Assembly: GCA_016789445.1 (NCBI GenBank)
Contig: JAEUQT010000001.1
Location: 1,308 to 65,307 of the forward strand
Length of the DNA: 64,000 nucleotides
Origin: a bacterium
GTDB lineage: Bacteria > Patescibacteriota > Minisyncoccia > Phycocordibacterales > UBA2100
Reading direction: 5' to 3'
Part shown: positions 1 to 64,000 of the stretch, in pieces
Layout of the letters: each line of letters opens with the position of its first letter
How positions within the stretch are numbered: the first letter of the stretch is position 1
The notes under the pieces: generated by a model
Database searches by the model: none
Told to the model about the DNA's origin: nothing
The model's input: the letters and a program-made list of their open reading frames with translations, nothing else
Made by a program: the position numbers and the translations under genes

Positions 1-1
1 C

Positions 2-847
2 AAAGAACTCGAGAAGCGCGGTATCGGTCGCCCGTCCACCTACGCATCCATCATCTCCACGCTCGAAACGCGCGGTTATGTTGAGAAGCAGGGCCGCACG
101 CTCATCCCGACGCACACGGGAGACGTCGTCTCCTCATTCATTGAGGAGCATTTCGGCGATTACATCTCCGACACCTTCACTGCAGAAATGGAGAACGAAC
201 TTGACGAGATCGCGGAAGGTAAGCGCGAATACGCGAAAACGCTCAAGGATTTCTACGGCCCGTTCACGAAAGCCGTGAAGTCAAAGAACAAGATCGAGAA
301 ACTCACCAACATGGGCCCGGCACCGGAAGAATTCAAGTGCCCGACCTGTGACTCGCCGATGGTCTACAAACTCTCGAAGACCGGTCGCTTTATGTCGTGC
401 TCTCGCTTCCCTGACTGCATGGGTGCTCGCAAGGAAGATGGCTCGATCATCGAACCGCCGAAAGAGTTGGAAGAACCGTGCCCACAGTGTGGCAACAAAC
501 TCATCGAGCGCGAAGGCCGCTTCGGTCGCTTCATCGCGTGCTCCACGTATCCGAAATGTAAATTCGTTAAGAAAGATCCTGCTGAAGAAGCACGTGCGAA
601 GACCGGCGTCGCCTGCCCAGTATGTAAGACCGGCGAAATGGTGGAACGCCGCGGCCGCTTCGGACTCTTCTACTCCTGCTCCAACTACCCTGACTGCAAA
701 CACGCCATCAAAGCCAAGCCGACCGGCGCTGTCTGCAAAGAATGCGGAAGCTTGATGATGGAAGGCACTAAAACGATCCCTGAACGCTGCAGCAATAAGA
801 GCTGTCCAATGCATAACCCCCATAAGTTGGGAGGTAAAAAGAAGTAG
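2..847 (+). CDS. topA: DNA topoisomerase I, C-terminal portion (5' end lies outside the window)
   Basis: Frame 2 translates KELEKRGIGRPSTYASIIS...EMENELDEIAEG (Toprim/topo IA core), followed by three to four C4 zinc-ribbon repeats (CPTCDS...CSRFPDC; CPQCG...CSTYPKC; CPVCK...CSNYPDC). Stop TAG at 845-847. Confidence 0.9.
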   Translation, partial: KELEKRGIGRPSTYASIISTLETRGYVEKQGRTLIPTHTGDVVSSFIEEHFGDYISDTFTAEMENELDEIAEGKREYAKTLKDFYGPFTKAVKSKNKIEKLTNMGPAPEEFKCPTCDSPMVYKLSKTGRFMSCSRFPDCMGARKEDGSIIEPPKELEEPCPQCGNKLIEREGRFGRFIACSTYPKCKFVKKDPAEEARAKTGVACPVCKTGEMVERRGRFGLFYSCSNYPDCKHAIKAKPTGAVCKECGSLMMEGTKTIPERCSNKSCPMHNPHKLGGKKK

Positions 848-1025
848 CACGCGACCTTCGTCGCCTGCGCAGCTAGTTTTAGTGAGACGGAAGCATATTT
901 CCTTCAGCAGAAGGAAATGCTGAGTCGGGGTGGCGCAAAAATTTTTGCGACGGGAAAAATTTTATGCGTGACCGAAAACGACCATACAAAGAATGAGCCC
1001 ACCGGAAGTTGGTGGGCTCTGTAAG

Positions 1026-1289
1026 TCAGAGACGAATGCCACAGCTGGGACAATGCAGCGCATGTGCCATACAGCCCTCGAAGCGGCAATGGTGACAGGT
1101 GATCACTGCGTCAGCCGGATCCGGTTTTTCAGGTGACTGCGTCGAGACCATGCCGTGAGTCGCAGGGTCGAATTCGCGCATCTGTTCAGCCATCGAACGA
1201 CGGACCTTTTTCAGTCCCTCTTCTGCCGCGGTACGGATTCCTTCGGCGGCGTCTTGTGAACAGGCAGACGAACCGAAATATCGTGACAT
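1026..1289 (-). CDS. Hypothetical small Cys/His-rich (zinc-ribbon-like) protein
   Basis: ATG at 1289 with GGAGG 6 nt upstream, about 88 aa ending ...CHHCRFEGCMAHALHCPSCGIRL. It is divergent from the relA-like gene. Confidence 0.5.
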   Translation of the reverse strand: MSRYFGSSACSQDAAEGIRTAAEEGLKKVRRSMAEQMREFDPATHGMVSTQSPEKPDPADAVITCHHCRFEGCMAHALHCPSCGIRL

Positions 1290-1302
1290 CTCTTCCTCCG
1301 TG

Positions 1303-1331
1303 TTGGCTAGGTAGCTGCCGAGGAGTATGAT
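1303..1331 (+). promoter_or_regulatory. Sigma70-like promoter (TTGGCT-17-TATGAT) for the relA/spoT-like gene
   Basis: -35 TTGGCT, 17-nt spacer, -10 TATGAT that overlaps the first ATG of the ORF. The mRNA may be leaderless or very short-leadered, with the real start at ATG 1339. Confidence 0.45.
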
Positions 1332-2874
1332 ACACGGTATGACCCCCGTCAAATCCCTCCCCGAGATCCTGAGCGCCATGCAGAGCAAGAGCGAGGCCGA
1401 CGTCGCCTTGGTCACCAAGGCCTACCACTTCGCTGAGAAGGCCCACGAGCCGCAGAAGCGCTATTCCGGGGAGCCCTACTTCATCCACATCGCCCATGTC
1501 GGCCATTCCATCGCGGAGATCGGCATGGATGCCCAGACCATCGCCGCGGGACTCCTCCACGACACCGTCGAAGACGCGCACGTTTCCGAAGACACCATCG
1601 AGCAGGAATTCGGTACCGAAGTGCGTCACATCGTCCACGGCGTCACCAAGCTCGGCGCACTCAAATACCGCGGTATGGAACGCCATACGGAATCGCTGCG
1701 CAAACTCTTCGCCGCGACGGCGGAAGATATCCGCGTCCTCATCGTGAAGCTCCTCGATCGGTTGCATAACGCCCAGACGCTCGAACACGTCCCTGTCGAG
1801 AAGCGCGAACGCATCGCGATGGAAACGCTCGAGATCTACGCACCGATCGCCGATCGCCTCGGTATGAGCGTCATCAAGACCGAGCTCGAAGATGCCGCAT
1901 TCCCCCACGCCTATCCTGAAGAATATGAGAAGACCGTCGAGCTCCTGAAAGAACGCAAGAACGAGAACGAAAAGCGCTTGGAGAAACTGGAAAAGGACGC
2001 GAAGCGCGAACTCGCTGCCGCAGGCATGCGCGAGTTCCGCGCCGATGCACGCGTGAAAGGCATCTACTCTCTCTTCCGCAAACTGGAGCGTAAGGATTGG
2101 GACATCACGAAGATCTACGACATCTTGGCGCTGCGCATCATCGTCCCCAGCGTCGCCGACTGCTACAGCGCGCTGGGCGTCGTCCATAAGCATTGGCGCC
2201 CAGTCCCAGGCAAGATCAAGGACTACATCGCCTTCCCGAAGCCCAACGGCTACCAATCGATCCACACGACCGTGTACACGGGTGACGGCGGTGCAATGGA
2301 GATCCAGATCCGCACCGAGGCGCAGCATCGCGAAGCGCAGTTCGGCATCGCCTCACACCTCACCTACAAGGAAGTGCAGGGCTATGTCGAAGGCAAGCGC
2401 GGTGGCGGTCTCGAATGGATACGCCAATTCATCCCGCTCGGCCGCAAGACGTCTCCCGCGATCTCTCCGGAACCCGCAGAAGGCAAGAGCACCGTTCCTG
2501 ACTGGGTGAAAGATCTTGCACTAGCACACGGCGAAAGCACCGAGTATCTCGAGACCATCAAATCCGATTTCTTCACGCACCGCGTCTTCGTCTTCACGCC
2601 GAAGGCCGACGTCATCGATCTCCCACTGGGGGCTACACCTATCGATTTCGCGTACGCCATCCACTCCGAGATCGCGAATCGCATGTCGGGAGCGAAAGTG
2701 AACGGCAAGATGGTGTCGCTGGACACTCCGCTGCGCAACGGTGACATCGTCGAGATCGTCACGAAACCTGCAGGAAAGCCCTCACGTAAATGGCACGACA
2801 TCGCGAAGACGACGCTCGCGAAAAAAATGATCCGCCAAGCGCTGGCGGCACAGAATCTAAGACATCAAAAATAG
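1327..2874 (+). CDS. relA: Bifunctional (p)ppGpp synthetase/hydrolase, RelA/SpoT homolog (short form with HD + synthetase + TGS domains)
   Basis: HD motif HVGHSIAEIG...LLHDTVED, synthetase motif DILALRIIV...YQSIHTTV and a TGS domain (VFVFTPKADVIDLPLGATPIDFAY). Only 515 aa, with no ACT domain. Confidence 0.9.
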   Translation: MIHGMTPVKSLPEILSAMQSKSEADVALVTKAYHFAEKAHEPQKRYSGEPYFIHIAHVGHSIAEIGMDAQTIAAGLLHDTVEDAHVSEDTIEQEFGTEVRHIVHGVTKLGALKYRGMERHTESLRKLFAATAEDIRVLIVKLLDRLHNAQTLEHVPVEKRERIAMETLEIYAPIADRLGMSVIKTELEDAAFPHAYPEEYEKTVELLKERKNENEKRLEKLEKDAKRELAAAGMREFRADARVKGIYSLFRKLERKDWDITKIYDILALRIIVPSVADCYSALGVVHKHWRPVPGKIKDYIAFPKPNGYQSIHTTVYTGDGGAMEIQIRTEAQHREAQFGIASHLTYKEVQGYVEGKRGGGLEWIRQFIPLGRKTSPAISPEPAEGKSTVPDWVKDLALAHGESTEYLETIKSDFFTHRVFVFTPKADVIDLPLGATPIDFAYAIHSEIANRMSGAKVNGKMVSLDTPLRNGDIVEIVTKPAGKPSRKWHDIAKTTLAKKMIRQALAAQNLRHQK

Positions 2875-2910
2875 CACCCTCGTCATAAACGAGGGTGCCG
2901 AGGATTACGA

Positions 2911-3378
2911 TCAGGCCGCGTTTTTCGCTTGCTGAAGCGAGTCGAGCCAGATCTTCGCGATATTCTTCTCCATAGTAAAGAACACGTCCTCATTCAGTGC
3001 CCACCACGCGACAGGCAACCGCGAGAACTCTTCTGCGATAAGGGCTGTACCGCGCCGACCCTTCCGGGTAATCACGGCATCAAGACGTGACACTTCCTTG
3101 GTCCGGCAATTCCTGTCGAACCACTTTTGGAGACGCAGTCCCACGGAGTCGATCATCTTCATCGGAGCGACGATGTGGAACGTGGCTTCCGTGTCGAACG
3201 CTTTTATGACGACGCTCGACATGGTTGGATTCGATGCTGACATACTCTGCCGAGCCCGAGGCAGCGCGCCGAATTCGAACTCGGCGGCACCCATGTAATC
3301 GAAACTGAGATGCTCGAGTTTCGTTACCTGAGTATGACCAGCAGCGAGCTCGAGACGTTGTACAAGCCAGAATTCCAT
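2911..3378 (-). CDS. Hypothetical protein
   Basis: 155-aa ORF in the typical coding frame, with no motif I can recognise. Confidence 0.45.
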   Translation of the reverse strand: MEFWLVQRLELAAGHTQVTKLEHLSFDYMGAAEFEFGALPRARQSMSASNPTMSSVVIKAFDTEATFHIVAPMKMIDSVGLRLQKWFDRNCRTKEVSRLDAVITRKGRRGTALIAEEFSRLPVAWWALNEDVFFTMEKNIAKIWLDSLQQAKNAA

Positions 3379-3461
3379 TCAAGCCTCCTGTATTCGAGGT
3401 TGCGATTTCAACCTCTGTTTATATTATACACTATATAAATTAATTGTCAATTCACTGGAAC

Positions 3462-4433
3462 TTAAACGGTGAAATTTCGAGCTGAGTATAGATCGTCAGC
3501 AGGTTCTTCGGGAGGCAGCAGTTCCGCCGCTATCTCCGGCGGTGTCGCTTCCTGCATCGCTTCTGCGGGCGTAAGGTCAGAGGTAACAGAAGCTTCGCGC
3601 TTCGCAATCAAATCACGCAGGTGTGCGAGATCCTCCGCAGAAAAGAATTCCACGATAAGCTTCCCCGCACCCTTCTCCTTCTTCTCGATGCGCACGCGCG
3701 TACCGAGCGAATCCGAAAGCTCCCGCTCGAGCGTGAGTAATTCCGGTGTCAGGTCGCCCTTGCGGGTCTTCTCCGTCGCGATGCGGCGCGCAAGCTGCTC
3801 GGTGTCGCGCACATTCAATCGTTTCAATTTGATGTCTTCAAAGAGCACGCGCTGCTCTTCCGGACGCTCCTGGAGCATAAGGAGCGGACGCGTATGACCC
3901 TCGGTGATCTCACCGGAGACGACCGCATCTTGGATATCCTGCGGCAGAAGGAGGATGCGGAGCGAGTTCGAGACGTATTCGCGGCTCTTACCGACCTTCT
4001 TGCCGATCTCCGCATGCTTCAGGCTGAACTGATCGACAAGCTGTTTGAATGCCTTCGCGCGATCCACCGCATTGAGATCCTCGCGCTGGAGGTTCTCGAT
4101 GATCGCGAGTTCGAGCTTCATCTGGTCACTGTCTTCCGCGCGACGGATGACGACCGGCACCTGGTAGAGACCCGCCAGTTTCGATGCGCGCAGACGGCGT
4201 TCGCCAGCGATGAGTTCGTACTCGACACGGATTCCCTCACCCGGAATCTCGGTCTCCTTACGCGTCACGGTGAGCGGCTGCAAGACGCCGTACTGACGGA
4301 TGCTCTCCGCAAGCGATGCAAGCGCCATCTGGTCGAATTCCTTACGCGGCTGGTACGGATTCGGCTTGATGCGATCCACCTCTACCCAGTAGATGGAATT
4401 GTCGTACAGCGCCTTTCCTGGAATTTCCTCCAT
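3462..4433 (-). CDS. parB: Chromosome partitioning protein ParB/Spo0J
   Basis: ParB N-terminal box KPNPYQPRKEF...GVLQPLTV...LIAGERRLRASKLAG, an HTH region and an acidic C-terminal tail. Confidence 0.9.
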   Translation of the reverse strand: MEEIPGKALYDNSIYWVEVDRIKPNPYQPRKEFDQMALASLAESIRQYGVLQPLTVTRKETEIPGEGIRVEYELIAGERRLRASKLAGLYQVPVVIRRAEDSDQMKLELAIIENLQREDLNAVDRAKAFKQLVDQFSLKHAEIGKKVGKSREYVSNSLRILLLPQDIQDAVVSGEITEGHTRPLLMLQERPEEQRVLFEDIKLKRLNVRDTEQLARRIATEKTRKGDLTPELLTLERELSDSLGTRVRIEKKEKGAGKLIVEFFSAEDLAHLRDLIAKREASVTSDLTPAEAMQEATPPEIAAELLPPEEPADDLYSARNFTV

Positions 4434-4465
4434 ATCGAGAGGATTATATCACGGTGCCGGAAGAA

Positions 4466-4624
4466 GCTCGGTCACGGATAATTTCCTCGCCGACGCTCGG
4501 GAATTTCCGCGACCCCGGCTCGCGGTCCTGCCTGCTAGCGGGACATCGCTCCGCCTTTCGAGTCTCTCACAGACAGCGCATTGGCGCTGTCTTTTCCGGC
4601 ACCGCTTTCGCGATGCTCAATCGG
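4466..4624 (-). repeat. Type-A composite structured repeat, immediately downstream of tRNA-Leu(CAA)
   Basis: Contains GACTCGAAAGGCGGAGCGATGT...CCGCGAGCCGGGGTCGCGGAAATT...ATTATCCGTGACCGAGC and the hairpin GACAGCGCcaatGCGCTGTC. It is near-identical in architecture to 19041-19196. Confidence 0.75.
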
Positions 4625-4707
4625 TGCCGGAAGAGAGACTCGAACTCTCAAGGGGTTGCCCCCGCACGATTTTGAGTCGTGTGCGTATACCATTCCGCCA
4701 TTCCGGC
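4625..4707 (-). tRNA. tRNA-Leu (anticodon CAA)
   Basis: Reverse complement reads GCCGGAATGGCGGAATGGTATACGC-ACACGACTCAAAATCGTGC-long variable arm-GAGAGTTCGAGTCTCTCTTCCGGCA, with acceptor GCCGGAA/TTCCGGC and anticodon loop cuCAAaa. Confidence 0.85.
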
Positions 4708-4800
4708 TTGTATGAAGCCAAACATCAGGATTCTAGCCTTTCTAGGCTCATTCTGCTAGGCTGCCCGAAGCCAATAGTGGCTCAAAAAGAGGTGAATAGG

Positions 4801-5544
4801 ATGCTGAAACTCGAATCGTTCCAGCGCATACTCCCCGCCTTCGACAAGAGCTCGATGCTCGTCAAAGACTACGAGCTTCTCGAGATGCTCTATCCGTTCA
4901 TCGGCGGCGTGAAGATCGGTCTGGAGGCCATCAACGCTCCGATGCCGGATCACTCGATGCATGTCGGTGACAATCTGCGGAAGTTCGTGCAGACCCGCGC
5001 CGTACCCGTGATGTGGGACGTCAAACTGAACGACATCCCCAATACGGTCGGCGGCGCAGTTGCCAACATTACGCGTAAGCGGGTGTGGGGTATCACGGTC
5101 ATGGCGAGCGCCGGTATCGACGCAGTACGGGCAGCGGTCGCTAAGCGTGCGGATGCGAATATCATCGGCGTCACGGTTCTGACGTCGATGTCACCCGAGG
5201 AGTGCAAAGCCATCTACGGTCGCATTCCAACCGCGCAGGTTTCGTATTTCGCGGAGACTCTCTTCGAAGCTGGCGCGCAGGCAATCGTCTGTTCCCCGCT
5301 CGAGCTTGAAGTCGTCCGGAAAACGATCGGCGACAAGCTGTTCTGCATCACACCGGGAATCCGTCGAAAAGACGCTCCGGCTGACGACCAGAACCGCACG
5401 ATGTCTGCAGGAGACGCCATCAAGGCGGGTGCGGATTACCTCGTCATCGGCCGCCCTATCATGGGCGCGGAGGATCCGGCGGGAGCGGCACGCGCCTTCT
5501 GCGACGAAATCGCAGCGGCAAGCGCTAACCTCTCGATGGTCTAG
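4801..5544 (+). CDS. pyrF: Orotidine 5'-phosphate decarboxylase
   Basis: AGGTGA RBS then ATG at 4801. Product MLKLESFQ...KDAPADDQNRTMSAGDAIKAGADYLVIGRPI matches OMP decarboxylase signatures. The ORF-track start at 4393 would run through the antisense of tRNA-Leu and is not credible. Confidence 0.85.
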   Translation: MLKLESFQRILPAFDKSSMLVKDYELLEMLYPFIGGVKIGLEAINAPMPDHSMHVGDNLRKFVQTRAVPVMWDVKLNDIPNTVGGAVANITRKRVWGITVMASAGIDAVRAAVAKRADANIIGVTVLTSMSPEECKAIYGRIPTAQVSYFAETLFEAGAQAIVCSPLELEVVRKTIGDKLFCITPGIRRKDAPADDQNRTMSAGDAIKAGADYLVIGRPIMGAEDPAGAARAFCDEIAAASANLSMV

Positions 5545-5640
5545 TTCTTTCAACTTCACAGGCGGCCGCAAGGTCGCCTGTTTCTTTTTGCGCATGCACG
5601 CGGTATGCTCGCTGAGGTCAATAGAAACAGGAGTCAGACC

Positions 5641-6309
5641 ATGAGTGAACAATCCGTCTGGGATACGCTCCGAGATATGGGAGCAATCCTCAAGGACGAC
5701 CACTTCGTCTACACTAAGGGCGGCCACGGCAGCGAGTACGTCAACAAGGACGCACTTTTCATGCATCCCGCGGGCTTCTCGAAACTCTGCAGCATGATCG
5801 CTGACGAGTTCCGGGATATGTTCGGGACTCCGCTTCCTGATGTGGTCCTCGGACCAGCGGTTGGCGGCGCGCTTGTCGCGCAGCAGGTCGCATACCATCT
5901 CGGCGCGAACTCTCGATCGAAGCCATTGGCTATTTACGCCGACAAGGAAGGTGATGGATTCGTCCTAAAGCGCGGATACGATGAAAAAGTGCCGGGCAAG
6001 AAGATCCTTATCGTCGAGGATATCCTCAACACCGGAGGTTCCGTGAAGCAGGTTGTCGAACTTGCACGTACGCATGGCGGCGACGTCATCGGCGTCGGCG
6101 CCATCTGCAATCGTGGCGATGTGCGCATCGTCGACATCGGCAAGCCACCGAAATTATTCAGCGTCGTCTCGACGCGGATGGTCATGTACGATTCCAGCCA
6201 ATGTCCGCTCTGTGCGGAAGGGCGACCGATCAATACCAAGATCGGCAAAGGCAAGGAATACGTCGAGAAACACGGCCAGCCTAAGGTTCCTGATTACGAA
6301 GATTCCTAA
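5641..6309 (+). CDS. pyrE: Orotate phosphoribosyltransferase-like (type I PRTase)
   Basis: AGGAG RBS then ATG 5641. PRPP-binding motif ILIVEDILNTGGSVKQVVE. It is adjacent to pyrF. Confidence 0.75.
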   Translation: MSEQSVWDTLRDMGAILKDDHFVYTKGGHGSEYVNKDALFMHPAGFSKLCSMIADEFRDMFGTPLPDVVLGPAVGGALVAQQVAYHLGANSRSKPLAIYADKEGDGFVLKRGYDEKVPGKKILIVEDILNTGGSVKQVVELARTHGGDVIGVGAICNRGDVRIVDIGKPPKLFSVVSTRMVMYDSSQCPLCAEGRPINTKIGKGKEYVEKHGQPKVPDYEDS

Positions 6310-6312
6310 TGA

Positions 6313-6348
6313 CCGCGGACGGCATCCTTGCCGTCCGCTTTTCTTTTA
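6313..6348 (+). terminator. Rho-independent terminator after pyrE
   Basis: GCGGACGGCATCCTTGCCGTCCGC followed by TTTTCTTTT. Confidence 0.7.
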
Positions 6349-6363
6349 TGCAGTATGCGGTGG

Positions 6364-7200
6364 ATGCAGAAGATAATAGTCATAGTCGGTCCTACCGCCT
6401 CGGGCAAAAGTTCCCTTGCGGTCAAGCTCGCCAAGAAACTGAAAGGCGAAGTCATTTCTGCTGATTCGCGACAGGTCTACAAAGGACTGGACATCGGCAC
6501 CGGCAAGATCACGAAAAAAGAGATGCAGGGTGTGCCGCACCACCTGCTCGATGTCGCTTCGCCCAAGAAAGTGTTCACCGCCAACGAATTCGTGGAACTC
6601 GGCCGTAAAGCGATCGACGACATCATCTCCCGCGGCAAAATGCCCATCATCTGCGGCGGCACCGGTTTTTATATCGACGCCCTTCTCGGCCGCATCGCAC
6701 TCCCTGCCGTACCACCGAATCCGAAACTTCGCGCGCAGCTCGCAAAGAAAACCGCCGCTCAGCTTTTCGCAATGCTCACAAAGCTCGACCCGCGCCGCGC
6801 AAAAGATATTGATGCACAGAATCCCGTACGCCTTATCCGTGCCATCGAGATCGCCAAAGCACTCGGTAACGTCCCCGCCTCGAAACCCGAGCCGCTTCCC
6901 TACGCAATCGAATGGATCGGCCTCAAGCCTGATGAAAAGAAACTCCGCACGAAGATACACAAACGTCTCCACGACCGCATGAAATCCGGCATGCTCCGCG
7001 AAGCAGGGCGCCTACATAACGCCGGACTCTCCTACAAGCGAATGGATCAGCTCGGTCTCGAATATCGTTACCTCGCGCTCCGTATGCAGAAGAAGATCGA
7101 CAAGGCAGCAATGCTCGAAAAGCTCGAGAACGAGATCTGGCAGTACGCGAAACGGCAGCTCACCTACTTCAAGAAGAATCCGGAAATCGAATGGCGCTAG
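6364..7200 (+). CDS. miaA: tRNA dimethylallyltransferase
   Basis: P-loop IIVIVGPTASGKSSLA..., ISADSRQVYKGLDIGT, typical MiaA length. Confidence 0.85.
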   Translation: MQKIIVIVGPTASGKSSLAVKLAKKLKGEVISADSRQVYKGLDIGTGKITKKEMQGVPHHLLDVASPKKVFTANEFVELGRKAIDDIISRGKMPIICGGTGFYIDALLGRIALPAVPPNPKLRAQLAKKTAAQLFAMLTKLDPRRAKDIDAQNPVRLIRAIEIAKALGNVPASKPEPLPYAIEWIGLKPDEKKLRTKIHKRLHDRMKSGMLREAGRLHNAGLSYKRMDQLGLEYRYLALRMQKKIDKAAMLEKLENEIWQYAKRQLTYFKKNPEIEWR

Positions 7201-7278
7201 AATCCATGCAACTATCCATGCTTTACAACGTACTGTAGTGTGATATAATACTTACAGGATTTGAGAGAGGAGGTTTCG

Positions 7279-7476
7279 ATGAAGAAACGCAGACCGATCA
7301 AGCAGAAGAAGAAGCCGGTTCAGAAACAAATTCAGCTGCCGGCTCAAGCTGCATCCAATCCTGCTACCCCAAACACGTTCTCGCTCCACCGCACGAACGG
7401 CAGAGAGCGTCAACATCGAGATCGAGGGCACGCCTTCGGTACCGATCGCTGGCATCAAATTAGTGCCGGAAACTAG
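7279..7476 (+). CDS. Hypothetical small, highly basic protein (65 aa)
   Basis: TATAAT at 7244-7249, GGAGG RBS 5 nt before ATG 7279, product MKKRRPIKQKKKPVQKQ..., and a clean terminator right after it. Confidence 0.45.
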   Translation: MKKRRPIKQKKKPVQKQIQLPAQAASNPATPNTFSLHRTNGRERQHRDRGHAFGTDRWHQISAGN

Positions 7477-7486
7477 GACCTTTTTG

Positions 7487-7520
7487 AAAGCCGCGCGAAT
7501 TACTTCGCGCGGCTTTTTTT
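7487..7520 (+). terminator. Rho-independent terminator
   Basis: AAAGCCGCGCGAATTACTTCGCGCGGCTTTTTTT. Confidence 0.8.
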
Positions 7521-7530
7521 GGATCGTTGC

Positions 7531-7672
7531 GGTCACAACTCTCACTCTCGCCGTAGCTCGAGTTCGGTCGCGACCCCGCCTCGTCCGTTTCGCCTACTGG
7601 CGAAACATACCTCCGGCTCCCGCAAAAGCACAAAGACAGCACGCAGGTGCTGTCTTGTGTGTATTTTGCGGG
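7531..7672 (-). repeat. Type-A structured repeat (reverse orientation) in the 3' region of the AOX-like gene
   Basis: Reverse complement reads CAAAA-ACACACAAGACAGCACctgcGTGCTGTCTTTGTGCTTTTG...ATGTTTCGCCagtagGCGAAAC-GGACGAGGCGGGGTCGCGACC...GTGACC. The same modules occur at 19684-19890. Confidence 0.7.
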
Positions 7673-7757
7673 GACACCAGGAACCTAACCGTCCGCAGCG
7701 CCTCGGCGAGATGCAGAGAAGCACTCCCTGTGCCGGAGCCCCGTTTGGATGTCTCCG

Positions 7758-8456
7758 TTAATCCTTAACTATCTCCCGTATCGAGGTATTGCGATGGATT
7801 ATCTCGTCGTTGCGTATGGAACGGAAGAATTCATACTGGTTACGCGGATTGCGCCCGTACCATGTTAAAAATTCTGATTCTATCGATTTCCCCTTCAATT
7901 TCTCTCCCCACGTTTCAAGAAAGCGGCTATATTGCTCGAACGCGTGGTTCTCGAACATATAGTTGAGCTCATACGACCATTTCGGATTCAGTAGGTAGAG
8001 GATGTAGGACCACCAGAAGTAGAAAAACGCGAAAAGCATCGGGATGAGGGTGTGGAGGATATACCCTGCCTTCTCGCCCTCTTTCCGTGCGATATGTGAG
8101 ATGACGACGACATGCATCGTTTCATTGTCCTGCGCGATACGTGCGTACTTAGCGATATTCGAAAGCTTCATCGCTTTCTGTTCGTCGGTATAGGTGGCGG
8201 TAAGCATAGTGAAGGCCGCCGACGCCCACGAATGATATGGGACGCGTGCAATCACCTCGACGGCGCGGAATTTGAGATACGACGGTTCGTGTCCGTAGAA
8301 CGTGTTACCGAGGATCACAAGCCACTTACCGAGAAGTTTCGGCAGGAACGCGGGTTTATAGTCGTCGTAGGGTCGCTTGTATTCCGCCAACTGATCGGGA
8401 TCATTCAGCTGCTGATTCAATGCCTCGAGATCGGTATCACCTCTTTGGAGCTCCAT
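7758..8456 (-). CDS. Alternative oxidase/plastoquinol terminal oxidase-like di-iron carboxylate protein
   Basis: Four helix motifs in AOX order: AVEVIARVP, DNETMHVVV (E-x-x-H), MFENHAFEQY (E..H) and RNDEIIHRN (D-E-x-x-H). Length 232 aa. Confidence 0.65.
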   Translation of the reverse strand: MELQRGDTDLEALNQQLNDPDQLAEYKRPYDDYKPAFLPKLLGKWLVILGNTFYGHEPSYLKFRAVEVIARVPYHSWASAAFTMLTATYTDEQKAMKLSNIAKYARIAQDNETMHVVVISHIARKEGEKAGYILHTLIPMLFAFFYFWWSYILYLLNPKWSYELNYMFENHAFEQYSRFLETWGEKLKGKSIESEFLTWYGRNPRNQYEFFRSIRNDEIIHRNTSIREIVKD

Positions 8457-8617
8457 GGTTGGGATTGTATACGCTTATGAAGAAACGTTCTAGACGCCGA
8501 TTTCTAATTCACCTGGGTTCGAATCCCTTTCGGGTACGAACCCCTCCGGGAATAGAACTAGCTGAATAGTGGCTTAAAACCATGCATCAGCATACCTCCG
8601 ATACTTTTTGCTTTGAG

Positions 8618-8688
8618 CGGGCCCACTAGGAATCGAACCTAGGCTAACGGTTTTGGAGACCGATGTACTACCATTATACGATGGACCC
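8618..8688 (-). tRNA. tRNA-Trp (anticodon CCA)
   Basis: Reverse complement reads GGGTCCA-TC-GTATAATGGTAGTAC-A-TCGGTCTCCAAAACCGT-TAGCC-TAGGTTCGATTCCTA-GTGGGCCC-G, with anticodon loop cuCCAaa. Confidence 0.8.
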
Positions 8689-8828
8689 TAACGAGGATCG
8701 GAAGAGAAAGCTTGCTTTCTCTTTCTCCGAGTGACGGGTTCATACGATCCTCTAGTATGGACCCTTCGGGACTGAGTATAGAACCTGGAATGCTAAGCGC
8801 CAATACGCACCACGTGCACCACTAGCAG

Positions 8829-8910
8829 ACTTTGGAAACCCTCGGTTTTCCAACGCTCGCTTCTCGCTGCCTTCCGACACGGGGAACTCCCGTTCCCCGA
8901 CCCCCTCCCG
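8829..8910 (-). repeat. Type-B structured repeat (copy B1) between rpmG and tRNA-Trp
   Basis: Reverse complement reads GGAGGGGGTCGGGGAACgggaGTTCCCC-GTGTCGGAAGGCAGCGAGAAGCGAGCG-TTGGAAAACCGAGGGTTTCCAAAG. It is paralogous to 16126-16273, 55682-55803 and 61916-62003. Confidence 0.75.
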
Positions 8911-8951
8911 CTGCAAATGGTGAGTGCACCATTCGAGCAAGCGGCAAGATA

Positions 8952-9110
8952 TTACTTTTTGACTTCCTTGTGTGGTGTAGATTTCTTACACCATTTGCAG
9001 AACTTCTTGAGCTCGATCTTCTTGGTGACGAGCTTCTTGTTCTTGCGCGTCCAATAGTTCGTCCGCTTGCAGACGGAGCACTGGAGCTTGATGAGTTGGT
9101 CCTGCGACAT
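8952..9110 (-). CDS. rpmG: 50S ribosomal protein L33 (zinc-ribbon form)
   Basis: 52-aa ORF, below the ORF-track cutoff: MSQDQLIKLQCSVCKRTNYWTRKNKKLVTKKIELKKFCKWCKKSTPHKEVKK, a CxxC...CxxC L33 signature. Confidence 0.8.
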   Translation of the reverse strand: MSQDQLIKLQCSVCKRTNYWTRKNKKLVTKKIELKKFCKWCKKSTPHKEVKK

Positions 9111-9280
9111 ATGTGGGCCGAAATATACCCTATATAGCGAAAGTGCGCAACTCGAAGAAAGCCAGAAAAGGGCTCAGATGCTAGGCGCTGGACAAGGGGC
9201 AGCTGAGACGTACCGAGCGTACGGTGAGGCTGAGCCGATGGCCAGCAACAACGCAGATGGGCCCTTTTCGGGCTTTCAGG

Positions 9281-9715
9281 CTAGAGGCCCAGATTGGTGC
9301 AGATATTGTTCCAAACAACATTATCCTTCAGGAGGCTGCTCATGAGGGTATCCACCACCAGCCACGCCACCATGATGACGATGAGGCCGATGGCCACGTT
9401 CCCGAAGAGCTTTTTAGCCTTATCCTTCTGGCCGATGGCCTCGTTGGAGAGGTACAACCAGCCGGCATACGCGAAAAGGAGCGCCGCGAGGAATACCGAG
9501 AGGAAGATGCCACCGTTGATGAGATTCTGCGCCAACTGGATGAGATGCTCGCATTTACAGTCCAAGCCATTGCACGGGACGATTTTGTCCGGCAAACCAC
9601 CGCCTCCCTGCTGCGCAAACGCGAAGTACGGCAGAAGGGCCACTACGGCCGGAATGAACGCGAAGATGCGCTGAAGCAACATGGCGTAAGTGTAGCATCG
9701 CCACTCTCTCCCCAT
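9281..9715 (-). CDS. TrbC/VirB2-like pilin-family small membrane protein (paralog 6, isolated)
   Basis: Signal-peptide-like N-terminus (LLQRIFAFIPAVVALLPYFAFAQQ), two hydrophobic helices and a Cys-rich loop CNGLDCKCEHL. Its architecture matches the tandem paralogs at 20580-22355. The overlapping + strand ORF 9224-9883 is taken as spurious. Confidence 0.6.
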   Translation of the reverse strand: MGREWRCYTYAMLLQRIFAFIPAVVALLPYFAFAQQGGGGLPDKIVPCNGLDCKCEHLIQLAQNLINGGIFLSVFLAALLFAYAGWLYLSNEAIGQKDKAKKLFGNVAIGLIVIMVAWLVVDTLMSSLLKDNVVWNNICTNLGL

Positions 9716-9821
9716 TCCTCTTTTGGGGAAAAGATTCGCCTTGCGACGAACGAAATACCATTTGACGAATACATAATTAATTATATAATGTTTTCAGTTT
9801 CAATCGTGAAAGGACTTGTTC

Positions 9822-10208
9822 ATGCAGGATCTGTTTACGGAAAGACCGAAATCGGCTTCGGCGTTCAAGCAGCCGCTTCTTGAAGTGACCGTCAAAGGAG
9901 ACGGCGTGAAGAAAGCCGCAGGAGCCGCCGAATCAAGCGTATGGTTCATTGATGTTGATGGTCAGATCGACCAGTTCATCAGCAAGAACAACACGCCGAA
10001 AAAACCGTTCATCGAACTATGCAAGAAACTCGCGCGGTCCGGCGTCGTCGTTACGGGGTTCCAGCCCTACAAGGGCAGCGGCGGCCCGAACTTCCTTCTG
10101 CGCAACGGTGAGCTCTTCCATCGTTTGAGCGATCTCGGCACACGTTCCGATACGATTCTCTCGTACGAGTATCGGGTCCCGGTCTACCGCGGCCCGCCGA
10201 AATCCTGA
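9822..10208 (+). CDS. Hypothetical protein
   Basis: TATAAT at 9783-9788, GAAAGGA RBS, ATG 9822, and a terminator follows. Confidence 0.5.
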   Translation: MQDLFTERPKSASAFKQPLLEVTVKGDGVKKAAGAAESSVWFIDVDGQIDQFISKNNTPKKPFIELCKKLARSGVVVTGFQPYKGSGGPNFLLRNGELFHRLSDLGTRSDTILSYEYRVPVYRGPPKS

Positions 10209-10214
10209 TCCTAT

Positions 10215-10246
10215 CCAGCCGGCTTCTCGCGAAGCCGGCTTTTTAT
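10215..10246 (+). terminator. Rho-independent terminator
   Basis: CCAGCCGGCTTCTCGCGAAGCCGGCTTTTTAT. Confidence 0.75.
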
Positions 10247-10311
10247 ATCCTCTTCACCCTTGGGAAATCTGTGCTTCTTTGCTAGAATCGCTCTGTTCGG
10301 CCCTTAGACGG

Positions 10312-10394
10312 GCGTCGATACCCAAGTGGTCAAAGGGGGTGCGCTGTAGACGCATTGACTTCGGTCTTCGTTGGTTCGAATCCAACTCGGCGCA
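10312..10394 (+). tRNA. tRNA-Tyr (anticodon GTA), type II with long variable arm
   Basis: Acceptor GCGTCGA/TCGGCGC with one G-U pair, D-arm CCC...GGG as in bacterial tRNA-Tyr, anticodon loop CTGTAGA, long variable arm, T-arm GTTGGTTCGAATCCAAC. TAGAAT -10 at 10282-10287. Confidence 0.75.
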
Positions 10395-10404
10395 CAAATA
10401 AAGT

Positions 10405-10438
10405 AAACCGGTCAGTTCCAAAAGGGACTGACCGGTTT
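10405..10438. terminator. Bidirectional terminator hairpin between tRNA-Tyr and a convergent gene
   Basis: AAACCGGTCAGTTCCAAAAGGGACTGACCGGTTT. Confidence 0.7.
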
Positions 10439-10452
10439 GCGTTTGCAGGTTC

Positions 10453-10809
10453 TTATGTAACCACTTTGAGCTTTGGTCCTTTCTTCGCTGGCCCAGGGGA
10501 AGGACCCATGTCAATGAGATTGAGCGACTTACCTGTTCGTACGCCCCGCTTATCGAGTTCATGCGCGATTTTTGGCGTAGAAAGATCATAGGCATATTTA
10601 CGACCGTCGCCACCGGTCAAATGCATAGTGAATCCAAGCCGACGTGCATTATTGAGCGCCGTCGCCACCGTAACGCCCATTCTTGCTCCAAGCTGGACAT
10701 CATCGAGCTTAAGATCTCTCGCAAGTTGCGAGGCTCCGGCCCATTCACGCGGACCCAGCTTAACTAGACGCTTAGTATCTGGAATATCCTTCGACATTTC
10801 AAACTCCAT
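10453..10809 (-). CDS. Hypothetical protein
   Basis: 118-aa ORF with no confident family assignment. Confidence 0.45.
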   Translation of the reverse strand: MEFEMSKDIPDTKRLVKLGPREWAGASQLARDLKLDDVQLGARMGVTVATALNNARRLGFTMHLTGGDGRKYAYDLSTPKIAHELDKRGVRTGKSLNLIDMGPSPGPAKKGPKLKVVT

Positions 10810-11020
10810 GCATATAGCCAGTTCAGTGCTGGGCTGAGAATATAGCCCTGCAGCCTTAAGTCAATATGATCCCATCAGAACTGTTCCGATTTCGTTCCAT
10901 ACGCTGCACAAAATGAAAACACCTCCCTCGCGGAGGTTGTTTTCGTTTAATCTCTGCGATACTTGACATTTTATCGCTTCATTGATTTATTTATTTCAGT
11001 TCAATCTAAAAGGAAGAGCC

Positions 11021-11308
11021 ATGGCCGAACCAAGCGACGAAGATCTTGCGGCTTTGCTGCAAGAACTCCATGACAAGCAGTTATTGGATGTTGATCACAT
11101 GGATGAGCTTCGATTTGAGCTCGCGAACAACAAAGAGTTTGGATGTATTCGCATACTGGCAATTCTTGATGCGAAAGTTGAAAAAAACGAGCTCACCCGC
11201 GAAGCGGCTGATCGGTATATCGACAAGCTCGGTTTCTCGGAACACTATATCGAGGACCGGCGCAAGGGATTGCGAGAGAAACAGTTTCAACAGAAGAAAC
11301 TGAACTAG
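11021..11308 (+). CDS. Hypothetical acidic protein
   Basis: AAAGGAAGAG RBS then ATG 11021, 95 aa, followed by a convergent terminator. Confidence 0.45.
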   Translation: MAEPSDEDLAALLQELHDKQLLDVDHMDELRFELANNKEFGCIRILAILDAKVEKNELTREAADRYIDKLGFSEHYIEDRRKGLREKQFQQKKLN

Positions 11309-11313
11309 CAGCA

Positions 11314-11350
11314 CAGGCCGAGCGGAAAGCTCGGCCTGTTTTCTTTTTTG
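11314..11350. terminator. Bidirectional rho-independent terminator (convergent genes)
   Basis: CAGGCCGAGCGGAAAGCTCGGCCTG followed by TTTTCTTTTTTG. Confidence 0.75.
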
Positions 11351-11351
11351 C

Positions 11352-14036
<2,685 letters not shown>

Positions 14037-14077
14037 GGTTATTCAGTATTAGACGAATAAGGGGGAATATCTTTCGT

Positions 14078-14911
14078 TTATGGGGCACCTGCGCCTCCCT
14101 CCGTACTAGTATTTTGCAACACGATGGCCAAGGATGCAAGAAATCCTCCAGGAGCGGCGGCGCGGCTTTCTCTCGTGGCAATACCGATGACCGCTCCGTC
14201 GGCATCGATCAGCGGACTCCCTGCTGCGAACGAGTCCGCAGGGATATCCGTCTCGATGATCCCTGATGGATTATCGTTCCCGTACGCTGAAGTCCCGATG
14301 ATGACGCCCTTACCGATTTTCACGGAAGTGCGCCCGCCGATGGTGACGATGCTCGCTCCCAGCGATGCATCCTTCCGCGCGAAGGCGACCGGTTTCCAGT
14401 CGATCTTCTCATTTTTCTCATTCGTCGTAGCTGCCTGCAAGCGGATCAGGTTGGAGCCTGAGGGTCGTGCGATGACATTGACCGGAACCGAGACGCCATC
14501 GCTGCGAAGCGCGGTAAGCGCACCATCCGGCGTACCTGCATCGGCGATAAGCACGCCGTTCGCATCCGCGACGATCGCAAGACCGATGAAGAGATTGGCG
14601 TTATTCCCCGCCTCATCCCTGCCGGGCGTAAAAAGCCGCACGACCGAAGGAGAAACGCGCTGGATCGCACCCGCGAGGAGATCGGATTCGCGCACGATGA
14701 TTGTCTCCGGTGATGCCGCAGAAGCGACGAGCGATTCAGGAGCGACTTTCTCGATGGTGCGCTCCACGACGCGGTTCACGGTCTGGGTGATTGCCGGCGG
14801 CGCCTGCTCCATAAGCGCGACCGTCACGATGCCGGTCGCAATGGAAGTGACGAAGCTGACGAGAAGCGTGAGAAGGACAACCTGTGATTTGTTCAGCTTC
14901 TCGAGATCCAT
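14078..14911 (-). CDS. Membrane-anchored trypsin-like serine protease domain protein (HtrA-like, no PDZ domain; catalytic triad not clearly intact)
   Basis: N-terminal TM helix, then a chymotrypsin-fold-like region (GRDEAGNNANLFIGLAIV...; ...AAGSPLIDADGAVIGIAT). Confidence 0.55.
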   Translation of the reverse strand: MDLEKLNKSQVVLLTLLVSFVTSIATGIVTVALMEQAPPAITQTVNRVVERTIEKVAPESLVASAASPETIIVRESDLLAGAIQRVSPSVVRLFTPGRDEAGNNANLFIGLAIVADANGVLIADAGTPDGALTALRSDGVSVPVNVIARPSGSNLIRLQAATTNEKNEKIDWKPVAFARKDASLGASIVTIGGRTSVKIGKGVIIGTSAYGNDNPSGIIETDIPADSFAAGSPLIDADGAVIGIATRESRAAAPGGFLASLAIVLQNTSTEGGAGAP

Positions 14912-14923
14912 ATATCAATAGTA

Positions 14924-16096
14924 TCACGTTTCGGATTTCGCGATGCAACGCACCAATTCATCGAGAACTCTCTCCAATTCTTTTGTCGACGTCGCGTTTC
15001 CGAGCGAGAATCGCAGCGTGTTTTCCGCGCGCCATGATGGCCCGCCGAGCGCTTCCACCACATGCGAGCGACGATTCCCCCCTTCGCGACACGCGCTCTT
15101 CGTCGAAATGGAAATCCCCTTCGCATCCAATTGCAGCGTCACGTATTCGCTCTGGATATCCGGCAAGGAGATGTTGAGCATGTTCGGCAGCGCGCGTTTG
15201 ATATCGCCGTTCACCACCACATCGGGAATACGCGCAACGAGCTTTTTCACGAACGTGTCGCGCAGTATCTGCAGACGCTGTGCTTCGGCTTTTCGTTCAA
15301 TGCCCGCGAGCGCGAATGCTTCCGCAAAGCCGGCAATGAGCCCGACATTCTCCGTCCCCGGCCGAAGCCCTCTCTCTTGGCCGCCACCAAGGTACACTGA
15401 CGATGCATCCACGCGGTTCGATATATAGAGTGCTCCCACACCGCGCGGTCCGTACACTTTTCCGGAATCGAGTGTCATCAGATCCACGCCGAGCGTGTGC
15501 ACGTGCGGCGCAAGATAGAGTGGCGCCTGTCCTGCATCGGTATGCATGAGGGTTTTCGGATGCTTTTCCACCAACGCGCGTGCGATCTCACGGATCGGCT
15601 GCACGGTGCCGATCTCGCTGTTCGCCCAGCCGATGGAGACGAGGACCGTATTCTTCTTTACCGCCGCAAGCACCGCATCAGCGGTGATGGTACCGCGCTC
15701 ATCCGGATCAACGTGCGTCACCTGGCCGCCCAAGCGCTCGATTTCCCCAAAGCATTCCAGAACCGATGGATGCTCGATCGAACTCACTACCCAGTGTGTT
15801 TTCGAAAAATCATCCTGACGCTTCAAAAGGTTCCGCGCGACGCCGAGGATCGCGATATTGTTCCCCTCCGTGCCGCCGGAGGTGAAGATCACCTCGCGCG
15901 CCTTGCAGGCCAGTTCGAGTGCCACCTTATCGCGCGCCGCTTCGAGCGCCTTGTCCGCCGCGACACCATCAGCATGGATGCCGCCCGGATTCCCGAAGGT
16001 GTCCCAGAGCTTCTCCACCGCTTTGCGTGCCTCAGCGCGCACCGGCGTCGCGCTCGCGTAGTCTAAATAGATGCGTTTCGGTCGCGAGAACCACAT
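14924..16096 (-). CDS. Cysteine desulfurase (class V aminotransferase, IscS/NifS-like)
   Basis: TSGGTEGNNIAI and PLP-lysine region SGHKVYGPRGVGALYI. Confidence 0.9.
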   Translation of the reverse strand: MWFSRPKRIYLDYASATPVRAEARKAVEKLWDTFGNPGGIHADGVAADKALEAARDKVALELACKAREVIFTSGGTEGNNIAILGVARNLLKRQDDFSKTHWVVSSIEHPSVLECFGEIERLGGQVTHVDPDERGTITADAVLAAVKKNTVLVSIGWANSEIGTVQPIREIARALVEKHPKTLMHTDAGQAPLYLAPHVHTLGVDLMTLDSGKVYGPRGVGALYISNRVDASSVYLGGGQERGLRPGTENVGLIAGFAEAFALAGIERKAEAQRLQILRDTFVKKLVARIPDVVVNGDIKRALPNMLNISLPDIQSEYVTLQLDAKGISISTKSACREGGNRRSHVVEALGGPSWRAENTLRFSLGNATSTKELERVLDELVRCIAKSET

Positions 16097-16125
16097 TCCG
16101 GCATCCTAGCACGACCCCTCGATAA

Positions 16126-16273
16126 CGTGCGCAGCAGCGCACGGGCGGAGGGGGTCGGGGAACCGCCATCGGTTCCCCGTGTCGGAGAGCAGGGCGGCGA
16201 GCGAAGCGCTGCCGTCCGTTGAGAACCGAGGGTTCTCAAAACGAACCGCCGGACTGGCCGGACGGTTCGTTTC
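16126..16273 (+). repeat. Type-B structured repeat (copy B2) in the divergent intergenic region upstream of infB
   Basis: GTGCGCagcagCGCAC hairpin, then GGAGGGGGTCGGGGAACCgccatcGGTTCCCC-GTGTCGGAGAGCAGGGCGGCGAGCGAAGCGCTGCCGTCCG-TTGAGAACCgaggGTTCTCAAAA. Confidence 0.75.
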
Positions 16274-16315
16274 GTTGTATGATTGCGCGGTCATTTATGA
16301 CTCCCACCCCCACCT

Positions 16316-17809
16316 ATGTCCTCCGCTTCTACCACAACCGAACGTCCGCCAATCGTAGCCGTTCTCGGTCACGTCGATCACGGTAAGTCGACGCTGCTCG
16401 ACTACATCCGCAAGGCCAACACCGTCGCCAAGGAAGCAGGCGGCATCACCCAGCACGTCGCTGCCTACGAGGTCGTCCACGAGCGTGAGGGCAAGCTCAA
16501 GAAGATCACCTTTATCGATACGCCGGGCCATGCGGCATTCCAGGCTATCCGCGCACGCGGTGCGAAGATCGCCGACATCGCCATCCTCGTCGTCGCGGCG
16601 GATGACGGCGTGAAGGCACAGACCCTCGAAGCACTGGAGAGCATCAAGGCATCGAACACGCCGTTCGTTGTCGCTATCAACAAGATCGACAAGCCGAACG
16701 CGGATATGAGCCGCACACAGGCATCGCTTTTGGAGAATCACGTCTATCTCGAGAAGCTCGGCGGGGATATCCCATGGACAGCAATCTCCGCAAAGAGCGG
16801 TCAGGGCGTCGATGAACTCCTTGATCTCATCCTTCTCGTCGCCGAACTCTCTGAATTCAAAGCAGATCCGGATGTTCTTGCAAAAGGCTACGTCGTCGAA
16901 GCGCATCGCGATGAGAAGCGCGGCATCGCGGCAACACTCATCATCACCGAAGGCACGCTCTCGAGCGGTCAGGCGGTGCGCGCTGGCCGCGCGGTCGTTC
17001 CGGTCCGCATCATGACCGACCACAACGGGAAAGCGATCAAGGAAGCGACGTTCTCCTCTCCGGTCACGCTCTACGGTTTCGACGAACTTCCGGAAGTCGG
17101 TTCCGAATTCGTCACGTACAAGAAGAAAGGCGAAGCGGAAGCTGATAAGCCGGAAGTCGTCCGCGCTGCAAACGTCCTCGCCGAAGAAGAATCCTCGAAG
17201 TTCTTCCTCCCCGTCATCATCCGCGCCGACGTCACGGGCTCGCTTGAAGGCATCCAGCATGAACTCGCGAAGATCGGCGACGAATTCACCGGCATCCGCA
17301 TCGTACAGACCGGTATCGGCGCGGTTTCCGAAGCAGATGTGAAGGCGGCGATCGCAAGCGCCGCGACTCCCGCCGTCATCGTCGGTTTTGATGTACCGGT
17401 AGATGCGACGGCACGCGAGAGTGCGCGCCAGCACAACGTCCGCATCGAAACCTACGACATCATCTACAAACTCGCTGAGAGCCTCACCGAGATCCTCAAG
17501 GAAAGCGCCCCGAAGCGCCAGGTCGAGGAATCGATCGGTAAAGCACGCATCCTCAAGCTCTTCTCGAGCGGCAAGGGCAAGCAGACCCTCGGCGGCACCG
17601 TCTTCGAGGGCCGCTTCGAGAAGCGCACGAGCGTACGCGTCACCCGCAAGGGCGAGGAGATCGGCATCGGCTGGGTTGATAGCCTCCAGTCGCACCGCCA
17701 GAGCGCGGAACGCATCGAGACCGGCAGTGAATTCGGTGCCGAGATCGAGGCGGAGTTTGATCTCGCCCAAGGAGACGTGTTAGAAAGCTTCCGTACCAAA
17801 ACCGTATGA
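16316..17809 (+). CDS. infB: Translation initiation factor IF-2 (short form lacking the long N-terminal region)
   Basis: G-domain VAVLGHVDHGKSTLLD...FIDTPGHAAF...INKIDK, then IF2 domains II to IV. 497 aa. Confidence 0.9.
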   Translation: MSSASTTTERPPIVAVLGHVDHGKSTLLDYIRKANTVAKEAGGITQHVAAYEVVHEREGKLKKITFIDTPGHAAFQAIRARGAKIADIAILVVAADDGVKAQTLEALESIKASNTPFVVAINKIDKPNADMSRTQASLLENHVYLEKLGGDIPWTAISAKSGQGVDELLDLILLVAELSEFKADPDVLAKGYVVEAHRDEKRGIAATLIITEGTLSSGQAVRAGRAVVPVRIMTDHNGKAIKEATFSSPVTLYGFDELPEVGSEFVTYKKKGEAEADKPEVVRAANVLAEEESSKFFLPVIIRADVTGSLEGIQHELAKIGDEFTGIRIVQTGIGAVSEADVKAAIASAATPAVIVGFDVPVDATARESARQHNVRIETYDIIYKLAESLTEILKESAPKRQVEESIGKARILKLFSSGKGKQTLGGTVFEGRFEKRTSVRVTRKGEEIGIGWVDSLQSHRQSAERIETGSEFGAEIEAEFDLAQGDVLESFRTKTV

Positions 17810-18135
17810 TGAACGAATCACGCCGTCAGAATAAGGTCGCCGAAGAGATCGCGCACCGCGCGGGCGAATTCCTCGCACGCAGCATCAAGGCAGGCGGCTC
17901 GCTCGTTACCGTCACCCATGCAGATATCGCACCGGATCTGAAGAACGTCACCATCTTCGTATCCGTCCTCCCGAAATCGCACGAAGAGGAAATGCTGGTG
18001 AGCCTGAAGCGTCTGCGCACCGATTTCCATGATTTCCTGAAGTCGAAGACGGTGCTGCGCAACGTCCCGACGGTCGATTTCGCGATCGATTTCGGCGAAG
18101 CGAATCGTCAGCGAATCGACGAACTGACGCGCTAA
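17806..18135 (+). CDS. rbfA: Ribosome-binding factor A
   Basis: Directly follows infB in canonical synteny. 109-aa KH-like RbfA pattern (RRQNKVAEEIAHRAGEF...VTVTHADIAPDLKNVTIFVSVL). Confidence 0.8.
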   Translation: MMNESRRQNKVAEEIAHRAGEFLARSIKAGGSLVTVTHADIAPDLKNVTIFVSVLPKSHEEEMLVSLKRLRTDFHDFLKSKTVLRNVPTVDFAIDFGEANRQRIDELTR

Positions 18136-18160
18136 AGACCGCGTGCTATATTAGCGCAAC

Positions 18161-18195
18161 GGCCACGTGGTGAAGGGGTACGAGTCTGCACAATC
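18161..18195 (+). pseudogene. Partial 5' copy of tRNA-Cys (pseudo-tRNA fragment)
   Basis: GGCCACGTGGTGAAGGGGTA-C-GAGTCTGCAcaatc matches the first ~40 nt of the intact tRNA-Cys 83 nt downstream, with a 6-nt deletion. It has no 3' half. Confidence 0.7.
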
Positions 18196-18243
18196 TTCTC
18201 CTTTGTCTTACCGCGTGAGTCGTAGATAAAACTGTTTTCTAAA

Positions 18244-18316
18244 GGCCACGTGGTGAAGGGGTAACACGGGAGTCTGCAAAACTCTTACTGCGCGGGTTCG
18301 AGTCCCGCCGTGGCCT
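18244..18316 (+). tRNA. tRNA-Cys (anticodon GCA)
   Basis: Acceptor GGCCACG/CGTGGCC, anticodon loop CTGCAAA, T-arm GCGGGTTCGAGTCCCGC, discriminator U73 typical of tRNA-Cys. Confidence 0.85.
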
Positions 18317-18372
18317 CCGTTTTTGCAAAACCGCTACTGGATGGGTGAGACGGGGTTGGGGCCCCGTCGCAA

Positions 18373-18436
18373 GGCCGGAGACGCTCGGCGTCGAGGCGGG
18401 GTCGCGGAAATTTTCAGCAGAAAATTATCCGTGACC
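18373..18436 (+). repeat. Type-A structured repeat (minimal module)
   Basis: GGCCGGAGacgcTCGGcgtCGAGGCGGGGTCGCGGAAATTTTCagcaGAAAATTATCCGTGACC. Confidence 0.75.
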
Positions 18437-18503
18437 AACTCCACCGCCTCCCCAACCATACAATTGACTAATCCTCATCCTCATTGCAGGATTCCCCTAT
18501 CCT

Positions 18504-18935
18504 ATGAAAAAAGGCTTCACCGCGGGCGCATTCGACCTCTGCCATGCAGGTCATTTCCTCATGTTTGAGGAGGCAAAATCCCAGTGCGATTACCTCATCG
18601 TCGGCCTCCATACCGACCCGACACTCGACCGACCGGACACCAAGAACAAGCCGATCATGTCGGTCGAGGAGCGCATGATCATCCTCAAGGGCATCAAGTA
18701 CATCGACGAGGTCGTCACCTACGAGACCGAGGCGGATCTCTACAATATCCTCAAGGAGAACAAACTCGGCATCAATATCCGCATCCTCGGTGTCGAATAC
18801 AAGGACAAACCGTACACCGGTCGCGACCTCCCTCTTGAGGTCTACTACAACACCCGCGGCCATAACTTCTCGACGACTGAATTACGCAACCGCGTGTACG
18901 AGGCAGAGAAGGCAAAGCGCGAGAAGGCGGCCTAG
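18504..18935 (+). CDS. Cytidylyltransferase-family protein (glycerol-3-phosphate cytidylyltransferase TagD-like)
   Basis: FDLCHAGH nucleotidyltransferase motif. 143 aa and collinear with TagD. Confidence 0.8.
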   Translation: MKKGFTAGAFDLCHAGHFLMFEEAKSQCDYLIVGLHTDPTLDRPDTKNKPIMSVEERMIILKGIKYIDEVVTYETEADLYNILKENKLGINIRILGVEYKDKPYTGRDLPLEVYYNTRGHNFSTTELRNRVYEAEKAKREKAA

Positions 18936-18956
18936 TCCGTGATATAAATCTCGTAC

Positions 18957-19037
18957 GCCGGGGTGGCGGAATGGTTTACGCAGACGACTTAAAATCGTTC
19001 ACCGAAAGGTTTGTGGGTTCGAGTCCCACCCCCGGCA
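18957..19037 (+). tRNA. tRNA-Leu (anticodon TAA)
   Basis: Acceptor GCCGGGG/CCCCGGC, D-arm GCGGAATGGTTTACGC, anticodon loop CTTAAAA, long variable arm, T-arm GTGGGTTCGAGTCCCAC. Confidence 0.85.
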
Positions 19038-19040
19038 CAG

Positions 19041-19196
19041 ATTGAGCAGAGCGAAGCTGTGTCGGGGAGAACAGTGCCGACGCACTGTTCGGGTGGGACT
19101 CGAAAGGCGGAGCGATGTTTCGTCAGCAGACGAAACCGCGAGCCGGGGTCGCGAAAAAGTCTGCACGACGGTGCAGACTTTATTCGTGACCGAGCC
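19041..19196 (+). repeat. Type-A composite structured repeat, immediately downstream of tRNA-Leu(TAA)
   Basis: GATTGAGCA...GTGTCGGGGAGAACAGTGCcgacGCACTGTTcggg-GACTCGAAAGGCGGAGCGATGTTTCGTCagcagACGAAACCGCGAGCCGGGGTCGCGAAAAAGTCTGCACgacgGTGCAGACTTTATTCGTGACCGAGCC. Confidence 0.8.
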
Positions 19197-19683
19197 AAAC
19201 GGAATCAAAACGAGCTCTTTGCCGAGTCCTTCTCCCGGCAGCGAAAATTGTTTACACAAGATTCTTGAATCGCTCTTTCAGGAGTCGATATCTACGAATC
19301 GTATCGGGTTGCGAAAGAACACGCCCACTGTCTCTCTCTTCTCCTTCAAGTTGTTGAAACGTGAGGTCTGAATATTGGTCCTTTGTAAAATCAATCTGCG
19401 TTCCGTCTGCGAGAGCGTTCCAGTAATGTGAGCGCAAATGCGCATATTTAGATATATGTGCCAGTGAACCGCACATCAACTTACCACCCAAGTATTCCTG
19501 CGCTAAAACAGAAGCAACTGCACAATGTCCCCACAATGGATTGTGTTCTGTCCAATGTTTCGGATCTGCAGATGTGTCGCGCTGCGCGACATTTCTCAGT
19601 ATTCGTGAGAATGTGTCTCGATCGACTGTCATATCTAGCACTAATTAGCTTGATAATATCATTCCTTATCTTCACGGATATTT
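19197..19683. other. Low-GC islet between tRNA-Leu(TAA) and tRNA-Lys, flanked by type-A repeats
   Basis: GC visibly about 45% versus about 60% for flanking DNA. One hypothetical gene (19252-19641). Confidence 0.5.
19252..19641 (-). CDS. Hypothetical protein in a lower-GC islet between tRNA-Leu(TAA) and tRNA-Lys
   Basis: 129-aa ORF. The local GC (~45%) is clearly below the window average. Confidence 0.5.
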   Translation of the reverse strand: MLDMTVDRDTFSRILRNVAQRDTSADPKHWTEHNPLWGHCAVASVLAQEYLGGKLMCGSLAHISKYAHLRSHYWNALADGTQIDFTKDQYSDLTFQQLEGEERDSGRVLSQPDTIRRYRLLKERFKNLV

Positions 19684-19890
19684 CTTGCCCGACGGTGCAA
19701 TAAATTCCGCGACCCCGACTCGCCGCTCCGGCAGCTGCCGGAACATCGCTGCGGCTCGGACGAGTCCTCAAAGATAATGTTCTCGCCGTCGCTCGAAAAT
19801 TTCCCCGAGCCTGGCTCGCGGTTTTGCGTGCTCGCAAAACATCGCTCCGCCTCGGACAAAAGCACAAAACCTCCCACAGGGGAGGTTGTT
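19684..19890 (-). repeat. Tandem type-A structured repeat modules immediately downstream of tRNA-Lys
   Basis: Reverse complement reads CAAAAGACACAACAACCTCCCctgtGGGAGGTTTTGTGCTTTTG-TCCGAGGCGGAGCGATGTTTTGCGagcacGCAAAACCGCGAGCC...ATTATC...GAGCCGCAGCGATGTTCCGGCagctGCCGGAG...GTCGGGGTCGCGGAATTTATTGCACC. Confidence 0.75.
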
Positions 19891-19963
19891 GTGTCTTTTG
19901 TCCGCCCAGTAGGGATCGAACCTACGACCTGCCGATTAAGAGTCGGATGCTCTACCAGCTGAG
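19891..19963 (-). tRNA. tRNA-Lys (anticodon CTT)
   Basis: Reverse complement reads CCGCCTA-TA-GCTCAGCTGGTAGAGC-A-TCCGACTCTTAATCGGC-AGGTC-GTAGGTTCGATCCCTAC-TGGGCGG-A, with anticodon loop cuCTTaa and a C1:G72 first pair. Confidence 0.8.
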
Positions 19964-20065
19964 CTATAGGCGGATTGCCGATAATATACCATGTCTCATC
20001 AAATTGTCAGCTCTATAACAAAGAAACCAGGACCGAAAGGTCCTGGTTAGTAGATAGGGAGATGA

Positions 20066-20338
20066 TTAGTGGCCGCCGCGATCGTCCCGATCTTCGTCGT
20101 AATCTTCGAAGTCGCGATAATCAACCTGGACGATCTCGAATAGCTCGAACGCCTTCACGCCCGCTGCCGGCTTCGTCAGTCCCATCGCAAGAAACTTGTC
20201 TTGAGTCTCCTTGATGGCAGCGACGACGTCGCTGGCGAGCTTGATGCGTTGGGCGATAGTGAAATCCTCGATTTTCGGCTTATCATCACCGCGGAACGAG
20301 ACTTCGTCTTTTCCACGACGGGATTCGTGTCGGCCCAT
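20066..20338 (-). CDS. Hypothetical protein with acidic C-terminus
   Basis: GGAGG RBS 6 nt before ATG 20338, 90 aa. Confidence 0.45.
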   Translation of the reverse strand: MGRHESRRGKDEVSFRGDDKPKIEDFTIAQRIKLASDVVAAIKETQDKFLAMGLTKPAAGVKAFELFEIVQVDYRDFEDYDEDRDDRGGH

Positions 20339-20443
20339 GTATACCTCCAAGAACATCCATCAGCCTTTCTGATGGGATTATAATTATATCATATATATTT
20401 TGAATTGCAAGTCCCCAGACTCTCGTGCTATAGTCCCCCTGTC

Positions 20444-20525
20444 GGGCAGGTGGCGAAATTGGTAGACGTACCGCGCTTAGGACGCGGCGCCGCAAGGCAT
20501 GGAGGTTCGAGTCCTCTCCTGCCCA
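20444..20525 (+). tRNA. tRNA-Leu (anticodon TAG)
   Basis: Acceptor GGGCAGG/CCTGCCC, D-arm GCGAAATTGGTAGACG, anticodon loop CTTAGGA, long variable arm, T-arm GGAGGTTCGAGTCCTCT. TATAGT -10 at 20429-20434. Confidence 0.85.
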
Positions 20526-20528
20526 CAT

Positions 20529-20561
20529 AAAACCAAAACCGGAGCGTGCTCCGGTTTTGTT
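20529..20561 (+). terminator. Rho-independent terminator after tRNA-Leu(TAG)
   Basis: AAAACCGGAGCGTGCTCCGGTTTTGTT. Confidence 0.8.
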
Positions 20562-20579
20562 ATTAGAAACGAAAATAGG

Positions 20580-20882
20580 TTAGAACGGACTCGCCGGCAG
20601 GGAGTTCTGCACACGGCTCACATCGGTGGATGCGACATCCAAGCCGAAGGAGTTCACGATGAGCGCGATGATGCCGTAGACGGAAACCATGATGAGCATG
20701 CCGAGGAGGCCGTACACCATATGGTCCTTCCCCTTCTGTGAGGCTTCTCCGTTTTTCACGCCCCACAAAAACTCGACGATTCCCCAGATGAAGAGGAAGA
20801 GGCCGAGGGTGAATATGACGCGAAGACCAGGATCGATCACGTTCGTGATGATCCGCTGTAGGATCTCTTCGCCGGCTTGCAT
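20580..20882 (-). CDS. TrbC/VirB2-like pilin-family small membrane protein (tandem paralog 5)
   Basis: Two hydrophobic helices, RVIFTLGLFLFIWGIV and VYGLLGMLIMVSVYGIIALIV, flanking a charged loop. Last gene of the tandem array. Confidence 0.6.
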   Translation of the reverse strand: MQAGEEILQRIITNVIDPGLRVIFTLGLFLFIWGIVEFLWGVKNGEASQKGKDHMVYGLLGMLIMVSVYGIIALIVNSFGLDVASTDVSRVQNSLPASPF

Positions 20883-20899
20883 ACACGCTTACGCTGATG

Positions 20900-21265
20900 C
20901 TACTGCATCATGCGCGTATCGATCTGGATCGTCTTCGGGATGACCGGATCGGTCGAAGTAACGCGGAAGGTCGACTGGAGGAGACGGATGATGCCCCAGA
21001 TGGAGACCATGACGAAGATCGTGATGACACCCATCATCATGACCTTGAGACCTTCGGTCTTGCCTTCAGCACCGTCGTTGAGAAGGTACTTGATGAGACC
21101 GTAGAAGAAGACCACGATCGCGAGCGTGATGAAAAGATAGACCAGCGAGTTGAGGAACTGCGAGACCATCGCGAGCGTGTTGAGAAGCGTCTGCGCCGAT
21201 GCGAGCATCGGGAGAAAGAGCGATCCTGCCGAGAGTGCTGAAACTACTGATAGTCTGGTACGCAT
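20900..21265 (-). CDS. TrbC/VirB2-like pilin-family small membrane protein (tandem paralog 4)
   Basis: Signal peptide MRTRLSVVSALSAGSLFLPMLASAQ, two TM helices and a C-terminal motif shared with paralog 5 (TSTDPV / STDVS). Confidence 0.65.
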   Translation of the reverse strand: MRTRLSVVSALSAGSLFLPMLASAQTLLNTLAMVSQFLNSLVYLFITLAIVVFFYGLIKYLLNDGAEGKTEGLKVMMMGVITIFVMVSIWGIIRLLQSTFRVTSTDPVIPKTIQIDTRMMQ

Positions 21266-21349
21266 ACTGAATCGCTAAAAGGTTAACCCGTCTAAGTGCA
21301 TCAATCGTACCGCGCCCTCGGGGCGGAGCAATCAACCCCGTGTGGATAT

Positions 21350-21625
21350 CTACTTCTCCAGCCAGTACAAAGCCGCGGTCGCGAAGACGACGACCATGAG
21401 GATCGTCATCCCTTTTTCCATGATCTTGATGCCGTCTTCGCGGCGCTCGGTGCCGAGACGCGTGATGTACATGATGAACCCCGTGAAAAAGACACCGAGC
21501 GCGACCGCACCGAAGAATCCGATTGCCGCATAGAGACCGAACTCAACCGTGACTGATTGTGATACGGCCTCTTGTGCCGCGAGCGGGAGTGGCACGAGCA
21601 GAAACGGTAGGATGCGACGCCACAT
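21350..21625 (-). CDS. TrbC/VirB2-like pilin-family small membrane protein (tandem paralog 3)
   Basis: Signal peptide MWRRILPFLLVPLPLAAQEA plus two TM helices. Confidence 0.65.
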   Translation of the reverse strand: MWRRILPFLLVPLPLAAQEAVSQSVTVEFGLYAAIGFFGAVALGVFFTGFIMYITRLGTERREDGIKIMEKGMTILMVVVFATAALYWLEK

Positions 21626-21628
21626 ACA

Positions 21629-22000
21629 TCAATTGAGACATTCCGCCGCGATACAATCGAATTCCTGCGGACCTCCGCCGCCGAAATCCCCGCCGCCACC
21701 GCCACCGCCGAAGAGCGAATTACGTACGAGACCGACGATCCCCCACACGGAAACCATGACGAAGAGCGCGATGAGTCCCCACACGATGCGGCGGCTTAAT
21801 TCTTCAGAGCCGCCCTTGCTTAAGGAGACAAGTCCGGTCGCGACGCCATAGAAGTAGACGACGAGACCGAGGATGATCGCCGTACCGATGCCGGCATTGA
21901 GGAACTGCACGACGGTCTCCGCGAGCTCGGAGAACGTACGCGGTGCGGCTGCGGCCACCGCCGGTAGTGCGAGTATCGCGACAAGGAGAGCAAGGCGCAT
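21629..22000 (-). CDS. TrbC/VirB2-like pilin-family small membrane protein (tandem paralog 2) with Gly-rich tail
   Basis: Signal peptide MRLALLVAILALPAVAAAAP, two TM helices and a GGGGGGDFGGGGPQEFDC tail. Confidence 0.65.
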   Translation of the reverse strand: MRLALLVAILALPAVAAAAPRTFSELAETVVQFLNAGIGTAIILGLVVYFYGVATGLVSLSKGGSEELSRRIVWGLIALFVMVSVWGIVGLVRNSLFGGGGGGGDFGGGGPQEFDCIAAECLN

Positions 22001-22001
22001 A

Positions 22002-22355
22002 TCAGCCGAGGAGCTGGCGGATCGTACCGCCGATCATCGTCGCAAGGACCCACGCGCTGAGGATGAGGATCGCGCCCATGATGACGTAGGTGATATTGCG
22101 CTTCGCGTCGTTGAGTCCTTCCGGATTTCCGCGCGCCGCGATGAACTTGAAGCCGGCGTAGACGATAAAGACGGTGATCAAAGGAAGGGCGATGATGACG
22201 ATAGCGCGCAAAAATCCTTCCACGAATTTCTCGACGGATGAGAACTTGAGCGGATTCTCGAGACCGCCTTGCACGCCCTGCGCGAAAACCGGCAATGCCG
22301 CCGCCCACAGGAGGATGGCGAGTGTCGTCAGGCGTGCGAGATATCGATGCGTCAT
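22002..22355 (-). CDS. TrbC/VirB2-like pilin-family small membrane protein (tandem paralog 1)
   Basis: Signal peptide ...LAILLWAAALPVFAQ, TM1 AIVIIALPLITVFIVYAGF, loop RGNPEGLNDAKRN, TM2 ITYVIMGAILILSAWVLATMIG. Confidence 0.7.
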   Translation of the reverse strand: MTHRYLARLTTLAILLWAAALPVFAQGVQGGLENPLKFSSVEKFVEGFLRAIVIIALPLITVFIVYAGFKFIAARGNPEGLNDAKRNITYVIMGAILILSAWVLATMIGGTIRQLLG

Positions 22356-22357
22356 AT

Positions 22358-23662
22358 CTATTGCGTGGTCAGCGTCCTCATCGCCTGTTCGGCACGCTGC
22401 ACCGCTTCTAGCGTACGCGCCGCACCCGAGGTGACGCTTTCAATCATATCCTTGAAGATGCGTTCTGTCTCTTGGGGATTCGGGTCTTCCCAGGTACGCA
22501 CCAGGAGCGCCATCTTATTGAAGACCGCATCGTTCCCCTGCGCCGGCTCGGCAAGCACGTCGCGACGCGCCGATGCCAGACCGAATGCGAGCGAGAGGAG
22601 CTTGGATCCTTCCGGCCCCGCAAGGATGTACGCTGCCGTGAGCGCGCCCTGAGGATTCTGCGATGCACGTGGGATCGCGAACGCATACGCGTACCCCGCA
22701 TCCACGGTACGCTCGGCACCTTTCACCTGCGGCACGCTCGTCGCGATCGCGAAGTTGAGATTCGGATTAAGGCGGCGGATGAGCGGCTCTTCGCTCGCCG
22801 GTCCGAGATAGATCGCCAGATCCCCCTGCGCAAACGCAGTGCGCGCTTCCGGCATGGAACGATTCCAGCTGTAATCCGGACTGGATGGATTCGAGAACTG
22901 CGTAAAGAAGCGCAGCGCACTGTCCCCCGGCTGCGAAGTCTCATTCACGCGCGCCGTGAGAGATGGCATGAGCGTACCCGCGCTATCCCTTCCGGTGATC
23001 CTGCCTCCTGCCTGCATGATGAGCATGCTGAGGATCGCTTTCGCGTGGTTCACGTTGGCGTATTCACCGAACGCGATCGCGCTCTTGGTGATCGAACCCG
23101 CATCGCTCTTACGCGTCGCGGTACGCGTGAGGTCGTACACCTCATCCCAATACACCGGCGGCTTCGCGATGCCTGCGGTCGAGAGCATGTCGCGATTCCA
23201 ATAGAGGACGAACGGGTCCACGGCAAACGGGATACCGAGGGATCCTTCAGCGCCCAAGAACGGATCCGCCGCTTCAGCCCAGAGGTTGCGGAAGGTATCG
23301 CGCGGAAGCTGTTCGTACGGTATCGGGAAGATCTTCGCCCCTTCGGTGATGGTTTCGTCTTGGCGGAGGATGAACAGATCAGGCCCCGTACCGGATGCGA
23401 GCGCATTCGCGAGCTCGGCGCGGAACGTCGTCGGATCTTTCTGCACGTAGCTCACTTGTCGCAAACGGCTTTCGGTTTCAACCATCTGACGGATGACCGT
23501 CGAGAATGCGCTCTCATCGAACGTTCCCCACACCACGACCGGCCCTGTCGACGAACTCGAATTCGTACCGATGAAGAACGAGAAGATGAGCACGCTCGCC
23601 ACCGCGAAGGTGCCGAATACCGCGAGGAGCACCATCTGGAATGTCGACATGCCGGGCTTCAT
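22358..23662 (-). CDS. Membrane-anchored extracytoplasmic protein, possibly solute-binding-protein-like
   Basis: N-terminal TM or signal anchor followed by a 400-aa soluble domain. Its stop is 3 nt before the first pilin-like gene, so it is probably the first gene of that operon. Family assignment is uncertain. Confidence 0.55.
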   Translation of the reverse strand: MKPGMSTFQMVLLAVFGTFAVASVLIFSFFIGTNSSSSTGPVVVWGTFDESAFSTVIRQMVETESRLRQVSYVQKDPTTFRAELANALASGTGPDLFILRQDETITEGAKIFPIPYEQLPRDTFRNLWAEAADPFLGAEGSLGIPFAVDPFVLYWNRDMLSTAGIAKPPVYWDEVYDLTRTATRKSDAGSITKSAIAFGEYANVNHAKAILSMLIMQAGGRITGRDSAGTLMPSLTARVNETSQPGDSALRFFTQFSNPSSPDYSWNRSMPEARTAFAQGDLAIYLGPASEEPLIRRLNPNLNFAIATSVPQVKGAERTVDAGYAYAFAIPRASQNPQGALTAAYILAGPEGSKLLSLAFGLASARRDVLAEPAQGNDAVFNKMALLVRTWEDPNPQETERIFKDMIESVTSGAARTLEAVQRAEQAMRTLTTQ

Positions 23663-23689
23663 ACGGATATGGTACTACGCGCGAGCGTG

Positions 23690-24259
23690 TTATTGGGAAG
23701 TTTTCCGGAAGATAAGCCCGTAATGATGCGCGCCGGCATTGAATTCACGCACGAAGGTGAGTCCTGCCTTTCGTGCATGCTCGTATGCCTGCTCTTTGGT
23801 GACCACATGATCTTCCGTCGGTCCCATGCCGCGGAACGATTCCGACCAATCGATGATGATGACTCTTCCCCCATGCTTCAGCGTTCGCTCCGCCTCGATA
23901 AGGACGCCCGTCTTGTCGCGTACCTGGAACAGGAGATTCGAGACAAGGACGATATCCAACACGCTGCCGAGTTTCGAACCGCCGTCTTCCTCGACATCCC
24001 CCCAGATGACATCGACATTTGTGTGGCCATGCTTCACGGCATCATTCTTGATGCGTCGCAGGAGATCCTTCTGGATATCGATCGCATAGACCGTACCGCT
24101 TCCGAGAAGCTCCTTGGCGATGAGATTCACATACGCGCCGGAACCGGCGCCGAAGTCGGCAACCTTCATGCCCGGCTCGATACCGAACGCGCTCACCGTG
24201 CGCGCGGGATGCGCGAAACGACGCTTCTCATGCGTAGAACCTCCCTGGTGAGGGTACAT
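23690..24259 (-). CDS. Class I SAM-dependent methyltransferase
   Basis: Motif I VADFGAGSGAY, motif II AIDIQ, small Rossmann MTase. Confidence 0.75.
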   Translation of the reverse strand: MYPHQGGSTHEKRRFAHPARTVSAFGIEPGMKVADFGAGSGAYVNLIAKELLGSGTVYAIDIQKDLLRRIKNDAVKHGHTNVDVIWGDVEEDGGSKLGSVLDIVLVSNLLFQVRDKTGVLIEAERTLKHGGRVIIIDWSESFRGMGPTEDHVVTKEQAYEHARKAGLTFVREFNAGAHHYGLIFRKTSQ

Positions 24260-24361
24260 TGGAATCAGTATATATGCTTTTCTGCGCGCACCGGATCACG
24301 TAGGTGTAAAACTAAAACCGCGACGCACTGCGTCGCGGTTTGGATAGAAACGGAATTTTCG

Positions 24362-24448
24362 TCACCCGTAGATGACGACGAAAACACCGGCTCCGATGAC
24401 AGTCACGCCCATAAGGACGATCGTTGCGCTCCTGAAAAAATCCGCCAT
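24362..24448 (-). CDS. Possible 28-aa hydrophobic micropeptide
   Basis: GGAGG RBS 7 nt before ATG 24448. Product MADFFRSATIVLMGVTVIGAGVFVVIYG is a single TM helix. Not in the ORF track because it is under 60 aa. Confidence 0.3.
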   Translation of the reverse strand: MADFFRSATIVLMGVTVIGAGVFVVIYG

Positions 24449-24525
24449 TACCGGCCTCCTTTTCTTGATGCAACCCTAACCCTGTTCTGGTTATACGCCC
24501 CTTCAGGGGAGTGTCAACCTGTTGA

Positions 24526-27024
24526 TTACTCGGCCTTCCCTTCAAGAATGACGCAGGCAGCGATCTTGTCGCCGTCGCGCAATCGCATCACGCGCACACC
24601 CTGCGTCTGGCGACCGCTCGAGCGGATCTCCGTGAGGTCGGTACGGATGACCTGACTCTTCTGCGACATCGCGATGAGTTCCCCGTGTTCGTCGACGATA
24701 AGACCCGCGATCACTGGTCCCGTCTTTGCCGTAACGGCAGACGTCTTGATGCCGGAGCCGCCACGTCCCTGTACTTTGTATTCCTTGAGCGGCGTCTTCT
24801 TGCCGAAACCGAGCGATGAGAGGACGAGGAGTTCCTTGTTGGACCCCTTCTCGACGACGTCTGCGCCGATGACCTCATCGGAAGATGGGATCTTGATACC
24901 GCGGACTCCGCCGGCCTGGCGACCCATCTCGCGCACATCGCTCTCCGCGAAGCGGATCGATTGGCCCTTCGCGGTCACGAGGAAGACCGTATCCCCCTTG
25001 CGCGCAAATCGTGCGGAAATAAGCGCATCGCCCTTGTCGAGTCCGATCGCGATGAGGCCCGAGCGGCGCACCTCCTTGAAACTCTCGGCGGACGTCTTTT
25101 TCACCGTACCGTTCTTGGTCGCCATCACCAGCATGAGGCCTTCCATCGCCTTGGTTTCCTTCGGCATCGGCAGGATCGAAGTGATCTTCTCATCCTGTTC
25201 GAGCGAGATGAAATTCATGATGGACTTACCCTTCGTCGCGCGCTTACCTTCCGGCAATTCGTACATCTTGATCTGGTACGCCTTACCCTTGTCGGAGAAG
25301 AAAAGGAGATCCGAGTGCGCACTCGCCGTAAGGAGGTGCGTCACGAAATCCTCTTCCTTGGTATCGAGATCGATGACACCCACACCGCCGCGCTTCTGGC
25401 GACGATACTCGGCCGGATTCGTGCGCTTGATGTAGCCGCCTTGTGTCAAGACGAGTGCGAAATCCTCATCAGCGACGAGATCCTCCGGATTCAAGAGTTT
25501 CGCGGCACGCTTCACGATCTTCGTACGACGATCGTCACCGTATTTCTCCGCGATCTCCGTCAATTCCTTCTTGATGAGGTCCATCATCTTCTTCTCGCTC
25601 TTGAGGAGCGATTCGAGGTACGCGATGGTCGCCTGTACGGCATTCAATTCGTCTTCGATCTTCTTGCGCTCGAGGCCGGAGAGCTTCTGGAGGCGCATGT
25701 CGAGGATCGCGTTCGCCTGGATCTCGGAGAACTTGAACTTCGTCATGAGCCCCTTGCGGGCATCATCGGTGTCCTTCGACTTCTTGATGAGCTGGATGAT
25801 CTCGTCGATATGATCGAGCGCCTTCGAAAGGCCGAGGAGGATGTGCTCACGCGCCTTCGCGACACCCAAGTCGTATTTCGTGCGGCGCGTGACGACCTCC
25901 TTGCGGTGGAGGATGAACTGCTCCAAGACGACCTTAAGGGAAAGCGTCTGCGGCACGCCGTCGACGAGCGCGACGACGTTGTAGTGGAAGGTCTCCTCGA
26001 GCTGCGTGTGCTTGTAGAGGAAATTCAGCACCGTCTGCGGATTCGCGTTGTTCTTGAGATCGATCGCGATGCGGATATCCTTCGCCGATTCGTCGCGGAT
26101 GTCCTTGATGCCTTCGAGTTTCTTCTCGTGCACGAGATCCGCGATCCTCGTGAGGAGGTCGGACTTGTTCACGCGGTACGGGATGGAGGTGACGATGATC
26201 TGGTAGTCGCCCTTCTTGTTCTCCGTGATCTCCGCCTCGCCGCGCACCACGACCCCGCCGCGGCCGCTCGAGTACGCATGCTTGATATCGGTCTGGTTGA
26301 ACGCGATGCATCCCGTCGGGAAATCCGGACCCTGTACGAACTGCAGGAGATCCTCCGTCGTGGCATCCGGAGCATCGATGAGGTGCACCGTCGCTGCGGT
26401 TACTTCGCGGAGGTTGTGCGGCGGGATGTTCGATGCCATACCCACGGCGATACCGAGCGTACCGTTGAGGAGGAGGTTCGGGACCGCCGCCGGAAGGACC
26501 ACCGGTTCCATCTTCGTGTTGTCGTAGTTCGGACGGAAATCGACGGTATCCTTGTCGATATCACGCATCATCTCGCCCGCGAGACGCGACATCTTCGCTT
26601 CGGTATAGCGGTATGCTGCGGCGCCATCGCCATCGATCGAACCGAAGTTTCCTTGGCCGATGATCATCGGATAGCGCATCGAGAAATCCTGCGCCAATTT
26701 CACCATCGCGTCGTACACGGACGCATCGCCGTGCGGGTGGTACTTACCGAGCACATCTCCCACGATGGTCGCGGACTTCTTCGTCTTCGCGCTCGCCGTA
26801 AGGCCGTTCTCGTTCATCGAGAAGAGGATGCGGCGGTGCACCGGCTTGAAGCCGTCACGCACATCCGGAAGCGCGCGGGCGGTGATGACCGACATCGCGT
26901 AGTCGAGGTACGACTCGCGCATCTCGGTCGTGATCGAGCGCGGCACGATGCGCACCGCGGTATCTACCGAATTCCCGTCGTTTTGAGGAGCTTCTTCAGC
27001 CTTTTTCGCACGCGCCATATTCAC
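24526..27024 (-). CDS. gyrA: DNA gyrase subunit A
   Basis: N-terminal ...[26 protein letters not shown]..., active-site region, and C-terminal beta-pinwheel repeats. 832 aa. Confidence 0.95.
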
Positions 27025-27057
27025 TGGATTATATCAAAAAAGAGGTCTTTCAGCTAT

Positions 27058-27414
27058 CTAGAAACCGCCTGAATTCCCGAAGTCATCAGTGGTCCCCGGC
27101 GCGACACTCCCTCCGCCTGACGCACTGACATCGTCCTGCGAAGTGTTGTTGCGGAGATTGCGGATGTCGTCGGTCGGATCGTACTGTGCCTGATTACGCT
27201 CATTCGGCCGGATGAGGTTCATATCGAACTGATCCGTCGGCACGGCGCCGTTCTCAAGCGTCTTGAGATCCGTGCGCTGTACTTTCTTCAGAAAGAGAAA
27301 GCCCCACGCAATCATGAGGATGATGACGACAAAGACCGCGATGCTCGTCGCGACGGTTTTCTTGTCGTCGTGCGATGCATCTTTGAGGTCGTTGAATTTC
27401 TGCTGGACTACCAT
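27058..27414 (-). CDS. Hypothetical membrane-anchored protein
   Basis: One TM helix (VATSIAVFVVIILMIAWGFLFL) and a low-complexity C-terminus. Confidence 0.5.
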   Translation of the reverse strand: MVVQQKFNDLKDASHDDKKTVATSIAVFVVIILMIAWGFLFLKKVQRTDLKTLENGAVPTDQFDMNLIRPNERNQAQYDPTDDIRNLRNNTSQDDVSASGGGSVAPGTTDDFGNSGGF

Positions 27415-27442
27415 CGATACCTATTGTATCGCATCAGAAGCA

Positions 27443-28093
27443 CTACGCTTTCAACACCACCACCTCGCCTTCCTTTCCGGCGACATCCTTCTTCTTCAGC
27501 GTAAGCTTCTCTTCCGGCACCACGCCTTCAGCGCCCGCTTCCTTGAGGAATACCTTCAGAGCTGCTGCATCGTAGCCGACCGGGATGACGATCTTCGCTT
27601 CCAGAGATACCGCGAGCTTCTGCGCTTCGGCAGGAGTAAGCGCGCCTTCGCCGCCGATCGGGACGATAAGGATATCCGGCGAGTCCATCTCTTCGACATC
27701 TTTCGGAAGGGTCGGCGTACTCACCGCTCCGGCATAGAAGACCGAAAGCCCATCGAAGGTCACCGAGTAAAGCGTGTTGATACGGTGCTCTTTGCCGTAT
27801 TCGGATTCAGAAGGAAAACCGAACGCAGTGATATCCTTGATCTCGTATTCGCCCGGCCCTTGGATGACGAACGGCTGCTTCTCACCGCGACCTGCCTCCT
27901 CGGCGCCATTCATATCCGGATGGTTGAGCGAGATGAAGGCGACGTCGGCGCCGAAATTGGTCGGTTTGAAATTCTTAGACTGCTTGGAAATCGGCCCGAA
28001 GACTACGGTCGTATCCCCCGCGCTCGCGCGCACACAAAACCCGTCATGGTACGTGAGAATCATGGCGGAAGTATACCAATAGTATATGCACAC
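27443..28093 (-). CDS. Metal-dependent hydrolase, beta-lactamase-fold (UlaG-like)
   Basis: GTG start at 28093, or ATG at 28063. ...ILTYHDGFCV...DVAFISLNHPDMNG pattern of MBL-fold hydrolases. Confidence 0.6.
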   Translation of the reverse strand: MCIYYWYTSAMILTYHDGFCVRASAGDTTVVFGPISKQSKNFKPTNFGADVAFISLNHPDMNGAEEAGRGEKQPFVIQGPGEYEIKDITAFGFPSESEYGKEHRINTLYSVTFDGLSVFYAGAVSTPTLPKDVEEMDSPDILIVPIGGEGALTPAEAQKLAVSLEAKIVIPVGYDAAALKVFLKEAGAEGVVPEEKLTLKKKDVAGKEGEVVVLKA

Positions 28094-28111
28094 GCCTATC
28101 CTTGACGCCCG

Positions 28112-28330
28112 AAGCGTCGATTGCTATCTTCTCGTGAGCACTGAGCCACTGAGGTTCAGCTGCCCCCTACTTGGAGGACCACGAATGAGACCACCATTCC
28201 GTTAGCGACTCGGTAAAGCCGGTTCGTGTCGAAATGACTCTCACTCAGGACCATGAGGCCGTAATGGAACCACCCAAGTAAGTTGAACACCCCCAGAGAC
28301 CTGATCCCCACGATCAGGTCTCTTTTCTCT
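28112..28330 (+). ncRNA. Candidate small RNA or independent transcription unit upstream of rpsA
   Basis: Promoter-like TTGACG-17-TATCTT near 28114-28142 and a strong intrinsic terminator AGAGACCTGATCcccacGATCAGGTCTCTTTTCTC at 28297-28330, with no credible ORF on the + strand in between. Confidence 0.3.
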
Positions 28331-28345
28331 ATATCCCCACCCCTT

Positions 28346-28374
28346 TTGACACCCCGCCCGTTCATATATATAGT
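28346..28374 (+). promoter_or_regulatory. Sigma70-like promoter of rpsA (TTGACA-17-TATAGT) with ~90-nt leader
   Basis: TTGACAccccgcccgttcatataTATAGT. Confidence 0.6.
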
Positions 28375-28469
28375 GCCGGCACGCCTTATAAGTTCTGCGG
28401 AAGGGCTAATCCTCGCCTCCTCTCAAAGGTACGGAAGCAAAGGAGGGAGAACCCGGACGTATATACACA

Positions 28470-29603
28470 ATGGCTACAGCTACTAAGGCTGCCGAGGTCG
28501 AAGTCCTCGACAGCGAAAAAGAGGAAGCGGTGCAGGTCCCGACGGGGCCGATGGCAGAGTTCCTCGAATCGACACCGAAGCGTCCGATGAACGACGATGT
28601 CGTCGAAGGTCCGGTCATCGCGATCGGCCGCGCACGCGTCTTCGTCGACCTCCACCCGTTCGGTACGGGTATCATCTACGGCCGCGAATACCTCTCAGCT
28701 CGCGAGGCTCTTAAGAACACCAACGTCGGCGATACCATCACCGCGAAGGTCGTCGGCATCGAGAAGAAGGAAGGCTACATCGAGCTCTCGCTCCGCGAGG
28801 CTCGCCAGGCGCTCATCTGGGGCGAGGCGGAGCAGGCGATGCAGAAGAAGACCGTCTTCCAGCTTCCGGTCACCGACGCCAACAAGGGCGGCCTCATCAT
28901 CAACTGGCAGGGCATCCAGGGCTTCCTCCCGGCATCGCAACTCGCACCGGCACACTATCCGCGCGTTCCGGATGGCGACAAGGAGAAGATCTTCGGCGAA
29001 CTGAAGAAGCTCGTCGGCACCAATCTCGAACTCCTCGTCATCACCGCGAATCCGAAGGAGCAGAAGCTCATCTTCTCCGAGAAGGGTGCAGGCTCGTCTG
29101 AGCGCTCATCGCTCGTCGAGAAGTACCATGTCGGCGATGCAGTCGAAGGCGTTGTCACCGGCGCTACGGAATTCGGCGTCTTCGTGAAGCTCGAGGAAGG
29201 TCTCGAAGGCCTCGTCCACATCTCTGAGATGGACTGGGCGCTCGTCGAGAACCCGAAGAGCCGCTACAAGGTAGGAGAGAGCGTGAAGGTGAAGGTCATC
29301 GAGATCAAGGACGACAAGGTCTCCCTCTCGATCAAGGCTCTCAAGGACGATCCATGGAAGGCAGCTGCCGCGAAGTACAAGAAGGACCAGAAGGTGGAAG
29401 CCGTGGTCATCAAGTACAACAAGCACGGCGCGCTCGCATCCATCGAGGAAGGTGTCGCAGGTCTCGTTCACATCAGCGAGTTCAAGGATGAGAACGATCT
29501 CCGCGCATCGCTCGAGCTCGGCAAGGTCTACCCGTTCGTCATCAAGCTCTTCGAGCCGAAGGAACGCCGTATGACGCTTTCGTTTGCTGGTGAGAAGCGA
29601 TAA
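28470..29603 (+). CDS. rpsA: 30S ribosomal protein S1 (four S1 domains)
   Basis: Repeated S1-fold motifs (GxV, ...GLVHISE...) four times. 377 aa. Confidence 0.85.
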   Translation: MATATKAAEVEVLDSEKEEAVQVPTGPMAEFLESTPKRPMNDDVVEGPVIAIGRARVFVDLHPFGTGIIYGREYLSAREALKNTNVGDTITAKVVGIEKKEGYIELSLREARQALIWGEAEQAMQKKTVFQLPVTDANKGGLIINWQGIQGFLPASQLAPAHYPRVPDGDKEKIFGELKKLVGTNLELLVITANPKEQKLIFSEKGAGSSERSSLVEKYHVGDAVEGVVTGATEFGVFVKLEEGLEGLVHISEMDWALVENPKSRYKVGESVKVKVIEIKDDKVSLSIKALKDDPWKAAAAKYKKDQKVEAVVIKYNKHGALASIEEGVAGLVHISEFKDENDLRASLELGKVYPFVIKLFEPKERRMTLSFAGEKR

Positions 29604-29619
29604 TAGTTGAGCTTCGCAA

Positions 29620-29683
29620 GGCCGGAGGCGCTTGGCGCCGAGGCGGGGTCGCGCAAAATCGCAGTAGCGATTTATGCGTGACA
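29620..29683 (+). repeat. Type-A structured repeat (minimal module) after rpsA
   Basis: GGCCGGAGGCGCttgGCGCCGAGGCGGGGTCGCGCAAAATCGCagtaGCGATTTATGCGTGAC. Confidence 0.75.
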
Positions 29684-29820
29684 TCAGTAATCCCAACCGG
29701 CAATTCAAATGCGCCCCAGAGAGGGGCGCATTTGACATATGTGTAAACGCATGTTAAAGAGAATCCTCCTCAAACGTGCTCCACGTGAAAGGCTTTAGAT
29801 ACGTTTACGTCAATCCAGGT

Positions 29821-30102
29821 ATGAAGACTATGAAAGAATTCGCGCAGGAATTCCTGAACGCATCCGACCGCGAGACGGCACTCACCTTCGTGAGCCTCCT
29901 TGCTGCTGCGTATGCATGGATCGTCGCTGAGGAACTCTTTCTCGGCATCGCCATGGGCCTCGCCATGCACGCCATCCAGGTAGTCGCCTACGAATATCTC
30001 GCAGAGCGCAACGGATGGAAGACCCTCGAAGTCACCAAGGCATTCCGTACCCATGCGCTTCCCCGCCTTCGCCACATCCTCGCCAAGGTCCAGCGCGCCT
30101 AA
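29821..30102 (+). CDS. Hypothetical protein
   Basis: 93-aa ORF followed by a terminator. Confidence 0.4.
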   Translation: MKTMKEFAQEFLNASDRETALTFVSLLAAAYAWIVAEELFLGIAMGLAMHAIQVVAYEYLAERNGWKTLEVTKAFRTHALPRLRHILAKVQRA

Positions 30103-30103
30103 C

Positions 30104-30132
30104 GAAAAATCCCGCCTCTCGGCGGGATTTTT
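30104..30132 (+). terminator. Rho-independent terminator
   Basis: AAAAATCCCGCCTCTCGGCGGGATTTTTT. Confidence 0.8.
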
Positions 30133-30145
30133 TGCCTTACCTTTC

Positions 30146-31867
30146 TTAATTTGCCACTCCAGGAGAAGGAGTTTCGTCGTCGATCCAATCAGCTGCCGTT
30201 CCTGTATCAACAGTAAGATTTGAACGCACGAGCGAATGTCCCGGCAATACATCTACCGCTCCATTGCCTGAAACGAACCCATCGGTATTTGCTCCCCATG
30301 AGAGGGAGTCGACCGTAGTTGTCGCTGCATCCCGCAAGAAGAGCGATTCGCTGGAATTGTTAAGGCCGCTACCGAGCGCACTCTCGAAGGCAACAACCTG
30401 CGTACCGCCAGGAATATTCCAGAAACTACTGAAGGTTGTCGATGCGTTCGTTAGAAGAATGAATCCGCCTGCAGCAATCGTCGTTCCTGCTGGGATACGA
30501 TCGAAATTCGTCGTTGCATCCTTAATCGTCCAATTAGAGAGATCGACTATTGAATTCGTCGGATTATACAGCTCGATCCATTCGTTAGCCGTATCTGCTC
30601 CATGTGATACATCAGGCTGGTCATACACTTCACTAATAATGATGTGATCAAGACTTGGCTCCGGCTCAGCTTCCGGCACGAAATTCACCGTCACACTGTC
30701 CGTCGATGTGCCCGCTTCATTGCTGCACTCAAGTGAGTACGTAGTTGTCGCGTTCGGTTCGACGATCTGATTTCCATTTAATGCCTTTGCGCCACTCCAA
30801 CCTCCGGTTGCAAGACATTGATCCGCATCAGTCGTCGTCCATGTAAGAGTGGAAGTCGCGCTACCTGCACCCGGCGTCACACTGGTCGGGTTCGCGCTGA
30901 TGGAAACATCCGGAGCGTCCTGCGCTTCGTTCACGGTAACCGTCACCGAATCCTGTGCCGTTCCACCGGGTCCGGTGCATTCGATCGCATAGGTTGTCGT
31001 TACCGTCGGCGAGACATCCGCCGTGCCATCAAGGTCCTTCGAGCCGCTCCATCCATTCGACGCCGTGCAGCTCGTCGCATTCTCCGAGTTCCACGTAAGT
31101 TCCGAGGAACCGCCTTCGGTGATGGTCGTCGGATCAGCACTGATATCCACGCTCACGCTCGGTTGCGCGACGACATTCACCGTCACACTCTCGGTCGACG
31201 TGCTGACGCCATTACCGCATGCAAGCGTGTACGTCGTTGTCGCATTCACCGTCACGACCTGGGAACCATCAAGCGATTTCGTACCGCTCCAACCATTCGA
31301 TGCAACACACGCCGTCGCATTCGTTGAATCCCAGCTCAGCGTGGAAGTACCACCCGCGGTTACGTTCGTCGGATTCGCATCGAAATCGAGAGTCGGTGTC
31401 GGAAGCGGTTCTTCCTCATCAACGGAAACCGTTACCGACTTAGATACGCTTCCTCCTGCGCCTGAGCAGTTGAGCGTATATGTCGTATCTTCGTCCGGCG
31501 AAACACTCTGAGAGCCCGACGTATTCTTGCCACCACTCCATCCGCCCGATGCGGTACAGCTGGTCGCATTCGTCGTACTCCACGAGAGCGTCGAGCTCTC
31601 TCCCTCGCCTATTTCAGCAGGGTTCGCCGTAAAGGTAAGTGTCGGTTTCGGTGTCGGATTCGGCGCATCCTCGCAGAGCGATGGATTGATAAGCGCGCGG
31701 GCAAGACGGCCCGCAAGACGATCCTGACGATCGCACAATCGCTTCTTCACCTGATCAGTGAGCGATGCCGCATCCGCTGCACCCGGCAGCATGAATGCGA
31801 ACGAAGCGATAAGAAGGAGAACACTGATAATCTGACCTGACCGCAGTACGTGCCCGTTATTCCCCAT
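30146..31867 (-). CDS. Secreted protein with five tandem ~90-aa Ig-like repeats and a C-terminal lamin-tail-domain-like module
   Basis: Signal peptide. Repeats of the form L(T/S)F(T/D)ANP..(G/E)G.S.L.W.(S/T)(T/E)NAT.C(T/V)ASGGWSG.K...GSQ.V.P...TTY.L.C.G.GG. C-terminus IISEVYDQP...NEWIELYNPT...DLSNWTI...LRD resembles the LTD signature. Confidence 0.75.
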   Translation of the reverse strand: MGNNGHVLRSGQIISVLLLIASFAFMLPGAADAASLTDQVKKRLCDRQDRLAGRLARALINPSLCEDAPNPTPKPTLTFTANPAEIGEGESSTLSWSTTNATSCTASGGWSGGKNTSGSQSVSPDEDTTYTLNCSGAGGSVSKSVTVSVDEEEPLPTPTLDFDANPTNVTAGGTSTLSWDSTNATACVASNGWSGTKSLDGSQVVTVNATTTYTLACGNGVSTSTESVTVNVVAQPSVSVDISADPTTITEGGSSELTWNSENATSCTASNGWSGSKDLDGTADVSPTVTTTYAIECTGPGGTAQDSVTVTVNEAQDAPDVSISANPTSVTPGAGSATSTLTWTTTDADQCLATGGWSGAKALNGNQIVEPNATTTYSLECSNEAGTSTDSVTVNFVPEAEPEPSLDHIIISEVYDQPDVSHGADTANEWIELYNPTNSIVDLSNWTIKDATTNFDRIPAGTTIAAGGFILLTNASTTFSSFWNIPGGTQVVAFESALGSGLNNSSESLFLRDAATTTVDSLSWGANTDGFVSGNGAVDVLPGHSLVRSNLTVDTGTAADWIDDETPSPGVAN

Positions 31868-31985
31868 AACGTTTTCAGTTACGCACGATCCCCCGCTCGT
31901 GCGGTCCGGATAAATAGGTATGCGTACTATACTCCCGCACTACCGCTGAAGCGCAGATGAAGAGGTGCGCATGTGCATAACCGCA

Positions 31986-32103
31986 TCGGGATATTTTTCG
32001 TTTGCATTCCGAGGGTTTTCGCAGGCCCGACGGGGCCGAGACTGAGCGCTGCGCCAGCAGGCGCAGATAGCGACCCGAGGGAGGCAAGCGGAAAATATCC
32101 CGA
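31986..32103. repeat. Type-C MITE-like structured repeat with terminal inverted repeats
   Basis: Termini CGGGATATTTTTCG ... GCGGAAAATATCCCG. Core TTCGCAGGCCCGACGGGGCCGAGACTGAGCGCTGCGCCagcagGCGCAGATAGCGACC. Paralog at 54226-54326. Confidence 0.75.
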
Positions 32104-32106
32104 AGA

Positions 32107-32712
32107 TTAGTTGAACTTATTCATCGCGATCTCGCGTCCGTCGCTGACGATCAGCTCCAACGCCTCCCCTGCTTTCTTGAAAACGCTCTTCAGCGCCTGC
32201 ATTTCATCCGCCTTGAACTCGCCGAGGATGAATTTCTCCACTTCAGCCTCTCCCTGCGGCTTCTTCGCGACGCCATCCTTGTTCTCCTTTGAGATTCCGA
32301 GACGTATTCGTACGAATCGCTTCGTCTTCACGGCAGCAGCGATCGAATCGATCCCTTTATGTCCTCCGGAACCGCGATCGAAGGAGATTTTTATCGTTCC
32401 GAGCGGTAGATCGAGATCGTCATAGACGACAACGAGCTTCTCGGCGGCTTTCACGCTCTTTATATAGTGCAGAGCGGCGAGTCCGCTCTTATTCATATAG
32501 GTATTCGGCAGGACCGCGACCGCGATACTCTTACCGATCATGCCGCGCGCGATGAATGATCTCGCACGTGACTCCTCTTTCCACTCGGAGAAGCCGTGTT
32601 TCTCGGCGAATTTCTGCACCATCATGCGTCCGGCGTTATGCCGCGTACGCGCGTACTCTTCGTCGGGGTTTCCTAAGCCGATAACGACCCATGTCATGCG
32701 CATATCGTACAT
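32107..32712 (-). CDS. pth: Peptidyl-tRNA hydrolase
   Basis: VVIGLGNPDEEYARTRHNAG... Confidence 0.9.
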   Translation of the reverse strand: MYDMRMTWVVIGLGNPDEEYARTRHNAGRMMVQKFAEKHGFSEWKEESRARSFIARGMIGKSIAVAVLPNTYMNKSGLAALHYIKSVKAAEKLVVVYDDLDLPLGTIKISFDRGSGGHKGIDSIAAAVKTKRFVRIRLGISKENKDGVAKKPQGEAEVEKFILGEFKADEMQALKSVFKKAGEALELIVSDGREIAMNKFN

Positions 32713-32837
32713 GAAAGAAGAAGAAGTGAGAAAACTTTTTGCACATCGCGCGAAAAAAATTCAAAAAAGCAAAAAAATCCACACGCGACACTCGATTCGC
32801 TTTGTGTCAATGCATTCAATGAAGTATACTTGCGCGC

Positions 32838-33515
32838 ATGAATGATCCAGTGATGCAGGGAAACACATCACCGGAGATCCGAAGCAAGAACGAATCATCA
32901 CCAGGAGCATTTGCGACCTACGTGATGATCGCTCTCGGCCTCGCGCTCTTCATCCGCTTCTTTATCGCAGCGCCGTATGTCGTTTCGGGCGCTTCGATGG
33001 AACCCACCTTTGATAATTGGGACTATCTCATCACCGACCGCCTCTCGTATCGCCTCAGCGATCCGCAGCGCGGCGATGTCGTCGTCTTCTGCCTCCCCGG
33101 AAGCGGCGAATGCTCGCTTATAGAACGTCTCAAGAACCGCGAATTGCAGGCACCGCGCACGCTCATCAAGCGCGTGATCGGTCTTCCGGGAGAAACGGTC
33201 TCCGTTTCCGAAGAAGGCGTACGTATCTCGAGCGCAGAGAACCCTGAAGGCTTCCTTCTCGACGAACCATACCTCTCTCCGAGCAATCTCGGCGGTCCAT
33301 CCGGCATGGAATTGAAGCTCGATACCGATGAATACTTCGTCATGGGAGACAACCGCCGCGTCTCATCTGATTCCCGCATCTGGGGAGTACTGCCGAAGGA
33401 GGACATCCTCGGTCACGTGCTCGTCCGTCTCTTCCCGGTCTCATCCGTCGGCGTGTTGCCGGGGGACGCGGACTATCCTTCTCAAGATTCTGGCGCAGAG
33501 GATTCGGGGCAATAA
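32838..33515 (+). CDS. lepB: Signal peptidase I
   Basis: TM anchor, catalytic VSGASMEPTF, box GDVVVF, C-terminal GDNRRVSSDSRIWG. Confidence 0.9.
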   Translation: MNDPVMQGNTSPEIRSKNESSPGAFATYVMIALGLALFIRFFIAAPYVVSGASMEPTFDNWDYLITDRLSYRLSDPQRGDVVVFCLPGSGECSLIERLKNRELQAPRTLIKRVIGLPGETVSVSEEGVRISSAENPEGFLLDEPYLSPSNLGGPSGMELKLDTDEYFVMGDNRRVSSDSRIWGVLPKEDILGHVLVRLFPVSSVGVLPGDADYPSQDSGAEDSGQ

Positions 33516-33518
33516 CCC

Positions 33519-34697
33519 ATGATCCAACTCAAACACACACGACACCAATCTACCGCAGCACTCGTCGAGCGTGCGATACGCACCGCCGAGTATTACGGCT
33601 TCACGTCGCTTGATGCGCGCCTCACCAAGGGTAGGAATTCGCTGCCGCAACAGAAGACCGACACCCTTCAGATTGCACGTAAGGACGAGAAGATGCTTCT
33701 GCAGAGCGCGAAGCTCTCCTTGAGCGCTAATCGTCAGCAGGGTGAGATCCCGCTCTACTGGCGCGTCGTAAAGAATCAGCCGGGAACTCGCGGACCGGTT
33801 GCGTCTCTTACCTTCGAACTCCATGTCGTCGGTGCTCCGGCTGCAATCGCCGAAGCGCTTCTCATCACCGTCGTGAATGCGGTCGCCGATGAAGCAGGCA
33901 TCGCCAACCGCGCGCTTTCCATCAACTCGATCGGCTCCATCGAATCGTCGAATCGCTTCGTGCGCGACGTGGGCCACTTCCTCCGCAAGCATATCGATAG
34001 CATCGCACCGGCGCTCCGACCGCGCGCAGCGCAGGATCCACTCGGCACGCTCATCCAATTGTTCGAGAAAGGTCATCCGGCCATGCCGCGCTCGCCGCAG
34101 AGCGTCGAATATCTCACCGAAGAAGAACGTCGTCGCTTCTGGGATCTTCTTGAATACCTCGAGATGTCCGACATCCCGTACGAATTGCATGCGGGAGTCC
34201 TCGGCAGCCGCGATTTCTGGGCACACACGTTGTTCGAAGTGTCCGCCCAGGATCCGGAAACGAATTCACGTGTCGTCTTTGCAAGCGGCGGTCGGTACGA
34301 TCCGCTCGCCACGCGCCTCATGGGCCATCCGGCTACCGCGGCAGTCGCAACCATCACCTGCGAGATCCGCGGCAAGAGCGCGGTCCCCGCGGTACGCAAG
34401 ACAGCGCCCGCGCTCTACTTCGCCCACCTCGGCGCCGAAGCGCGCCGCCGCGCGCTCCCCATCCTCGAAGCGTTGCGCCGCGAAGGCATCGCCGTCGAGC
34501 AATCACTCATGTATGACCGATTGCAGGAACAGATGGATCGCGCCAAGAGCATGAAGGTCTCGCACCTCCTCATCATGGGCCACAAGGAAGCGATGGAGGG
34601 CACCGTCCTCGTCCGCGAAGTCGCGACCAACAGCCAGGAAGCCATTTTGATTCCGGACCTCCCGAGTTATCTTCGTCGTCAGAAAGTGCGAGTATAG
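33519..34697 (+). CDS. Histidyl-tRNA synthetase-like protein (class II core with degenerate motif 2 and histidine-binding residues; anticodon-binding domain present)
   Basis: LSINSIGSIES... aligns with HisRS LELNSIGSLEA; GGRYD motif 3 region; C-terminal HLLIMGHKEAMEGTVLVREV resembles the HisRS anticodon-binding domain. Catalytic arginines and the GLDYY box are not conserved. Confidence 0.55.
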   Translation: MIQLKHTRHQSTAALVERAIRTAEYYGFTSLDARLTKGRNSLPQQKTDTLQIARKDEKMLLQSAKLSLSANRQQGEIPLYWRVVKNQPGTRGPVASLTFELHVVGAPAAIAEALLITVVNAVADEAGIANRALSINSIGSIESSNRFVRDVGHFLRKHIDSIAPALRPRAAQDPLGTLIQLFEKGHPAMPRSPQSVEYLTEEERRRFWDLLEYLEMSDIPYELHAGVLGSRDFWAHTLFEVSAQDPETNSRVVFASGGRYDPLATRLMGHPATAAVATITCEIRGKSAVPAVRKTAPALYFAHLGAEARRRALPILEALRREGIAVEQSLMYDRLQEQMDRAKSMKVSHLLIMGHKEAMEGTVLVREVATNSQEAILIPDLPSYLRRQKVRV

Positions 34698-34746
34698 AAA
34701 ACACCCGACGAGGTTTTCGTCGGGTGTCTATATTGAAGATAAGAGG

Positions 34747-35184
34747 CTAATGCATCGTCAGGGCGGACAACGCGGTGTGCATGATGACCACCGATACCCA
34801 TCCGAGCATGCCGGCGGTAATCATTGTTCGGCATGCTACTGAGTACCTGTCCTCCATGGCTATAAACACATAACCAAGGAACATGGTCACACTGGAAATC
34901 GCTACAAGGACGGTCTGGCCAGTCTTATCGAGCACGATAAAGCGCCAGCACACTAATCCTATTGCAAGCATAGCGAGACCCTTGAGAGCGGAACGAATAT
35001 TCCGATCCCTCCCCCTACGCAGCCAGCCTTCCTGCCTCGCTTTCTCGAACCACGACGGCCACATGCCCCAACTCTCGTCGTATGTCCCAGGCTTAAGTTG
35101 CCTGCTGAACATGACCACTTTCTGCGAAGCAGTGAGAAAGAGCGTTGCCCCGAAAAGAGCGAGAATAAAACCGAGAGTTGCCAT
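34747..35184 (-). CDS. Hypothetical integral membrane protein
   Basis: 145 aa with about four predicted TM helices. Confidence 0.5.
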   Translation of the reverse strand: MATLGFILALFGATLFLTASQKVVMFSRQLKPGTYDESWGMWPSWFEKARQEGWLRRGRDRNIRSALKGLAMLAIGLVCWRFIVLDKTGQTVLVAISSVTMFLGYVFIAMEDRYSVACRTMITAGMLGWVSVVIMHTALSALTMH

Positions 35185-35306
35185 CTGGATCTCCTATTCC
35201 CTGATTCGGTTTCTATATTAAATTATAGTACAAATATAAATAAAGTCAATATCCCCGTTTTAGCTCTATTGCGCCCCTCTATACCCCGTGGTAGTATCCC
35301 CAGCAC

Positions 35307-35648
35307 ATGATAAACGCAGAAGTACAGAAGACCGGTGCCGAGAGCGCCCTTTCGGTCATCCGAAAGTTCTCCCGCCGCGTCCAGGGTACGGGCCTCATCC
35401 AGACCGTCCGCAAGCGCCGTTACTACGAGCGCGATATGTCCAAGACCGTTTCCAAGAAGCGCGCACTCAAGCGTATCCAGCGTCACCAGAGTCGCCAGGA
35501 ACTCATCAAGGAGGGCAAGCTCGTCGAAGAAGTCCGCCGCGGCCGTCGTCCGGCGACCGGCTCGATGAGCCGCGAGAATGCTCAGGCTCCGGCACCTGCA
35601 GCCGGCCGCTCGTCCGGGTTGGGCGAAAACACCCCGATCGCACGTTAG
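35307..35648 (+). CDS. rpsU: 30S ribosomal protein S21 with C-terminal extension
   Basis: ALSVIRKFSRRVQGTGLIQTVRKRRYYERDMSK...KRALKRIQRH pattern of bS21. Confidence 0.65.
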   Translation: MINAEVQKTGAESALSVIRKFSRRVQGTGLIQTVRKRRYYERDMSKTVSKKRALKRIQRHQSRQELIKEGKLVEEVRRGRRPATGSMSRENAQAPAPAAGRSSGLGENTPIAR

Positions 35649-35777
35649 GCCGTGTGTATAAGCCTCATCTGCATCGTTGCGGGGCCCCTACAATTTCCTC
35701 ATCGTACCTAAAAGTACGACTCGAAAATTGTCTTCCCCGCGTCTCACATCTGAAGCTTCTCCACACCGCCTAATTTC

Positions 35778-36179
35778 ATGAGCCAATCTCCCCATATCGA
35801 TATCAAACGCACGGTACGTGATTCCGTGCGACTTCCATTTGAAGCCATGGCCAAGGTCATCCTCCCCGCCGGTTACCAGCTTTCCCTCGTCATCTGCGGC
35901 GACGATCTCGCGCAGCGCATGAACGCCACCTACCGCAAGAAAACCTACAAGCCGAACGTCCTTTCCTTCCCTATTTCGAAATATGAAGGCGAGATCTTCC
36001 TCAATGTCCGCAAAGCCGAGCGCGAAGCGCGTGCCATGAAGGTCTCCCGCGACTGGCGCTTGGCCCACCTCTTCATCCACGGCTGCGCACACCTCACCGG
36101 CCACGACCATAGCGACAAGATGGATGCTTTGGAGACCAAGGTCCTGAAAAAGTTCGGTTTCAAGGGGATTCCACAGTAA
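35778..36179 (+). CDS. ybeY: rRNA maturation endoribonuclease YbeY
   Basis: H-x-x-x-H-x-x-x-x-x-H motif in LFIHGCAHLTGHDHSD. Confidence 0.85.
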   Translation: MSQSPHIDIKRTVRDSVRLPFEAMAKVILPAGYQLSLVICGDDLAQRMNATYRKKTYKPNVLSFPISKYEGEIFLNVRKAEREARAMKVSRDWRLAHLFIHGCAHLTGHDHSDKMDALETKVLKKFGFKGIPQ

Positions 36180-36232
36180 TCCGAGCAACAAAGCCATAAA
36201 AATGAGGCAGTCATGCGCTACAATGTGCTGAC

Positions 36233-37402
36233 ATGCAGAAGTTCTATGCGGGAATCGATGTCGGCACGCACTACATAAAAGTAGTGGTTGCTACACCGCC
36301 CGAGAACAGCGACGCGCCGATGCAGATCCTCGCCACCGCGACCTCACCTTCAAAGGGGGTCCGGCACGGCTACATCGTGGATCAGAAAGAAGCGACGCGT
36401 GCGATCTACGACGCGGTGCAACGCGCGTCCCAAGCAGCGCGCATCCCGATCAAACACGCACGTGTCGCCATGGGCGGCATCTCGCTTGAAGAGGTGCGCT
36501 CAAGCGCCGACATCACACTCACCGCATCAGGTGGCGTCGTCAAGCCGCATGAAATGGAACGCGTGCTCGCTGAGAGCGAGAAGCGCGCATCGTCACGTCT
36601 TTCCAATCGCACCGTCGTCCACGTCATCCCCCTCGAATATCGTCTTGATGGGATTCCCGTGCAGGGACGCCCGCTTGGTCTGCAGGGCACGAAACTTTCC
36701 GCCGACACGCTGCTCATCACGATGCTCGCGCAGCATCACGACGATCTCATCGAAGCAGTCGAAGCCGCCGGCGTCGAAGTAGAAGGCATCATGGCCTCTC
36801 CGCTTGCGGCGAGTTTAGTGACGCTCACCAAAGCACAGAAGACCGCCGGCGTCGTCCTCGCGAACATCGGTGCGGAAACACTTTCGATCGTCGTCTTCGA
36901 CGAAGACACGCCGATCTCCCTCAAAGTTTTTCCCACGGGCTCATCAGAAATCACCGACGCGCTCGCACTCTCCTTCCAGCTCCCGCTCTCCGAGGCTGAG
37001 CAATTGAAACGTGGCGCGATCACCGGCAGTACGGTTTCTCCGTCAAAGGCCGCGACGGTCACCAATGCACAATTGAAGAAGATGTTCGCGCTCATCAGCA
37101 CGCACCTGAAGGCGATCAAACGCGATCGCCTGCTTCCCGCAGGCATCGTACTCACCGGCGGCGGTGCAAGCCTTACTGCAGCAGCTGATGTCGCGAAGAC
37201 GGCGCTCAAACTCCCGTCCCAGATCGGTCTCCCCGTCATGTCCGCACGCGTCTCTAGCCTCGATGCGACGTGGGCAGTCTCGCTGGGTCTTTGTCGCTGG
37301 GGTTTCGCGGAAGATCGCATCGGCCGCCATCATCAATTGGGCGATATCGTCGAACGCATGCTCGACGCCGTGAAGAACGCGTTCCGCTCGCTCCTACCGT
37401 AG
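36233..37402 (+). CDS. ftsA: Cell division protein FtsA-like (actin-fold ATPase)
   Basis: N-terminal FYAGIDVGTHYIKVVV phosphate-1 motif, 389 aa, immediately upstream of ftsZ. Confidence 0.8.
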   Translation: MQKFYAGIDVGTHYIKVVVATPPENSDAPMQILATATSPSKGVRHGYIVDQKEATRAIYDAVQRASQAARIPIKHARVAMGGISLEEVRSSADITLTASGGVVKPHEMERVLAESEKRASSRLSNRTVVHVIPLEYRLDGIPVQGRPLGLQGTKLSADTLLITMLAQHHDDLIEAVEAAGVEVEGIMASPLAASLVTLTKAQKTAGVVLANIGAETLSIVVFDEDTPISLKVFPTGSSEITDALALSFQLPLSEAEQLKRGAITGSTVSPSKAATVTNAQLKKMFALISTHLKAIKRDRLLPAGIVLTGGGASLTAAADVAKTALKLPSQIGLPVMSARVSSLDATWAVSLGLCRWGFAEDRIGRHHQLGDIVERMLDAVKNAFRSLLP

Positions 37403-37487
37403 TCCCGCATATGGCTCTGTTAAGCCGTGAAAGACGACTCGAAATCATGCACGCGTCAAGGATTACAAGAAATCCTCGTGTGCTATC

Positions 37488-38768
37488 ATGACCCAACAAG
37501 ATTTTCTTTCTATGGCAAAACAAGTACGACCTGAAGTTGAATCGTTTGCACGCATCCGGGTCGTCGGTGTAGGAGGTTCAGGAGGCAACACCATCAATCA
37601 CATGGTTTCTTCCCACGTCGTCGGCGTGGATTTCCTCGCGGTCAACACCGATGCGCAGGATCTCCAGAAGTCGAAGGCGAAGCGCAAGATCCACATCGGC
37701 CGCAACCTCACGCGCGGTCTCGGTACCGGCATGGATCCGGATTTGGGAAAGCAGGCGGCTGAAGAGACGCGCGAAGAAATCCAAGAAGCACTCAAAGGCT
37801 CCGACATGGTGTTCGTCACCTGTGGTATGGGGGGAGGCACCGGCACCGGTGCAGCTCCGGCGGTCGCGAAGATCGCGCGCGAATTGGGCGCACTCACCGT
37901 CGGCGTCGTTACGAAACCGTTTTCATTCGAAGGCGCGCAGCGCATGCGCTTGGCCGACAACGGCATCATGGAATTGCGCAAGTCCGTCGACGCGATCATC
38001 ATCATCCCGAACGACAAGCTCATGCAGATCGTCTCGCGTGAGACCGGCATCAAGAACGCGTTCCAGATGTGCGATGACATCCTGAAGCAGGCGGTCGAAG
38101 GCATCTCCGACCTCATCACCACCACCGGCATCATCAACGTCGACTTCGCGGATGTGCGCACCATCATGCACAACGCAGGCTCAGCACTCATGGGTATCGG
38201 TACGGCGATCGGCGAGAAGCGCGCAGAAACGGCAGCTCGCCTCGCGATCAACTCTCCGCTCCTCGAAGTTTCCATCAACGGTGCGAAGGGCGTGCTCTTC
38301 TCTGTTGCCGGTGGCGACGACCTCTCCATGCTCGAAGTGCAGGAAGCGGCGAACGTCATCACCGAAGCGATCGATCCGGAAGCGAAGGTCATCTTCGGTG
38401 CCGTCACCGACGAGAATCTCAAGAAGGGTCAGGTCAAGGTTACCGTCATCGCGACCGGCTTCCCGGAGAGCCTCGGCGGCGGCAAAGTCGGCTATCCGAC
38501 GACACCAATCGCCGTTCCGCAGCGCCTTTCCCGCAAGGAGCCTGAAATGACCCCGATCCGCAAAATGGAACCATCCCCGATCATCGAGAAGTCCGTCGTC
38601 CCACCATCCCGTGAGAAGAAGGAAGAATCCCCGATCATCAAGCGGGACGAGAAGAAGGACGAGGCCCCGAAAGAGCCACCGCGCCCGCAGGAAATCCAAC
38701 CCATCCAAGGCACGAGCGACGATGACGATGTCTGGGGCGGATTCCCTTCCTTCCTTCGCCGCAAGTAA
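37488..38768 (+). CDS. ftsZ: Cell division protein FtsZ
   Basis: Tubulin signature GGGTGTG, T7 loop, and a disordered C-terminal tail ending DDDDVWGGFPSFLRRK. Confidence 0.95.
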   Translation: MTQQDFLSMAKQVRPEVESFARIRVVGVGGSGGNTINHMVSSHVVGVDFLAVNTDAQDLQKSKAKRKIHIGRNLTRGLGTGMDPDLGKQAAEETREEIQEALKGSDMVFVTCGMGGGTGTGAAPAVAKIARELGALTVGVVTKPFSFEGAQRMRLADNGIMELRKSVDAIIIIPNDKLMQIVSRETGIKNAFQMCDDILKQAVEGISDLITTTGIINVDFADVRTIMHNAGSALMGIGTAIGEKRAETAARLAINSPLLEVSINGAKGVLFSVAGGDDLSMLEVQEAANVITEAIDPEAKVIFGAVTDENLKKGQVKVTVIATGFPESLGGGKVGYPTTPIAVPQRLSRKEPEMTPIRKMEPSPIIEKSVVPPSREKKEESPIIKRDEKKDEAPKEPPRPQEIQPIQGTSDDDDVWGGFPSFLRRK

Positions 38769-38804
38769 TCCCTCAAAGAGATGGATTGACATGCCACTTT
38801 TTCG

Positions 38805-39164
38805 ATGGCATCATCCATTCGGTTGTTAATCCTATTCATTAGAAGGAGGAGGCAGGTGGAACCACCGATCGATCAAGTGAAGCTAGGTCTGCAGATGCTA
38901 TTCACGGCAGTTACGTGGATGACATATCGATACCTCTATTACGGACGGCCACTCTCGTTCCTCGATTTCATGGGGACTGTTGCTATCGGAGCGTTCGCTG
39001 CGTCAGGGCTTTTTTGGCTCATGCAGCGTCCCTCCCTGAAGCAGCTCTTTGCGGACATCAGCTTCTGGCCAGCAGTTGCCGTTTCAACATTCGTGGCAAT
39101 GTGCTTTCTCGTTCTCTACGGACTGTACTATCGCATCATAAAAGGCCGTCCTGTTGAAGGATGA
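38805..39164 (+). CDS. Hypothetical membrane protein
   Basis: 119 aa with about three TM helices. Confidence 0.45.
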   Translation: MASSIRLLILFIRRRRQVEPPIDQVKLGLQMLFTAVTWMTYRYLYYGRPLSFLDFMGTVAIGAFAASGLFWLMQRPSLKQLFADISFWPAVAVSTFVAMCFLVLYGLYYRIIKGRPVEG

Positions 39165-39218
39165 GCCGGAAACGACTCACTTCGGTGAGTCGTTTTACTT
39201 TGATATACTGTCCTTCCT

Positions 39219-40184
39219 ATGTATGACCTCGCAATCGTCGGTGGCGGCCCCGCAGGGGTAGCAGCAGCCGTATACGCAGCGCGCAAGCGCCTGAAGACCA
39301 TCCTCATCACCGATGATTGGGGCGGCCAGAGCACCGTTTCTCCGGAAATCCAGAACTGGATCGGCGATCAGGCCATCAGTGGCGCCGATCTCGCGAAGAA
39401 ACTCCGCGCACATGTCGAAGCCTATAAGGGCGAATGGCTCACCATCGTCTCTCCGCACCGCGCAAAGACGACGGTCGATAACGGCACGCACATCACCATC
39501 ACCTGTTCCGACAGTTCCACCCACGAAGCACGCACCCTTCTCATCGCCACCGGCTCCAACCGCCGCAAACTCGAAATCCCGGGCGCGGCGGAATACGACA
39601 ATAAAGGCCTCACCTACTGCGCCTCGTGCGATGGACCCCTGTTCGCTGACATGGACGTCGCCGTCATCGGCGGCGGCAACGCCGCGTTCGAAACCGCGAT
39701 GCAGCTCCTCGCGTACTGCAAGACCGTCACCCTTTTCAATCGCTCCGAGACGTTCCGCGCCGACGAACTCACTGTCGAGAAAGTACTCGCACACCCGAAG
39801 ATGCGCGTCGAGAAGAATTCCACGCTTCTGGAAGTCACCGGCGAGAAATTCGTGAACGGTCTGCGCTTCAAGAATGCTGCCGGCGAAGAGAAGAAGCTTG
39901 ATGTCGCGGGTATCTTCGTCGAGATCGGCCTTGTCCCGAACACCGACTGGGTGAAGGACGTCGTGAAGATGAACGAGATCGGCCAGATCATCGCCGATCC
40001 GTACACCCAGCGCACCTCCAACGCCCGCATCTGGGCGGCGGGTGATTGCACCGACGGCAAGTACCACCAGAACAACATCGCCGCAGGAGACGCCGTGAAG
40101 GCGCTCGAAGACATCTACGCCTACGTCCACATGGAAAAGGACCACCAGCCCGCGACTGCCAGCATATCCGAAATCGTAGTCTAA
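39219..40184 (+). CDS. trxB: Thioredoxin-disulfide reductase
   Basis: FAD motif AIVGGGPAG, redox CASCDG, NAD(P) motif VAVIGGGNAAFE. Confidence 0.9.
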   Translation: MYDLAIVGGGPAGVAAAVYAARKRLKTILITDDWGGQSTVSPEIQNWIGDQAISGADLAKKLRAHVEAYKGEWLTIVSPHRAKTTVDNGTHITITCSDSSTHEARTLLIATGSNRRKLEIPGAAEYDNKGLTYCASCDGPLFADMDVAVIGGGNAAFETAMQLLAYCKTVTLFNRSETFRADELTVEKVLAHPKMRVEKNSTLLEVTGEKFVNGLRFKNAAGEEKKLDVAGIFVEIGLVPNTDWVKDVVKMNEIGQIIADPYTQRTSNARIWAAGDCTDGKYHQNNIAAGDAVKALEDIYAYVHMEKDHQPATASISEIVV

Positions 40185-40308
40185 ACGCGATCTGACGCAG
40201 GAATGCGGTAGATGCGAGGCGCGGGGAAAGCGGCGACGGAGACGTACCTGCGCGCACGATGACGTCGACGCAGGGGTCCCGCAACGATGCAGATGGCGTA
40301 TTCCCGCG

Positions 40309-40506
40309 TCAGATAGTGCCGTCCTCCATTATTACGCCCTCTGGAATTTCCTTTTTCGGGTCATCCTCCGACATGCGGGTCTTCACCTCTGCCTGTATCT
40401 GCGTCGCCGGTTTTCTCTCACCACGCGTCGAGAAGTGTGATTCCTGCCAGAAGTAGTACATCGCCCCCGCGATGATAACGACGACGATCGCGATTCCCCA
40501 TTTCAT
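40309..40506 (-). CDS. Hypothetical small membrane protein
   Basis: 65 aa with an N-terminal TM helix. Confidence 0.35.
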   Translation of the reverse strand: MKWGIAIVVVIIAGAMYYFWQESHFSTRGERKPATQIQAEVKTRMSEDDPKKEIPEGVIMEDGTI

Positions 40507-40518
40507 ATATAAAGTATA

Positions 40519-41430
40519 TCACTGCACAAAAGATCTTGTATTTTCTAAATGGAACGCGAGAAAGTATGAGGGTAGTTTCTTGAATCCGAAGCGGCTGTAT
40601 ACATACCGCTCCCCTACTGCAATCCGAGCAAGGCGGATGCGTACTCCTGGAAACTCTCTTTGCTTGAACCATTCGCTAACGAGTAAAATATCCTCCCAGT
40701 GCTTCTGACCTCTCGTCACTGCAGGAGATCTCATAAAAGCCACGAGTTCGGCGGGAGGACGTACTGGGAATAATCCCTCAATTACGATCAATCCCCCCGG
40801 CTTTGTCACACGAATCGCCTCCTTGAAGGTCGACGCCTGATCAAGGTCATAATCAATGAAGTAACTTAAGAAAGTAAGGTCGAATGATCCGGCAGGATAT
40901 CCAACGGATTCAAGACGCCCCACGCTACCGTTAAATCCCTCATTCTTAAGCAATGAGACACTCACACCACTTACATCGACACCGTACAGCTGTTGAGGAG
41001 GAACGCGCAATCTCGATGCAAAGAACTTAAGTGTCTCTCCACTTCCAGCACCAACATCTACAATTGAAAGATGAGACGCTCTATCGATAGTACAATTAGT
41101 CACCAGTTCGAATCCTCGTTCCGTATGGAGAGGGCTCAGATATCGATACCGGGTCTCTGTCCCTCGATATTCAGCGTCGTATATTCCACCTATTACCGCA
41201 TCGCCTGAAATGGTCTCGCGACCATACACCACACTCGCACCCTGCATAACGCCAGCGTGTGCCGTCTTGGTCGGTATATTCTGCCGAAAATAACGCGCAC
41301 AGGATTGATAGTGGTTCATAAACCCGGGGTCCAGATTGAGATCAATCATTTCCGCTCCGATCCTTCGCGCCAATTCACGCAAGCGATAGAGACGGAAGGA
41401 TCGAAGAGGGTTTGGTAGCGTCGGGATCAT
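40519..41430 (-). CDS. Class I SAM-dependent methyltransferase
   Basis: Motif I IVDVGAGSGETL, 303 aa. Confidence 0.7.
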   Translation of the reverse strand: MIPTLPNPLRSFRLYRLRELARRIGAEMIDLNLDPGFMNHYQSCARYFRQNIPTKTAHAGVMQGASVVYGRETISGDAVIGGIYDAEYRGTETRYRYLSPLHTERGFELVTNCTIDRASHLSIVDVGAGSGETLKFFASRLRVPPQQLYGVDVSGVSVSLLKNEGFNGSVGRLESVGYPAGSFDLTFLSYFIDYDLDQASTFKEAIRVTKPGGLIVIEGLFPVRPPAELVAFMRSPAVTRGQKHWEDILLVSEWFKQREFPGVRIRLARIAVGERYVYSRFGFKKLPSYFLAFHLENTRSFVQ

Positions 41431-41483
41431 GAATATGCTAGGTTTGCCACGGATTTACTCAGCATAACAGAAAGGAGTACAAG

Positions 41484-41690
41484 GTGGCTAAGAATGAATA
41501 TACATCCGAAGCACGCCACTGTGCATGCAAACACGGATGTCCCGTATATGCTGATATTCGACGATGGGATTGTGGCTGCGTGACGGTTATTATTCATAAT
41601 AATCGCGAACGCGGCAGCGACTGCACTAATTTTTCAGCAATGAAGCACCAGTGTGGCCAGAGAGGACATCCAAGCGCTCATCGTGGATAA
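41484..41690 (+). CDS. Hypothetical small Cys/His-rich protein (GTG start)
   Basis: AAAGGAG RBS 5 nt before GTG 41484. 68 aa with HCACKHGCP...CGC...DC...HQCGQRGH. Confidence 0.4.
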   Translation: MAKNEYTSEARHCACKHGCPVYADIRRWDCGCVTVIIHNNRERGSDCTNFSAMKHQCGQRGHPSAHRG

Positions 41691-41724
41691 TCTAATAACC
41701 GACCTTCTCAGGTCGGTTATTTTT

Positions 41725-42657
41725 CTACTTACCCATCTGGATGCTCTGCGCGATACGGTCGATGACGGCGTCGAGGTTGTAGTTCTCCTGCTCGCTCACG
41801 CACGCCTGTTGCTGCGGACCTTCGATATTGAGGCACTGCGGATAGCGGAGCTGGAAGAACAGACGGTACGTCGCATCGCCGAACGCGAACGCGTATTCAT
41901 AGGCACGCACATCACCCTCAGCCGTCCCCTGTGCCCGCGACGTGACGCAGTACTCACGATCGCCGATCGTGCGCTTCTCGACGGTCTGCATCGGCCCGTC
42001 TGCGGCAGTTATCGGTCCTGAATTACAGGAATACTGATTCACGACTCTCTCAACGACCGGCGGCCACTGTGCGGCTTGGATATACGTCGTCGGAAGCTCC
42101 ACCGGATACATGAAGCTGATATTCTGCGCATTTGCCGATGAACGCAGCCACTGTCCCTCGTTTGGAGCCGGTGCCATGATGAATTCCGTAATCCGCCAGC
42201 CATCTTCAAGCTGCTCGACGGTGATAGTAACCGGGCGTCGGAGCGCTTCGGTCGGCTCTTCGTTGATACCACCTCCTTCGTTCGTTACTTCCACGATATC
42301 ACCTTCGACGCGGTACCGTGTGTCAGTCTCCTTTGTCAGAGTGCGGATATCGATGCGATCCGGCCACGGACTCGACGTCAGTCTTCCTGGCGCATTCGCC
42401 GGGTCGATTGCCCACTCCTGAACGAGCACATCCAAGACGTACGGACTGTAATTTGCCCGCATAGCAGCTTCCACATCGGCCGACGGTGCAAGAAGCGATA
42501 CATCCTTGAGCTGCGACCCGAAATCTTCCACAACGCGACGCACGGCCGCCTCTTGATCCACCTGAAACGGCGTCACTGAAATAAGGTAGGCACCACCAAT
42601 GACCAAAAGAAGGACGATAGCCGCCAGCCAGGGCCAGAAGCGATTCATGAATTCCAT
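41725..42657 (-). CDS. Hypothetical membrane-anchored extracytoplasmic protein
   Basis: N-terminal TM helix, 310 aa. Confidence 0.55.
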   Translation of the reverse strand: MEFMNRFWPWLAAIVLLLVIGGAYLISVTPFQVDQEAAVRRVVEDFGSQLKDVSLLAPSADVEAAMRANYSPYVLDVLVQEWAIDPANAPGRLTSSPWPDRIDIRTLTKETDTRYRVEGDIVEVTNEGGGINEEPTEALRRPVTITVEQLEDGWRITEFIMAPAPNEGQWLRSSANAQNISFMYPVELPTTYIQAAQWPPVVERVVNQYSCNSGPITAADGPMQTVEKRTIGDREYCVTSRAQGTAEGDVRAYEYAFAFGDATYRLFFQLRYPQCLNIEGPQQQACVSEQENYNLDAVIDRIAQSIQMGK

Positions 42658-42788
42658 TGTATCAATAAGACGGCTTGGCTTCCTTATGCTTACGTGTCGT
42701 AAGGGAATCGGTGGAAAAGCCGAGGTATTTGACTTAATTATTTATTTAATGTATAATTACACCAGTCGTTCAGTACAGGAGGATTCCC

Positions 42789-43541
42789 ATGTCAACGACA
42801 TCGACCACTCTCTTCCTTACGGCCCTCGTCACCGGCGCCGGTTCCCTCTGCCTCGATGCGAACAAGCAGGTGGTCTACAACGGCGCGTCAGACAGCTGCC
42901 TCTCCTCGACGCGCGACACGAAGGAGGAAATCAATCCCCTCGTGACCGAAGCTCTCGAGCAGGTCCTCGCGCTCAACCCGGTCTCCTTCAGATACAAGCA
43001 TGGCGACGGCCGCACCCGATACGGCTTCATCGCCGAAGACGCGGCCGACGTGGACGCTCATCTCGCCACCTATGATGCCCAATTGAATATCTCCGGCATC
43101 GACGACCGCGCCATCCTCGCCATCCTCGTCGGCGCCATCCAGGACCTCGCCCGTAAACTCGCGGACCTGGCGGAACACCTCGTCACGAAGGAACTGGCAT
43201 TCCAGCGCGCCGTCGGCGAAAGCCTGACGCTCACGCGCGAACTCTGCATCGCCGAGGGCGCGAACGACGCTTCCCCGCTCTGCCTTACCAAATCCCAGCT
43301 CAACGCCCTGCTAAACCAGATCGGCGCCGCCGTGCTCCCCTCATCCGTGCCGCCTCCAGCGGCTAATGACGACGTCCCGGACCTCCCCGATGCTTCGGCA
43401 TCGCCCGACGATAATGGGACACCCCAACAGCAACAAGAGCCAGCGTACGAGAACCCGGAGCCGGGCTTGGGGACTGAAGCACTCGGTCCTAGCCCTGCGG
43501 ATGCCGAACCTGCACCCGCGATGGAAACCACGGGCAGCTAA
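42789..43541 (+). CDS. Protein with a tail-fibre/endosialidase intramolecular-chaperone (peptidase S74-like) domain
   Basis: N-terminal hydrophobic segment, then LNPVSFRYKHGDGRTRYGFIAEDAADVDAH...AILAILVGAIQDLARKLADL, which matches the C-terminal chaperone domain of phage tail fibres. Pro/Asp-rich tail. Confidence 0.55.
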   Translation: MSTTSTTLFLTALVTGAGSLCLDANKQVVYNGASDSCLSSTRDTKEEINPLVTEALEQVLALNPVSFRYKHGDGRTRYGFIAEDAADVDAHLATYDAQLNISGIDDRAILAILVGAIQDLARKLADLAEHLVTKELAFQRAVGESLTLTRELCIAEGANDASPLCLTKSQLNALLNQIGAAVLPSSVPPPAANDDVPDLPDASASPDDNGTPQQQQEPAYENPEPGLGTEALGPSPADAEPAPAMETTGS

Positions 43542-43589
43542 TCCTCACGCTTCTACGCAAGCCGACCACGGCTTGGTACAATCATCTGC

Positions 43590-44306
43590 ATGATGCAGAG
43601 ACTTCAGCGAGGCCTCGAGATGATAGCCGCTGGGTTTGTCGGCGCGGTCTTCACCTCAGTGGTCGTCGTCGCCTGGGCAGGCCCGACGTCCGCACCACCC
43701 AACGGCAACGCCGCCGCGCCGATCAACATCGGAGCGACCGCGCAAGTCAAAAACGGCGGTCTCTCGGTGAACACGCTCGCTGTTTTCGGGAACGGTACGC
43801 TGACCGGCAATTTCGGCATCAACAACACTGCGCCCACCTATCGCCTCGACGTGAGCGGCAGCAGCCGCGTCGACGGCAACCTCCTCCTCTCCGGCGCGTC
43901 GCGCTACCTCAATTTCGGCGCCGCTACGGGCACGAGTGGTTATGGCATCCGCGACAATGCCGGCACGTTGCAGTTCAAGAACAGCAGCGGCAGCTGGAGC
44001 AGCTTCCTTCCGAGCAGCGGCGTGGTGAGCATTACTTTCATCGATGGCACGGTACAGACGACGGCAGCCGTGGCTGTCAGTCCTGTGCAAACCACGGTTT
44101 CGTGCACAACTGCTTCCACCGGAGGCTCGCGCTGCACGACCGCCAACTGTCCTTCGGGGTACGTCCGCACCGGATGCAGCGCGTATCGCTCAGGCGATGC
44201 GGTTACGGCCGGAGCAAGGCCGATCGGGACAGCGGCCTGTGAGTGCGCAAACCAGTACGTCGGTTCGCCAGGGACTTCGTGTTATACCTACTGCCTGAAG
44301 TTCTAG
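43590..44306 (+). CDS. Secreted beta-rich fibre-like protein with Cys-rich C-terminus
   Basis: Signal peptide, Gly/Asn/Thr-rich repeats (NIGATAQVKNGGLSVNTLAVFGNGTLTGNFGINNTAPTYRLDVSGSS...), then nine Cys in the last 60 aa. Confidence 0.55.
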   Translation: MMQRLQRGLEMIAAGFVGAVFTSVVVVAWAGPTSAPPNGNAAAPINIGATAQVKNGGLSVNTLAVFGNGTLTGNFGINNTAPTYRLDVSGSSRVDGNLLLSGASRYLNFGAATGTSGYGIRDNAGTLQFKNSSGSWSSFLPSSGVVSITFIDGTVQTTAAVAVSPVQTTVSCTTASTGGSRCTTANCPSGYVRTGCSAYRSGDAVTAGARPIGTAACECANQYVGSPGTSCYTYCLKF

Positions 44307-44377
44307 GCGGCGTTGGCGGAGTTCTGGAGCGAGCCGCCTGCCCCAAAAGGCCTCGCGCTGCGCGCGAGGCCTCCCAC

Positions 44378-44644
44378 TCAGTACTCATCCGCGAGCATGA
44401 TCGTGAGTACCCGCGTCGTGATACCCGCGTCAGCCGGATTCTCAGACCCGAACTCGAGATCCTTGGCGTAATAGTCAATCTTCCAGAACAGCATCTCGCC
44501 GACATGCTCGAAGCTGCCGAAGTCATGTTCACCCTGAGGGTCATTGTCTGGGGTGAAATCTTCAAAGCGCTTCACCTGTTCGTGGACTAGCACGACGCCG
44601 AGGGGCCACACCGCGACCAACTCCCGAACGCCGGCCGTGATCAT
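44378..44644 (-). CDS. Hypothetical protein
   Basis: 88-aa ORF. Confidence 0.35.
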   Translation of the reverse strand: MITAGVRELVAVWPLGVVLVHEQVKRFEDFTPDNDPQGEHDFGSFEHVGEMLFWKIDYYAKDLEFGSENPADAGITTRVLTIMLADEY

Positions 44645-44830
44645 GATCTGCCTTGTTCAGGTGCGACTCCGGCGTATGGACATGGGGATCCCACTTTCTA
44701 AAAATCGAGCCGTAGGGGGGGTAATTTGCCATAGAGAATCCATACTGCGCTTTCTGAACCTCAAGCTCAACTAAGCCTCAGCGGCGTATCGGAGCGGTAT
44801 GCACTCGCATACCTCCGATAAAAAATACTC

Positions 44831-44920
44831 TTGGCGGAGAGGGAGAGATTCGAACTCTCGAGACCGTTTCCAGTCTGCCGCATTTCGAGTGCGGTGCTTT
44901 CGACCACTCAGCCACCTCTC
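44831..44920 (-). tRNA. tRNA-Ser (anticodon CGA), CCA encoded
   Basis: Reverse complement reads GGAGAGG-TG-GCTGAGTGGTCGAAAGC-A-CCGCACTCGAAATGCGG-long variable arm-GAGAGTTCGAATCTCTC-CCTCTCC-G-CCA. Confidence 0.85.
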
Positions 44921-45069
44921 CAAGTCGATTGTGCGTTTTGCACGTTTAATCCTCGAGCACGTGCGGAGTTCGCTTCCTCCTGAAATCGGTGCGCCGAATT
45001 TCAATCGGCTCACATCGATTTCTCCTCGCGGAGCTCGGACCGGATGAAAAGCCGTCAACGGCATTTCAT

Positions 45070-45087
45070 CCACTCAGCCACCTCTCC
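45070..45087 (-). pseudogene. Partial 5' copy of tRNA-Ser (first 18 nt) followed by a strong hairpin
   Basis: Reverse complement reads GGAGAGGTGGCTGAGTGG, then GGATGAAATGCCGTTGACGGCTTTTCATCC. It lies 150 nt upstream of the intact tRNA-Ser on the same strand. Confidence 0.65.
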
Positions 45088-45357
45088 AGTCGGGCAGATA
45101 GTACCAGAATTAGCCCTTTTTGGCACGCTGAGCCTTGGTTTCTGCCTCTCGCTCAGCGACGTCATTAGCAAGCACTCGGGCAAGGGTCTGGCGCAGCTCA
45201 GCACGAGCCTTTTCGGGCAATTCGGAGGTATGCTCGCCTTCAGGGCGAGGAGTATGTGCGGGGAACTTCTCCACGCCGATAAGGATAGCATGCACGAGGA
45301 CACGAAAAGGACCACCCCTTCAAGTTTTGGGGAAAATGCGCTATATTGGCCCCCGTA

Positions 45358-45429
45358 GGCCTCATCGTCTAATGGTTAGGACAGCGCCTTTTCAAGGCGT
45401 TAATCGGGGTTCGATTCCCCGTGAGGTCA
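45358..45429 (+). tRNA. tRNA-Glu (anticodon TTC)
   Basis: GGCCTCA-TC-GTCTAATGGTTAGGAC-A-GCGCCTTTTCAAGGCGT-TAAT-CGGGGTTCGATTCCCCG-TGAGGTC-A. TATATT -10 at 45343-45348. Confidence 0.85.
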
Positions 45430-45430
45430 C

Positions 45431-46225
45431 ATGTATTCCCGGCTTACACTCAAAGAGTTCGCCAGGGACTTCGTAGTGTTCGGCATTAAGGAAGCTCGAT
45501 CCTGCATATTCGCAGGTTCGTTCTTCGTGCTTCTTTTCCTTTCCAATCACATTCCCCTCTTTGGTCTTGCCCGCTACGATTTTCTCTTTTTGAGCGCGAT
45601 AGCGCTGCAGATCATCCTCTTTCTCACGAAAGTAGAAACCTGGGACGAGATAAAGACTATCTTCCTCTTCCACATCGTCGGCACGGTACTTGAACTCTAT
45701 AAGACGAGTGCATTTGTCGGCTCATGGAGCTACCCGGAGGAAGCTTTTTTCAAGATCGCGACCGTTCCGCTCTTTTCCGGATTCATGTACGCAGCCGTCG
45801 GCAGCTACATCTCACAGGCATGGCGATTGCTGAAGCTCGAACTGCGCGGATACCCGCCGTACTGGATGACGGTCGTCCTCTGTTTTTTCATCTACCTCAA
45901 TTTCTTCACCAATCGTTTTGTACCGGATTTCCGCATCATCCTCATCCCGGCGGTCTTCGTCCTCTTCGCACGCACCTTCATCACGTTCGTACCAACGAAA
46001 CGCCGGTATTCCATGCCGCTCTCGCTCGGCTTCTGTCTCACCGCATTCTTTATCTGGATTGCCGAAAATCTCTCCACGCTCTGGGGCGCATGGCAGTATC
46101 CCGATCAGGTCCACGTCTGGAACGTCGTCAGCACCAACAAGATCACCTCATGGTTCCTCATGGTGATCATCAGCTTTATCATCGTGGCGTACCTCAAGCA
46201 CCACAAAGAGCGCTATAATCGGTAA
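45431..46225 (+). CDS. Hypothetical polytopic membrane protein
   Basis: 264 aa with about eight TM helices. The ATG is 2 nt after tRNA-Glu, so the real start may be further downstream. Confidence 0.5.
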   Translation: MYSRLTLKEFARDFVVFGIKEARSCIFAGSFFVLLFLSNHIPLFGLARYDFLFLSAIALQIILFLTKVETWDEIKTIFLFHIVGTVLELYKTSAFVGSWSYPEEAFFKIATVPLFSGFMYAAVGSYISQAWRLLKLELRGYPPYWMTVVLCFFIYLNFFTNRFVPDFRIILIPAVFVLFARTFITFVPTKRRYSMPLSLGFCLTAFFIWIAENLSTLWGAWQYPDQVHVWNVVSTNKITSWFLMVIISFIIVAYLKHHKERYNR

Positions 46226-46255
46226 CATATACGCATCAGACGCGTCTACATTTTC

Positions 46256-46630
46256 ATGAACAAAATCGCACTTCTCGCACTCGTTATCATCGCGGTCGGT
46301 ATCGGCGGCTATTTCGCGTACACGCCGAAGGATCAGGAAGCCGAACTCGTCCCGACGCCGCAGCCGCAGGAACAGACGCCGACCACCAGCGCACCTCAGG
46401 GCAAATTGATGAGCGTCGAGGCCTACGTGACCCAGAACATCTCCGCGCTCTCCCCCATCAAGGAGACCATGGGAGGTACGTTCTACGTGACCGAAATCGA
46501 AGTAGAGCCGGAAGAAAACAAAGGCAAAGTAAAATACGAAGACGGCCACAATGCGTACGAGGCGGAGTTTACCTATACCTCGAACGACCGCACCGGTCAC
46601 ACGATCACCTCGTTCGTCGTCAGAGAGTAA
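46256..46630 (+). CDS. Hypothetical secreted or lipoprotein-like protein
   Basis: N-terminal signal anchor MNKIALLALVIIAVGIGGYFA, 124 aa. Confidence 0.5.
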   Translation: MNKIALLALVIIAVGIGGYFAYTPKDQEAELVPTPQPQEQTPTTSAPQGKLMSVEAYVTQNISALSPIKETMGGTFYVTEIEVEPEENKGKVKYEDGHNAYEAEFTYTSNDRTGHTITSFVVRE

Positions 46631-47252
46631 GTTCCGCGCGGGAGATCGCTCCTTCCCGCTCGATGACCGCGTCGGCGGTACTCACGTTCACGATGGTGGA
46701 TGGTTTCCGCTCCGGCAACTCTCCCGCATCGATCACGAGATCGATCAAGGATGCCTTCTCACCTAATTGTTCGAGGATCTCCCGCACCGATCGCCCCGTC
46801 GTCCCTCCTGCACGATTGGCACTGGTCGTCGTATAGGGCTTACCGAATGCTCGTGCGAGTTCGATACAGAACCGGTTATCCGGAATACGGATACAGAACG
46901 TATCCATATTCTTCCCGATGCCGGTATCGACGCCTGCACGTTTCTTTAATATGAGGGAGAGCGGCCCGGGCATATACGCACAGGCGAGCGCGAATCCTTT
47001 TTCCCCGAACTCCACGTACTGATTCGCCATCTCGACATCCGCGACGATCGCATGGATAGGCTTTGCCGCATCGCGACCTTTGATTTCCTTCACCTTCGCC
47101 ACCGCCTCATCTGAAAGCGCATCCGCCCCGAGTCCGTAGAGGGTGTCGGTCGGATACAGTATGACGCCGCCTGCACGAAGTACCCGTGCGGCTTTTTCGA
47201 TTATTTCTGGCTCATCATTTGAAAGTAGTTCCATAACAGAAAACGGTCTCAC
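46620..47252 (-). CDS. tsaC: L-threonylcarbamoyladenylate synthase (YrdC/Sua5 family)
   Basis: VILYPTDTLYGLGADALSDEAVAKV...KGRDAAKPIHAIVAD, which are YrdC signature blocks. Confidence 0.85.
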   Translation of the reverse strand: MRPFSVMELLSNDEPEIIEKAARVLRAGGVILYPTDTLYGLGADALSDEAVAKVKEIKGRDAAKPIHAIVADVEMANQYVEFGEKGFALACAYMPGPLSLILKKRAGVDTGIGKNMDTFCIRIPDNRFCIELARAFGKPYTTTSANRAGGTTGRSVREILEQLGEKASLIDLVIDAGELPERKPSTIVNVSTADAVIEREGAISRAELTL

Positions 47253-47267
47253 CTGATGCGAGACCGT

Positions 47268-47465
47268 CTAGATTCGTATGTAGATATGGACCTCCTGGCC
47301 ATCTACATTTTCAGAGAACATATATCCGTAACCGGCCGCTTGCTGCTTCGTCCGTGAGACGAAGTACATGCCCATATTCGGGAGCGGAAAGAAACCGTCA
47401 GAGGATGTACCGCTCGCAAAAGCGGCTTTGATTTCCTTTACCATCTCTTCAGTGACGCCTAGCAT
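47268..47465 (-). CDS. Hypothetical small protein
   Basis: 65-aa ORF immediately downstream of the kinase-like gene. Confidence 0.35.
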   Translation of the reverse strand: MLGVTEEMVKEIKAAFASGTSSDGFFPLPNMGMYFVSRTKQQAAGYGYMFSENVDGQEVHIYIRI

Positions 47466-47467
47466 AG

Positions 47468-48349
47468 TTATGAACGCTCCTGTTGGATTTCACGCCGGTG
47501 TTCCAGCATTTCTTTAACTTTCTTTAGTATAACATTATCTCGCGGCGCGTCAAGTCTTCGATATGCCTCCTCTTCACTCCACGCTCGCGCGCAATATCCC
47601 ATATCGATGACATATGCCAAAGGTTCATCTCCATCGGGATTCGGATCAAGGTTCACCATGATATTCCCCTCCCGCAGATCCCGATGATAGAAACCGTTCG
47701 CGTGCATCAGATCGACGAAGCGCTGCACTTCCGCGAATATCGTATCGATATCAAGCCCCGCTGGAATCGGAATATCCTGATCGATGATATCTTTAACCGC
47801 GATACAGCTGGTGACTTCTTCCTGCGCGATCGTATCGATACCAAGCTTGCTTGCGAAGAAGAAGGGCCGCGGCACCGCGACACGGATCTCAGGATGATCG
47901 AGCGAAAGCCGGTGGACGTCGGCCTGAAAAGCGGCCTCCGACCTCAATGAATTATGCGGATGCATCGGCGGGTGGAGCAGGACCTTGTACACGACCGCCG
48001 GACGGGTCGGATCCTGTTGCAGACAACGGATGATACGCCCGTTCTGGCCACGATTGATCTCCTCTGAATGACGATCGATATCGCGCATACGTGCGATGAG
48101 CTCTCGCGGCAATTCCTTCGCGATGCGCAGATATTCTGAGTGGTGATCAGCGGGTTTTACCGCTTCAGCGCGTCGTTGGATTCCATTGCGCAGGATCGCC
48201 TTCTGCTCCTGCACCTCCTTGCCCGCGATCTTCTGCACCCAGGTGTCATGGTGCTCTTCGGGCAGCAGATCGAGCAGATCATCGACGGAATGTGTATCTT
48301 CAGCCGGGCTTTCAGGCTGCTGTACGCGACGCATCCGCTCAAGGGACAT
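47468..48349 (-). CDS. Protein-kinase-like (APH/Kdo kinase/RIO-type) fold protein
   Basis: Catalytic-loop-like GFYHRDLREGNIMVN and a metal-binding IDMGY (DxG) motif. Confidence 0.55.
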   Translation of the reverse strand: MSLERMRRVQQPESPAEDTHSVDDLLDLLPEEHHDTWVQKIAGKEVQEQKAILRNGIQRRAEAVKPADHHSEYLRIAKELPRELIARMRDIDRHSEEINRGQNGRIIRCLQQDPTRPAVVYKVLLHPPMHPHNSLRSEAAFQADVHRLSLDHPEIRVAVPRPFFFASKLGIDTIAQEEVTSCIAVKDIIDQDIPIPAGLDIDTIFAEVQRFVDLMHANGFYHRDLREGNIMVNLDPNPDGDEPLAYVIDMGYCARAWSEEEAYRRLDAPRDNVILKKVKEMLEHRREIQQERS

Positions 48350-48488
48350 ATATATTGAAGATTCTACCGCTTTGGACTATACTGCGCCACACGATTCCTA
48401 GGGGAATCAAGCTTAGCGCGCTTAGCTCCGGCGGATGACGCTGATATGCCAGGCTGGGCGAGCACGAGACTGAAAGTGAGAAAATAAC

Positions 48489-48560
48489 GCGCGCTTAGCT
48501 CAGTGGTAGAGCATCGTCTTGACGTGACGAGGGCCGTGGGTTCGATCCCCTCAGCGCGCA
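48489..48560 (+). tRNA. tRNA-Val (anticodon GAC)
   Basis: GCGCGCT-TA-GCTCAGTGGTAGAGC-A-TCGTCTTGACGTGACGA-GGGCC-GTGGGTTCGATCCCCTC-AGCGCGC-A, with one U-U mismatch in the T-stem. Confidence 0.7.
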
Positions 48561-48605
48561 CATGAGACACAAAACCTGCCCTGCGGCAGGTTTTGTGCCA
48601 TGTGC

Positions 48606-48762
48606 GAGCCGGAGCGATGTTCCGCCAGCAGGCGGAACCGCGAGGCCGGGTCGGGCGGCAGTTTGCGCGACGGCGCAAGCTGAATGCCTGACCACACATG
48701 AAAGACCGGCGAGACGGGGTCGCGAAAAAATTCGCCTGACGAGGCGGATTTTATTCGTGACC
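48606..48762 (+). repeat. Two tandem type-A structured repeat modules downstream of tRNA-Val
   Basis: GAGCCGGAGCGATGTTCCGCCagcagGCGGAACCGCGAGGCCGGGTCGGGCGG..., then GAGACGGGGTCGCGAAAAAATTCGCCtgacgAGGCGGATTTTATTCGTGACCGATCC. A 15-bp direct repeat TGAATGCCTGACCAC at 48681 and 48818 brackets the second module. Confidence 0.75.
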
Positions 48763-48844
48763 GATCCTTTCTGCTCCATCGCGACGGCGACGGGAATCTC
48801 TGTGACCACTGAGAATTTGAATGCCTGACCACGAGCAACTCTTT

Positions 48845-49825
48845 TCAACCCACCCTCACCACCTTCGCCGGCCGATACGCCAAAAGCCGTAGGTCCTTGA
48901 GATTGATAAGCACGACGAAGAGATTGAGCGCTACGAGCATGACACCGAAGAGCGCGATGAGATCGACTCCGACATTCGAACCAAGGTAGAGAAGGAACTG
49001 CACGAGCGGAGCGTCAGGATCTTCCGCCAATTCCTTAGCGAAGACCTCGCGGACGAATGAGACCGGTCCCGCATAGCTTGCGAATATGATGACACTGCCT
49101 ATGACCGCGCCTGCAGCTGCAGCAACAATGTTGCGCAGCGCCACCCTCCCCGCCTTCATCGTCTGCGGCACATTGAGAAGCTGCAACCGTGCTTGCGCGA
49201 GGAAGACTTCGCCGAACATGATCATCCGTCGCGCGAATCCGCGCCAGAGTCCGAACTTCCGCTCCTTCGGCACCTGTCGCAAATCAGGACACACCCGATA
49301 CAGGAATCCGTTACCCCAATACCGCGCATAGAAATTAAGCGCGATCTCGATCATGAATCGTTCCTTGTAGATGCTCGGGACTTTCTCCCACAACCCGCGC
49401 GTCAGCGCACGCTGTCCGCCGAGCATGGGGATGACGGATACGATGGAACCCACGTAATACATCCGCCAGTTACGCATGGCGATCACCATCTCGCTTTTCC
49501 CCTCTCTCACCGCCGCAAGAATCCCCTCAAGCATCGGAGCATCGATACCGTACATATCGGCATCACAGAAGAAGAGTATGTCAGCGTCCGTCGCGGCAGC
49601 ACCAGTAGCCATCGCACGACCTTTACCTTGATTCTCCGCATGACGAATGAGTCGAATCGGGTACGTCGTCGCGACCGCTGATGTTCCATCATCGGAGCCA
49701 TCATCCACCACGATGACCTGATCGAAACCGGGATACCGGGTGAGCGATTCCAATACGCGGTGAATGTTCCCCGCTTCGTTATACGCTGCAACGATAGCTG
49801 CTATGCGTTTCGTCTTTCCATCCAT
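48845..49825 (-). CDS. Family 2 glycosyltransferase
   Basis: N-terminal AAIVAAYNEAGNI...VVDDGSDDGT and a DxD region, with C-terminal TM helices. Confidence 0.8.
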   Translation of the reverse strand: MDGKTKRIAAIVAAYNEAGNIHRVLESLTRYPGFDQVIVVDDGSDDGTSAVATTYPIRLIRHAENQGKGRAMATGAAATDADILFFCDADMYGIDAPMLEGILAAVREGKSEMVIAMRNWRMYYVGSIVSVIPMLGGQRALTRGLWEKVPSIYKERFMIEIALNFYARYWGNGFLYRVCPDLRQVPKERKFGLWRGFARRMIMFGEVFLAQARLQLLNVPQTMKAGRVALRNIVAAAAGAVIGSVIIFASYAGPVSFVREVFAKELAEDPDAPLVQFLLYLGSNVGVDLIALFGVMLVALNLFVVLINLKDLRLLAYRPAKVVRVG

Positions 49826-50394
49826 ATCGTGATTACGCGGAACGCGATGATACTGAGGACCAATACCGCAAGCGCAGCGGGAACGACACTGACATAGGGG
49901 AATGCCGTCCCGACGCCTTTACCGGCGAAATACCCGAGCGGAATAAATACGAGAAGCCAGATGATTGAGCCGATGGCATTGAAGAAGGAGAACGTCGTGA
50001 AGGACATGCCCCGCGATGCGACGAAGAGGATCATCGCGACGCGACTCCCATACAGGAATTTGACCATGATGAGCGCGGGAAGCGGTCGTTCCCCCACTAA
50101 TCGCTGTACGAATCCCGACATCTTTTCGCGCTCCTTCTTGAGGAATTTGGCATCATTGAATCGACTGAGCAGCTTTGCGCCGAAGAGAAACCACAATGTA
50201 TCCGAGAGAACCGTCCCGAGAAGCGCGGCAAGGAAAAGCGGGATCGGCGACCACGAGAGCTGCCCCGCCACATACGCAGCGGTCAGGATGACACTGTCTC
50301 CGAAAAAGAATGCGCCAGCGAAGACGCTCGGGATCTGGTACGCGGTGAGAAGCGCCGTCAGCGGCTCCATCGAGCGAGCATACCAATGCCTCAC
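49801..50394 (-). CDS. DedA/VTT-domain family membrane protein
   Basis: ...FFFGDSVILTAAYVAGQ...G..L.D.LWF..G... signature of the DedA family. 197 aa. Confidence 0.7.
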   Translation of the reverse strand: MRHWYARSMEPLTALLTAYQIPSVFAGAFFFGDSVILTAAYVAGQLSWSPIPLFLAALLGTVLSDTLWFLFGAKLLSRFNDAKFLKKEREKMSGFVQRLVGERPLPALIMVKFLYGSRVAMILFVASRGMSFTTFSFFNAIGSIIWLLVFIPLGYFAGKGVGTAFPYVSVVPAALAVLVLSIIAFRVITIWMERRNA

Positions 50395-50404
50395 GGAAAT
50401 TTAG

Positions 50405-50662
50405 ATGAAGAGCCTCTGTCCACAGTCCACTGTTCCCTCTCGAGGGTTTGCCACGCATACTCAGGACATGAAGCATCATGATCGGTACGCCATCGCGGCG
50501 TCGTTCCTTATGGGCTCCTTCCTCTTGAATGCATTGAAGGATATGGGCTGGACATCATCCATCGCGGAAGCAGGTCTCCTCGATTGGATGTCATGGATTT
50601 TCGGCACTGCCGGCATCCTCTTCTTCTCTATCGCCATCCATGAGCATAGGAAGCGCCACTAG
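50405..50662 (+). CDS. Hypothetical small membrane protein
   Basis: Two TM helices. The start may be the internal ATG (MKHHDRY). Confidence 0.4.
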   Translation: MKSLCPQSTVPSRGFATHTQDMKHHDRYAIAASFLMGSFLLNALKDMGWTSSIAEAGLLDWMSWIFGTAGILFFSIAIHEHRKRH

Positions 50663-50694
50663 CTTCAAGATGCACTCTCGGCTAGTCTAGGCAG

Positions 50695-51855
50695 ATGCGC
50701 ATACTCGCAATAGAAACCAGCTGCGACGAGACGGGCATTTCCATCATCGAAGCAGACGGCTCGTTCGGGCCGGATTTCTCGTATTCGCTTCTCGGCAACT
50801 CCCTCCTCTCGCAGGTAGAGACCCATGCCCCCTACGGCGGCGTATTCCCGAATCTCGCCCGACGCGAACACGAAAAGAATCTCGTGCCTCTTTTCGCACA
50901 AGCACTTGAAGAAGCGAAGCTTTCCGCCTCCGGAACCACACCTCTCGATGGCCTCGATGACATCCTCACCCGCGAACAGGAATTGCTTCCGCAACTGAAA
51001 GAATTCCTCGCGTCGCACGCGAAGCCGGACATCGACTGCATCGCCGTCACGCACGGCCCCGGGCTTGAGCCCGCGCTCTGGGTCGGGGTGAATTTCGCGC
51101 GCGCGCTCGCACATGCGTGGCAGCTGCCGCTCGTTCCGGTCAATCACATGGAGGGCCACATCATATTGAGCGCGATGGCAGAAGGAAGATTCGCTCCCTT
51201 CAAATTCCCTCTTCTCTCCCTCTTGGTATCCGGTGGCCACACGGAGCTCGTACTCTCACGAGAGCCGATGCGGTACGAACTGGTAGGACAGACGCGCGAC
51301 GATGCGGTCGGCGAAGCATTCGACAAAGTCGCACGACTCATGGATCTTCCCTATCCCGGCGGTCCTGAGATCGCGAAACTCGCTGAGATGGCGCGCGAGA
51401 AGCAACTGCCTTCCACCGTACAGCTTCCGCGCCCGATGATGGATTCAAAGGATTACGATTTCTCATTCTCGGGTATCAAGACGGCGGTGCGCCGCGTCGT
51501 CGAAGCTCACCAGCCGCTCTCGGACTCCTTGAAAATGGAAATCGCACGCGAATTCGAAGACGCAGTGACCGACGTCCTCGTCGCAAAGACCATCCGTGCC
51601 GTCGAGGAACACGGAGCGCACGCGGTTCTCATCGGCGGGGGCGTCTCCGCGAATCAATACCTCCGCGAGCGCATGCAGGAGGGAATCAAGGAATACGGAC
51701 TCGACGCAAAACTCCTTATCCCGCCCCGCGCCCTCTCCACCGACAACGCCCTCATGATCGCGCTCGCCGGTTATTTCCGGGCCCAGGCGGGTCAGTTCGC
51801 GGATATCAGCACGCTCCGTGCAAACGGAAATCTGCGCTTGAGCGGCAACGCATAA
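50695..51855 (+). CDS. tsaD: tRNA N6-adenosine threonylcarbamoyltransferase
   Basis: MRILAIETSCDETGISII..., HMEGHI metal-binding motif, Kae1/TsaD family. Confidence 0.9.
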   Translation: MRILAIETSCDETGISIIEADGSFGPDFSYSLLGNSLLSQVETHAPYGGVFPNLARREHEKNLVPLFAQALEEAKLSASGTTPLDGLDDILTREQELLPQLKEFLASHAKPDIDCIAVTHGPGLEPALWVGVNFARALAHAWQLPLVPVNHMEGHIILSAMAEGRFAPFKFPLLSLLVSGGHTELVLSREPMRYELVGQTRDDAVGEAFDKVARLMDLPYPGGPEIAKLAEMAREKQLPSTVQLPRPMMDSKDYDFSFSGIKTAVRRVVEAHQPLSDSLKMEIAREFEDAVTDVLVAKTIRAVEEHGAHAVLIGGGVSANQYLRERMQEGIKEYGLDAKLLIPPRALSTDNALMIALAGYFRAQAGQFADISTLRANGNLRLSGNA

Positions 51856-51962
51856 GAAAAAGGGCTTCGCGAGTGACTAGTCACAAGCAAAGCCCTCTAC
51901 CCCGCTGCCGAAACTAGTCCGGCGTTGGGGCTGTCTTTATAGCGTAGCCAGTTAAAGAGGGC

Positions 51963-54200
51963 GTGAAGCGTCAGCAACTTAATGCTAGGATGCCTTTTAT
52001 GCCTGAAAACAGGGCCGGAATCCCCGAAGAATTCCTCAGACCCTATAACCCCGTCGACCGGGAGCCGGAAACCCTCAAACTCTGGGACGAAAGCGGCTAT
52101 GCCAATCCGGATACCATGATCAAGGCCGGCCTCACCGCCCCCGATGCCGAGTCCTACACCATCGTCCTCCCTCCGCCGAACGTGACCGGCACCCTGCACA
52201 TCGGTCATGCCGCGATGCTCGCCATCGAAGACATCCTCATCCGTTACGCGCGCATGAACGGCAAGAAGACGCTTTGGATCCCCGGAACCGACAGCGCCGC
52301 CATCGCGACGCAGGCGAAAGTCGAGACCGACATCTATAAGAAGGAGAAGAAGACGCGCTACGATCTGGGCCGTGAGGAATTGATGCAGCGCATCGACGCG
52401 TTCACCGAAGAGAGCAAGAACACCATCATCAATCAGGTGAAGGTAATGGGCGCATCCCTCGATTGGAGCCGCTACGCGTATACGCTCGACGAAGCACGCT
52501 ACAAGGCAGTCATGACGGCGTTCGTGAGCATGTTCGACGCGGGACTCATCTATCGGGGAAACCGCATCGTGAACTGGGATCCGAAACTGCAGACTACGGT
52601 CTCCGACGATGAGATCGAGTATGTCGAGCAGAAAGACCCGTTCTTCTATTTCAAATACGGCCCGTTCGTCATCGGCACCGTCCGACCGGAGACCAAATTC
52701 GGCGACAAATACGTCGTCATGCATCCGGATGATGAGCGCTACGCCGGCTTCACACACGGCGAGAAGATCGATCTCGAATGGATCAACGGACCGCTTACGG
52801 CGACCGTCATCAAGGACGAAGCAGCGGACATGAGCGTCGGCTCGGGCGTCATGACCATCACTCCGGCGCATTCCGGCGTCGACTTCGAGATCGCGCAGCG
52901 TCACGGCTTGGATATCGAGCCGGTCATCGATGAGCGCGGCATTCTCCTCCCCATCGCCGGTGAATTCGCCGGTCAGCACATCAAGAAAGCCCGCCCGCGT
53001 ATCGTCGAGAAACTCAAGGAAAAGGGGTTGGTGATGAAAATCGACGAGAACTACGTCCACAATGTCGCGACGAACAGCCGCGGCGGCGGGGTCATCGAGC
53101 CGCAGATCAAGAAGCAGTGGTTCGTCGGCGTGAACAAGGAATTCACGATGCCGCATTCCCACATCGAAGGAATCCCGACGAGCAGTATGACGACACTGAA
53201 GCAGCTCATGCGCCATGTCGTTGAGAGCGGTCAGGTCAAAATCGCTCCCGAGCGCTTCGAGAAGACCTACTACCACTGGATCGATAATCTTCGCGACTGG
53301 AACATCTCGCGCCAGATCTGGTTCGGCCATCGCATCCCCGTGTGGTATCGCGGCGAGGAGATCTACTGTGGCGTCGAAGCACCAGGCGGCGAAGGATGGG
53401 AACAAGACCCCGACGTGCTCGATACGTGGTTCTCGTCAGGCCTGTGGACCATTTCCACACTCGGCTGGCCTGAAGAAACCGCCGATCTGAAGACCTATCA
53501 CCCGACCGCAGTCCTTGAGACCGGTTACGACATCCTTTTCTTCTGGGTTGCACGCATGATCCTCATGACCGGCTTCCTCGTCGGCCAAGTTCCCTTCCGC
53601 AACGTCTATCTGCACGGCCTCGTGCGCGATGGCCAAGGCCGAAAGATGTCGAAATCGCTCGGCAACATCATCGATCCCTTGGACATGGTCAATAAATACG
53701 GTGCCGATGCGACGCGCCTCAGCCTCATCATCGGCGCTGCCCCAGGCACTGATACCAAACTCGCGGAAGACCGCATTCGCGGCTACAAGCACTTCGCGAA
53801 CAAGCTCTGGAACATCACGCGCTTCGTCCTCGAGAACATCGCGGACATGGAACCAGAGGCGACACTCAACGATACGGATGCGAAACTCCTCGCTGAGGCG
53901 CAGGATCTTGCAAAGAGCGTGTCCGAGAATATCGAGAAGTTCCGTCTCGACCTTGCGGCGGATAGTGTCTATCACTTCGTCTGGGACCGCTTTGCGGCGG
54001 AGATACTCGAAGAATCAAAGCCGATCCTGAAAGAGGGCGGTGCAGCCAAGGCCTCGCGCCAGAAAATGCTGGCCGAGACCCTGATGATCTCTCTCAAACT
54101 TCTCCACCCGTTCATGCCGTTCGTGACCGAAGCCATCTGGCAGAAGCTCCCGCAGAAAGATAGCGCTCTCCTCATGGTCGCCAAGTGGCCTGTTAAATAA
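51963..54200 (+). CDS. valS: Valyl-tRNA synthetase (short form)
   Basis: HIGH region PPPNVTGTLHIGHA, KMSKS region KMSKSLGN, editing domain. 745 aa. Confidence 0.85.
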   Translation: MKRQQLNARMPFMPENRAGIPEEFLRPYNPVDREPETLKLWDESGYANPDTMIKAGLTAPDAESYTIVLPPPNVTGTLHIGHAAMLAIEDILIRYARMNGKKTLWIPGTDSAAIATQAKVETDIYKKEKKTRYDLGREELMQRIDAFTEESKNTIINQVKVMGASLDWSRYAYTLDEARYKAVMTAFVSMFDAGLIYRGNRIVNWDPKLQTTVSDDEIEYVEQKDPFFYFKYGPFVIGTVRPETKFGDKYVVMHPDDERYAGFTHGEKIDLEWINGPLTATVIKDEAADMSVGSGVMTITPAHSGVDFEIAQRHGLDIEPVIDERGILLPIAGEFAGQHIKKARPRIVEKLKEKGLVMKIDENYVHNVATNSRGGGVIEPQIKKQWFVGVNKEFTMPHSHIEGIPTSSMTTLKQLMRHVVESGQVKIAPERFEKTYYHWIDNLRDWNISRQIWFGHRIPVWYRGEEIYCGVEAPGGEGWEQDPDVLDTWFSSGLWTISTLGWPEETADLKTYHPTAVLETGYDILFFWVARMILMTGFLVGQVPFRNVYLHGLVRDGQGRKMSKSLGNIIDPLDMVNKYGADATRLSLIIGAAPGTDTKLAEDRIRGYKHFANKLWNITRFVLENIADMEPEATLNDTDAKLLAEAQDLAKSVSENIEKFRLDLAADSVYHFVWDRFAAEILEESKPILKEGGAAKASRQKMLAETLMISLKLLHPFMPFVTEAIWQKLPQKDSALLMVAKWPVK

Positions 54201-54225
54201 ACATCCTTTATCAAAAACAGAGCGA

Positions 54226-54326
54226 GGCGGGTATGTTTCTATTGCGGTCTTCGCAGCGCCGACGGGCGCGAGACTGAGCGCTGGGCCAGCAGGCCCAGAT
54301 AGCGACCGCAATTGGAACATATCCGC
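54226..54326. repeat. Type-C MITE-like structured repeat with terminal inverted repeats
   Basis: Termini GCGGGTATGTTTCTATTGCGG ... CCGCAATTGGAACATATCCGC. Core TTCGCAGCGCCGACGGGCGCGAGACTGAGCGCTGGGCCagcagGCCCAGATAGCGACC. Stems covary relative to copy C1. Confidence 0.75.
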
Positions 54327-54347
54327 GAGCGGCGGTGCTAGAATAGC

Positions 54348-55049
54348 GTGATGTCAGGACTCGAGTCCTATGCGATCGCGATCGCCGGCGGCATTTTCCC
54401 TGCCCTCGCGTGGTTGTGGTTCTGGTTGAAGGAAGACTCCCGCAATCCGGAACCTCGCCGTCTCATCGCGCTCGCTTTCATCACCGGCATGCTGACGGTG
54501 ATGATCGTCATCCCCATCCAGAAATTCGTCGCCGGATATCTTGTCACCCAGACTGCCATCTTCGCCGCATGGTCCACCATAGAGGAGTTCACGAAATACA
54601 TCATGGCGTGGCTCTTAGTACTCCATCGACGCGAGAACGATGAGCCGGTCGACGCCGTCATCTACATGGTCGCCGTCGCCCTCGGCTTCGCCGGATTGGA
54701 AAACGCCCTCTTCCTCCTCTCACCGCTTGCGGGAGACACGGTCATGCAGACGGTGATGACGGGAAACCTGCGCTTCATCGGGGCCACCCTCCTCCACGTC
54801 TTCTCATCGGCCACCGTCGGCATCTTCCTGGCCTTTTCATTCTATCGTTCTAGACTGACGAAAGAATGGTACGCCGCCTGCGGAGTTATCCTAGCGTCCC
54901 TTTTGCACATCGGTTTCAACTTCCTTATACTCAACACGGCGGACGAGCACCTCCTGAGGGCTTTCGCTGGCGTCTGGGTCGGCGTAATCGCAGTCTTATT
55001 CGCCCTCGAGTTCGTCAAACGTATCAAACCCCGCCCCTCGCGGCGCTAA
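54348..55049 (+). CDS. PrsW-family intramembrane protease-like protein
   Basis: Polytopic with an E-E-x-x-K motif (TIEEFTKYI) and F-x-x-x-H (HVFSSATVG) plus a second His, as in PrsW. Confidence 0.6.
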   Translation: MMSGLESYAIAIAGGIFPALAWLWFWLKEDSRNPEPRRLIALAFITGMLTVMIVIPIQKFVAGYLVTQTAIFAAWSTIEEFTKYIMAWLLVLHRRENDEPVDAVIYMVAVALGFAGLENALFLLSPLAGDTVMQTVMTGNLRFIGATLLHVFSSATVGIFLAFSFYRSRLTKEWYAACGVILASLLHIGFNFLILNTADEHLLRAFAGVWVGVIAVLFALEFVKRIKPRPSRR

Positions 55050-55064
55050 ACAATTCGTTTTTCC

Positions 55065-55565
55065 ATGAATAAGTTCTTCTCGCGCCTTACCGGTTCCAAC
55101 GATGACCAATACGATGATTTCCTCGATGACCCTCGCGGAAACCACATCTCTTTTTCAACCAAGGGCCCTGAGCGCCATGCGAGCGTACCGGTACGCCAAG
55201 AAACACGCTCCATCCAGCCGGTGCAGGAAGACACCGAAGGCGAATTGGCAGTCGATGTCTACCAGACGCCTGATCATATCGTCGTCAAAGCGCTCGTCGC
55301 CGGCGTCCAGCCGGCAACTATCGATATCTCTCTTACCCGCGAGATGCTCACCATCTCAGGTGTACGCGCAGACGAACGCGAAGTCGATGAGGACAACTAC
55401 TACCAGCGCGAGCTCTATTGGGGTTCGTTCTCCCGCACCATCCTGCTGCCTGAAGAGATCGATGTCGATGGCGCAGAAGCGAGCGAGAAGCACGGCATCC
55501 TCATGATCCGACTCCCGAAGATCAATAAGAAACGCGAGACCAAGCTCAAAGTCCGCGCCCGCTAA
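55065..55565 (+). CDS. Hsp20/alpha-crystallin family small heat-shock protein
   Basis: ACD core ELAVDVYQTPDHIVVKALVAGV...GVLMIRLPK pattern. Confidence 0.85.
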   Translation: MNKFFSRLTGSNDDQYDDFLDDPRGNHISFSTKGPERHASVPVRQETRSIQPVQEDTEGELAVDVYQTPDHIVVKALVAGVQPATIDISLTREMLTISGVRADEREVDEDNYYQRELYWGSFSRTILLPEEIDVDGAEASEKHGILMIRLPKINKKRETKLKVRAR

Positions 55566-55599
55566 CCAAAACCGCCCCGAAAGGGGCGGTTTTGGTTAG
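55564..55599. terminator. Bidirectional rho-independent terminator
   Basis: AACCAAAACCGCCCCGAAAGGGGCGGTTTTGGTT. Confidence 0.8.
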
Positions 55600-55605
55600 G
55601 TTTTC

Positions 55606-55681
55606 TTGGTGCTTGGGACCGGGGTCGAACCGGTGACCCTTCCCTCTTCAGGGGAATGCTCTACCAACTGAGCTACCCAAG
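55606..55681 (-). tRNA. tRNA-Phe (anticodon GAA), CCA encoded
   Basis: Reverse complement reads GCTTGGG-TA-GCTCAGTTGGTAGAGC-A-TTCCCCTGAAGAGGGAA-GGGTC-ACCGGTTCGACCCCGGT-CCCAAGC-A-CCA. Confidence 0.9.
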
Positions 55682-55803
55682 CAGAATCTCCGAAAGGTTC
55701 CGGAGATTCTTTGAGAACCCTCGGTTCTCAACGGGCTATTTCGCTTCGCTCATAGCCCTGCTCTCCTACACGGGAAAACTACAGTTTTCCCGCCCCCTTT
55801 CGG
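55682..55803 (-). repeat. Type-B structured repeat (copy B3) abutting the 5' end of tRNA-Phe
   Basis: Reverse complement reads GGGGGCGGGAAAACtgtagGTTTTCCC-GTGTAGGAGAGCAGGGCTATgagcgaagcgaaATAGCCCG-TTGAGAACCgaggGTTCTCAAAGAATCTCCggaacctttcGGAGATTCTG. Confidence 0.75.
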
Positions 55804-55820
55804 GCAGACTATACCATTTC

Positions 55821-56132
55821 CTAGTTGCCCTGGAAATACTGCGGGAATTGCGCACGAAGGTTCTGAAGCGCATCGTTCAGGCCGCTCATCTGTGCCGAAG
55901 CACCGGTACGAGCGCCTTCGATCTGCGCCATGGTGTCCAGCATACTGTTCATGACTGGAGCAACGTATTGCAGATACAGCCAGAGCGGTATGACGAGGAA
56001 TGCCGCCCAGATGACGAACTTCACGATGCCGCCCCAGAACGCACTACGGCGCATCGAGCGCAGCATGCGGTTATTCTCTTTCGTGAGTTTCAGCAGCTCA
56101 TCGAGCTTATCTCCCTCGTACTCGATCCCCAT
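55821..56132 (-). CDS. Hypothetical membrane protein
   Basis: 103 aa with a central TM helix. Confidence 0.45.
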   Translation of the reverse strand: MGIEYEGDKLDELLKLTKENNRMLRSMRRSAFWGGIVKFVIWAAFLVIPLWLYLQYVAPVMNSMLDTMAQIEGARTGASAQMSGLNDALQNLRAQFPQYFQGN

Positions 56133-56133
56133 G

Positions 56134-56415
56134 CTACTTCACTTCGCAGGTTGTGCAATCCGGTTCGTGCTTTGCGGAACTTGCGAGAATGCCGAGGATG
56201 AGTGCGTTCCAGAGAAGGAAGAGCGGATCGAACTGTCCGATCGGTGCCTGCATAAGGACACTGACCCACGCGAGGATAAACGAAAGGGCGCTGAGAACCC
56301 AGAGAACCTTCCATGCCCACATTTTAGCGATGTGCATATTCATGAATCTAAACTTATGTAATAAGGGATACGGATAATGATACCCTTCCCTGCCTCTCGT
56401 GAGCGTCCTATCCAC
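56134..56415 (-). CDS. Hypothetical membrane protein
   Basis: Two TM helices. The start is probably internal (MNMHIAKMWAWKV). Confidence 0.4.
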   Translation of the reverse strand: MDRTLTRGREGYHYPYPLLHKFRFMNMHIAKMWAWKVLWVLSALSFILAWVSVLMQAPIGQFDPLFLLWNALILGILASSAKHEPDCTTCEVK

Positions 56416-56420
56416 ACCCC

Positions 56421-57440
56421 CTATTCCACACCCATCAGGCGCCCGACAATACCTTCCGCATGCTCTCCGTGCTCCAAAAGCCGCGGCTGGGCGTAATCAT
56501 GGATCTCTGTCGGGTGATAGGTTATGGCGGATACCCCCTCTTTGGTGAATACGATCTTCAGGACGAGGCCGTCACGAGTCTCTTGCGACCACATCTGATC
56601 GAATATGAAATTCCCGAGGCTGTAGAAGATGTATTTACCCTTGTATTCCTCCCGTGTCTGCACGACATGCGGATGATGGCCGATGACGATCTCCGCTCCC
56701 GCATCGATCGCGGCTCGGGCAAACGAGGTCTGCGAGTCATTCGGGAAGAGCTCATATTCCGTACCGGAATGCATGGAGACTATGACGATGTCGGCGAACT
56801 GTTTCGCTCCTTTCACCGCCGTCTGCATACGGTCGATACGCATGAATGCCGTGCCGAGGCGAGTCTCCCCTGCCTCATACGAGGCGGGAACCACGTCGTC
56901 GTCGTTATAGGCAAGGAACGCGAACCGGATACCGTTAACCGTGACGAATTTAGGCTGATGCGCCTGTATATCGGTACCGGCACCGACATGGACGATTCCT
57001 GCATCATCCAGGTAATGCATCGTGTCCTCTAGCCCCGTTTCGCCGAAATTAGGGGTGTGATTATTGGCGAGCGAAAGGACATCGAATCCGGCATCACGCA
57101 GAGCCTCCGCCGATTCGGGGTCGGCACGGAAGGACATCTCGAATGGCTGGACTTCCGGCCCCGGAGTGACGCTCGTCTCGAGATTGCCGAAGGTTATGTC
57201 TGCGGAACGCAGGAATTCGCTTGTACTCGCAAACGGATAGTCATACCCGTACTGCCGCATACGCTTCGCGACCGCGCGCGAGAGCATCATGTCTCCTACG
57301 GCGATCATCGTGACTTCCGCCGGCGGCTCGGGCTTCACATACTCCATCACCCGCACCGGCAATTCCGGTCCGGTTATGGGGGCAATACCAAGGACGAGTC
57401 CGGCAAGGATGAATGGTATGAAGCGGCGCATTCCGCTCAT
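56421..57440 (-). CDS. CapA/PgsA-family metallophosphatase (poly-gamma-glutamate capsule biosynthesis protein-like)
   Basis: Signal anchor, then ...DITFGNLET...DIVIVSMHSGTEY...VIGHHPHV..., which are CapA family motifs. Confidence 0.75.
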   Translation of the reverse strand: MSGMRRFIPFILAGLVLGIAPITGPELPVRVMEYVKPEPPAEVTMIAVGDMMLSRAVAKRMRQYGYDYPFASTSEFLRSADITFGNLETSVTPGPEVQPFEMSFRADPESAEALRDAGFDVLSLANNHTPNFGETGLEDTMHYLDDAGIVHVGAGTDIQAHQPKFVTVNGIRFAFLAYNDDDVVPASYEAGETRLGTAFMRIDRMQTAVKGAKQFADIVIVSMHSGTEYELFPNDSQTSFARAAIDAGAEIVIGHHPHVVQTREEYKGKYIFYSLGNFIFDQMWSQETRDGLVLKIVFTKEGVSAITYHPTEIHDYAQPRLLEHGEHAEGIVGRLMGVE

Positions 57441-57462
57441 TCAAGCATGAAAATTATGTGTG

Positions 57463-57534
57463 TGCTCCCGGCCAGAATCGAACTGACATCAAACCATTAG
57501 GAACGGTTCGTTCTATCCATTGAACTACGGGAGC
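57463..57534 (-). tRNA. tRNA-Arg (anticodon CCT)
   Basis: Reverse complement reads GCTCCCG-TA-GTTCAATGGATAGAAC-G-AACCGTTCCTAATGGTT-TGATG-TCAGTTCGATTCTGG-CCGGGAGC-A. Confidence 0.8.
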
Positions 57535-58180
57535 TGTGCTCCAGCATCTTATCAGCAATCGTTTTAAAGAGGCAATGAACCAGTTTTAACTGGTACGAGC
57601 CTTTCCGTAACGTGATTCGGCACATCCCATATTGGGTATGGCTCTTATTATGTTTATCGTTATGGTTGATACGTATCTGAGATACCGAGACCTCCGCCAC
57701 AGCGGCCCAATGCTTGCGACAGGATTCCGGATTCATAGGTACACACGTCCGTATCATAAAATCAAGATCGGAATTCTTGACACAAAGAAAGTCCCGAAGC
57801 ATTGAAAGGAAGACTTTTATCATGCGCTCATCCGTATTCGTGAAAACAAAGCTGCTTTTGGTACCCTCTGCCCAATATAGTGCCGCATAGAGCGCTGGCC
57901 ATACCGCAGTCGGCTGTATATTTTTCAGTATTAACTGCGCCTCCTCTTCGGCACGTTTCCACTCTCGCATCTTTTCAGCCTTGCTCCCTCCCAAGTACGC
58001 CCGAATTTCTTTTCTAATCTCCGGCGCTAGCTCGACTTCTCTCACGTGATGCCAAACGTTCGTCTTTGACATCTGGTACTTTGCAACTAATTGCGATAGC
58101 GAATGGCCTTTCGCTCGATCCTGCTTAAGTGAGGCAATAGTTTCAGCAGAATACCTACGCATTATTAAATAATAGAACAA
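57497..58180 (-). CDS. Hypothetical protein with N-terminal helix-turn-helix; the remainder is weakly reminiscent of a LAGLIDADG-type fold (speculative)
   Basis: N-terminal SAETIASLKQDRAKGHSLSQLVAKYQMSKTNVWHHVREV is HTH-like. ALYWAEGTKSSFVFTNTDERMIKVFL loosely resembles LAGLIDADG blocks. GC ~45% versus ~60% for the window. The last 38 nt of the ORF overlap the 5' half of tRNA-Arg on the same strand. Confidence 0.45.
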   Translation of the reverse strand: MFYYLIMRRYSAETIASLKQDRAKGHSLSQLVAKYQMSKTNVWHHVREVELAPEIRKEIRAYLGGSKAEKMREWKRAEEEAQLILKNIQPTAVWPALYAALYWAEGTKSSFVFTNTDERMIKVFLSMLRDFLCVKNSDLDFMIRTCVPMNPESCRKHWAAVAEVSVSQIRINHNDKHNKSHTQYGMCRITLRKGSYQLKLVHCLFKTIADKMLEHSSRSSMDRTNRS

Positions 58181-58231
58181 TCGCGTACATGGACGCGTAT
58201 ACTGTTTTTATATGTGTGGATATCTGCCAAA

Positions 58232-58471
58232 TTAGAGGCTAAGAAGTCGGCGCAGCTCTTCTTCGTCGTACCCGACGATGACGTTCTCACCGATCGTGAT
58301 GACCGGCACGCCCATCTGACCGGACTTCTCGATCATCTCTTTGCGCTTCTCGACGTCTGCGGCGACGTTATGCTCGACATACTCGACGTTGTGCTCCTTG
58401 AAGAACTCTTTCGTCATACCACAGAAGTGGCACGTCGGCGTTGAATAGATGGCTACTGGTGAATTGGTCAT
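58232..58471 (-). CDS. Glutaredoxin-like protein (NrdH/Grx family)
   Basis: 79 aa with a redox CPxC motif (TCHFC) in IYSTPTCHFCGMTKEFF and a thioredoxin fold. Confidence 0.75.
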   Translation of the reverse strand: MTNSPVAIYSTPTCHFCGMTKEFFKEHNVEYVEHNVAADVEKRKEMIEKSGQMGVPVITIGENVIVGYDEEELRRLLSL

Positions 58472-58533
58472 AGAGTCATGCGCTTTACTTTTTAAAGTCG
58501 GATTATTATAGCATTTCAGTTATCCCCAGCCAT

Positions 58534-59124
58534 TTATTCGGACTTCCGAACAATTTTAGCGACCCGGTTACCGAGATGCCGCTCTCGCATCCTTTCCCCC
58601 GTATTCGCATCAGCATAGGTTCGAGTATCGAACGTCATAAAACCTATTTTAGGGACATGCGAGACAGGAATCGTGAATTCGGTCGCATCTCCGGATAGAA
58701 AAGCCAGATATATTGTTCCCTTTGTTTCTTTAATCTCCTTATTGGTCTCGATCTTCCTGCCGGTACCGTCAACGATATATACCTTTTTGCCGTCCTTGCG
58801 AGGATTCTGGACATATTCGAGCAACCTCTCGGTATATATCGCCTCGTTGTCACCTAGTCGATCAAATAAATGCTTCGGCGCATGCGCTTTGAACCAGGTG
58901 TAGTCAGGTACATATACAAGTGCCGATTGGGCATCATATTCTTTCCCCTCCACTTTCTTGTAGCGCTGAGTAGTCCCGTCCGGTAGGTAGCGATATACGG
59001 AACCTTTTACGGTCTCTACCGATGCGATATCATCGAACCCCAAGACCTCGCCCTGTGGTACTTTTTCAGGCTGGCGTTCCTGTTGAGACCTCTCGGCAAC
59101 GATTCTTCGAGGGAAGCTCTCCAT
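58534..59124 (-). CDS. Hypothetical protein (low-GC islet)
   Basis: 196-aa ORF, GC ~47%. Confidence 0.45.
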   Translation of the reverse strand: MESFPRRIVAERSQQERQPEKVPQGEVLGFDDIASVETVKGSVYRYLPDGTTQRYKKVEGKEYDAQSALVYVPDYTWFKAHAPKHLFDRLGDNEAIYTERLLEYVQNPRKDGKKVYIVDGTGRKIETNKEIKETKGTIYLAFLSGDATEFTIPVSHVPKIGFMTFDTRTYADANTGERMRERHLGNRVAKIVRKSE

Positions 59125-59165
59125 TCCGAAAGTATATCCTGAGACCGAAACCCAATCTATTCGGG

Positions 59166-59236
59166 TGCGGGATACGAGAATCGAACTCGTATCTACTGCT
59201 TGGGAAGCAGTCGTTCTACCACTAAACTAATCCCGC
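59166..59236 (-). tRNA. tRNA-Gly (anticodon CCC)
   Basis: Reverse complement reads GCGGGAT-TA-GTTTAGTGGTAGAAC-G-ACTGCTTCCCAAGCAGT-AGAT-ACGAGTTCGATTCTCGT-ATCCCGC-A. Confidence 0.85.
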
Positions 59237-59337
59237 GTTCCTATCGTGCGAATACATCCTGACAACGGCACCCGGCCCTGCTCTCATATCATCCGCCGAA
59301 ACTAATCCCGTTTCGCGCCAACTATAGCAAAGCGGAT

Positions 59338-59706
59338 TTACCACGAAAACCACCCGCGGAACTTCTGAAAACCTGTCGGTCGCGGCTCCGGCGGGGGTGC
59401 CGGCGGCTCGACGATGACCACAACACCCTCATTGTCTTTCGCGAGGTCGTATCGCTCGCGCAACTGTTCCTCCACACCGCGATCAGTGCGTAGTACCGAA
59501 ATGTCGGACCGGAGCTCGGCTTCGCGCTGCTTGAGATCGCTGAGCTTCGCCTCCGCCTCCACGCGAAGCTTCCGGGATTCCACCTCCTTCTTGTAGACCC
59601 CCCAGACACCCCGGACCCCGATCGCGAGCACTACCAAAAGACCGACAGCGGCGAGACGCCGCCACATGAAGCGGGTCGGGTCACGCCGTTGCTCATAGCG
59701 ATACAT
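59338..59706 (-). CDS. FtsB/DivIC-like septum-formation protein (TM + coiled coil)
   Basis: N-terminal TM helix (LAAVGLLVVLAIGVRGVWGV), then a heptad-rich segment (KLRVEAEAKLSDLKQREAELRSDISVLRT) and a Pro-rich tail. Confidence 0.5.
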   Translation of the reverse strand: MYRYEQRRDPTRFMWRRLAAVGLLVVLAIGVRGVWGVYKKEVESRKLRVEAEAKLSDLKQREAELRSDISVLRTDRGVEEQLRERYDLAKDNEGVVVIVEPPAPPPEPRPTGFQKFRGWFSW

Positions 59707-59891
59707 AGCCGTATAATCTTATCACCCTATGAGTTTCCTCTTTCACCGAAAGACCAAGAAGGTCTTGAACGCGATCTGGGCAGTCGTCGCAGTACTCATC
59801 ATCATCAGCATGGTACTGTTCTTCGCTCCAGGCCTCGTCGACCTCATTATCTAGGCTTTCGCCCAAAAATCTCGAATCCGCGTCGTTGCGG

Positions 59892-59990
59892 ATCACGCAT
59901 AAATCGCTGGTGCGATTTTGCGTGACCCCGCCTCGCAGCCGAGCTGCTCCGGCCTTGCGACGGGGTCCCAACCCCGCCTCACCTCTGCGT
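59892..59990 (-). repeat. Type-A structured repeat (reverse orientation) downstream of lepA
   Basis: GTCACGCATAAATCGCtggtGCGATTTTGCGTGACCCCGCCTCGCAGCcgagCTGCTCCGGCC is the reverse complement of the consensus seen at 29620-29683, with a compensatory loop change. Confidence 0.75.
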
Positions 59991-60077
59991 TGCGCTCATC
60001 GTATGCTCAAATACGCTTCGCGCAACGCTTTCTCCGCGCCTAGCGGATTCGACTTTTTGACCGAAATCCGGCAAGGA

Positions 60078-61865
60078 TTACTCTTCACCACCTTTCACGA
60101 CTTTCAGGAAAACATCGTGCGGGATGTCCACCTTGCCGCGCGCGAGCATGCGCTTCTTACCCTTCTTCTGCTTCTCGAGAAGCTTCATCTTGCGGGTGAT
60201 ATCTCCCCCGTAGAGGTAGCCGGTGACATCCTTGCGCATCGCACTCTTGCGGCGCGAAGCGACGATATGGCCATCGGATTTCGCTTGGATCTTGAGCTCG
60301 AACAACTGCTTCGGGAGCAGCTTCTCGAGCTTCTCGACGAGCGACTCCGCTTCGGTACGCACACGACGCTTCGAGACGATTCGTGCAAAGGCGGGAACCA
60401 ATTCGTCCGCAACCAGCACATCGAGACGGACGACATCGGCGGTGCGCAGACCCAACAGTTCGTATGAAAGCGACGCAAAACCGGAAGAGACGCTCTTCAG
60501 GCGGTCGAAGAATCCGCGCATCAACTCACGAAGCGGCATCTCAGCGGAGAGCTTGATCTTGCCGTCGGCCAAGGTCTCGGTCTCACCCACTACGGCTTCG
60601 TGATCGAAAAGGATCTGGGTGATGCCCCCGATATATTCAGACGGCGTGATGAGCGAGATAGCCGCCCATGGCTCACGCACCGATTTGAGCGTTCCATCGT
60701 CCGGGAAACGCGCGGGATTATAGATCTCTTCCACGCCGGTGTTCGTGGTGATCTCGTAGACCGTCGTCGGCATCGTGACGACGAGCGGGAGACTGAATTC
60801 GCGCTTCAAGCGCTCGACGATGATTTCCAAGTGGAGCATGCCGAGGAATCCGCAGCGGAATCCCTTGCCCATGACGCCGCTTGATTCTTCTTCGTAGGAG
60901 AGCGACGAATCCGAAAGTCGCAATCGTTCCAATGCTTGGCGCAACTGCACGAGATCATCTTGGGATTCCGGATACACCGATGCCCAGATGACCGGCGCCG
61001 GCTGGCGGTACCCGCCGAGTGATTCCGCCGACATACGTGCGGCGACCAACGTATCGCCGACACTCGCGATACCCGGCTTCTTGATACCGGTGACGATGTA
61101 TCCGATCTCTCCTTCACTGAGGCTCGCCCGCGGTTCTTCGTCCGGAGAGAGGATGCCGACTTCAAGCGCCGTGAATGTCGCGTTCGCCGCAGCGAGTTTC
61201 AAAGAGTCCCCCTTCGCGACGCTTCCGCCGAAAAGGCGGCAATAGATGATGACGCCGCGATGATCGGAGTACGAGAAATCATAGATGAGCGCCTGCATCT
61301 TGTCTCCTGTCGCCTGTGGTGGCGGTACACGCTTCACCACGGCATCAAGCAGCTCTTTGACGCCGAGACCCGTCTTTCCTGATGTCGCCAGGATCTCGCT
61401 CTCATCGCAATTCAGAAGCAGAGCGATCTCGCTCTTCACATCATCGACGCGCGCATGCGGCGCATCGATCTTGTTCACTACGGGGATGATCACACGATTG
61501 AGCTCTCGGGCCGTCGAAAGGACGGAGAGCGTCTGCGCTTCGATGCCCTGCGTCGCATCGACGAGAAGCACGACGCCCTCGACTGCGGAGAGCGCACGCG
61601 AGACTTCGTAGGCGAAGTCGACGTGACCCGGCGTATCGATGAGATTGAGTACGTACTCGGAGCCGTCCACCTTCCAGTTCATGCGGACCGGCTGCATCTT
61701 GATGGTGATACCGCGCTCGCGCTCAAGATCCATACGATCAAGGACCTGCGCCTTCATCTGGCGCTTCTCGATGGTGCCCGTGAGCTCGAGCATGCGGTCG
61801 GCCAGGGTCGATTTCCCGTGGTCGATGTGCGCTATGATCGAAAAGTTTCTGATATGTGAAGACAT
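60078..61865 (-). CDS. lepA: Elongation factor 4 (LepA)
   Basis: MSSHIRNFSIIAHIDHGKSTLADRMLELTG, G-domain, EF-G-like domains and the LepA C-terminal domain. 595 aa. Confidence 0.95.
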   Translation of the reverse strand: MSSHIRNFSIIAHIDHGKSTLADRMLELTGTIEKRQMKAQVLDRMDLERERGITIKMQPVRMNWKVDGSEYVLNLIDTPGHVDFAYEVSRALSAVEGVVLLVDATQGIEAQTLSVLSTARELNRVIIPVVNKIDAPHARVDDVKSEIALLLNCDESEILATSGKTGLGVKELLDAVVKRVPPPQATGDKMQALIYDFSYSDHRGVIIYCRLFGGSVAKGDSLKLAAANATFTALEVGILSPDEEPRASLSEGEIGYIVTGIKKPGIASVGDTLVAARMSAESLGGYRQPAPVIWASVYPESQDDLVQLRQALERLRLSDSSLSYEEESSGVMGKGFRCGFLGMLHLEIIVERLKREFSLPLVVTMPTTVYEITTNTGVEEIYNPARFPDDGTLKSVREPWAAISLITPSEYIGGITQILFDHEAVVGETETLADGKIKLSAEMPLRELMRGFFDRLKSVSSGFASLSYELLGLRTADVVRLDVLVADELVPAFARIVSKRRVRTEAESLVEKLEKLLPKQLFELKIQAKSDGHIVASRRKSAMRKDVTGYLYGGDITRKMKLLEKQKKGKKRMLARGKVDIPHDVFLKVVKGGEE

Positions 61866-61915
61866 ACATTACGCAGTGTACAGAAGCATGGACTTGAGAG
61901 CGCACATTGTTCGAA

Positions 61916-62003
61916 AGGGGTCGGGAAAACTGTAGTTTTCCCGTGGAGGAAGGCAGGCCGCTGTGCGGCCGTTGGAAACCGTGGGTTTCCAAGGAGCCGT
62001 GGT
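61916..62003 (+). repeat. Type-B structured repeat (copy B4) inserted between the lepA start and a duplicated lepA 5' fragment
   Basis: GAAAGGGGTCGGGAAAACtgtagGTTTTCCC-GTGGAGGAAGGCAGGCCGCtgtGCGGCC-GTTGGAAACCgtggGTTTCCAAGG. Confidence 0.75.
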
Positions 62004-62018
62004 TGCGGCGACGATGGG

Positions 62019-62054
62019 TGCAATGATCGAAAAGTTGCGGATGTGGCTGGACAC
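62019..62054 (-). pseudogene. Duplicated, diverged 5' fragment of lepA (12 codons, GTG start) fused in frame to repeat B4
   Basis: GTGTCCAGCCACATCCGCAACTTTTCGATCATTGCA encodes MSSHIRNFSIIA, identical to the LepA N-terminus, with 9 synonymous nucleotide differences from the current gene. The frame then reads through repeat B4 to a stop at 61869. Confidence 0.65.
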
Positions 62055-62093
62055 GGGCTCAGTGTGCGCTAAAAACCGCTGAAAAACAAGGTT

Positions 62094-63815
62094 TTAAGCC
62101 GTTTGTTCGGCAGAACTGACTGGTTCGACATCGCGCCAGATACGGCGCCGCAGCGCTTGGGCGTTTTCTGCGTATTCCCTGCTGCCGAGGACGAAATAGA
62201 CCAGCGTCGCCGCCATGCAGCCGATGAGGCCCGCAGCTCCGCCCTTCAGCATCACGGAGAGAAGCGTCGAAGAGAGCGTGATGTCGCCGATGATATGCAA
62301 AGTGGCATATGCCGCTGCTCCGGCCGCAAATGCAGCCGCCAGCGATTCCCCGAGTGTCCGTCCGATCTCCGAAAAGAAGGTACCGAAGCGTGCTTGGAAG
62401 TAGAGCGCGAGCGCGAGCGCACCGGCGACGGACGCAATCGCATAGGCCAATGGAAGCATCAGGATCTGGGTACCGACGAGATCTTCGACACGCAAGAATA
62501 CTTCCAGGAAATCATTCGTCCCCCCGTGCTGCACCACACTCAAGAGCTTCACCCCAAGTACGACCGTAAGAACGGCGGAGAACCCTGAGATGACGAACGG
62601 CACCAGGGTCTTTCCCGAGGCATAGCAGGCACGGATAAGAAGGAGCGAGAGACCTTGTGCGGCAAGTGAGATCACGAAGAGCGCGAGCGCCGCCGCAGTC
62701 AGGCGCGTATCGGTCCAATCGAATGCGCCGGAGCCTAGGATGGCGCGTACGATGTGCGCACGCAGCACGACGACGAGCGCGATCGCGGGGAACGACCAGA
62801 AGAGGATCTGGCGGGCCGCGATACTGAGCTGCGCCATGAAGACATCGCTCTTCCCTTTCGAGAACGCATAGGCCAGCGTCGGGAACGCGGCGGTTGCGTA
62901 ACTGGCACCGATGATCGCGAGCGGAACCCCTTGCAGGTTATAGGCGAAGGTAAATACCGAAATCGAGCCCGCAGAGAGCGTCCCCGCTAATGCCAGGAGC
63001 GCGAAGAATGCCATTTGATTCATGGAAAGCGCGAGTGCACGCGGTAGAGAAAGCCTGATCGTCTCAAGAAACGAACGCATCTCGGACAAGACCGGCATAT
63101 GTCGCAGGTAGCCATCGTACGCGATTGAAGGCAGTTGAATCACGAGGTGCGCTGCCGCACCGATGACGACGCCCCACACCAATCCGGTGAGGCCGTACGC
63201 CGGATACAACACCCACGCGCCGAAAATGATACCGAGATTGTAGACCAGAGGAGAGACCGCGTAGAGCGCGTAGCGATGCTTGAATTGTGTCACCGCTGCC
63301 GCTACGTTTGAGAACCCTAAAAGAACCGCCTGCAGCAAGAGGATGCGTGTAAGTGTGACCAATTCATCGAGAGAACCGTTCGCCACGAGGACGGGAAACG
63401 CTTTCGCGAGAAGCCATGGTGCGGCAAGCGATGCGACCGATCCTACCAAAGCGACCAAGAGACCGAATCCTGCGACCACACTGTCGAGGTAGCGACGCTG
63501 TGTCGCGCCGTCACGTCGCGCGAGCTCCGGGATCAGCATGTACGCACTCACCAATGCACCGATACCGATGAAGACCGCGTCCGGTATGCGGAACGCTGCG
63601 TAATAGATATCGAGCTGCGTTCCGGCGCCGAAGAGGTGCGCGAGCAGGCGGTCGCGCAGCAAAGCAAGCAGCGATGAGAGCAGCGATGAAAGCGCGAGGA
63701 TGTACGCGGCTGCTTGGAGGCCGCGCACTTCGGTCGTGAGGAAGGCGAAAGCCTTCCCTGCGCCGGTATAGGTCTTACGGATGGTATCTCGTCCGGAGCG
63801 CCAGAGCATCATCAT
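62094..63815 (-). CDS. murJ: Lipid II flippase MurJ (MviN family)
   Basis: 573 aa with about 14 TM helices. MurJ-like N-terminal block ...LLRDRLLAHLFGAG...DIYYAAFRIPD. Confidence 0.8.
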   Translation of the reverse strand: MMMLWRSGRDTIRKTYTGAGKAFAFLTTEVRGLQAAAYILALSSLLSSLLALLRDRLLAHLFGAGTQLDIYYAAFRIPDAVFIGIGALVSAYMLIPELARRDGATQRRYLDSVVAGFGLLVALVGSVASLAAPWLLAKAFPVLVANGSLDELVTLTRILLLQAVLLGFSNVAAAVTQFKHRYALYAVSPLVYNLGIIFGAWVLYPAYGLTGLVWGVVIGAAAHLVIQLPSIAYDGYLRHMPVLSEMRSFLETIRLSLPRALALSMNQMAFFALLALAGTLSAGSISVFTFAYNLQGVPLAIIGASYATAAFPTLAYAFSKGKSDVFMAQLSIAARQILFWSFPAIALVVVLRAHIVRAILGSGAFDWTDTRLTAAALALFVISLAAQGLSLLLIRACYASGKTLVPFVISGFSAVLTVVLGVKLLSVVQHGGTNDFLEVFLRVEDLVGTQILMLPLAYAIASVAGALALALYFQARFGTFFSEIGRTLGESLAAAFAAGAAAYATLHIIGDITLSSTLLSVMLKGGAAGLIGCMAATLVYFVLGSREYAENAQALRRRIWRDVEPVSSAEQTA

Positions 63816-63859
63816 AGAGCGTTACGATGACGCATTCTCCCATACATCACCCTCGACCG

Positions 63860-64000
63860 CTATTGCTGAGCCTGCTGTATGCCTGCAAACGGATCTTTCT
63901 TCGCCTGCACGTTCGCAACAAGCTGCGGAAGCCAGGTCTCATTCGGATTAAGCTGTGCGACACGAGTGAGGATGAGGACCGCATCTTCGGTTCGACCCAT
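63860..64000 (-). CDS. Hypothetical ORF fragment at the window edge (ATG exactly at the boundary, or 5'-truncated)
   Basis: Reverse strand reads MGRTEDAVLILTRVAQLNPNETWLPQLVANVQAKKDPFAGIQQAQQ*, with stop at 63860-63862. Confidence 0.3.
   Translation of the reverse strand: MGRTEDAVLILTRVAQLNPNETWLPQLVANVQAKKDPFAGIQQAQQ

Follow-up and report, generated by a model that had tools for sequence, protein, structure and literature searches.

The window analysed here is a stretch of 64,000 nt from an ultra-small member of the CPR/Patescibacteria (contig JAEUQT010000001.1) in which three adjacent open reading frames of 310, 250, and 238 aa lie beside a tRNA-Ser gene, as a preliminary description made from the letters and their translations had read. 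That description took the second and third frames to be a tail-fibre-like gene pair flanked by the 310-aa gene on one side and by the tRNA-Ser with a duplicate of its 5' fragment on the other. Comparison with sister strains places the 310-aa gene outside the fibre-gene unit as a conserved backbone gene, and the duplicate of the tRNA's 5' 25–29 nt (45064-45092) lies beyond tRNA-Ser; neither is a flank of the unit. The wider surroundings (ftsA, ftsZ, trxB and DUF817, Sua5, TsaD) are syntenic with the sister strains, and an Rfam scan of 42600-45500 returned two tRNAs and nothing else. The features of the locus are as follows:

41725-42657, minus strand: open reading frame of 310 aa (open-reading-frame check).
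42729..42757, plus strand: sigma-70-type promoter TTGACT-17-TATAAT (11/12 matches), originally that of a native 69-aa gene and now 5' of the chimeric frame.
42777..42782, plus strand: ribosome-binding site AGGAGG, 6 nt 5' of the ATG, read off the sequence and kept in sister strain L249.
42789-43541, plus strand: chimeric S74 open reading frame of 250 aa (open-reading-frame check; S74 confirmed with Pfam).
42789..42839, plus strand: codons 1-17 (MSTTSTTLFLTALVTGA), the backbone-derived 5' end of the gene for a 69-aa small protein with two transmembrane segments.
42831..42839, plus strand: crossover microhomology ACCGGCGCC (Thr-Gly-Ala) between the 69-aa gene and the fibre genes (TGAGSLCLD), from a three-way alignment.
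42840..43541, plus strand: 3' fragment of a giant fibre gene, from the shaft end (aa 18-39; Cys21/Cys37 conserved) through the S74 domain to the C-terminal tail.
42906..43193, plus strand: Peptidase_S74/intramolecular chaperone domain, aa 40 to about 135 (Pfam, PHROGs, PDB alignment, model, and conservation).
42906-42908 and 42921-42923, plus strand: codons of the S74 dyad residues Ser40 and Lys45, respectively.
43194..43538, plus strand: family-specific post-S74 tail (helix, two-Cys beta-hairpin mini-domain, Pro/Asp-rich disordered end).
43590..44306, plus strand: intact 238-aa gene (transmembrane helix, N-module, shaft motif, 8-Cys beta-sandwich tip).
44348..44372, no strand: perfect 11-bp, GC-rich hairpin (ViennaRNA fold) between the convergent 238-aa and DUF3768 genes; probably a bidirectional terminator, albeit one with no T-run.
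44378..44644, minus strand: DUF3768 gene of 88 aa (Pfam E 7.9e-31), the tRNA-proximal gene of the island.
42840..44833, no strand: island of 1,994 nt with three genes (fibre fragment, 238-aa gene, DUF3768).
44832-44921, minus strand: tRNA-Ser(cga); the 3' end marks the island's right-hand junction and is used recurrently for integration.

The 250-aa product had been assigned a peptidase-S74-type chaperone domain, and the assignment is borne out by Pfam, where PF13884 matches residues 41-89 at 39.9 bits (E 5.2e-10; gathering score 22), and by matches to the C-terminal ends of PHROG tail-fibre families, down to 5e-14. The AlphaFold model has an S74 core with pLDDT >80, whose best Foldseek matches are the MyRF ICA (7dc3), the GA-1 chaperone (3gud), and the endoNF chaperone (3gw6), at probabilities of 0.6-1.0 and TM scores of about 0.5 on the target. 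The conserved Ser-Lys dyad is likewise present: Ser40/Lys45 (S-x4-K) aligns with SDERLK of 8jov, the Ser is found in 45/45 and the Lys in 42/43 members of the family, and every family-invariant residue is intact in this frame (S40, R42, K45, R77, F80, and E83 being conserved across the family). Residue +1 of the catalytic Ser is Thr, where the SDxxxK form of the motif given for MAT fibres (PMC10769870) has Asp; indeed, the whole CPR clade has Thr or Leu at this position, in contrast to the other Peptidase_S74 systems.

Family membership above the Pfam cut-off, the dyad, and the predicted fold hence tie the domain to those of endosialidases and phage fibres (PDB 3GW6, 3GUD, T5 pb1), and the full-length CPR relatives carry it, as these do, after a long fibre shaft. 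The CPR domain differs in that 100-250 further residues follow it (a coiled coil and a two-Cys hairpin, after which comes either a DUF5011 Ig domain or a Pro/Asp-rich tail), and it is therefore not at the extreme C-terminus. The Pro/Asp-rich tail noted in the preliminary description is real and a family feature; in this frame it comes after the mini-domain at aa ~150-181 (Cys153/Cys165) and bears an ANDD motif and a degenerate ...TTGS terminus. The top structural match, the MyRF ICA (PDB 7DC3; Foldseek E 9e-4, probability 1.00), is also an S74-type domain internal to a membrane-anchored protein; however, sequence identity is about 20%, and MyRF frees an N-terminal transcription factor from the ER membrane, with nothing comparable indicated for the window protein.

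The window copy departs from known S74 systems also in having lost its fibre: only 39 residues precede Ser40, of which 17 are foreign. All 47 of the protein relatives (47/47) begin to align at residue 15 (42831), and across 29 related loci 490-2,100 residues precede the alignment point unless a contig end cuts the frame, usually with an N-terminal hydrophobic anchor. The placement of S74 at the C-terminal end of a trimeric fibre is accordingly seen in these relatives and absent from the window frame, in which 42840 onward corresponds to the final ~235 codons of such a giant gene, encoding 23 residues of shaft followed by the S74 domain and the family-specific tail. Upstream of this point the DNA is backbone. 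The sister strains L249, L253, and L254 (97.7-98.2% nucleotide identity) match the window as far as 42839 and no further, the same ATG opens an intact 69-aa protein in them (MSTTSTTLFLTTLVTGAYLFAMAIFG...), and the promoter region at 42729..42757 also precedes that intact gene in L249 and L254. The 250-aa frame is therefore a chimera that owes its promoter, ribosome-binding site, and initial 17 codons to a native membrane-protein gene, and the S74 gene is a 5'-truncated remnant, broken and unremarkable in itself. Misassembly was considered as its origin and rejected, since an overlap of 9 nt does not suffice for an assembler to make a join and the same frame with the same junction recurs in an independent ENA assembly (ERZ761600). 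An exact look-up of the window S74 protein and of its relative P0001 placed neither on a contig on record.

Two elements of the preliminary description are affected. The S74 protein had been called N-terminally anchored, yet its N-terminal hydropathy peaks at only 1.38 (Kyte-Doolittle) and residues 1-17 belong to another gene. It had also been called a stand-alone protein, which holds only in that a rearrangement removed the fibre; as a designed architecture, an anchored stand-alone S74 protein is a wrong reading of a frame whose start was borrowed from an unrelated gene. One rearrangement can evidently yield a plausible-looking "new architecture". The island is 99-100% identical between assemblies and too recent for decay or selection to be measurable, with dN/dS against L041 uninformative (2 differences in 429 nt, 0 in 717 nt).

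The island itself is delimited by comparison. Strain L254 (otherwise 95-98% identical) has an empty site, with 554 nt of backbone where the window has 42840-44833, and in the same comparison the right junction is flush with the 3' end of tRNA-Ser(CGA), at window position 44834. L253 and L255 depart from the window at the same nucleotide, where they encode a ParB-methyltransferase and a large terminase (a packaging module matching phrog_498 at 1e-83 and, for the large terminase, phrog_38 at 2e-79), and L250 has yet other cargo at the island's position. The GC content is 0.618 in the island and about 0.56 in the backbone. A shifted GC content, a boundary flush with a tRNA 3' end, absence from a close strain, and a site filled by differing cargo, a terminase module included, are all properties of tRNA-targeted islands and prophage remnants; the window differs from these in having neither an integrase nor an att direct repeat and in that one end was erased by a deletion running into a backbone gene. 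Pfam and NCBIfam scans found no integrase or other mobility gene in the island, and no second copy of the tRNA-Ser 3' end was found within the window as an att repeat, so the argument for an integrated element is one of position and comparison. The missing integrase and repeats are consistent with a remnant.

Annotation of the island beyond the S74 domain is sparse. NCBIfam gave no match for the S74 protein, the 238-aa protein, DUF3768, or the giant protein of L042, and PHROGs none for the 238-aa protein, the 310-aa protein, or DUF3768. A DUF3768 gene is likewise found close to fibre genes in L005, L018, L042/L043, and L177; the literature searched yielded no publication on it, and no solved structure was matched by sequence. 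In L042/L043 a giant-fibre gene with the tail module seen here is followed by a 238-like gene and then by DUF3768; only a minority of loci combine the two kinds of fibre gene.

The 238-aa neighbour is intact, and the N-terminal hydrophobic helix and Cys-rich beta C-terminus attributed to it are both present, with 8 Cys rather than the nine reported. The helix is strong (19-residue Kyte-Doolittle maximum 2.17; helix 2-29 in the model), with a transmembrane segment at aa ~10-29, an N-module (AW(A/T)GPTSAPPNGN..PIN.G..QVKNGGL.VN.LAVFGN) at aa 28-75, and a shaft motif common to phage fibres (RYLNFG..GYGIRDNAGTLQFKN) at aa ~97-139. Structure prediction, which had been proposed as a check on both proteins, recovers the S74 fold in the one and, in the other, an 8-Cys beta-sandwich tip modelled with high confidence at aa ~160-238, while residues 30-105 of the monomer model are of low confidence. 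Ten positions are invariant and 24 near-invariant in the 238-aa family, most of them within residues 2-68. The N-module defines a CPR-specific family of at least 2,309 representative clusters at 50% identity and, in the best 150 of the 2,309 matches, stands at or near the N-terminus of proteins of 89-498 aa. The C-terminal domains joined to it comprise PF13884, PF07484, PF21722, PF05268, PF06594, PF18338, collagen, or a Cys-rich tip; relatives of the 238-aa protein exchange the Cys-rich tip for S74, tail-collar, or Gly-rich domains. Tandem arrays with 2-5 N-module matches per locus occur in 13 metagenome loci, and the same metagenome-assembled genome encodes a second paralogue (P0104, locus tag JNK62_03795).

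The modelled tip resembles resistin and the C-terminal domain of PCSK9, both disulfide-rich beta-sandwiches, and the likeness is at the level of the predicted fold only. No sequence relationship to the resistin/RELM head or the PCSK9 C-terminal modules is detectable: the tip has no Pfam match at E 0.1 or better and no PDB match with phmmer/hmmsearch, the family profile run against PDB sequences returned only a chance match (gp120, E 4.1), and hhalign of the family against mouse resistin gave a non-significant probability of 0.3%. The stalk of resistin, moreover, is an alpha-helical coiled coil, and mouse resistin has 11 Cys, against 8 in the tip.

Several explanations of the locus were weighed. 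One is that the S74 protein functions on its own in trans, for instance as a trimerization chaperone for the 238-aa protein or by cleaving itself to release a 40-residue peptide. The intact Ser40/Lys45 and family-invariant residues, the near-consensus promoter and strong ribosome-binding site, the lack of a predicted terminator in the 48 nt before the 238-aa gene (suggesting co-transcription), and a few other variants with short N-termini (P0008, P0012, P0043) would fit such a role. The frame nevertheless owes its start to a single rearrangement with an unrelated gene and lacks an export signal, although its presumed client would be extracytoplasmic; a distant S74 lies nearby in just 1/79 loci with 238-like genes, a separate 238-like gene in 0/36 S74 loci, and the analogous non-S74 tips of MAT fibres fold independently (PMC10769870). 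We consider this role very unlikely. More improbable still, to the point of being negligible, is the proposed remnant of a tailocin or contractile injection system, for no gene for a sheath, tube, baseplate, or spike is annotated in L249, L250, and L254, whose synteny covers window ~29.8-51.3 kb, and a scan of eight window genes close to the island found none, the remaining gene map of the window having been read by eye; the island is also only 2 kb long with three genes, and its proteins bear membrane anchors. The best reading of the locus is hence neither a working stand-alone chaperone nor a tailocin.

A degraded prophage tail module, also proposed at the outset, deserves fuller consideration. 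According to this explanation the island corresponds to the tail-fibre end, on the right, of a prophage integrated at tRNA-Ser, and both proteins are what is left of receptor-binding proteins of the virion. The packaging module of L253/L255 shares the attachment point and is transcribed in the same direction as the two window genes, the order of packaging genes followed by tail fibres fits, and phage fibres often contain S74 domains and the RYLNFG..GYGIRDNAGT motif; in addition, the relative P0043 adjoins ImmA/HTH genes and a large serine recombinase, and L042 has AlpA and ParA genes. Against this, the 238-aa protein and the full-length giant fibres bear N-terminal membrane anchors or signal sequences, which are unexpected in virion proteins, as these assemble in the cytoplasm. 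Pfam, PHROGs, and NCBIfam identify no phage structural gene among the island's three genes, and the surroundings, where such genes were to be sought, consist near the island of ftsA, ftsZ, trxB and DUF817, Sua5, TsaD; housekeeping genes lie on either side of the giant-fibre relatives at 26 loci, where the 25 families listed include no phage structural one. The CPR N-module is missing from 2.9 million viral contigs (IMG/VR), in which the matches share only the generic S74 domain (27-43% identity) and the ~40-residue shaft motif, and the 238-aa protein is unmatched in 50,697 GenBank phage records. Finally, tblastx of the L253 terminase island against the window and the collected loci gave no match, and the L253 insert thus has no sequence in common with the window island. 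The S74 gene is indeed degraded, by 5' truncation, but a prophage tail module is possible only as the origin of the island, and as an account of the locus we judge it unlikely.

We conclude that 42840-44833 is probably the remnant of a tRNA-integrated mobile element bearing CPR cell-surface fibre genes. A mobile element would have entered a Kaiserbacteria-like CPR bacterium at the 3' end of its tRNA-Ser(CGA), carrying genes from two CPR families of membrane-anchored, phage-fibre-like surface proteins, and a later deletion or illegitimate recombination at the 9-nt microhomology would have removed everything from inside the giant fibre gene to inside the native 69-aa gene. The resulting chimeric frame lacks both an export signal and a fibre on which its chaperone domain could act. 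Most likely it is a remnant that is expressed without serving a function, and its transcript may read through into the 238-aa gene; it keeps the conserved S74 residues, a strong promoter, and a ribosome-binding site, so some residual activity is possible. The 238-aa protein would be inserted by its helix, with a Gly/Asn-rich shaft that presumably trimerizes and a resistin/PCSK9-like disulfide-rich tip displayed outside the cell as an adhesin or receptor-binding module, and would then belong to a large CPR family whose tips are exchangeable. That both proteins are fibre-like, as first described, holds, and of the alternatives originally offered a cell-surface attachment fibre best accounts for the 238-aa gene and for the families of both genes; its cysteine-rich tip probably binds a partner cell.

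The closest known parallel is provided by the mosaic adhesive trimer (MAT) fibres of Bdellovibrio bacteriovorus, whose way of life depends on contact with other bacteria. The MAT genes form a multigene set divided into S74 and non-S74 subfamilies, and the non-S74 tips fold independently (PMC10769870; Caulton et al. 2024). The MAT fibres are cell-encoded, phage-fibre-like surface proteins in which an invariant N-module by the export signal is followed by a shaft and exchangeable tips, and the CPR family shares the invariant N-module next to the anchor, the S74 and non-S74 tips, and the several paralogues per genome. The N-modules themselves differ, consisting of a transmembrane helix and a AWTGPTSAPPNGN motif in CPR and of a signal peptide and a beta domain of ~130 aa in MATs, the window member is far shorter (238 aa), and the surface location and ligand binding of the CPR proteins are putative.

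Published work describes little beyond type IV pili for the recognition and holding of hosts by CPR/Patescibacteria, and the literature searched yielded no paper linking S74 or fibre-like proteins to these bacteria. With a conserved anchor, a phage-like shaft, swappable tips, multigene arrays, and a strain-variable hotspot, the 238-aa protein and its relatives are testable candidates for determinants of host specificity. We tentatively hypothesize, as a possibility that we hold with some doubt, that the mini-fibres and giant S74 fibres form a large undescribed CPR family (at least 2,309 clusters) of episymbiont host-recognition adhesins, the CPR counterpart of MAT fibres, whose tip repertoires may be shuffled between strains by tRNA-integrating elements and of which one common tip may be a bacterial relative of the resistin/PCSK9 Cys-rich domain. 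If the resistin-like tip were homologous rather than convergent, a vertebrate domain would gain a bacterial relative.

The window is ordinary chromosome on a rough gene map, with apparent ftsA and ftsZ just upstream and with translation-factor and tRNA-synthetase-like genes, and the three open reading frames of the preliminary description all lie where it placed them, beside two tRNA genes:

41725–42657, minus strand, 310-aa ORF
42789–43541, plus strand, 250-aa ORF with the Peptidase_S74 (S74) domain
43590–44306, plus strand, 238-aa ORF
44832–44921, minus strand, tRNA-Ser(cga)
45358–45430, plus strand, tRNA-Glu

Relatives of all three proteins belong to Patescibacteria/CPR (Candidatus Kaiserbacteria, Paceibacterota and TPA records labelled Saccharibacteria). 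The S74 domain of the 250-aa product is genuine, as had been proposed: it matches Pfam Peptidase_S74 (PF13884) at 39.9 bits (E 5.2e-10; gathering score 22) and many PHROG tail-fibre families at their C-termini, its AlphaFold2 model (built on 48 relatives; pLDDT >80 across residues ~60–130) has its best PDB matches in the MyRF ICA domain (7dc3, E 9e-4) and the GA-1 (3gud) and endoNF (3gw6) chaperones, and its S-x4-K dyad, Ser40 and Lys45, aligns to SDERLK of the solved tail fibre 8jov and is essentially invariant across the family. The annotation itself is already in NCBI and is not new: MBL8157967.1, "tail fiber domain-containing protein [bacterium]", from a 328,623-bp MAG contig (flanking locus tags JNK62_00280 and JNK62_00290), is identical to the 250-aa protein. 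Conserved cysteine pairs stand either side of the domain (codons 42849–42851, 42897–42899, 43245–43247 and 43281–43283): Cys21 and Cys37, directly before the cleavage Ser, occur in 45 of 45 relatives, and the tail hairpin contains Cys153 and Cys165. These pairs may form disulfides, as would suit the full-length family if it lives outside the cytoplasm.

Alignment of the relatives with the window begins at nucleotide 42831 (residue 15, TGAGSLCLDANKQVVYN) in 47 of 47 cases. In the relatives ...GNVGIGTTSPWRTLSVTGTVGFDGLTGS stands before this point, and the frame, traced upstream in 29 related loci, extends 490 to 2,100 residues ahead of it (a range for loci whose frame is not interrupted by a contig end). 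Complete members of this giant-fibre family mostly have a hydrophobic anchor or signal at the N-terminus; two instead open with an HTH of excisionase type and then a TM segment. In some giant fibre proteins (L042 1473–6500 and L010 2571–8591; HTH excisionase/MerR-like), the predicted TM helix comes ~120–170 residues after the HTH and precedes an apparently extracellular fibre, an odd arrangement in which a surface fibre would bear a DNA-binding-like head in the cytoplasm; FSTTSADYW repeats and a tail-collar domain are further features of the L042 protein. In this family another 100–250 residues follow the S74 domain. They comprise a coiled coil and a hairpin with two Cys (LC.G..C[VL]T..Q), after which some members have a DUF5011 Ig domain and others an end rich in Pro/Asp/Glu that bears ANDN motifs. 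The 250-aa protein has this tail (modelled residues 150–181 form a hairpin and helix, pLDDT about 78–85) and ends in METTGS (43521–43538). About 10 of the 48 closest relatives (among them P0002, P0005, P0006, P0007, P0009, P0012, P0028, P0042 and P0047) have ...LPATGTE or ...ATGSE as their last residues, a motif that resembles LPxTG, has no TM segment after it and might direct processing by a sortase or in another way. Many assemblies (L041, L002/L003, L004, L011 and others) break within or just upstream of the conserved shaft-end/S74 segment, suggesting that it is repeated within genomes or polymorphic in populations.

The 310-aa ORF is a conserved Patescibacteria gene whose orthologues are graded at 97, 90, 88 and 86% identity, so that sister-strain sequences could be retrieved. 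One of these, L249, is 97.7% identical to window 31725–42839, where homology ends; there the same promoter, AGGAGG and ATG start a 69-aa two-TM protein (MSTTSTTLFLTTLVTGAYLFAMAIFG...), and in another, L254, this gene is followed by a hairpin that resembles a terminator and has a T-run. In a three-way alignment the window equals the sister strain up to ...CTCGTCACCGGCGCC and giant-fibre genes from there (GGTTCCCTCTGCCTCGATGCGAACAAGCAGGT...), with a 9-nt microhomology at the crossover point. Given this switch, the N-terminal anchor once ascribed to the S74 protein is half a TM segment, the first of the two encoded by an unrelated gene; its 19-residue hydropathy maximum (1.38) is below those of two real anchors (2.17 and 2.47). 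The seemingly new architecture is a broken gene, and is ordinary. Misassembly at the junction was ruled out, since the independent ENA assembly ERZ761600, 99.66% identical across window 42749–44209, also has this 250-aa ORF, differing by one substitution. P0008 and P0012, two short and nearly identical S74 proteins of other samples, have different and unrelated N-termini, joined within a few residues of the GAGSLCLD point at which the window switches; this hints that the conserved sequence is a recurrent recombination breakpoint.

The chimeric ORF lies at one edge of an island. L254, 95–98% identical to the window, shows the site unoccupied (DUF817, tRNA-Glu, tRNA-Ser, a ~390-nt spacer, the intact 69-aa gene and the 310-aa gene); relative to it, 554 nt of backbone are replaced by window 42840–44833 (1,994 nt: fibre fragment, 238-aa gene and DUF3768), and the right junction is exactly the tRNA-Ser 3' end. 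L253/L255 match L254 at 99.6% identity as far as the same nucleotide, beyond which come a ParB-methyltransferase (phrog_498, 1e-83), a gene with a weak match to small terminases, and a large terminase (phrog_38, 2e-79), whereas the more distant L250 keeps both flanks around different cargo (LOR, LAGLIDADG, PadR, NUDIX, CMAS) with the tRNA pair inverted. These differing contents identify the tRNA-Ser 3' end as a recurrent integration point. Island GC is 0.618, against about 0.56 for the backbone; no integrase or att repeat is left in the island, which is a remnant that has lost its distal end, and the deletion that made the chimeric ORF would also have erased that end.

Several further features surround this site. 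The L253/L255 phage packaging module (2645–6262), in which a ParB-like domain is fused to a DNA methyltransferase, joins at the tRNA-Ser 3'-end nucleotide; the genes after it (bPH_2, P-type ATPase) are not of phage type, and there is no tRNA within 7 kb. In L250 (4771–9914) the LAGLIDADG endonuclease overlaps the tRNA-Ser end, CMAS is a methyltransferase, and the tRNA-Ser-to-tRNA-Glu segment is reversed relative to the window. On the 5' side of the tRNA, a 29-nt direct repeat (44899–44927 and 45064–45092, the duplicated tRNA-Ser 5' fragment) brackets a 136-nt insert that L254 lacks, its tRNA 5' end joining the sequence of window 45093 directly; this looks like a small insertion or another element's scar. 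The Logan contig L041 (SRR29876768) matches the window at 99% identity or more between the contig's end at 43112 and about 46200 (S74 3' part, 238-aa gene, DUF3768, both tRNAs and DUF817) and then ~85% identical for the next 7 kb, reflecting either recent recombination of diverged strains or a chimeric metagenome contig; a 14-bp deletion shortens the C-terminus of its DUF3768 (81 versus 88 aa). Window 1–64000 holds 13 tRNA genes in 64 kb, several of them beside short ORFs of hypothetical function, suggestive of more variable spots.

L042/L043 encode the nearest relative of the 238-aa protein (62% identity), in the order 1,675-aa giant protein, 106-aa protein, 238-like protein and, on the opposite strand, DUF3768, with ParA and AlpA genes further along; the window's S74 ORF shares the tail module at the end of this giant protein (...ELCLGSVCVTESQF...ANDN...). 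DUF3768 likewise occurs within 1–3 kb of giant S74 fibres (L005, L018) and, in L177, close to a 238-like gene. By this comparison the S74 ORF occupies the place of a giant fibre's 3' end, in a gene order that is recurrent, though not universal. DUF3768, for which we found neither literature nor a solved structure, adjoins fibre genes in five independent contexts:

window 44378–44644
L005 2380–2634
L018 951–1121
L042 8309–8617
L177 94–291

A serious alternative for the origin of the island is a prophage tail-module remnant, and sister strains do hold a terminase module at the same site and in the same orientation. However, the proteins have membrane anchors, the giant-fibre loci have MurJ, SecY, TGT, ribosomal proteins and MreB as neighbours, none of the 25 families listed of 142 matched in those flanks is a phage structural family, and close relatives are lacking among viral contigs and GenBank phages. 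Nor were phage structural genes, a suggested check, seen among the window genes examined, and the tailocin-like remnant also proposed finds no support. As for a stand-alone or trans-acting S74 protein, the short ORF is real, but a designed architecture is contradicted by its borrowed start and by a gene pairing that is not conserved. The fragment has a good promoter and ribosome-binding site and neither export signal nor fibre; it is probably expressed as a by-product that serves no function in itself. Transcription may run on into the 238-aa gene, as no terminator is predicted in the 48-nt gap and only beyond the 238-aa gene is there a strong hairpin.

The 238-aa gene is intact, with identical copies in two other assemblies. 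Its product is modelled (overall pLDDT 76.8) in four parts, the beta strands and Cys-rich beta domain agreeing with the fibre-like character first suggested:

residues 2–29, TM helix
residues 30–105, Gly/Asn-rich, low confidence
RYLNFG..GYGIRDNAGTLQFKN, beta strands
residues ~160–238, beta domain, confidence >90, holding all 8 Cys

Invariant positions within residues 28–68 are A28, P32, P37, N40, P44, N46, Q52, K54 and G67. The 76-residue N-terminal module alone retrieved 2,309 clusters at 50% identity (201 with E <=1e-10), and in the best 150 of the 2,309 matches it stands at or near the N-terminus of 89–498-aa proteins. The C-terminal domain that follows varies (for example Cys-rich tip, Peptidase_S74, phage tail collar, Gly-rich PF21722, GP38-like or collagen). 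The same MAG encodes at least one further paralogue, P0104 (JNK62_03795), and metagenome loci carry arrays of 2–5 such genes. Viral contigs match the 238-aa protein only in a ~40-residue shaft motif (45–63% identity); the N-terminal module was not found in them, and GenBank phages gave no match to the protein.

The domain identities, the chimeric junction, the borders of the island and the modular make-up of the family are thus established by the data. Beyond these, we propose that the N-terminal helix holds the 238-aa protein in the membrane, or that it is cleaved after AWA, and that the protein would trimerise along a phage-like shaft to present a disulfide-rich tip outside the cell as a putative binding module. 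The proposed design is that of the Bdellovibrio mosaic adhesive trimer fibres, which combine an invariant N-terminal domain, a trimeric fibre and swappable S74 and non-S74 tips in 21 paralogues, with surface location and glycan binding demonstrated (PMC10769870). In the literature searched we found neither a CPR family of N-anchored mini-fibres with exchangeable tips, nor its link to giant S74 fibres and a strain-variable tRNA hotspot, nor its tip with a resistin-like fold; the family fits a known kind, that of cell-encoded phage-fibre-like adhesins.

Follow-up and report, generated by a model that had tools for sequence, protein, structure and literature searches.

Organization of the tRNA-Ser(CGA) locus

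An intact tRNA-Ser(CGA) gene, a second copy of its 5' end, a hairpin and a short stretch of unique DNA lie next to one another on the minus strand of the window, i.e. the whole stretch of 64,000 nt that was analysed. The genome is of Patescibacteria type (Paceibacteria-like), with about 56% G+C. The window encodes FtsA, FtsZ, TrxB, TsaD and ValS and carries 13 tRNA genes, which are scattered. The features of the tRNA-Ser locus are the following:

42840-44831: segment specific to this strain, located 3' of tRNA-Ser, which contains an S74-chaperone ORF and a tail-fibre-like one as well as a DUF3768 gene truncated at its 5' end
44832-44921, minus strand: intact tRNA-Ser(CGA) (ARAGORN; 61.1 bits with the Rfam tRNA model)
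44904-44921, minus strand: repeat copy R1a, which forms the first 18 nt of tRNA-Ser(CGA); exact match
44922-45069, minus strand: unique 148-nt insert, which makes up, with one repeat copy, a 166-nt insertion by comparison with all relatives
45042-45071, minus strand: hairpin on the left edge of the insert, with a UUGA loop and a stem of 12 pairs and one U.U mismatch
45070-45088, minus strand: repeat copy R1b, positions -1 to 18, interpreted below as the orphaned original 5' end of tRNA-Ser(CGA); exact match
45098-45106, minus strand: promoter box TGGTACTAT, which resembles an extended -10 element and precedes the orphaned 5' end by 10 nt
45110-45295, minus strand: conserved 61-aa ORF used as synteny anchor (homologues 100% and 89% identical)

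The sequence GGAGAGGTGGCTGAGTGG (positions 1-18 of tRNA-Ser) is found exactly at 44904-44921 and 45070-45087 on the minus strand, as the initial annotation had reported. The distance of 150 nt that it had given between the two copies has to be corrected to 166 nt from start to start and to 148 nt between them. The exact repeat amounts to 19 nt when position -1 (T) is included; beyond it, two mismatches are followed by GAAA, leading to 25 nt at 92% identity. The inner edge of the repeat is sharp, and the weak similarity outside it consists of CGACT(T) upstream and nnGAAA downstream.

The Ser insertion allele is known from one assembly, and look-ups with exact proteins returned no other assembly on record with the window's own allele. 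Furthermore, contigs from other samples (L111, L112 and L113) break at tRNA-Ser, which could point to an assembly artefact. Such an artefact, or a repeat due to chance, is nevertheless extremely improbable. Indeed, only these two matches to the 18-mer occur in the window with up to three mismatches, for an expectation of 0.05, even an assembly loop at the repeat would require genuine reads connecting each end of the 148 nt with it, and an identical layout at tRNA-Val is found in three independent assemblies (see below).

The hairpin had been described as perfect and as adjoining the upstream copy. It is strong (-16.9 kcal/mol, z = -6.6) and unique within the window, but one U.U mismatch interrupts its stem and it overlaps the copy by two bases, since it includes the last two G of the latter. 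It was also considered as an intrinsic terminator. This was rejected, as the stem is followed by GGUCCGAG and not by a U-tract and as the terminator scan was negative.

The 148 nt located between the repeats display a moderate structure (fold z = -2.7) and are devoid of any credible ORF and of any TGnTAnnnT box. They match no Rfam family at E up to 10 and have no terminal inverted repeats (8/14 positions in the best register), their similarity to the rest of the tRNA and to the flanks is not significant, and they were not found to belong to the three-hairpin repeat family described below. No further copy was detected in the window or in the 155 fetched loci. The insert had no match in viral contigs (searched by pattern scans), phages or plasmids, nor was a free, circular or full-length form of it found in them. 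In viral contigs, the 18-mer followed by a base other than T gave 33 matches, which are ordinary tRNA-Ser genes except for two, one being a coincidence within a coding region (L140) and the other a fragment cut at the anticodon (L128).

The gene located downstream of the insert folds as a normal tRNA and is complete without splicing. An intron (group I, group II or bulge-helix-bulge) was thus rejected, since there is no Rfam match and the downstream gene is complete. Group I introns are also extra sequences within tRNA genes of this phylum; however, those reported in Patescibacteria (PMC13011429) interrupt the anticodon loop, have a far greater length, are recognized by the Rfam intron model and do not duplicate any exon.

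Uninterrupted tRNA-Ser genes in related genomes

Relatives were sought by a metagenome scan with the sequence of the tRNA variable arm, which returned eight loci. An uninterrupted tRNA-Ser gene lies right behind the same promoter in eight related loci, three of them conspecific and five from other species. In three other species (L098, L101 and L103), the homologue of the 61-aa ORF ends with ...GCCAAAAAGGGCTGA TTCTGCTAGTATCTTGGCTACT and tRNA-Ser(CGA) follows directly, whereas the order in the window is ...GGGCTAA TTCTGGTACTATCTGCCCGACT, 18-mer, 148 nt and tRNA-Ser. The 61-aa ORF is also directly upstream of tRNA-Ser in L106, a locus that was reached through this ORF. DUF817 was tried as a synteny anchor and rejected, because it adjoins different tRNAs in different genomes.

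The conspecific loci (L106, L109 and L112, about 97% nucleotide identity) retain the uninterrupted gene. Over 10.2 kb, L106 and the window share about 97% identity, which assigns L106 to the same species; it carries an identical promoter string, immediately followed by the uninterrupted tRNA-Ser. A TrxB protein 100% identical to that of the window is found on more than 10 further contigs, including those of L109 and L112. The tRNA-Ser to tRNA-Glu distance is 254-279 nt in the relatives (270 nt in L109) versus 436 nt in the window, and the alignment of the locus (A1) displays a single clean gap of 166 columns in all five aligned relatives. The body of the tRNA is identical to that of the relatives at 88 of its 90 positions, the differences being the last two bases. 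In all 13 other loci that carry it, the 18-mer is single-copy. It is therefore a tRNA-derived repeat rather than a common motif, a point left conditional by the initial annotation.

Either TGCTAGTAT or TGGTACTAT is kept directly upstream of the uninterrupted tRNA-Ser(CGA) in L098-L106 and L109. The box TGGTACTAT at 45098-45106 is, judging by this conservation, the original promoter of tRNA-Ser. As the tRNA of the relatives starts at the place of the upstream 18-mer, behind the same promoter, the comparison shows that this 18-mer is where tRNA-Ser(CGA) originally began, a 5' end that has remained at the promoter of the gene. Likewise, the single-copy 18-mer and the uninterrupted gene of the relatives show that, after position 18, the D-loop of the window allele has received an insertion of 166 bp, with regeneration of the 5' end. 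This insertion comprises 148 bp of unique DNA rich in hairpins and the regenerated positions -1 to 18, the body of the tRNA is unchanged, and the complete tRNA-Ser gene now lies 166 bp further from its promoter. The event is specific to this allele, since the conspecific strains retain the uninterrupted gene. The displacement of the tRNA 5' end by inserted DNA, which had been proposed from the window, is thus borne out by its relatives, three of them conspecific.

The same layout at other tRNA genes

Each tRNA of the window was compared with its own 300 nt upstream on the same strand. Copies of the tRNA start were found for 5 of the 13 tRNAs, namely Cys (20 nt), Ser (18 nt), Val (13 nt), Gly (12 nt) and Trp (9 nt), the eight others having just matches of 6-8 nt at scattered positions. 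These copies start 83 nt (Cys), 166 nt (Ser), 73 nt (Val), about 74-75 nt (Gly) and 76 nt (Trp) upstream of the tRNA, and all five begin at most 1-2 bases from the tRNA +1. The Trp case, which had been put forward as a weaker parallel to Ser, is real, with two matches to AGGGTCCAT in the window (8681-8689 and 8757-8765, minus strand) for 0.26 expected, whereas the stronger cases of Cys, Val and Gly had been missed. Besides tRNA-Ser, the layouts are:

8690-8765, minus strand: tRNA-Trp, 9-nt copy AGGGTCCAT (8757-8765), then a hairpin-rich 67-nt insert
18161-18243, plus strand: tRNA-Cys, 20-nt copy of positions 1-20 (18161-18180), then a 63-nt insert
48416-48488, plus strand: tRNA-Val, 13-nt copy (48416-48428), then a 60-nt insert starting with CGGCGGATGA
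59237-59311, minus strand: tRNA-Gly, copy of positions 2-13 (59299-59310), then a 62-nt insert starting with CGGCGGATGA

The upstream copies of Cys, Ser and Gly are located 8-10 nt behind a TGnTAnnnT box (for example 8 nt behind the -10 box TGCTATATT for Cys and 9 nt behind TGCTATAGT for Gly), the corresponding distance being 8-11 nt for the uninterrupted tRNAs of the window. Within the inserts, no promoter box of the TGnTAnnnT type was found, and their tRNA-proximal ends carry no convincing promoter. The Cys and Val units belong to no Rfam family, and the small leader peptides that were sought by eye in the inserts showed no consistency from one case to another. The Val and Gly inserts share their starting 10-mer CGGCGGATGA at tRNA position 13/14 and align further downstream; on this similarity, these two inserts are homologous to each other. 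Apart from them, the inserts have no common sequence or structure, and most fold z-scores are unremarkable (z = -3.1 for the Trp insert).

The Val layout is shared by the conspecific L106 and L109 and is thus identical in three independent assemblies; therefore, such structures are real in this lineage. For tRNA-Cys, look-ups with exact proteins found no covering strain on record. When 157 tRNAs of the window and of every fetched locus were surveyed, prefix copies of at least 12 nt were found in this species and in only one case among the approximately 140 tRNAs of other organisms, a tRNA-Asn of another Patescibacteria genome (L048). The comparison thus shows that tRNA-Ser is one instance of a recurrent layout, also found at the Cys, Val, Gly and Trp tRNAs of the window and at a tRNA-Asn elsewhere in Patescibacteria.

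The distance between the two starts is close to the length of the tRNA itself for four of these genes (83/75 nt for Cys, 73/73 for Val, 75/73 for Gly and 76/72 for Trp), and the Cys insert shares the sequence GAGTCTGCA with the tRNA anticodon arm and is complementary to the prefix. These facts would fit units that derive from a tandem duplicate of the tRNA, decayed to such an extent that its first 8-20 nt alone are still recognizable. Such an origin is improbable, as the remainder of the units is not significantly similar to tRNAs (p from 0.07 to 0.77), with the exception of Gly (p = 0.01), whose test contained the 12-nt copy. In addition, none of the five units was called as a tRNA by ARAGORN in pseudogene mode, nor did the Ser, Cys and Val units match the Rfam tRNA model at E up to 10. 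A perfect prefix beside unrecognizable sequence also conflicts with uniform decay. Finally, the Ser unit reaches 166 nt for a tRNA of 90 nt, and no tandem stage is found in the relatives.

The recurrence at five tRNAs could also reflect selection on a functional leader in which the copy and the hairpin would regulate tRNA output, for example as a decoy, as an attenuator or in the form of a processed small RNA. The strength of the Ser hairpin, the conservation of the Val unit in three strains and the ability of the Cys and Val inserts to pair with the prefix (p about 0.008 each) would be consistent with such a function. However, this prefix pairing is not significant for Ser, Gly and Trp, the inserts other than Val and Gly differ in sequence and structure with mostly unremarkable fold z-scores, and the structure is absent at tRNA-Ser in conspecific strains and in five related species. 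Selection for a leader is therefore judged a quite improbable cause of the layout.

The 3' side of tRNA-Ser as an integration hotspot

The usual gene order in this species is a 310-aa gene (minus), a 69-aa ORF (plus), a conserved structured element (minus), tRNA-Ser (minus), the 61-aa ORF (minus), tRNA-Glu (plus) and DUF817 (plus). In the window, the segment 42840-44831 replaces the part that starts at codon 18 of the 69-aa ORF and includes the structured element, and its DUF3768 gene lacks the first 24 codons or so. All seven conspecific contigs share the DNA of the window up to 42839 and diverge from it at 42839/42840.

The closest relatives of the DUF3768 and tail-fibre-like genes are located beside a P4-like integrase or inside a prophage. 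The module has relatives beside a P4-like tyrosine integrase in L117, which shares its sequencing run with L112, within an island that also carries restriction-modification genes in L121, and inside a prophage in L122. The other strains carry different DNA at this place. L106 harbours an element with a large serine recombinase directly after tRNA-Ser, and L107, L108 and L110 have DNA with methyltransferase and terminase genes, whose junction falls 4 nt inside the 3' end of tRNA-Ser. L109 has no extra DNA on this side and thus provides the cluster-free relative that the initial annotation had suggested for a synteny comparison. The 3' side of tRNA-Ser therefore displays four different contents among strains and is an integration hotspot, in which the cluster of the window is a decayed element. 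No homologue of the three recombinases from related loci is found in the window. Judging from these gene contents, the segment 42840-44831 is the remnant of a mobile element, and it results from an event separate from the 5' insertion.

The proposal that an integrated element lies beside the tRNA is thus upheld insofar as the cluster is strain-specific mobile DNA that begins at 42840 and ends at the tRNA. It is, by contrast, very improbable that the 18-mer pair marks one end of an element that includes the tail-fibre-like cluster at 41.7-44.3 kb, as had been suggested. Indeed, the 148 nt between the repeats are located 5' of tRNA-Ser and the cluster 3' of it, and no further copy of either end of tRNA-Ser, including the matching boundary repeat whose search had been recommended, was found on the far side of the cluster. 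Furthermore, the 310-aa gene at 41725-42657 is a core gene present in all strains, and the duplication of the 5' end is separate from the cluster since four other tRNAs display it without any nearby cluster.

The 5' insert and the 3' cluster are, however, both specific to the window allele, and the identity profile reveals that the region from about 42.0 to 46.1 kb is divergent (82-92%) within a background about 100% identical to L106 and L109. This profile indicates that both probably arose in another lineage and arrived by recombination. According to a further proposal, homology-facilitated illegitimate recombination, a process that has reportedly been described in transformable bacteria, brought in a foreign tRNA allele in a single step. 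An identical tRNA-Ser(CGA), with its own 148-nt flank and the DUF3768/tail-fibre segment, would have replaced the resident DNA, and an illegitimate join inside the resident tRNA at position 18 would have left the resident 5' stub. The tRNA body, which is identical across species, would be a good homologous anchor, and the left edge of the repeat is at the tRNA +1, i.e. where conservation across species stops. Import in one step is nonetheless unlikely. The 148 nt lack the strong TGnTAnnnT promoter that precedes several other tRNAs and the tRNA-Ser of every relative, and the nearest DUF3768 homologues are not adjacent to a tRNA. Moreover, such an import leaves unexplained the four further tRNAs without foreign cluster and the homology between the Val and Gly inserts.

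Another repeated structure is found on the 3' side of many tRNAs of the window and of related genomes, where a terminator is followed by a three-hairpin element of about 110-125 nt. The start of this element is the exact reverse complement of the T-loop and 3' T-stem strand of its own tRNA, and its conserved cores are AGGCGGAGCG..., ACCGCGAGCCGGGGTCGCGGAAA and ATCCGTGACCGA. Some copies end in a direct copy of the tRNA 3' end, which is exact over 19 nt for the tRNA-Ser of L100 and L101 and measures 12 nt for tRNA-Leu(CAA) of the window. The copies associated with tRNA-Ser display compensatory changes at nine predicted pairs. A profile of the element finds 11-12 copies in the window, the copy of the window tRNA-Ser allele having been lost, and the element matches no Rfam family. 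This family is separate from the 5' insertion layout.

Comparison with known tRNA-targeting elements

The tRNA genes are classic landing sites of mobile DNA. The scars left by islands and prophages at their att sites (Islander; PMC4383910) resemble the present layout by a direct repeat of part of the tRNA, a regenerated gene, an empty site in the relatives and a hotspot. They differ from it in that here the 5' end is displaced and stays with the promoter, 10 nt behind the -10 box, and in that the repeats are separated by just 148 bp, without integrase or cargo. According to PMC8371274, which cites Williams 2002, integration in bacteria almost always replaces the 3' part of the tRNA gene, so that the promoter is kept. 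In the same source, integration into the 5' half is documented for archaeal pTN3-like integrases and is presented as seldom encountered in bacteria.

The pTN3-like elements (Cossu et al. 2017, as reported in PMC8371274) also have an att site in the tRNA's 5' half, with the tRNA end restored by the incoming DNA, and the Ser repeat, which covers positions -1 to 18 with a junction in the D-loop, likewise lies in the 5' half. However, these elements are described there as archaeal plasmids or viruses of kilobase size, whose integrase is split on integration and whose integrase promoter then drives the tRNA, whereas the present case concerns a bacterium, without integrase fragment or evident promoter in the insert.

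Two other classes of elements share some properties with the inserts. The CIMEs, which are said to be cis-mobilizable att-flanked elements without any recombinase of their own, also consist of a segment devoid of recombination genes and flanked by att-like direct repeats, the enzyme presumably acting in trans; however, CIMEs reach kilobases in length and originate from known integrative conjugative elements, whereas the inserts described here range from 60 to 148 bp. The MITEs and insertion sequences can likewise be short and non-coding and cause a direct duplication of their target; the Val and Gly inserts are related to each other, with duplications extending to position 13. Unlike them, however, the present inserts have no terminal inverted repeats, the Ser insert is single-copy, and the duplications are long (9-20 bp overall) and start at about the tRNA +1. 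No description of the present layout was found in a limited search of the literature.

A model for gene-restoring insertions into tRNA 5' ends

The explanation that we favour, and consider probable as a whole, is that a tRNA stub has been left at the promoter by an insertion that restores the gene, that such insertions are recurrent and tolerated, and that they originate from a recombination-type event. The structural part of this explanation is secure; the mechanism of insertion is what we infer from it. Short DNA segments would enter the first 8-20 bp of tRNA genes, and the recombination-type event would restore the 5' end of the gene. This could be achieved by an att-like crossover with incoming DNA that bears a matching tRNA 5' segment; in this case, the edge of the repeat would be at the tRNA +1 because the conservation of the tRNA ends there. 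Alternatively, the event could be a target duplication anchored at the start of the tRNA or at the transcription start. The enzyme would not be encoded on site and would act in trans, as for att-flanked elements devoid of integrase.

The left edges of the repeats at the tRNA +1 fit recombination with DNA that shares the conserved tRNA, whether as an att-like site or as a foreign allele. A single ordinary transposase is disfavoured because the repeat lengths vary from 9 to 20 nt and inverted repeats are lacking, whereas a specific small element is favoured by the related inserts found at the same tRNA position in tRNA-Val and tRNA-Gly. Several observations speak against this explanation. Four of the five units are 73-83 nt long, i.e. 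close to the length of a tRNA, which an insertion does not predict. The tRNA-proximal ends are promoterless, although elements that target the 5' half would be expected to bring a promoter. Lastly, no integrase or recombinase is encoded at the site or elsewhere in the window, and the Ser insert is single-copy.

As the downstream gene folds normally, as the inserts are devoid of promoter box and as the hairpin does not resemble a terminator, transcription from the old promoter is the favoured model. The tRNA-Ser would still be transcribed from this promoter as a precursor whose 5' leader of about 170-190 nt would begin with the orphaned fragment and the hairpin. Cleavage by RNase P at the true 5' end would then release the tRNA start, and the insertion would thereby be tolerated.

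Implications for Patescibacteria

Globally, these data point to a lineage-enriched pattern and to a recurrent and so far undescribed insertion of DNA into tRNA genes. On a practical level, tRNA stubs of this kind can be mistaken for the boundaries of islands, as happened in the initial annotation of this locus. It is a tentative possibility, which we hold to be rather doubtful, that this lineage harbours undescribed miniature insertions without recombinase at both ends of tRNA genes, each of which would rebuild the end that it interrupts. On the 5' side, inserts of 60-150 nt would strand the old tRNA start at the promoter, and on the 3' side, the insert would be the three-hairpin element of about 110-125 nt. 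If this were true, the transcription and processing of a third or more of the tRNAs would have been reshaped in a streamlined genome.

The layout described here reverses the bacterial rule, and does so more than once in a very small genome, in which a stub remains at the promoter and a leader of 60-170 nt precedes the working tRNA. If the cause is an active process, it would represent a new kind of tRNA-targeting insertion, and these organisms would routinely make tRNA precursors with long leaders that start with a fragment of a tRNA.

The tRNA-Ser locus and its 3' neighbourhood

Over window positions ~42000-46100, identity to two conspecific loci (L106 and L109) is 82-92%, compared with ~100% in the flanks. 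On this sequence comparison, the entire tRNA-Ser locus looks like an allele brought in from a more distant lineage. CCA is encoded in the DNA after the tRNA-Ser(CGA) of the window (44832-44835) and is not encoded in any of the eight relatives (8/8). Divergence between the window and these relatives starts directly past the discriminator base of this tRNA, which is also where the strain-specific DNA starts. The first 17 codons of the S74-chaperone ORF (MSTTSTTLFLTALVTGA, window 42789-42839) derive from an ORF for a 69-aa membrane protein, which every other strain has in complete form; this fusion arose at the island junction.

Other strains carry other DNA on the 3' side of tRNA-Ser. In three conspecific loci (L107, L108 and L110), phage-like DNA encoding an N6/N4 methyltransferase and a terminase large subunit joins the tRNA gene 4 nt inside its 3' end (~11260 in L108). 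In a fourth (L106, 10296-13704), an element encoding a large serine recombinase directly follows tRNA-Ser. A single prophage may account for both, with this element at one end and the phage-like DNA at the other.

Around the tRNA gene there is another perfect direct repeat of 18 nt, GTTCGCCAGGGACTTCGT, at window positions 44263-44280 and 45457-45474. The tail-fibre-like ORF contains one copy, in its 3' end, and the DUF817 gene has the other in codons 10-15; between them lie tRNA-Ser, the 61-aa ORF and tRNA-Glu. The flanks of the two copies display no similarity to each other, and 2 of the 18 positions are changed in the DUF817 alleles of conspecifics.

The DUF817 gene of many Patescibacteria begins directly after a tRNA gene, 0 to ~70 nt away (window 45358-46225; also comparison loci L001-L049). 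The tRNA varies by genome: it is Glu in the window and Leu-CAG, Gln-CTG or Ser-TGA elsewhere.

A dispersed three-hairpin element

A dispersed element of ~110-125 nt with three hairpins is mostly located directly 3' of a tRNA gene, on the strand of that gene. It opens with the reverse complement of the 3' half of the T-arm of the adjoining tRNA, and some copies terminate with a direct copy of the tRNA 3' end. Its single-stranded cores are conserved and its hairpin stems covary; the core 20-mer has 8 matches (0.04 expected). The element has no Rfam entry.

Copies of the three-hairpin element (window positions, strand)
893-978, plus
4459-4570, minus
7521-7625, minus
18387-18440, plus
19092-19198, plus
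19666-19858, minus, two tandem copies
29639-29692, plus
48595-48831, plus, up to three copies
59892-59943, minus
Comparison loci L100, L101, L105 and L107-L113, 3' of tRNA-Ser

Further candidate insertions at tRNA genes

In another Patescibacteria genome (L048, 9494-9840), a 12-nt copy of the 5' end of tRNA-Asn, or 15 nt if three matching upstream bases are included, lies 105 nt upstream of the gene and directly behind a TAGAAT box. The 3' end of this tRNA is also copied, over 21 nt, 167 nt downstream.

For tRNA-Phe (window 55683-55820, minus strand), a TGGTATAGT box is located 125 nt upstream and the leader, made of several hairpins, shows nothing recognisable as a copy of the start of the tRNA. 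The leader may represent an earlier insertion like those in which a copy of the tRNA 5' end precedes the insert and the intact gene.

Follow-up and report, generated by a model that had tools for sequence, protein, structure and literature searches.

A ~770-bp mobile cassette lies in the 64,000-nucleotide stretch of bacterial DNA analysed here, which is referred to as the window. The cassette consists of a conserved 5' region, an open reading frame (the ORF) that reads into the neighboring tRNA-Arg(CCU) gene, and the complete tRNA gene, and it replaces the resident tRNA-Arg allele. The outcome of replacement is evident as a presence/absence polymorphism, a swap of the tRNA allele, and sharp edges of high-identity tracts. 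The explanation that we favor, with some reserve, is a free-standing gene for a putative homing endonuclease whose spread carries a linked tRNA allele along, similar to the SegB system of bacteriophage T4.

Organization of the tRNA-Arg locus

The interior of the interval between tRNA-Arg and tRNA-Gly (57535-59163) is 47.3% GC, and the window as a whole is 56.3% GC. The original prediction, made from the sequence, had set the background at ~60%, which is too high. Its description of a low-GC interval with three genes between the two tRNAs agrees with the measurement (47% against 56%) and with the ORF list. The longest run of 300-bp windows under 50% GC extends from 57351 to 59050, one of ~20 such patches in the window. 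By gene, GC content is 45.7% for the ORF, 48.4% for a gene of 196 codons, and 53.3%, near background, for a glutaredoxin-like gene (Grx). Two relatives, L178 and L180, carry the locus without the ORF and are called empty alleles. The features are listed below.

57432-57461, minus strand: 30-nt stretch from the tRNA-Arg 3' end to the point where homology to the empty allele resumes, at codon 4 of the PGA_cap gene (window compared with L180)
57462-58231, minus strand: mobile cassette of ~770 bp (5' region, ORF, and complete tRNA-Arg(CCU))
57462-57534, minus strand: tRNA-Arg(CCU) gene, 3' module of the cassette, allele "type A" (ARAGORN; Rfam, 62.3 bits)
57497-58180, minus strand: the ORF as 227 codons with a mechanical TTG start (ORF list)
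57497-58162, minus strand: likely true ORF of 221 aa with its ATG at 58162-58160, the same as the gene calls in seven other assemblies
57539-57901, minus strand: C-terminal LAGLIDADG-like domain, residues 94-214
57866-57868, minus strand: Glu codon (57868-57866) of the motif LYWAEGTK, in which Glu105-Gly106 is invariant
58043-58147, minus strand: N-terminal three-helix helix-turn-helix (HTH) domain, residues 12-46 in the 227-codon numbering (AF2 model; Pfam matches in relatives)
58163-58231, minus strand: conserved 5' region of the cassette (homology across 13 ORF-bearing loci)
58169-58174, minus strand: -10-like TATTAT, 6 nt ahead of the ATG
58182-58197, minus strand: palindrome CGCGTCCATGTACGCG within the 5' region
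about 58213-58219, minus strand: CCACA motif within the 5' region
58232-58471, minus strand: glutaredoxin-like gene, 79 aa, YruB/NrdH-like with a CHFC active site (PF00462, 5.8e-19; TIGR02196)
58529-59163, minus strand: separate 635-bp insertion that holds the 196-aa gene, exactly at the tRNA-Gly 3' end
58534-59124, minus strand: 196-aa hypothetical gene (ORF list)
59164-59236, minus strand: tRNA-Gly(CCC), backbone boundary (ARAGORN; Rfam)

The low-GC patch has three separate histories and is not one island. The conserved backbone order is lepA-DivIC-tRNA-Gly-Grx-tRNA-Arg-tRNA-Phe. Grx adjoins tRNA-Arg(CCT) in most related Paceibacteria, whether the ORF is present or absent, and it is directly upstream of tRNA-Arg(CCT) in the ORF-less L010, L011, L014, L017, L027, L029, and L030. 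Its divergence follows that of lepA and DivIC. Grx is host backbone and lies outside the mobile element. The active site reads C-H-F-C, a CxxC motif, in place of the CPxC that was first proposed. The 196-aa gene is an independent insertion at tRNA-Gly that is unrelated to the cassette. L178 has this gene and lacks the ORF, and L180 has neither. In L180, which lacks the 635-bp insertion, TGGGGATAAC and the promoter region of Grx come immediately after tRNA-Gly. Homologs of the 196-aa protein elsewhere are mostly ~275 aa and are found in other genomic contexts.

The original prediction treated the three genes as a single islet, integrated by site-specific recombination at tRNA-Arg with regeneration of the 5' part of the tRNA. 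The low GC over the whole 1.6-kb interval, its placement between two tRNA genes, and the overlap of the ORF with the tRNA are what such an islet would produce. Even so, this reading is highly improbable, and the L178 and L180 alleles refute it: Grx is syntenic backbone, the three genes have three distinct presence/absence patterns, the boundaries have no integrase, direct repeats, or tRNA fragments, and the cassette carries the whole tRNA. Conservation in syntenic position holds for Grx, which rules out its membership of an islet, and does not hold for the ORF, which is patchy and polymorphic. The proposal of a mobile element at tRNA-Arg that supplies tRNA sequence stands; the element brings the entire tRNA-Arg gene instead of reconstituting a 5' part. 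A displaced tRNA-Arg fragment, expected at the distal boundary, was found neither in the window nor in 44 related loci. No piece of tRNA-Arg of at least 12 nt occurs elsewhere in the window (blastn-short of both tRNAs and repeat finding), and tRNA similarity upstream of the ORF is significant in 1 of 44 loci, with a median z of 0 (local alignment with shuffles). No tyrosine or serine recombinase gene is present within 57.4-59.3 kb. The tRNA-Arg gene is uninterrupted and has no match to a group I intron model even at E <=1, and Rfam identified no other structured RNA or ribozyme at the locus. The second low-GC patch exists as described, with a 129-aa ORF at 19252-19641, and is unrelated to the ORF family; tblastn and two HMMs detected no paralogs of the ORF in the window, this patch included. 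Low-GC patches between tRNAs need not each be one island.

Filled and empty alleles

The Grx protein of L178 and L180 is 100% identical to that of the window, and the ORF is absent from both. L180 has 116 bp in place of the window's 800 bp, and there the ATG of the PGA_cap gene comes straight after tRNA-Arg. In the empty alleles (L180 380-540 and L178 690-830), the Grx 3' end and a tRNA-Arg of type C are separated by a 45-bp spacer. Between the window and these empty-allele relatives the flanks are 91-95% identical and tRNA-Phe is identical, whereas tRNA-Arg has changes at 16 of its 73 positions, all of them in stems. Among related species sampled by anchoring on lepA, seven genomes have Grx and then tRNA-Arg(CCT) within 40-100 bp, and the ORF is present in only one further genome, L021. 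The presence/absence polymorphism is found at one precise site, both in L178/L180 and in the seven related species.

The extent of the transferred DNA is apparent from comparisons among L087, L088, and L089. DNA identity is 62-78% in Grx, rises to 83-98% from ~50 nt ahead of the ORF to the tRNA 3' end, and is ~30% beyond. The high-identity tract spans the whole tRNA and ends at its 3' end. Synonymous divergence (dS) is 0.30-0.41 for the ORF and at least 1.8 or saturated for lepA, DivIC, and Grx, a comparison that the differing base composition of the ORF could sway somewhat. Between L089 and L005, the host markers are 80/49/73% identical and the ORF 48%; between L001 and L089, lepA is 75% identical and the ORF 84%. 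In 23 of 25 loci the ORF has a lower GC content than the remainder of the locus, with a mean gap of 7.6 points. The high-identity tract, the low ORF dS, ORF identity that is out of step with the host, and the swapped tRNA allele point to horizontal spread with co-conversion of flanking markers.

The association between the ORF and its tRNA is imperfect. The anticodon-loop context of the tRNA is associated with filled status (Fisher 1e-5, with phylogeny not corrected for), and 13 of 46 ORF-linked tRNAs share the context of the empty alleles. Strict linkage of tRNA type to ORF clade was not found, as L004 and L091 are sister ORFs with different tRNA types. An excess of wobbles or mismatches in the acceptor stem, a signature of co-conversion, was not found either (22 of 46 filled loci and 6 of 13 empty loci). 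The D-arm sequence is identical in filled and empty alleles, so that self-immunity is unexplained. The shared anticodon-loop context, the loose linkage, the missing acceptor-stem signature, and the identical D-arm all count against homing.

These mosaic patterns could also arise if the ORF were a vertically inherited, often-lost accessory gene with no dedicated mobility. The tRNA differences and the phylogenetic incongruence would then stem from variation in rate and from tRNA genes being ordinary hot spots of recombination. tRNA alleles at this locus are generally mosaic, since L180 and the window also disagree at 20 of the 73 tRNA-Gly positions; moreover, ORF and tRNA types recombine and ORF GC partly follows host GC. 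We consider vertical inheritance with loss quite unlikely. An ORF dS of 0.3-0.4 beside saturated flanks needs recent transfer. The step in identity starts ~50 nt ahead of the ORF, at a point within the conserved 5' region, and stops at the 3' end of the tRNA. Across unrelated genomes and phages, the whole superfamily keeps to the 5' boundaries of tRNAs.

The ORF-tRNA junction and the cassette 5' region

The coding sequence has no stop codon of its own; the frame stays open into the tRNA and closes at the first stop it meets. The last 12 sense codons, which the original prediction also placed inside the tRNA, correspond to tRNA positions 1-35 and the TAA stop to positions 36-38. The stop (57499-57497) is composed of U36 of the anticodon, A37, and A38 of tRNA-Arg. 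In 34 of 46 unique loci, the stop codon is likewise inside the tRNA. The concern that the overlap could be an assembly artefact is removed by seven independent assemblies, 99.9% identical, in which the junction is intact. An overlap of coding sequence and tRNA with the stop in the anticodon loop offers a natural example of coupling between translation and the processing of a tRNA.

The 5' region of the cassette is homologous over 13 ORF-bearing loci in different hosts, with the consensus GTGTCCATGGACG..TGTACTATAAT-N6-7-ATG. It is missing from the empty alleles, where homology to L180 and L178 ends at the Grx stop codon. Its palindrome was picked up as a terminator-like hairpin. Candidate DNA elements at the locus are the tRNA D-arm GTTCAATGGATAGAAC, the anticodon arm GCCCCGTCCTAAGGGGT, and the cassette palindrome GTCCATGGAC.

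There is no space for a promoter belonging to tRNA-Arg itself, so the tRNA and the ORF are probably transcribed together from the TATAAT box of the cassette. The position of this box, 6-7 nt ahead of the start codon, would imply a leaderless mRNA. RNase P cleavage would remove the stop codon from the message and may, speculatively, hold protein levels low. A candidate tRNA promoter in the 3' end of the ORF (TTGCCT-17-TAAGAT) was rejected; it was missed by the consensus scan, and its invariance in 4 loci is absent over 46.

The ORF protein family

Homologs of the ORF protein form 71 clusters. The ORF has a dN/dS of 0.06-0.17 and is a functional gene. The HTH and the possible LAGLIDADG-like region of the original prediction are both supported. 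The N-terminal HTH has homeodomain-like and resolvase-type Pfam matches in 34-38 of the 71 family members, and it also matches HTHs of the Sleeping Beauty and Tc3/Hin type.

The C-terminal domain appears to be a divergent LAGLIDADG-like domain outside any Pfam family. The motif LYWAEGTK has the conserved acidic residue (Asp or Glu) and Gly of a LAGLIDADG-type helix, which in that superfamily lie at the interface of the dimer or of the domains. Its W, E, and G are invariant in the subfamily; across the superfamily, the E is at least 90% conserved and the G is invariant. LYWAEGxK aligns to LYVAEGDK, the second motif of I-DmoI, in a PDB profile match that is weak (E 0.09-0.18). The I-DmoI Glu aligned to Glu105 is presumably the catalytic E117. 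Pfam gave no LAGLIDADG match to the window protein or to 23 + 71 family members, nor to 10 C-terminal domains taken on their own at E up to 10, and NCBIfam also gave none; in PHROGs and the PDB (phmmer, hmmsearch), none was significant. A comparison by hhalign with I-CreI gave a probability of 0.3, and a homolog search seeded with an I-DmoI fragment found nothing. The predicted order of elements is alpha-beta-alpha-beta-alpha-beta-beta-alpha, compared to the canonical alpha-beta-beta-alpha-beta-beta-alpha, in which a beta-sheet saddle binds the DNA. A full-length structure search was swamped by two-domain noise, and a domain-only model was used instead.

Members of the family lie next to tRNA genes, both in bacteria of the candidate phyla radiation (CPR) and in large phages. 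Approximately 55 close relatives, that is, every close homolog with sufficient downstream contig sequence, are all -5 to +29 nt from tRNA-Arg(CCT). In more distant relatives the abutting tRNA is tRNA-Gln, Arg(GCG), Lys, or Ser, and relatives on IMG/VR viral contigs are within tRNA arrays. In total, HTH proteins with this divergent LAGLIDADG-like domain form a large unannotated family of ~2,900 clusters at 50% identity, for which there is no Pfam model. The gene adjoins the 5' end of one particular tRNA, and this rule makes it easier to annotate thousands of the hypothetical proteins encoded by CPR genomes and by phages.

Proposed homing mechanism and related systems

In the favored homing explanation, the protein would be a homodimeric, site-specific homing endonuclease that cuts tRNA-Arg(CCU) loci without the ORF. 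This role is suggested by the fold and the genetics, by the fusion to an HTH, and by the Glu-Gly that is invariant at the catalytic position. The break would be repaired from an ORF-bearing copy, where the tRNA gene would provide the right homology arm and the 3' region of Grx the left one. As a result of this repair, the 5' region, the ORF, and the donor tRNA allele would displace the resident tRNA allele.

T4 SegB is a free-standing GIY-YIG homing endonuclease encoded in the tRNA gene cluster of T4. A conserved tRNA-gene motif is part of the site that it recognizes, and it drives inheritance of both its gene and the adjacent tRNA genes, displacing tRNA-region markers of the rival (Brok-Volchanskaya et al. 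2008, PMC2330249). The window cassette has a matching genetic footprint, an ORF and linked tRNA allele that replace the resident, and relatives of the ORF are found in phage tRNA arrays. The two differ in fold, GIY-YIG for SegB and LAGLIDADG-like for the window protein, and in host, which here is the chromosome of an uncultured CPR bacterium. Additionally, SegB has a stop codon of its own and its own spacing; the window ORF, in contrast, is fused end-to-end to one specific tRNA, and the family usually stops inside. Endonuclease activity has been demonstrated for SegB and is postulated for the window protein.

The LAGLIDADG enzymes I-DmoI, I-Tsp061I, I-CreI, and I-CeuI are encoded in introns or inteins; the window gene is in neither and has no ribozyme. 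Enzymes of this superfamily make Mg2+-dependent, site-specific double-strand cuts in long targets of about 14-40 bp. Compared with LAGLIDADG homing endonucleases, the window protein has an added N-terminal HTH, has no Pfam LAGLIDADG match, and has a first beta-hairpin that is apparently reduced to one strand. The insertion is at the tRNA 5' boundary, not in the anticodon loop. Integrase-type tRNA islands share with the cassette a tRNA-gene site, low GC, and element-supplied tRNA sequence that preserves tRNA function. In contrast, the window cassette has no integrase and no direct tRNA repeat, is only ~770 bp, is on the 5' side, and brings a complete divergent tRNA in place of a duplicated fragment.

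A broader and more tentative proposal, possible though doubtful, is that the cassette represents an undescribed large family of tRNA-allele drive cassettes. In these, a LAGLIDADG-derived enzyme fused to the tRNA 5' end would cut the resident allele and install a linked, cleavage-immune allele. The gene would borrow a stop inside the tRNA, the ORF and tRNA would share a leaderless precursor, and RNase P would leave a dosage-limiting non-stop message. If this is true, the parasite could not be silenced without silencing an essential tRNA too, because the two share the leaderless ORF-tRNA precursor. Selfish cassettes that turn over essential tRNAs would account for the mosaicism of CPR tRNA alleles, which is far above flank divergence. 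If the enzymes are active, they would constitute a natural library of compact endonucleases against different conserved tRNA-gene sequences, of interest for meganuclease engineering.

The protein could also be a domesticated, LAGLIDADG-derived DNA-binding regulator that does not cut. WhiA, a conserved chromosomal core gene product in Gram-positive bacteria, has two degenerate LAGLIDADG domains and a C-terminal HTH and is not known to have the catalytic acid. A WhiA-like protein in the window would bind the 5' palindrome or the tRNA gene, control transcription of tRNA-Arg(CCU), and spread by ordinary recombination or natural transformation. Strong purifying selection (dN/dS 0.06-0.17), the HTH domain, the conserved palindrome beside the -10 box upstream of the gene, and the probable reliance of the tRNA on the cassette promoter are all in keeping with regulation. 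The window protein differs from WhiA in that it has one domain, an N-terminal HTH, and a Glu that is invariant; its gene is also mobile, with a patchy occurrence. A regulator also fits poorly with polymorphic presence in near-identical backgrounds and rarity among related species, a phylogeny incongruent with that of the host, a dS far below that of the flanks, sharp tract boundaries, and GC under that of the host. Glu-Gly is kept at the LAGLIDADG catalytic position, and related genes at many different tRNA sites and in phage tRNA arrays are typical of homing endonuclease genes. A purely regulatory role is rather unlikely. Autoregulation and homing can coexist.

Gene content and composition of the interval

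The interval between tRNA-Arg(CCT) and tRNA-Gly(CCC) holds three genes, and all five features lie on the same strand.

57462-57534, minus strand, tRNA-Arg(CCT) (ARAGORN and Rfam)
57497-58180, minus strand, 227-codon ORF (ORF scan)
58232-58471, minus strand, glutaredoxin gene (Grx), 79 aa (PF00462, 5.8e-19)
58534-59124, minus strand, 196-aa ORF (no Pfam, NCBIfam or PHROG family match)
59164-59236, minus strand, tRNA-Gly(CCC) (ARAGORN and Rfam)

As originally predicted, the interval is low in GC, with 47.3% vs 56.3% for the window (ORF, 45.7%; 196-aa gene, 48.4%; Grx, 53.3%). It is the window's longest stretch below 50% GC, yet it is one among approximately 20 such stretches. The nearest types of Grx are YruB and NrdH, and its active site is CHFC, not the CPxC first proposed. 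The 64-kb window contains 13 tRNA genes and has a gene order of the small-genome type (lepA; MurJ-type neighbours in relatives). Among named relatives, the closest are metagenome-assembled genomes (MAGs) of Candidatus Kaiserbacteria and Paceibacterota, which places the window in a CPR/Patescibacteria genome. A second low-GC patch, between tRNA-Leu(TAA) and tRNA-Lys, encodes a 129-aa ORF (19252-19641, minus strand) with a weak PHROG match only (phrog_12251, E 0.0015). This ORF is unrelated to the tRNA-abutting family described below and is downstream, not upstream, of both adjoining tRNAs.

Three separate histories

The original prediction treated the three genes as one islet. Comparison with other genomes and metagenomes (loci with L-numbers) separates them into three histories. 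A lepA-anchored scan of species-representative genomes, together with the contexts of homologs, yielded a conserved Paceibacteria backbone with the order lepA, DivIC, (tRNA-Gly), Grx, tRNA-Arg(CCT), and tRNA-Phe. Grx is followed by tRNA-Arg within 40-100 bp, with no ORF, in L010, L011, L014, L017, L027, L029, and L030, and the family HMM detected only one further ORF-bearing genome, L021, in the lepA-anchored sample. Grx is thus a host backbone gene in syntenic position, which speaks against its place in an islet; the ORF is patchy.

Two close relatives, L180 and L178, were retrieved by look-up of the window's exact Grx protein. L180 has the order tRNA-Gly, Grx, 45-bp spacer, tRNA-Arg, and PGA_cap, without the 196-aa gene or the ORF. 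L178 has the 196-aa gene (98.5% at the amino acid level) and Grx and lacks the ORF. The 196-aa gene is therefore a separate insertion of 635 bp (58529-59163), bounded exactly by the tRNA-Gly 3' end on one side and the Grx promoter region on the other. Its homologs form 58 clusters, are mostly ~275 aa, and are found in other contexts (beside GlyRS or an M50 peptidase); the window's gene may be a shortened, relocated paralog. Both L180 and L178 conserve an extended -10-like sequence, TGCTATAAT, which lies at 58505-58513 (minus strand) in the window, ~35 nt before the Grx start. It is probably the Grx promoter and, in ORF-less (empty) alleles, probably also drives the downstream tRNA-Arg.

The ORF and the tRNA-Arg gene overlap

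The last 12 codons of the ORF translate the acceptor, D-arm, and anticodon-stem sequence of tRNA-Arg, and its stop codon TAA (57499-57497) corresponds to tRNA positions 36-38, so the proposed overlap with the 5' half of the tRNA was borne out. The same junction and an intact ORF are kept in seven independent assemblies that are 99.9% identical, so the overlap is not an assembly artefact, a doubt raised with the original prediction. The probable start is the ATG at 58162-58160, as called in the seven assemblies, giving a product of 221 aa.

Adjacency to a tRNA is shared across the family. Among 80 metagenomic loci found with the family alignment, every close relative with enough downstream sequence is followed on its own strand by tRNA-Arg(CCT), at a distance of -5 to +29 nt. 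Of 46 unique loci, 34 have their stop codon within the tRNA (TAA at position 36 in 14 loci; TAG at position 8 in 13), and the other 12 have it within 14 nt upstream. More distant relatives abut tRNA-Gln(TTG), tRNA-Arg(GCG), tRNA-Lys(CTT), or tRNA-Ser(CGA). In two distant members, L155:5418-6220 and L156:2671-3440, the tRNA closest to the ORF, Arg(GCG), is annotated in the opposite orientation, so the ORF 3' end would overlap the tRNA 3' end; either these members depart from the 5'-abutting rule or the strand was miscalled.

A profile search of 1.84 billion representatives returned 2,915 clusters at E ≤1e-3 and 891 at ≤1e-10. Twenty relatives are in IMG/VR viral contigs of 12-527 kb, most >55 kb, where they sit within tRNA arrays, often a few nt from the next tRNA (Cys, His, Leu, Val). 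Some of these are bracketed by tRNAs on both sides (L199: tRNA-Met, ORF, tRNA-His), and IMGVR_UViG_3300036715_004471 (446 kb) holds two copies of distant family members. The contigs may be true huge phages or misbinned CPR DNA.

A predicted HTH protein with a LAGLIDADG-like domain

The close homologs of the ORF form 71 clusters, all unnamed, and its dN/dS is 0.06-0.17; the ORF is thus a working gene. The HTH of the original prediction is present as an N-terminal three-helix HTH of homeodomain, resolvase, or transposase type. The C-terminal 125 residues, which hold the proposed LAGLIDADG-like region, match no Pfam, NCBIfam, or PHROG model. In a search of PDB sequences with the superfamily C-domain profile, 7 of 8 matches were I-DmoI chains at a marginal E of 0.09-0.18, with LYWaEGsK...FtNsD aligned to the second LAGLIDADG motif of I-DmoI, IKGLYVAEGDK...RIWNKN. 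The Glu-Gly pair is invariant in the subfamily; superfamily-wide, Gly remains invariant and conservation of Glu is at least 90%. By these comparisons, the ORF encodes a functional protein with predicted HTH and LAGLIDADG-like domains.

Boundaries and spread of the cassette

Between the window and L180, homology breaks off with the Grx stop codon (58232) and picks up again at 57431 (PGA_cap codon 4), with 116 bp of L180 replaced by ~800 bp in the window. Between the tRNA-Arg of the window and the empty-site allele, 16 of 73 positions differ, all of them in stems, against 91-95% identity to empty-site relatives in the flanks and a tRNA-Phe that the window shares unchanged with L178. Distant ORF-less genomes carry the empty-site type of tRNA-Arg. 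Among L087, L088, and L089, identity is 62-78% in Grx, 83-98% from ~50 nt upstream of the ORF through the whole tRNA-Arg, and ~30% directly past the tRNA-Arg 3' end. For these pairs, the dS of the ORF is 0.30-0.41, as also obtained from an independent codon alignment, vs at least 1.8 or saturated for lepA, DivIC, and Grx.

Protein identities of the ORF are incongruent with host markers. L005 and L089 share 80/49/73% in lepA/DivIC/Grx and just 48% in their ORFs, while the ORFs of L001 and L089 are 84% identical, more than their lepA (75%). Judged by host markers, the window is nearest L004 and L091 (86/61/74%), but in the ORF it is more similar to L089 and L001 (67-69%) than to L004 and L091 (63%). 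In 23 of 25 loci, the ORF is poorer in GC than the remainder of the locus, by a mean of 7.6 points, in hosts of 34-58% GC. The cassette is polymorphic for presence and absence at a single site and has spread horizontally in recent time, with sharp boundaries and a swap of the tRNA allele. The mobile unit very probably consists of the 5' region, the ORF, and tRNA-Arg.

The original prediction envisaged an integrated islet that regenerates the tRNA 5' half. The mobile element stands, but the islet does not: the whole tRNA-Arg is exchanged, and the displaced tRNA-Arg 5' fragment expected at the distal boundary was absent from the window, as were tRNA fragments from the ORF-upstream regions of related loci. 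No integrase or att repeat was found at the interval (ORF list, Pfam, repeat finding), and Rfam detected no intron ribozyme.

Other rearrangements were observed at these tRNAs. In L178:748-1700 (logan SRR6488412_365), a second copy of the tRNA-Arg 3' end, GATTCCTGCCGAGGGCA, stands ~190 bp beyond the tRNA, and past this repeat is a 220-aa gene that is rich in GC and has no relation to the ORF family. The arrangement resembles an att-type duplication left at this tRNA by another, integrase-style insertion. The tRNA-Gly(CCC) at 59164-59236 differs from L180:35-107 at 20 of 73 positions, although the adjoining Grx DNA is 91% identical, and upstream of tRNA-Gly the two loci are unrelated; tRNA alleles here seem more generally to be recombination mosaics. 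A 12-nt exact copy of tRNA-Gly positions 2-13, CGGGATTAGTTT (E 0.19 for the window), precedes tRNA-Gly by 63 nt on the same strand, at 59299-59310 (minus). It may be the kind of 5'-fragment duplication first reported at other tRNAs.

Comparison with known systems

The closest functional analogue of the cassette is T4 SegB, a GIY-YIG endonuclease encoded by a free-standing gene within the T4 tRNA cluster; it recognises a motif of the tRNA T-arm and drives its own inheritance along with that of neighbouring tRNA genes (PMC2330249). Work on Patescibacteria has described tRNA genes that contain group I introns, most of which lack endonuclease genes (PMC13011429), and rRNA insertions that contain LAGLIDADG genes (PMC11270868). 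Term searches of these two papers gave no mention of free-standing HTH-LAGLIDADG-like genes at tRNA 5' ends, and no other description was found in literature outside subscription journals. The cassette is best explained as a homing-endonuclease-like ORF-tRNA unit and is classed with selfish genes of the homing-endonuclease type, in a large unannotated family.

The conserved 5' region and a proposed homing mechanism

Across hosts, ORF-bearing loci are homologous over the 70-80 nt before the start codon. A CCACA..GAAC motif, a palindrome (consensus GTGTCCATGGACG; 58197-58182 in the window), and TATAAT 6-7 nt before ATG or GTG (TATTAT in the window, 58174-58169) lie in this stretch. The empty alleles have none of it. 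The TATAAT-N6-7-ATG spacing implies a leaderless transcript. ORF-bearing (filled) alleles leave tRNA-Arg no space for its own promoter, and the ORF and tRNA-Arg probably share one transcript; RNase P cleavage might then strip the stop codon from the message. The palindrome could serve as an autoregulatory operator; a precedent is I-TevI, an endonuclease that acts as repressor at its own promoter.

Endonuclease-driven homing of the ORF-tRNA cassette is a fairly likely route of spread. The ORF product would form a homodimer and, as a homing endonuclease, cleave tRNA-Arg(CCU) loci that lack the ORF. Repair would copy the cassette, with the tRNA gene as the right-hand homology arm and the Grx end as the left-hand arm; the loss of homology past the tRNA gene would account for the end of the tract at the tRNA 3' end. 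Variable conversion tracts would explain the recombination between ORF clades and tRNA types. The D-arm, identical in filled and empty allele types, would not account for an escape of filled alleles from cutting. A G32-type anticodon-loop context is present in 14 of 15 empty vs 13 of 46 filled alleles (Fisher 1e-5, phylogeny ignored), suggestive of an association between this context and filled status.
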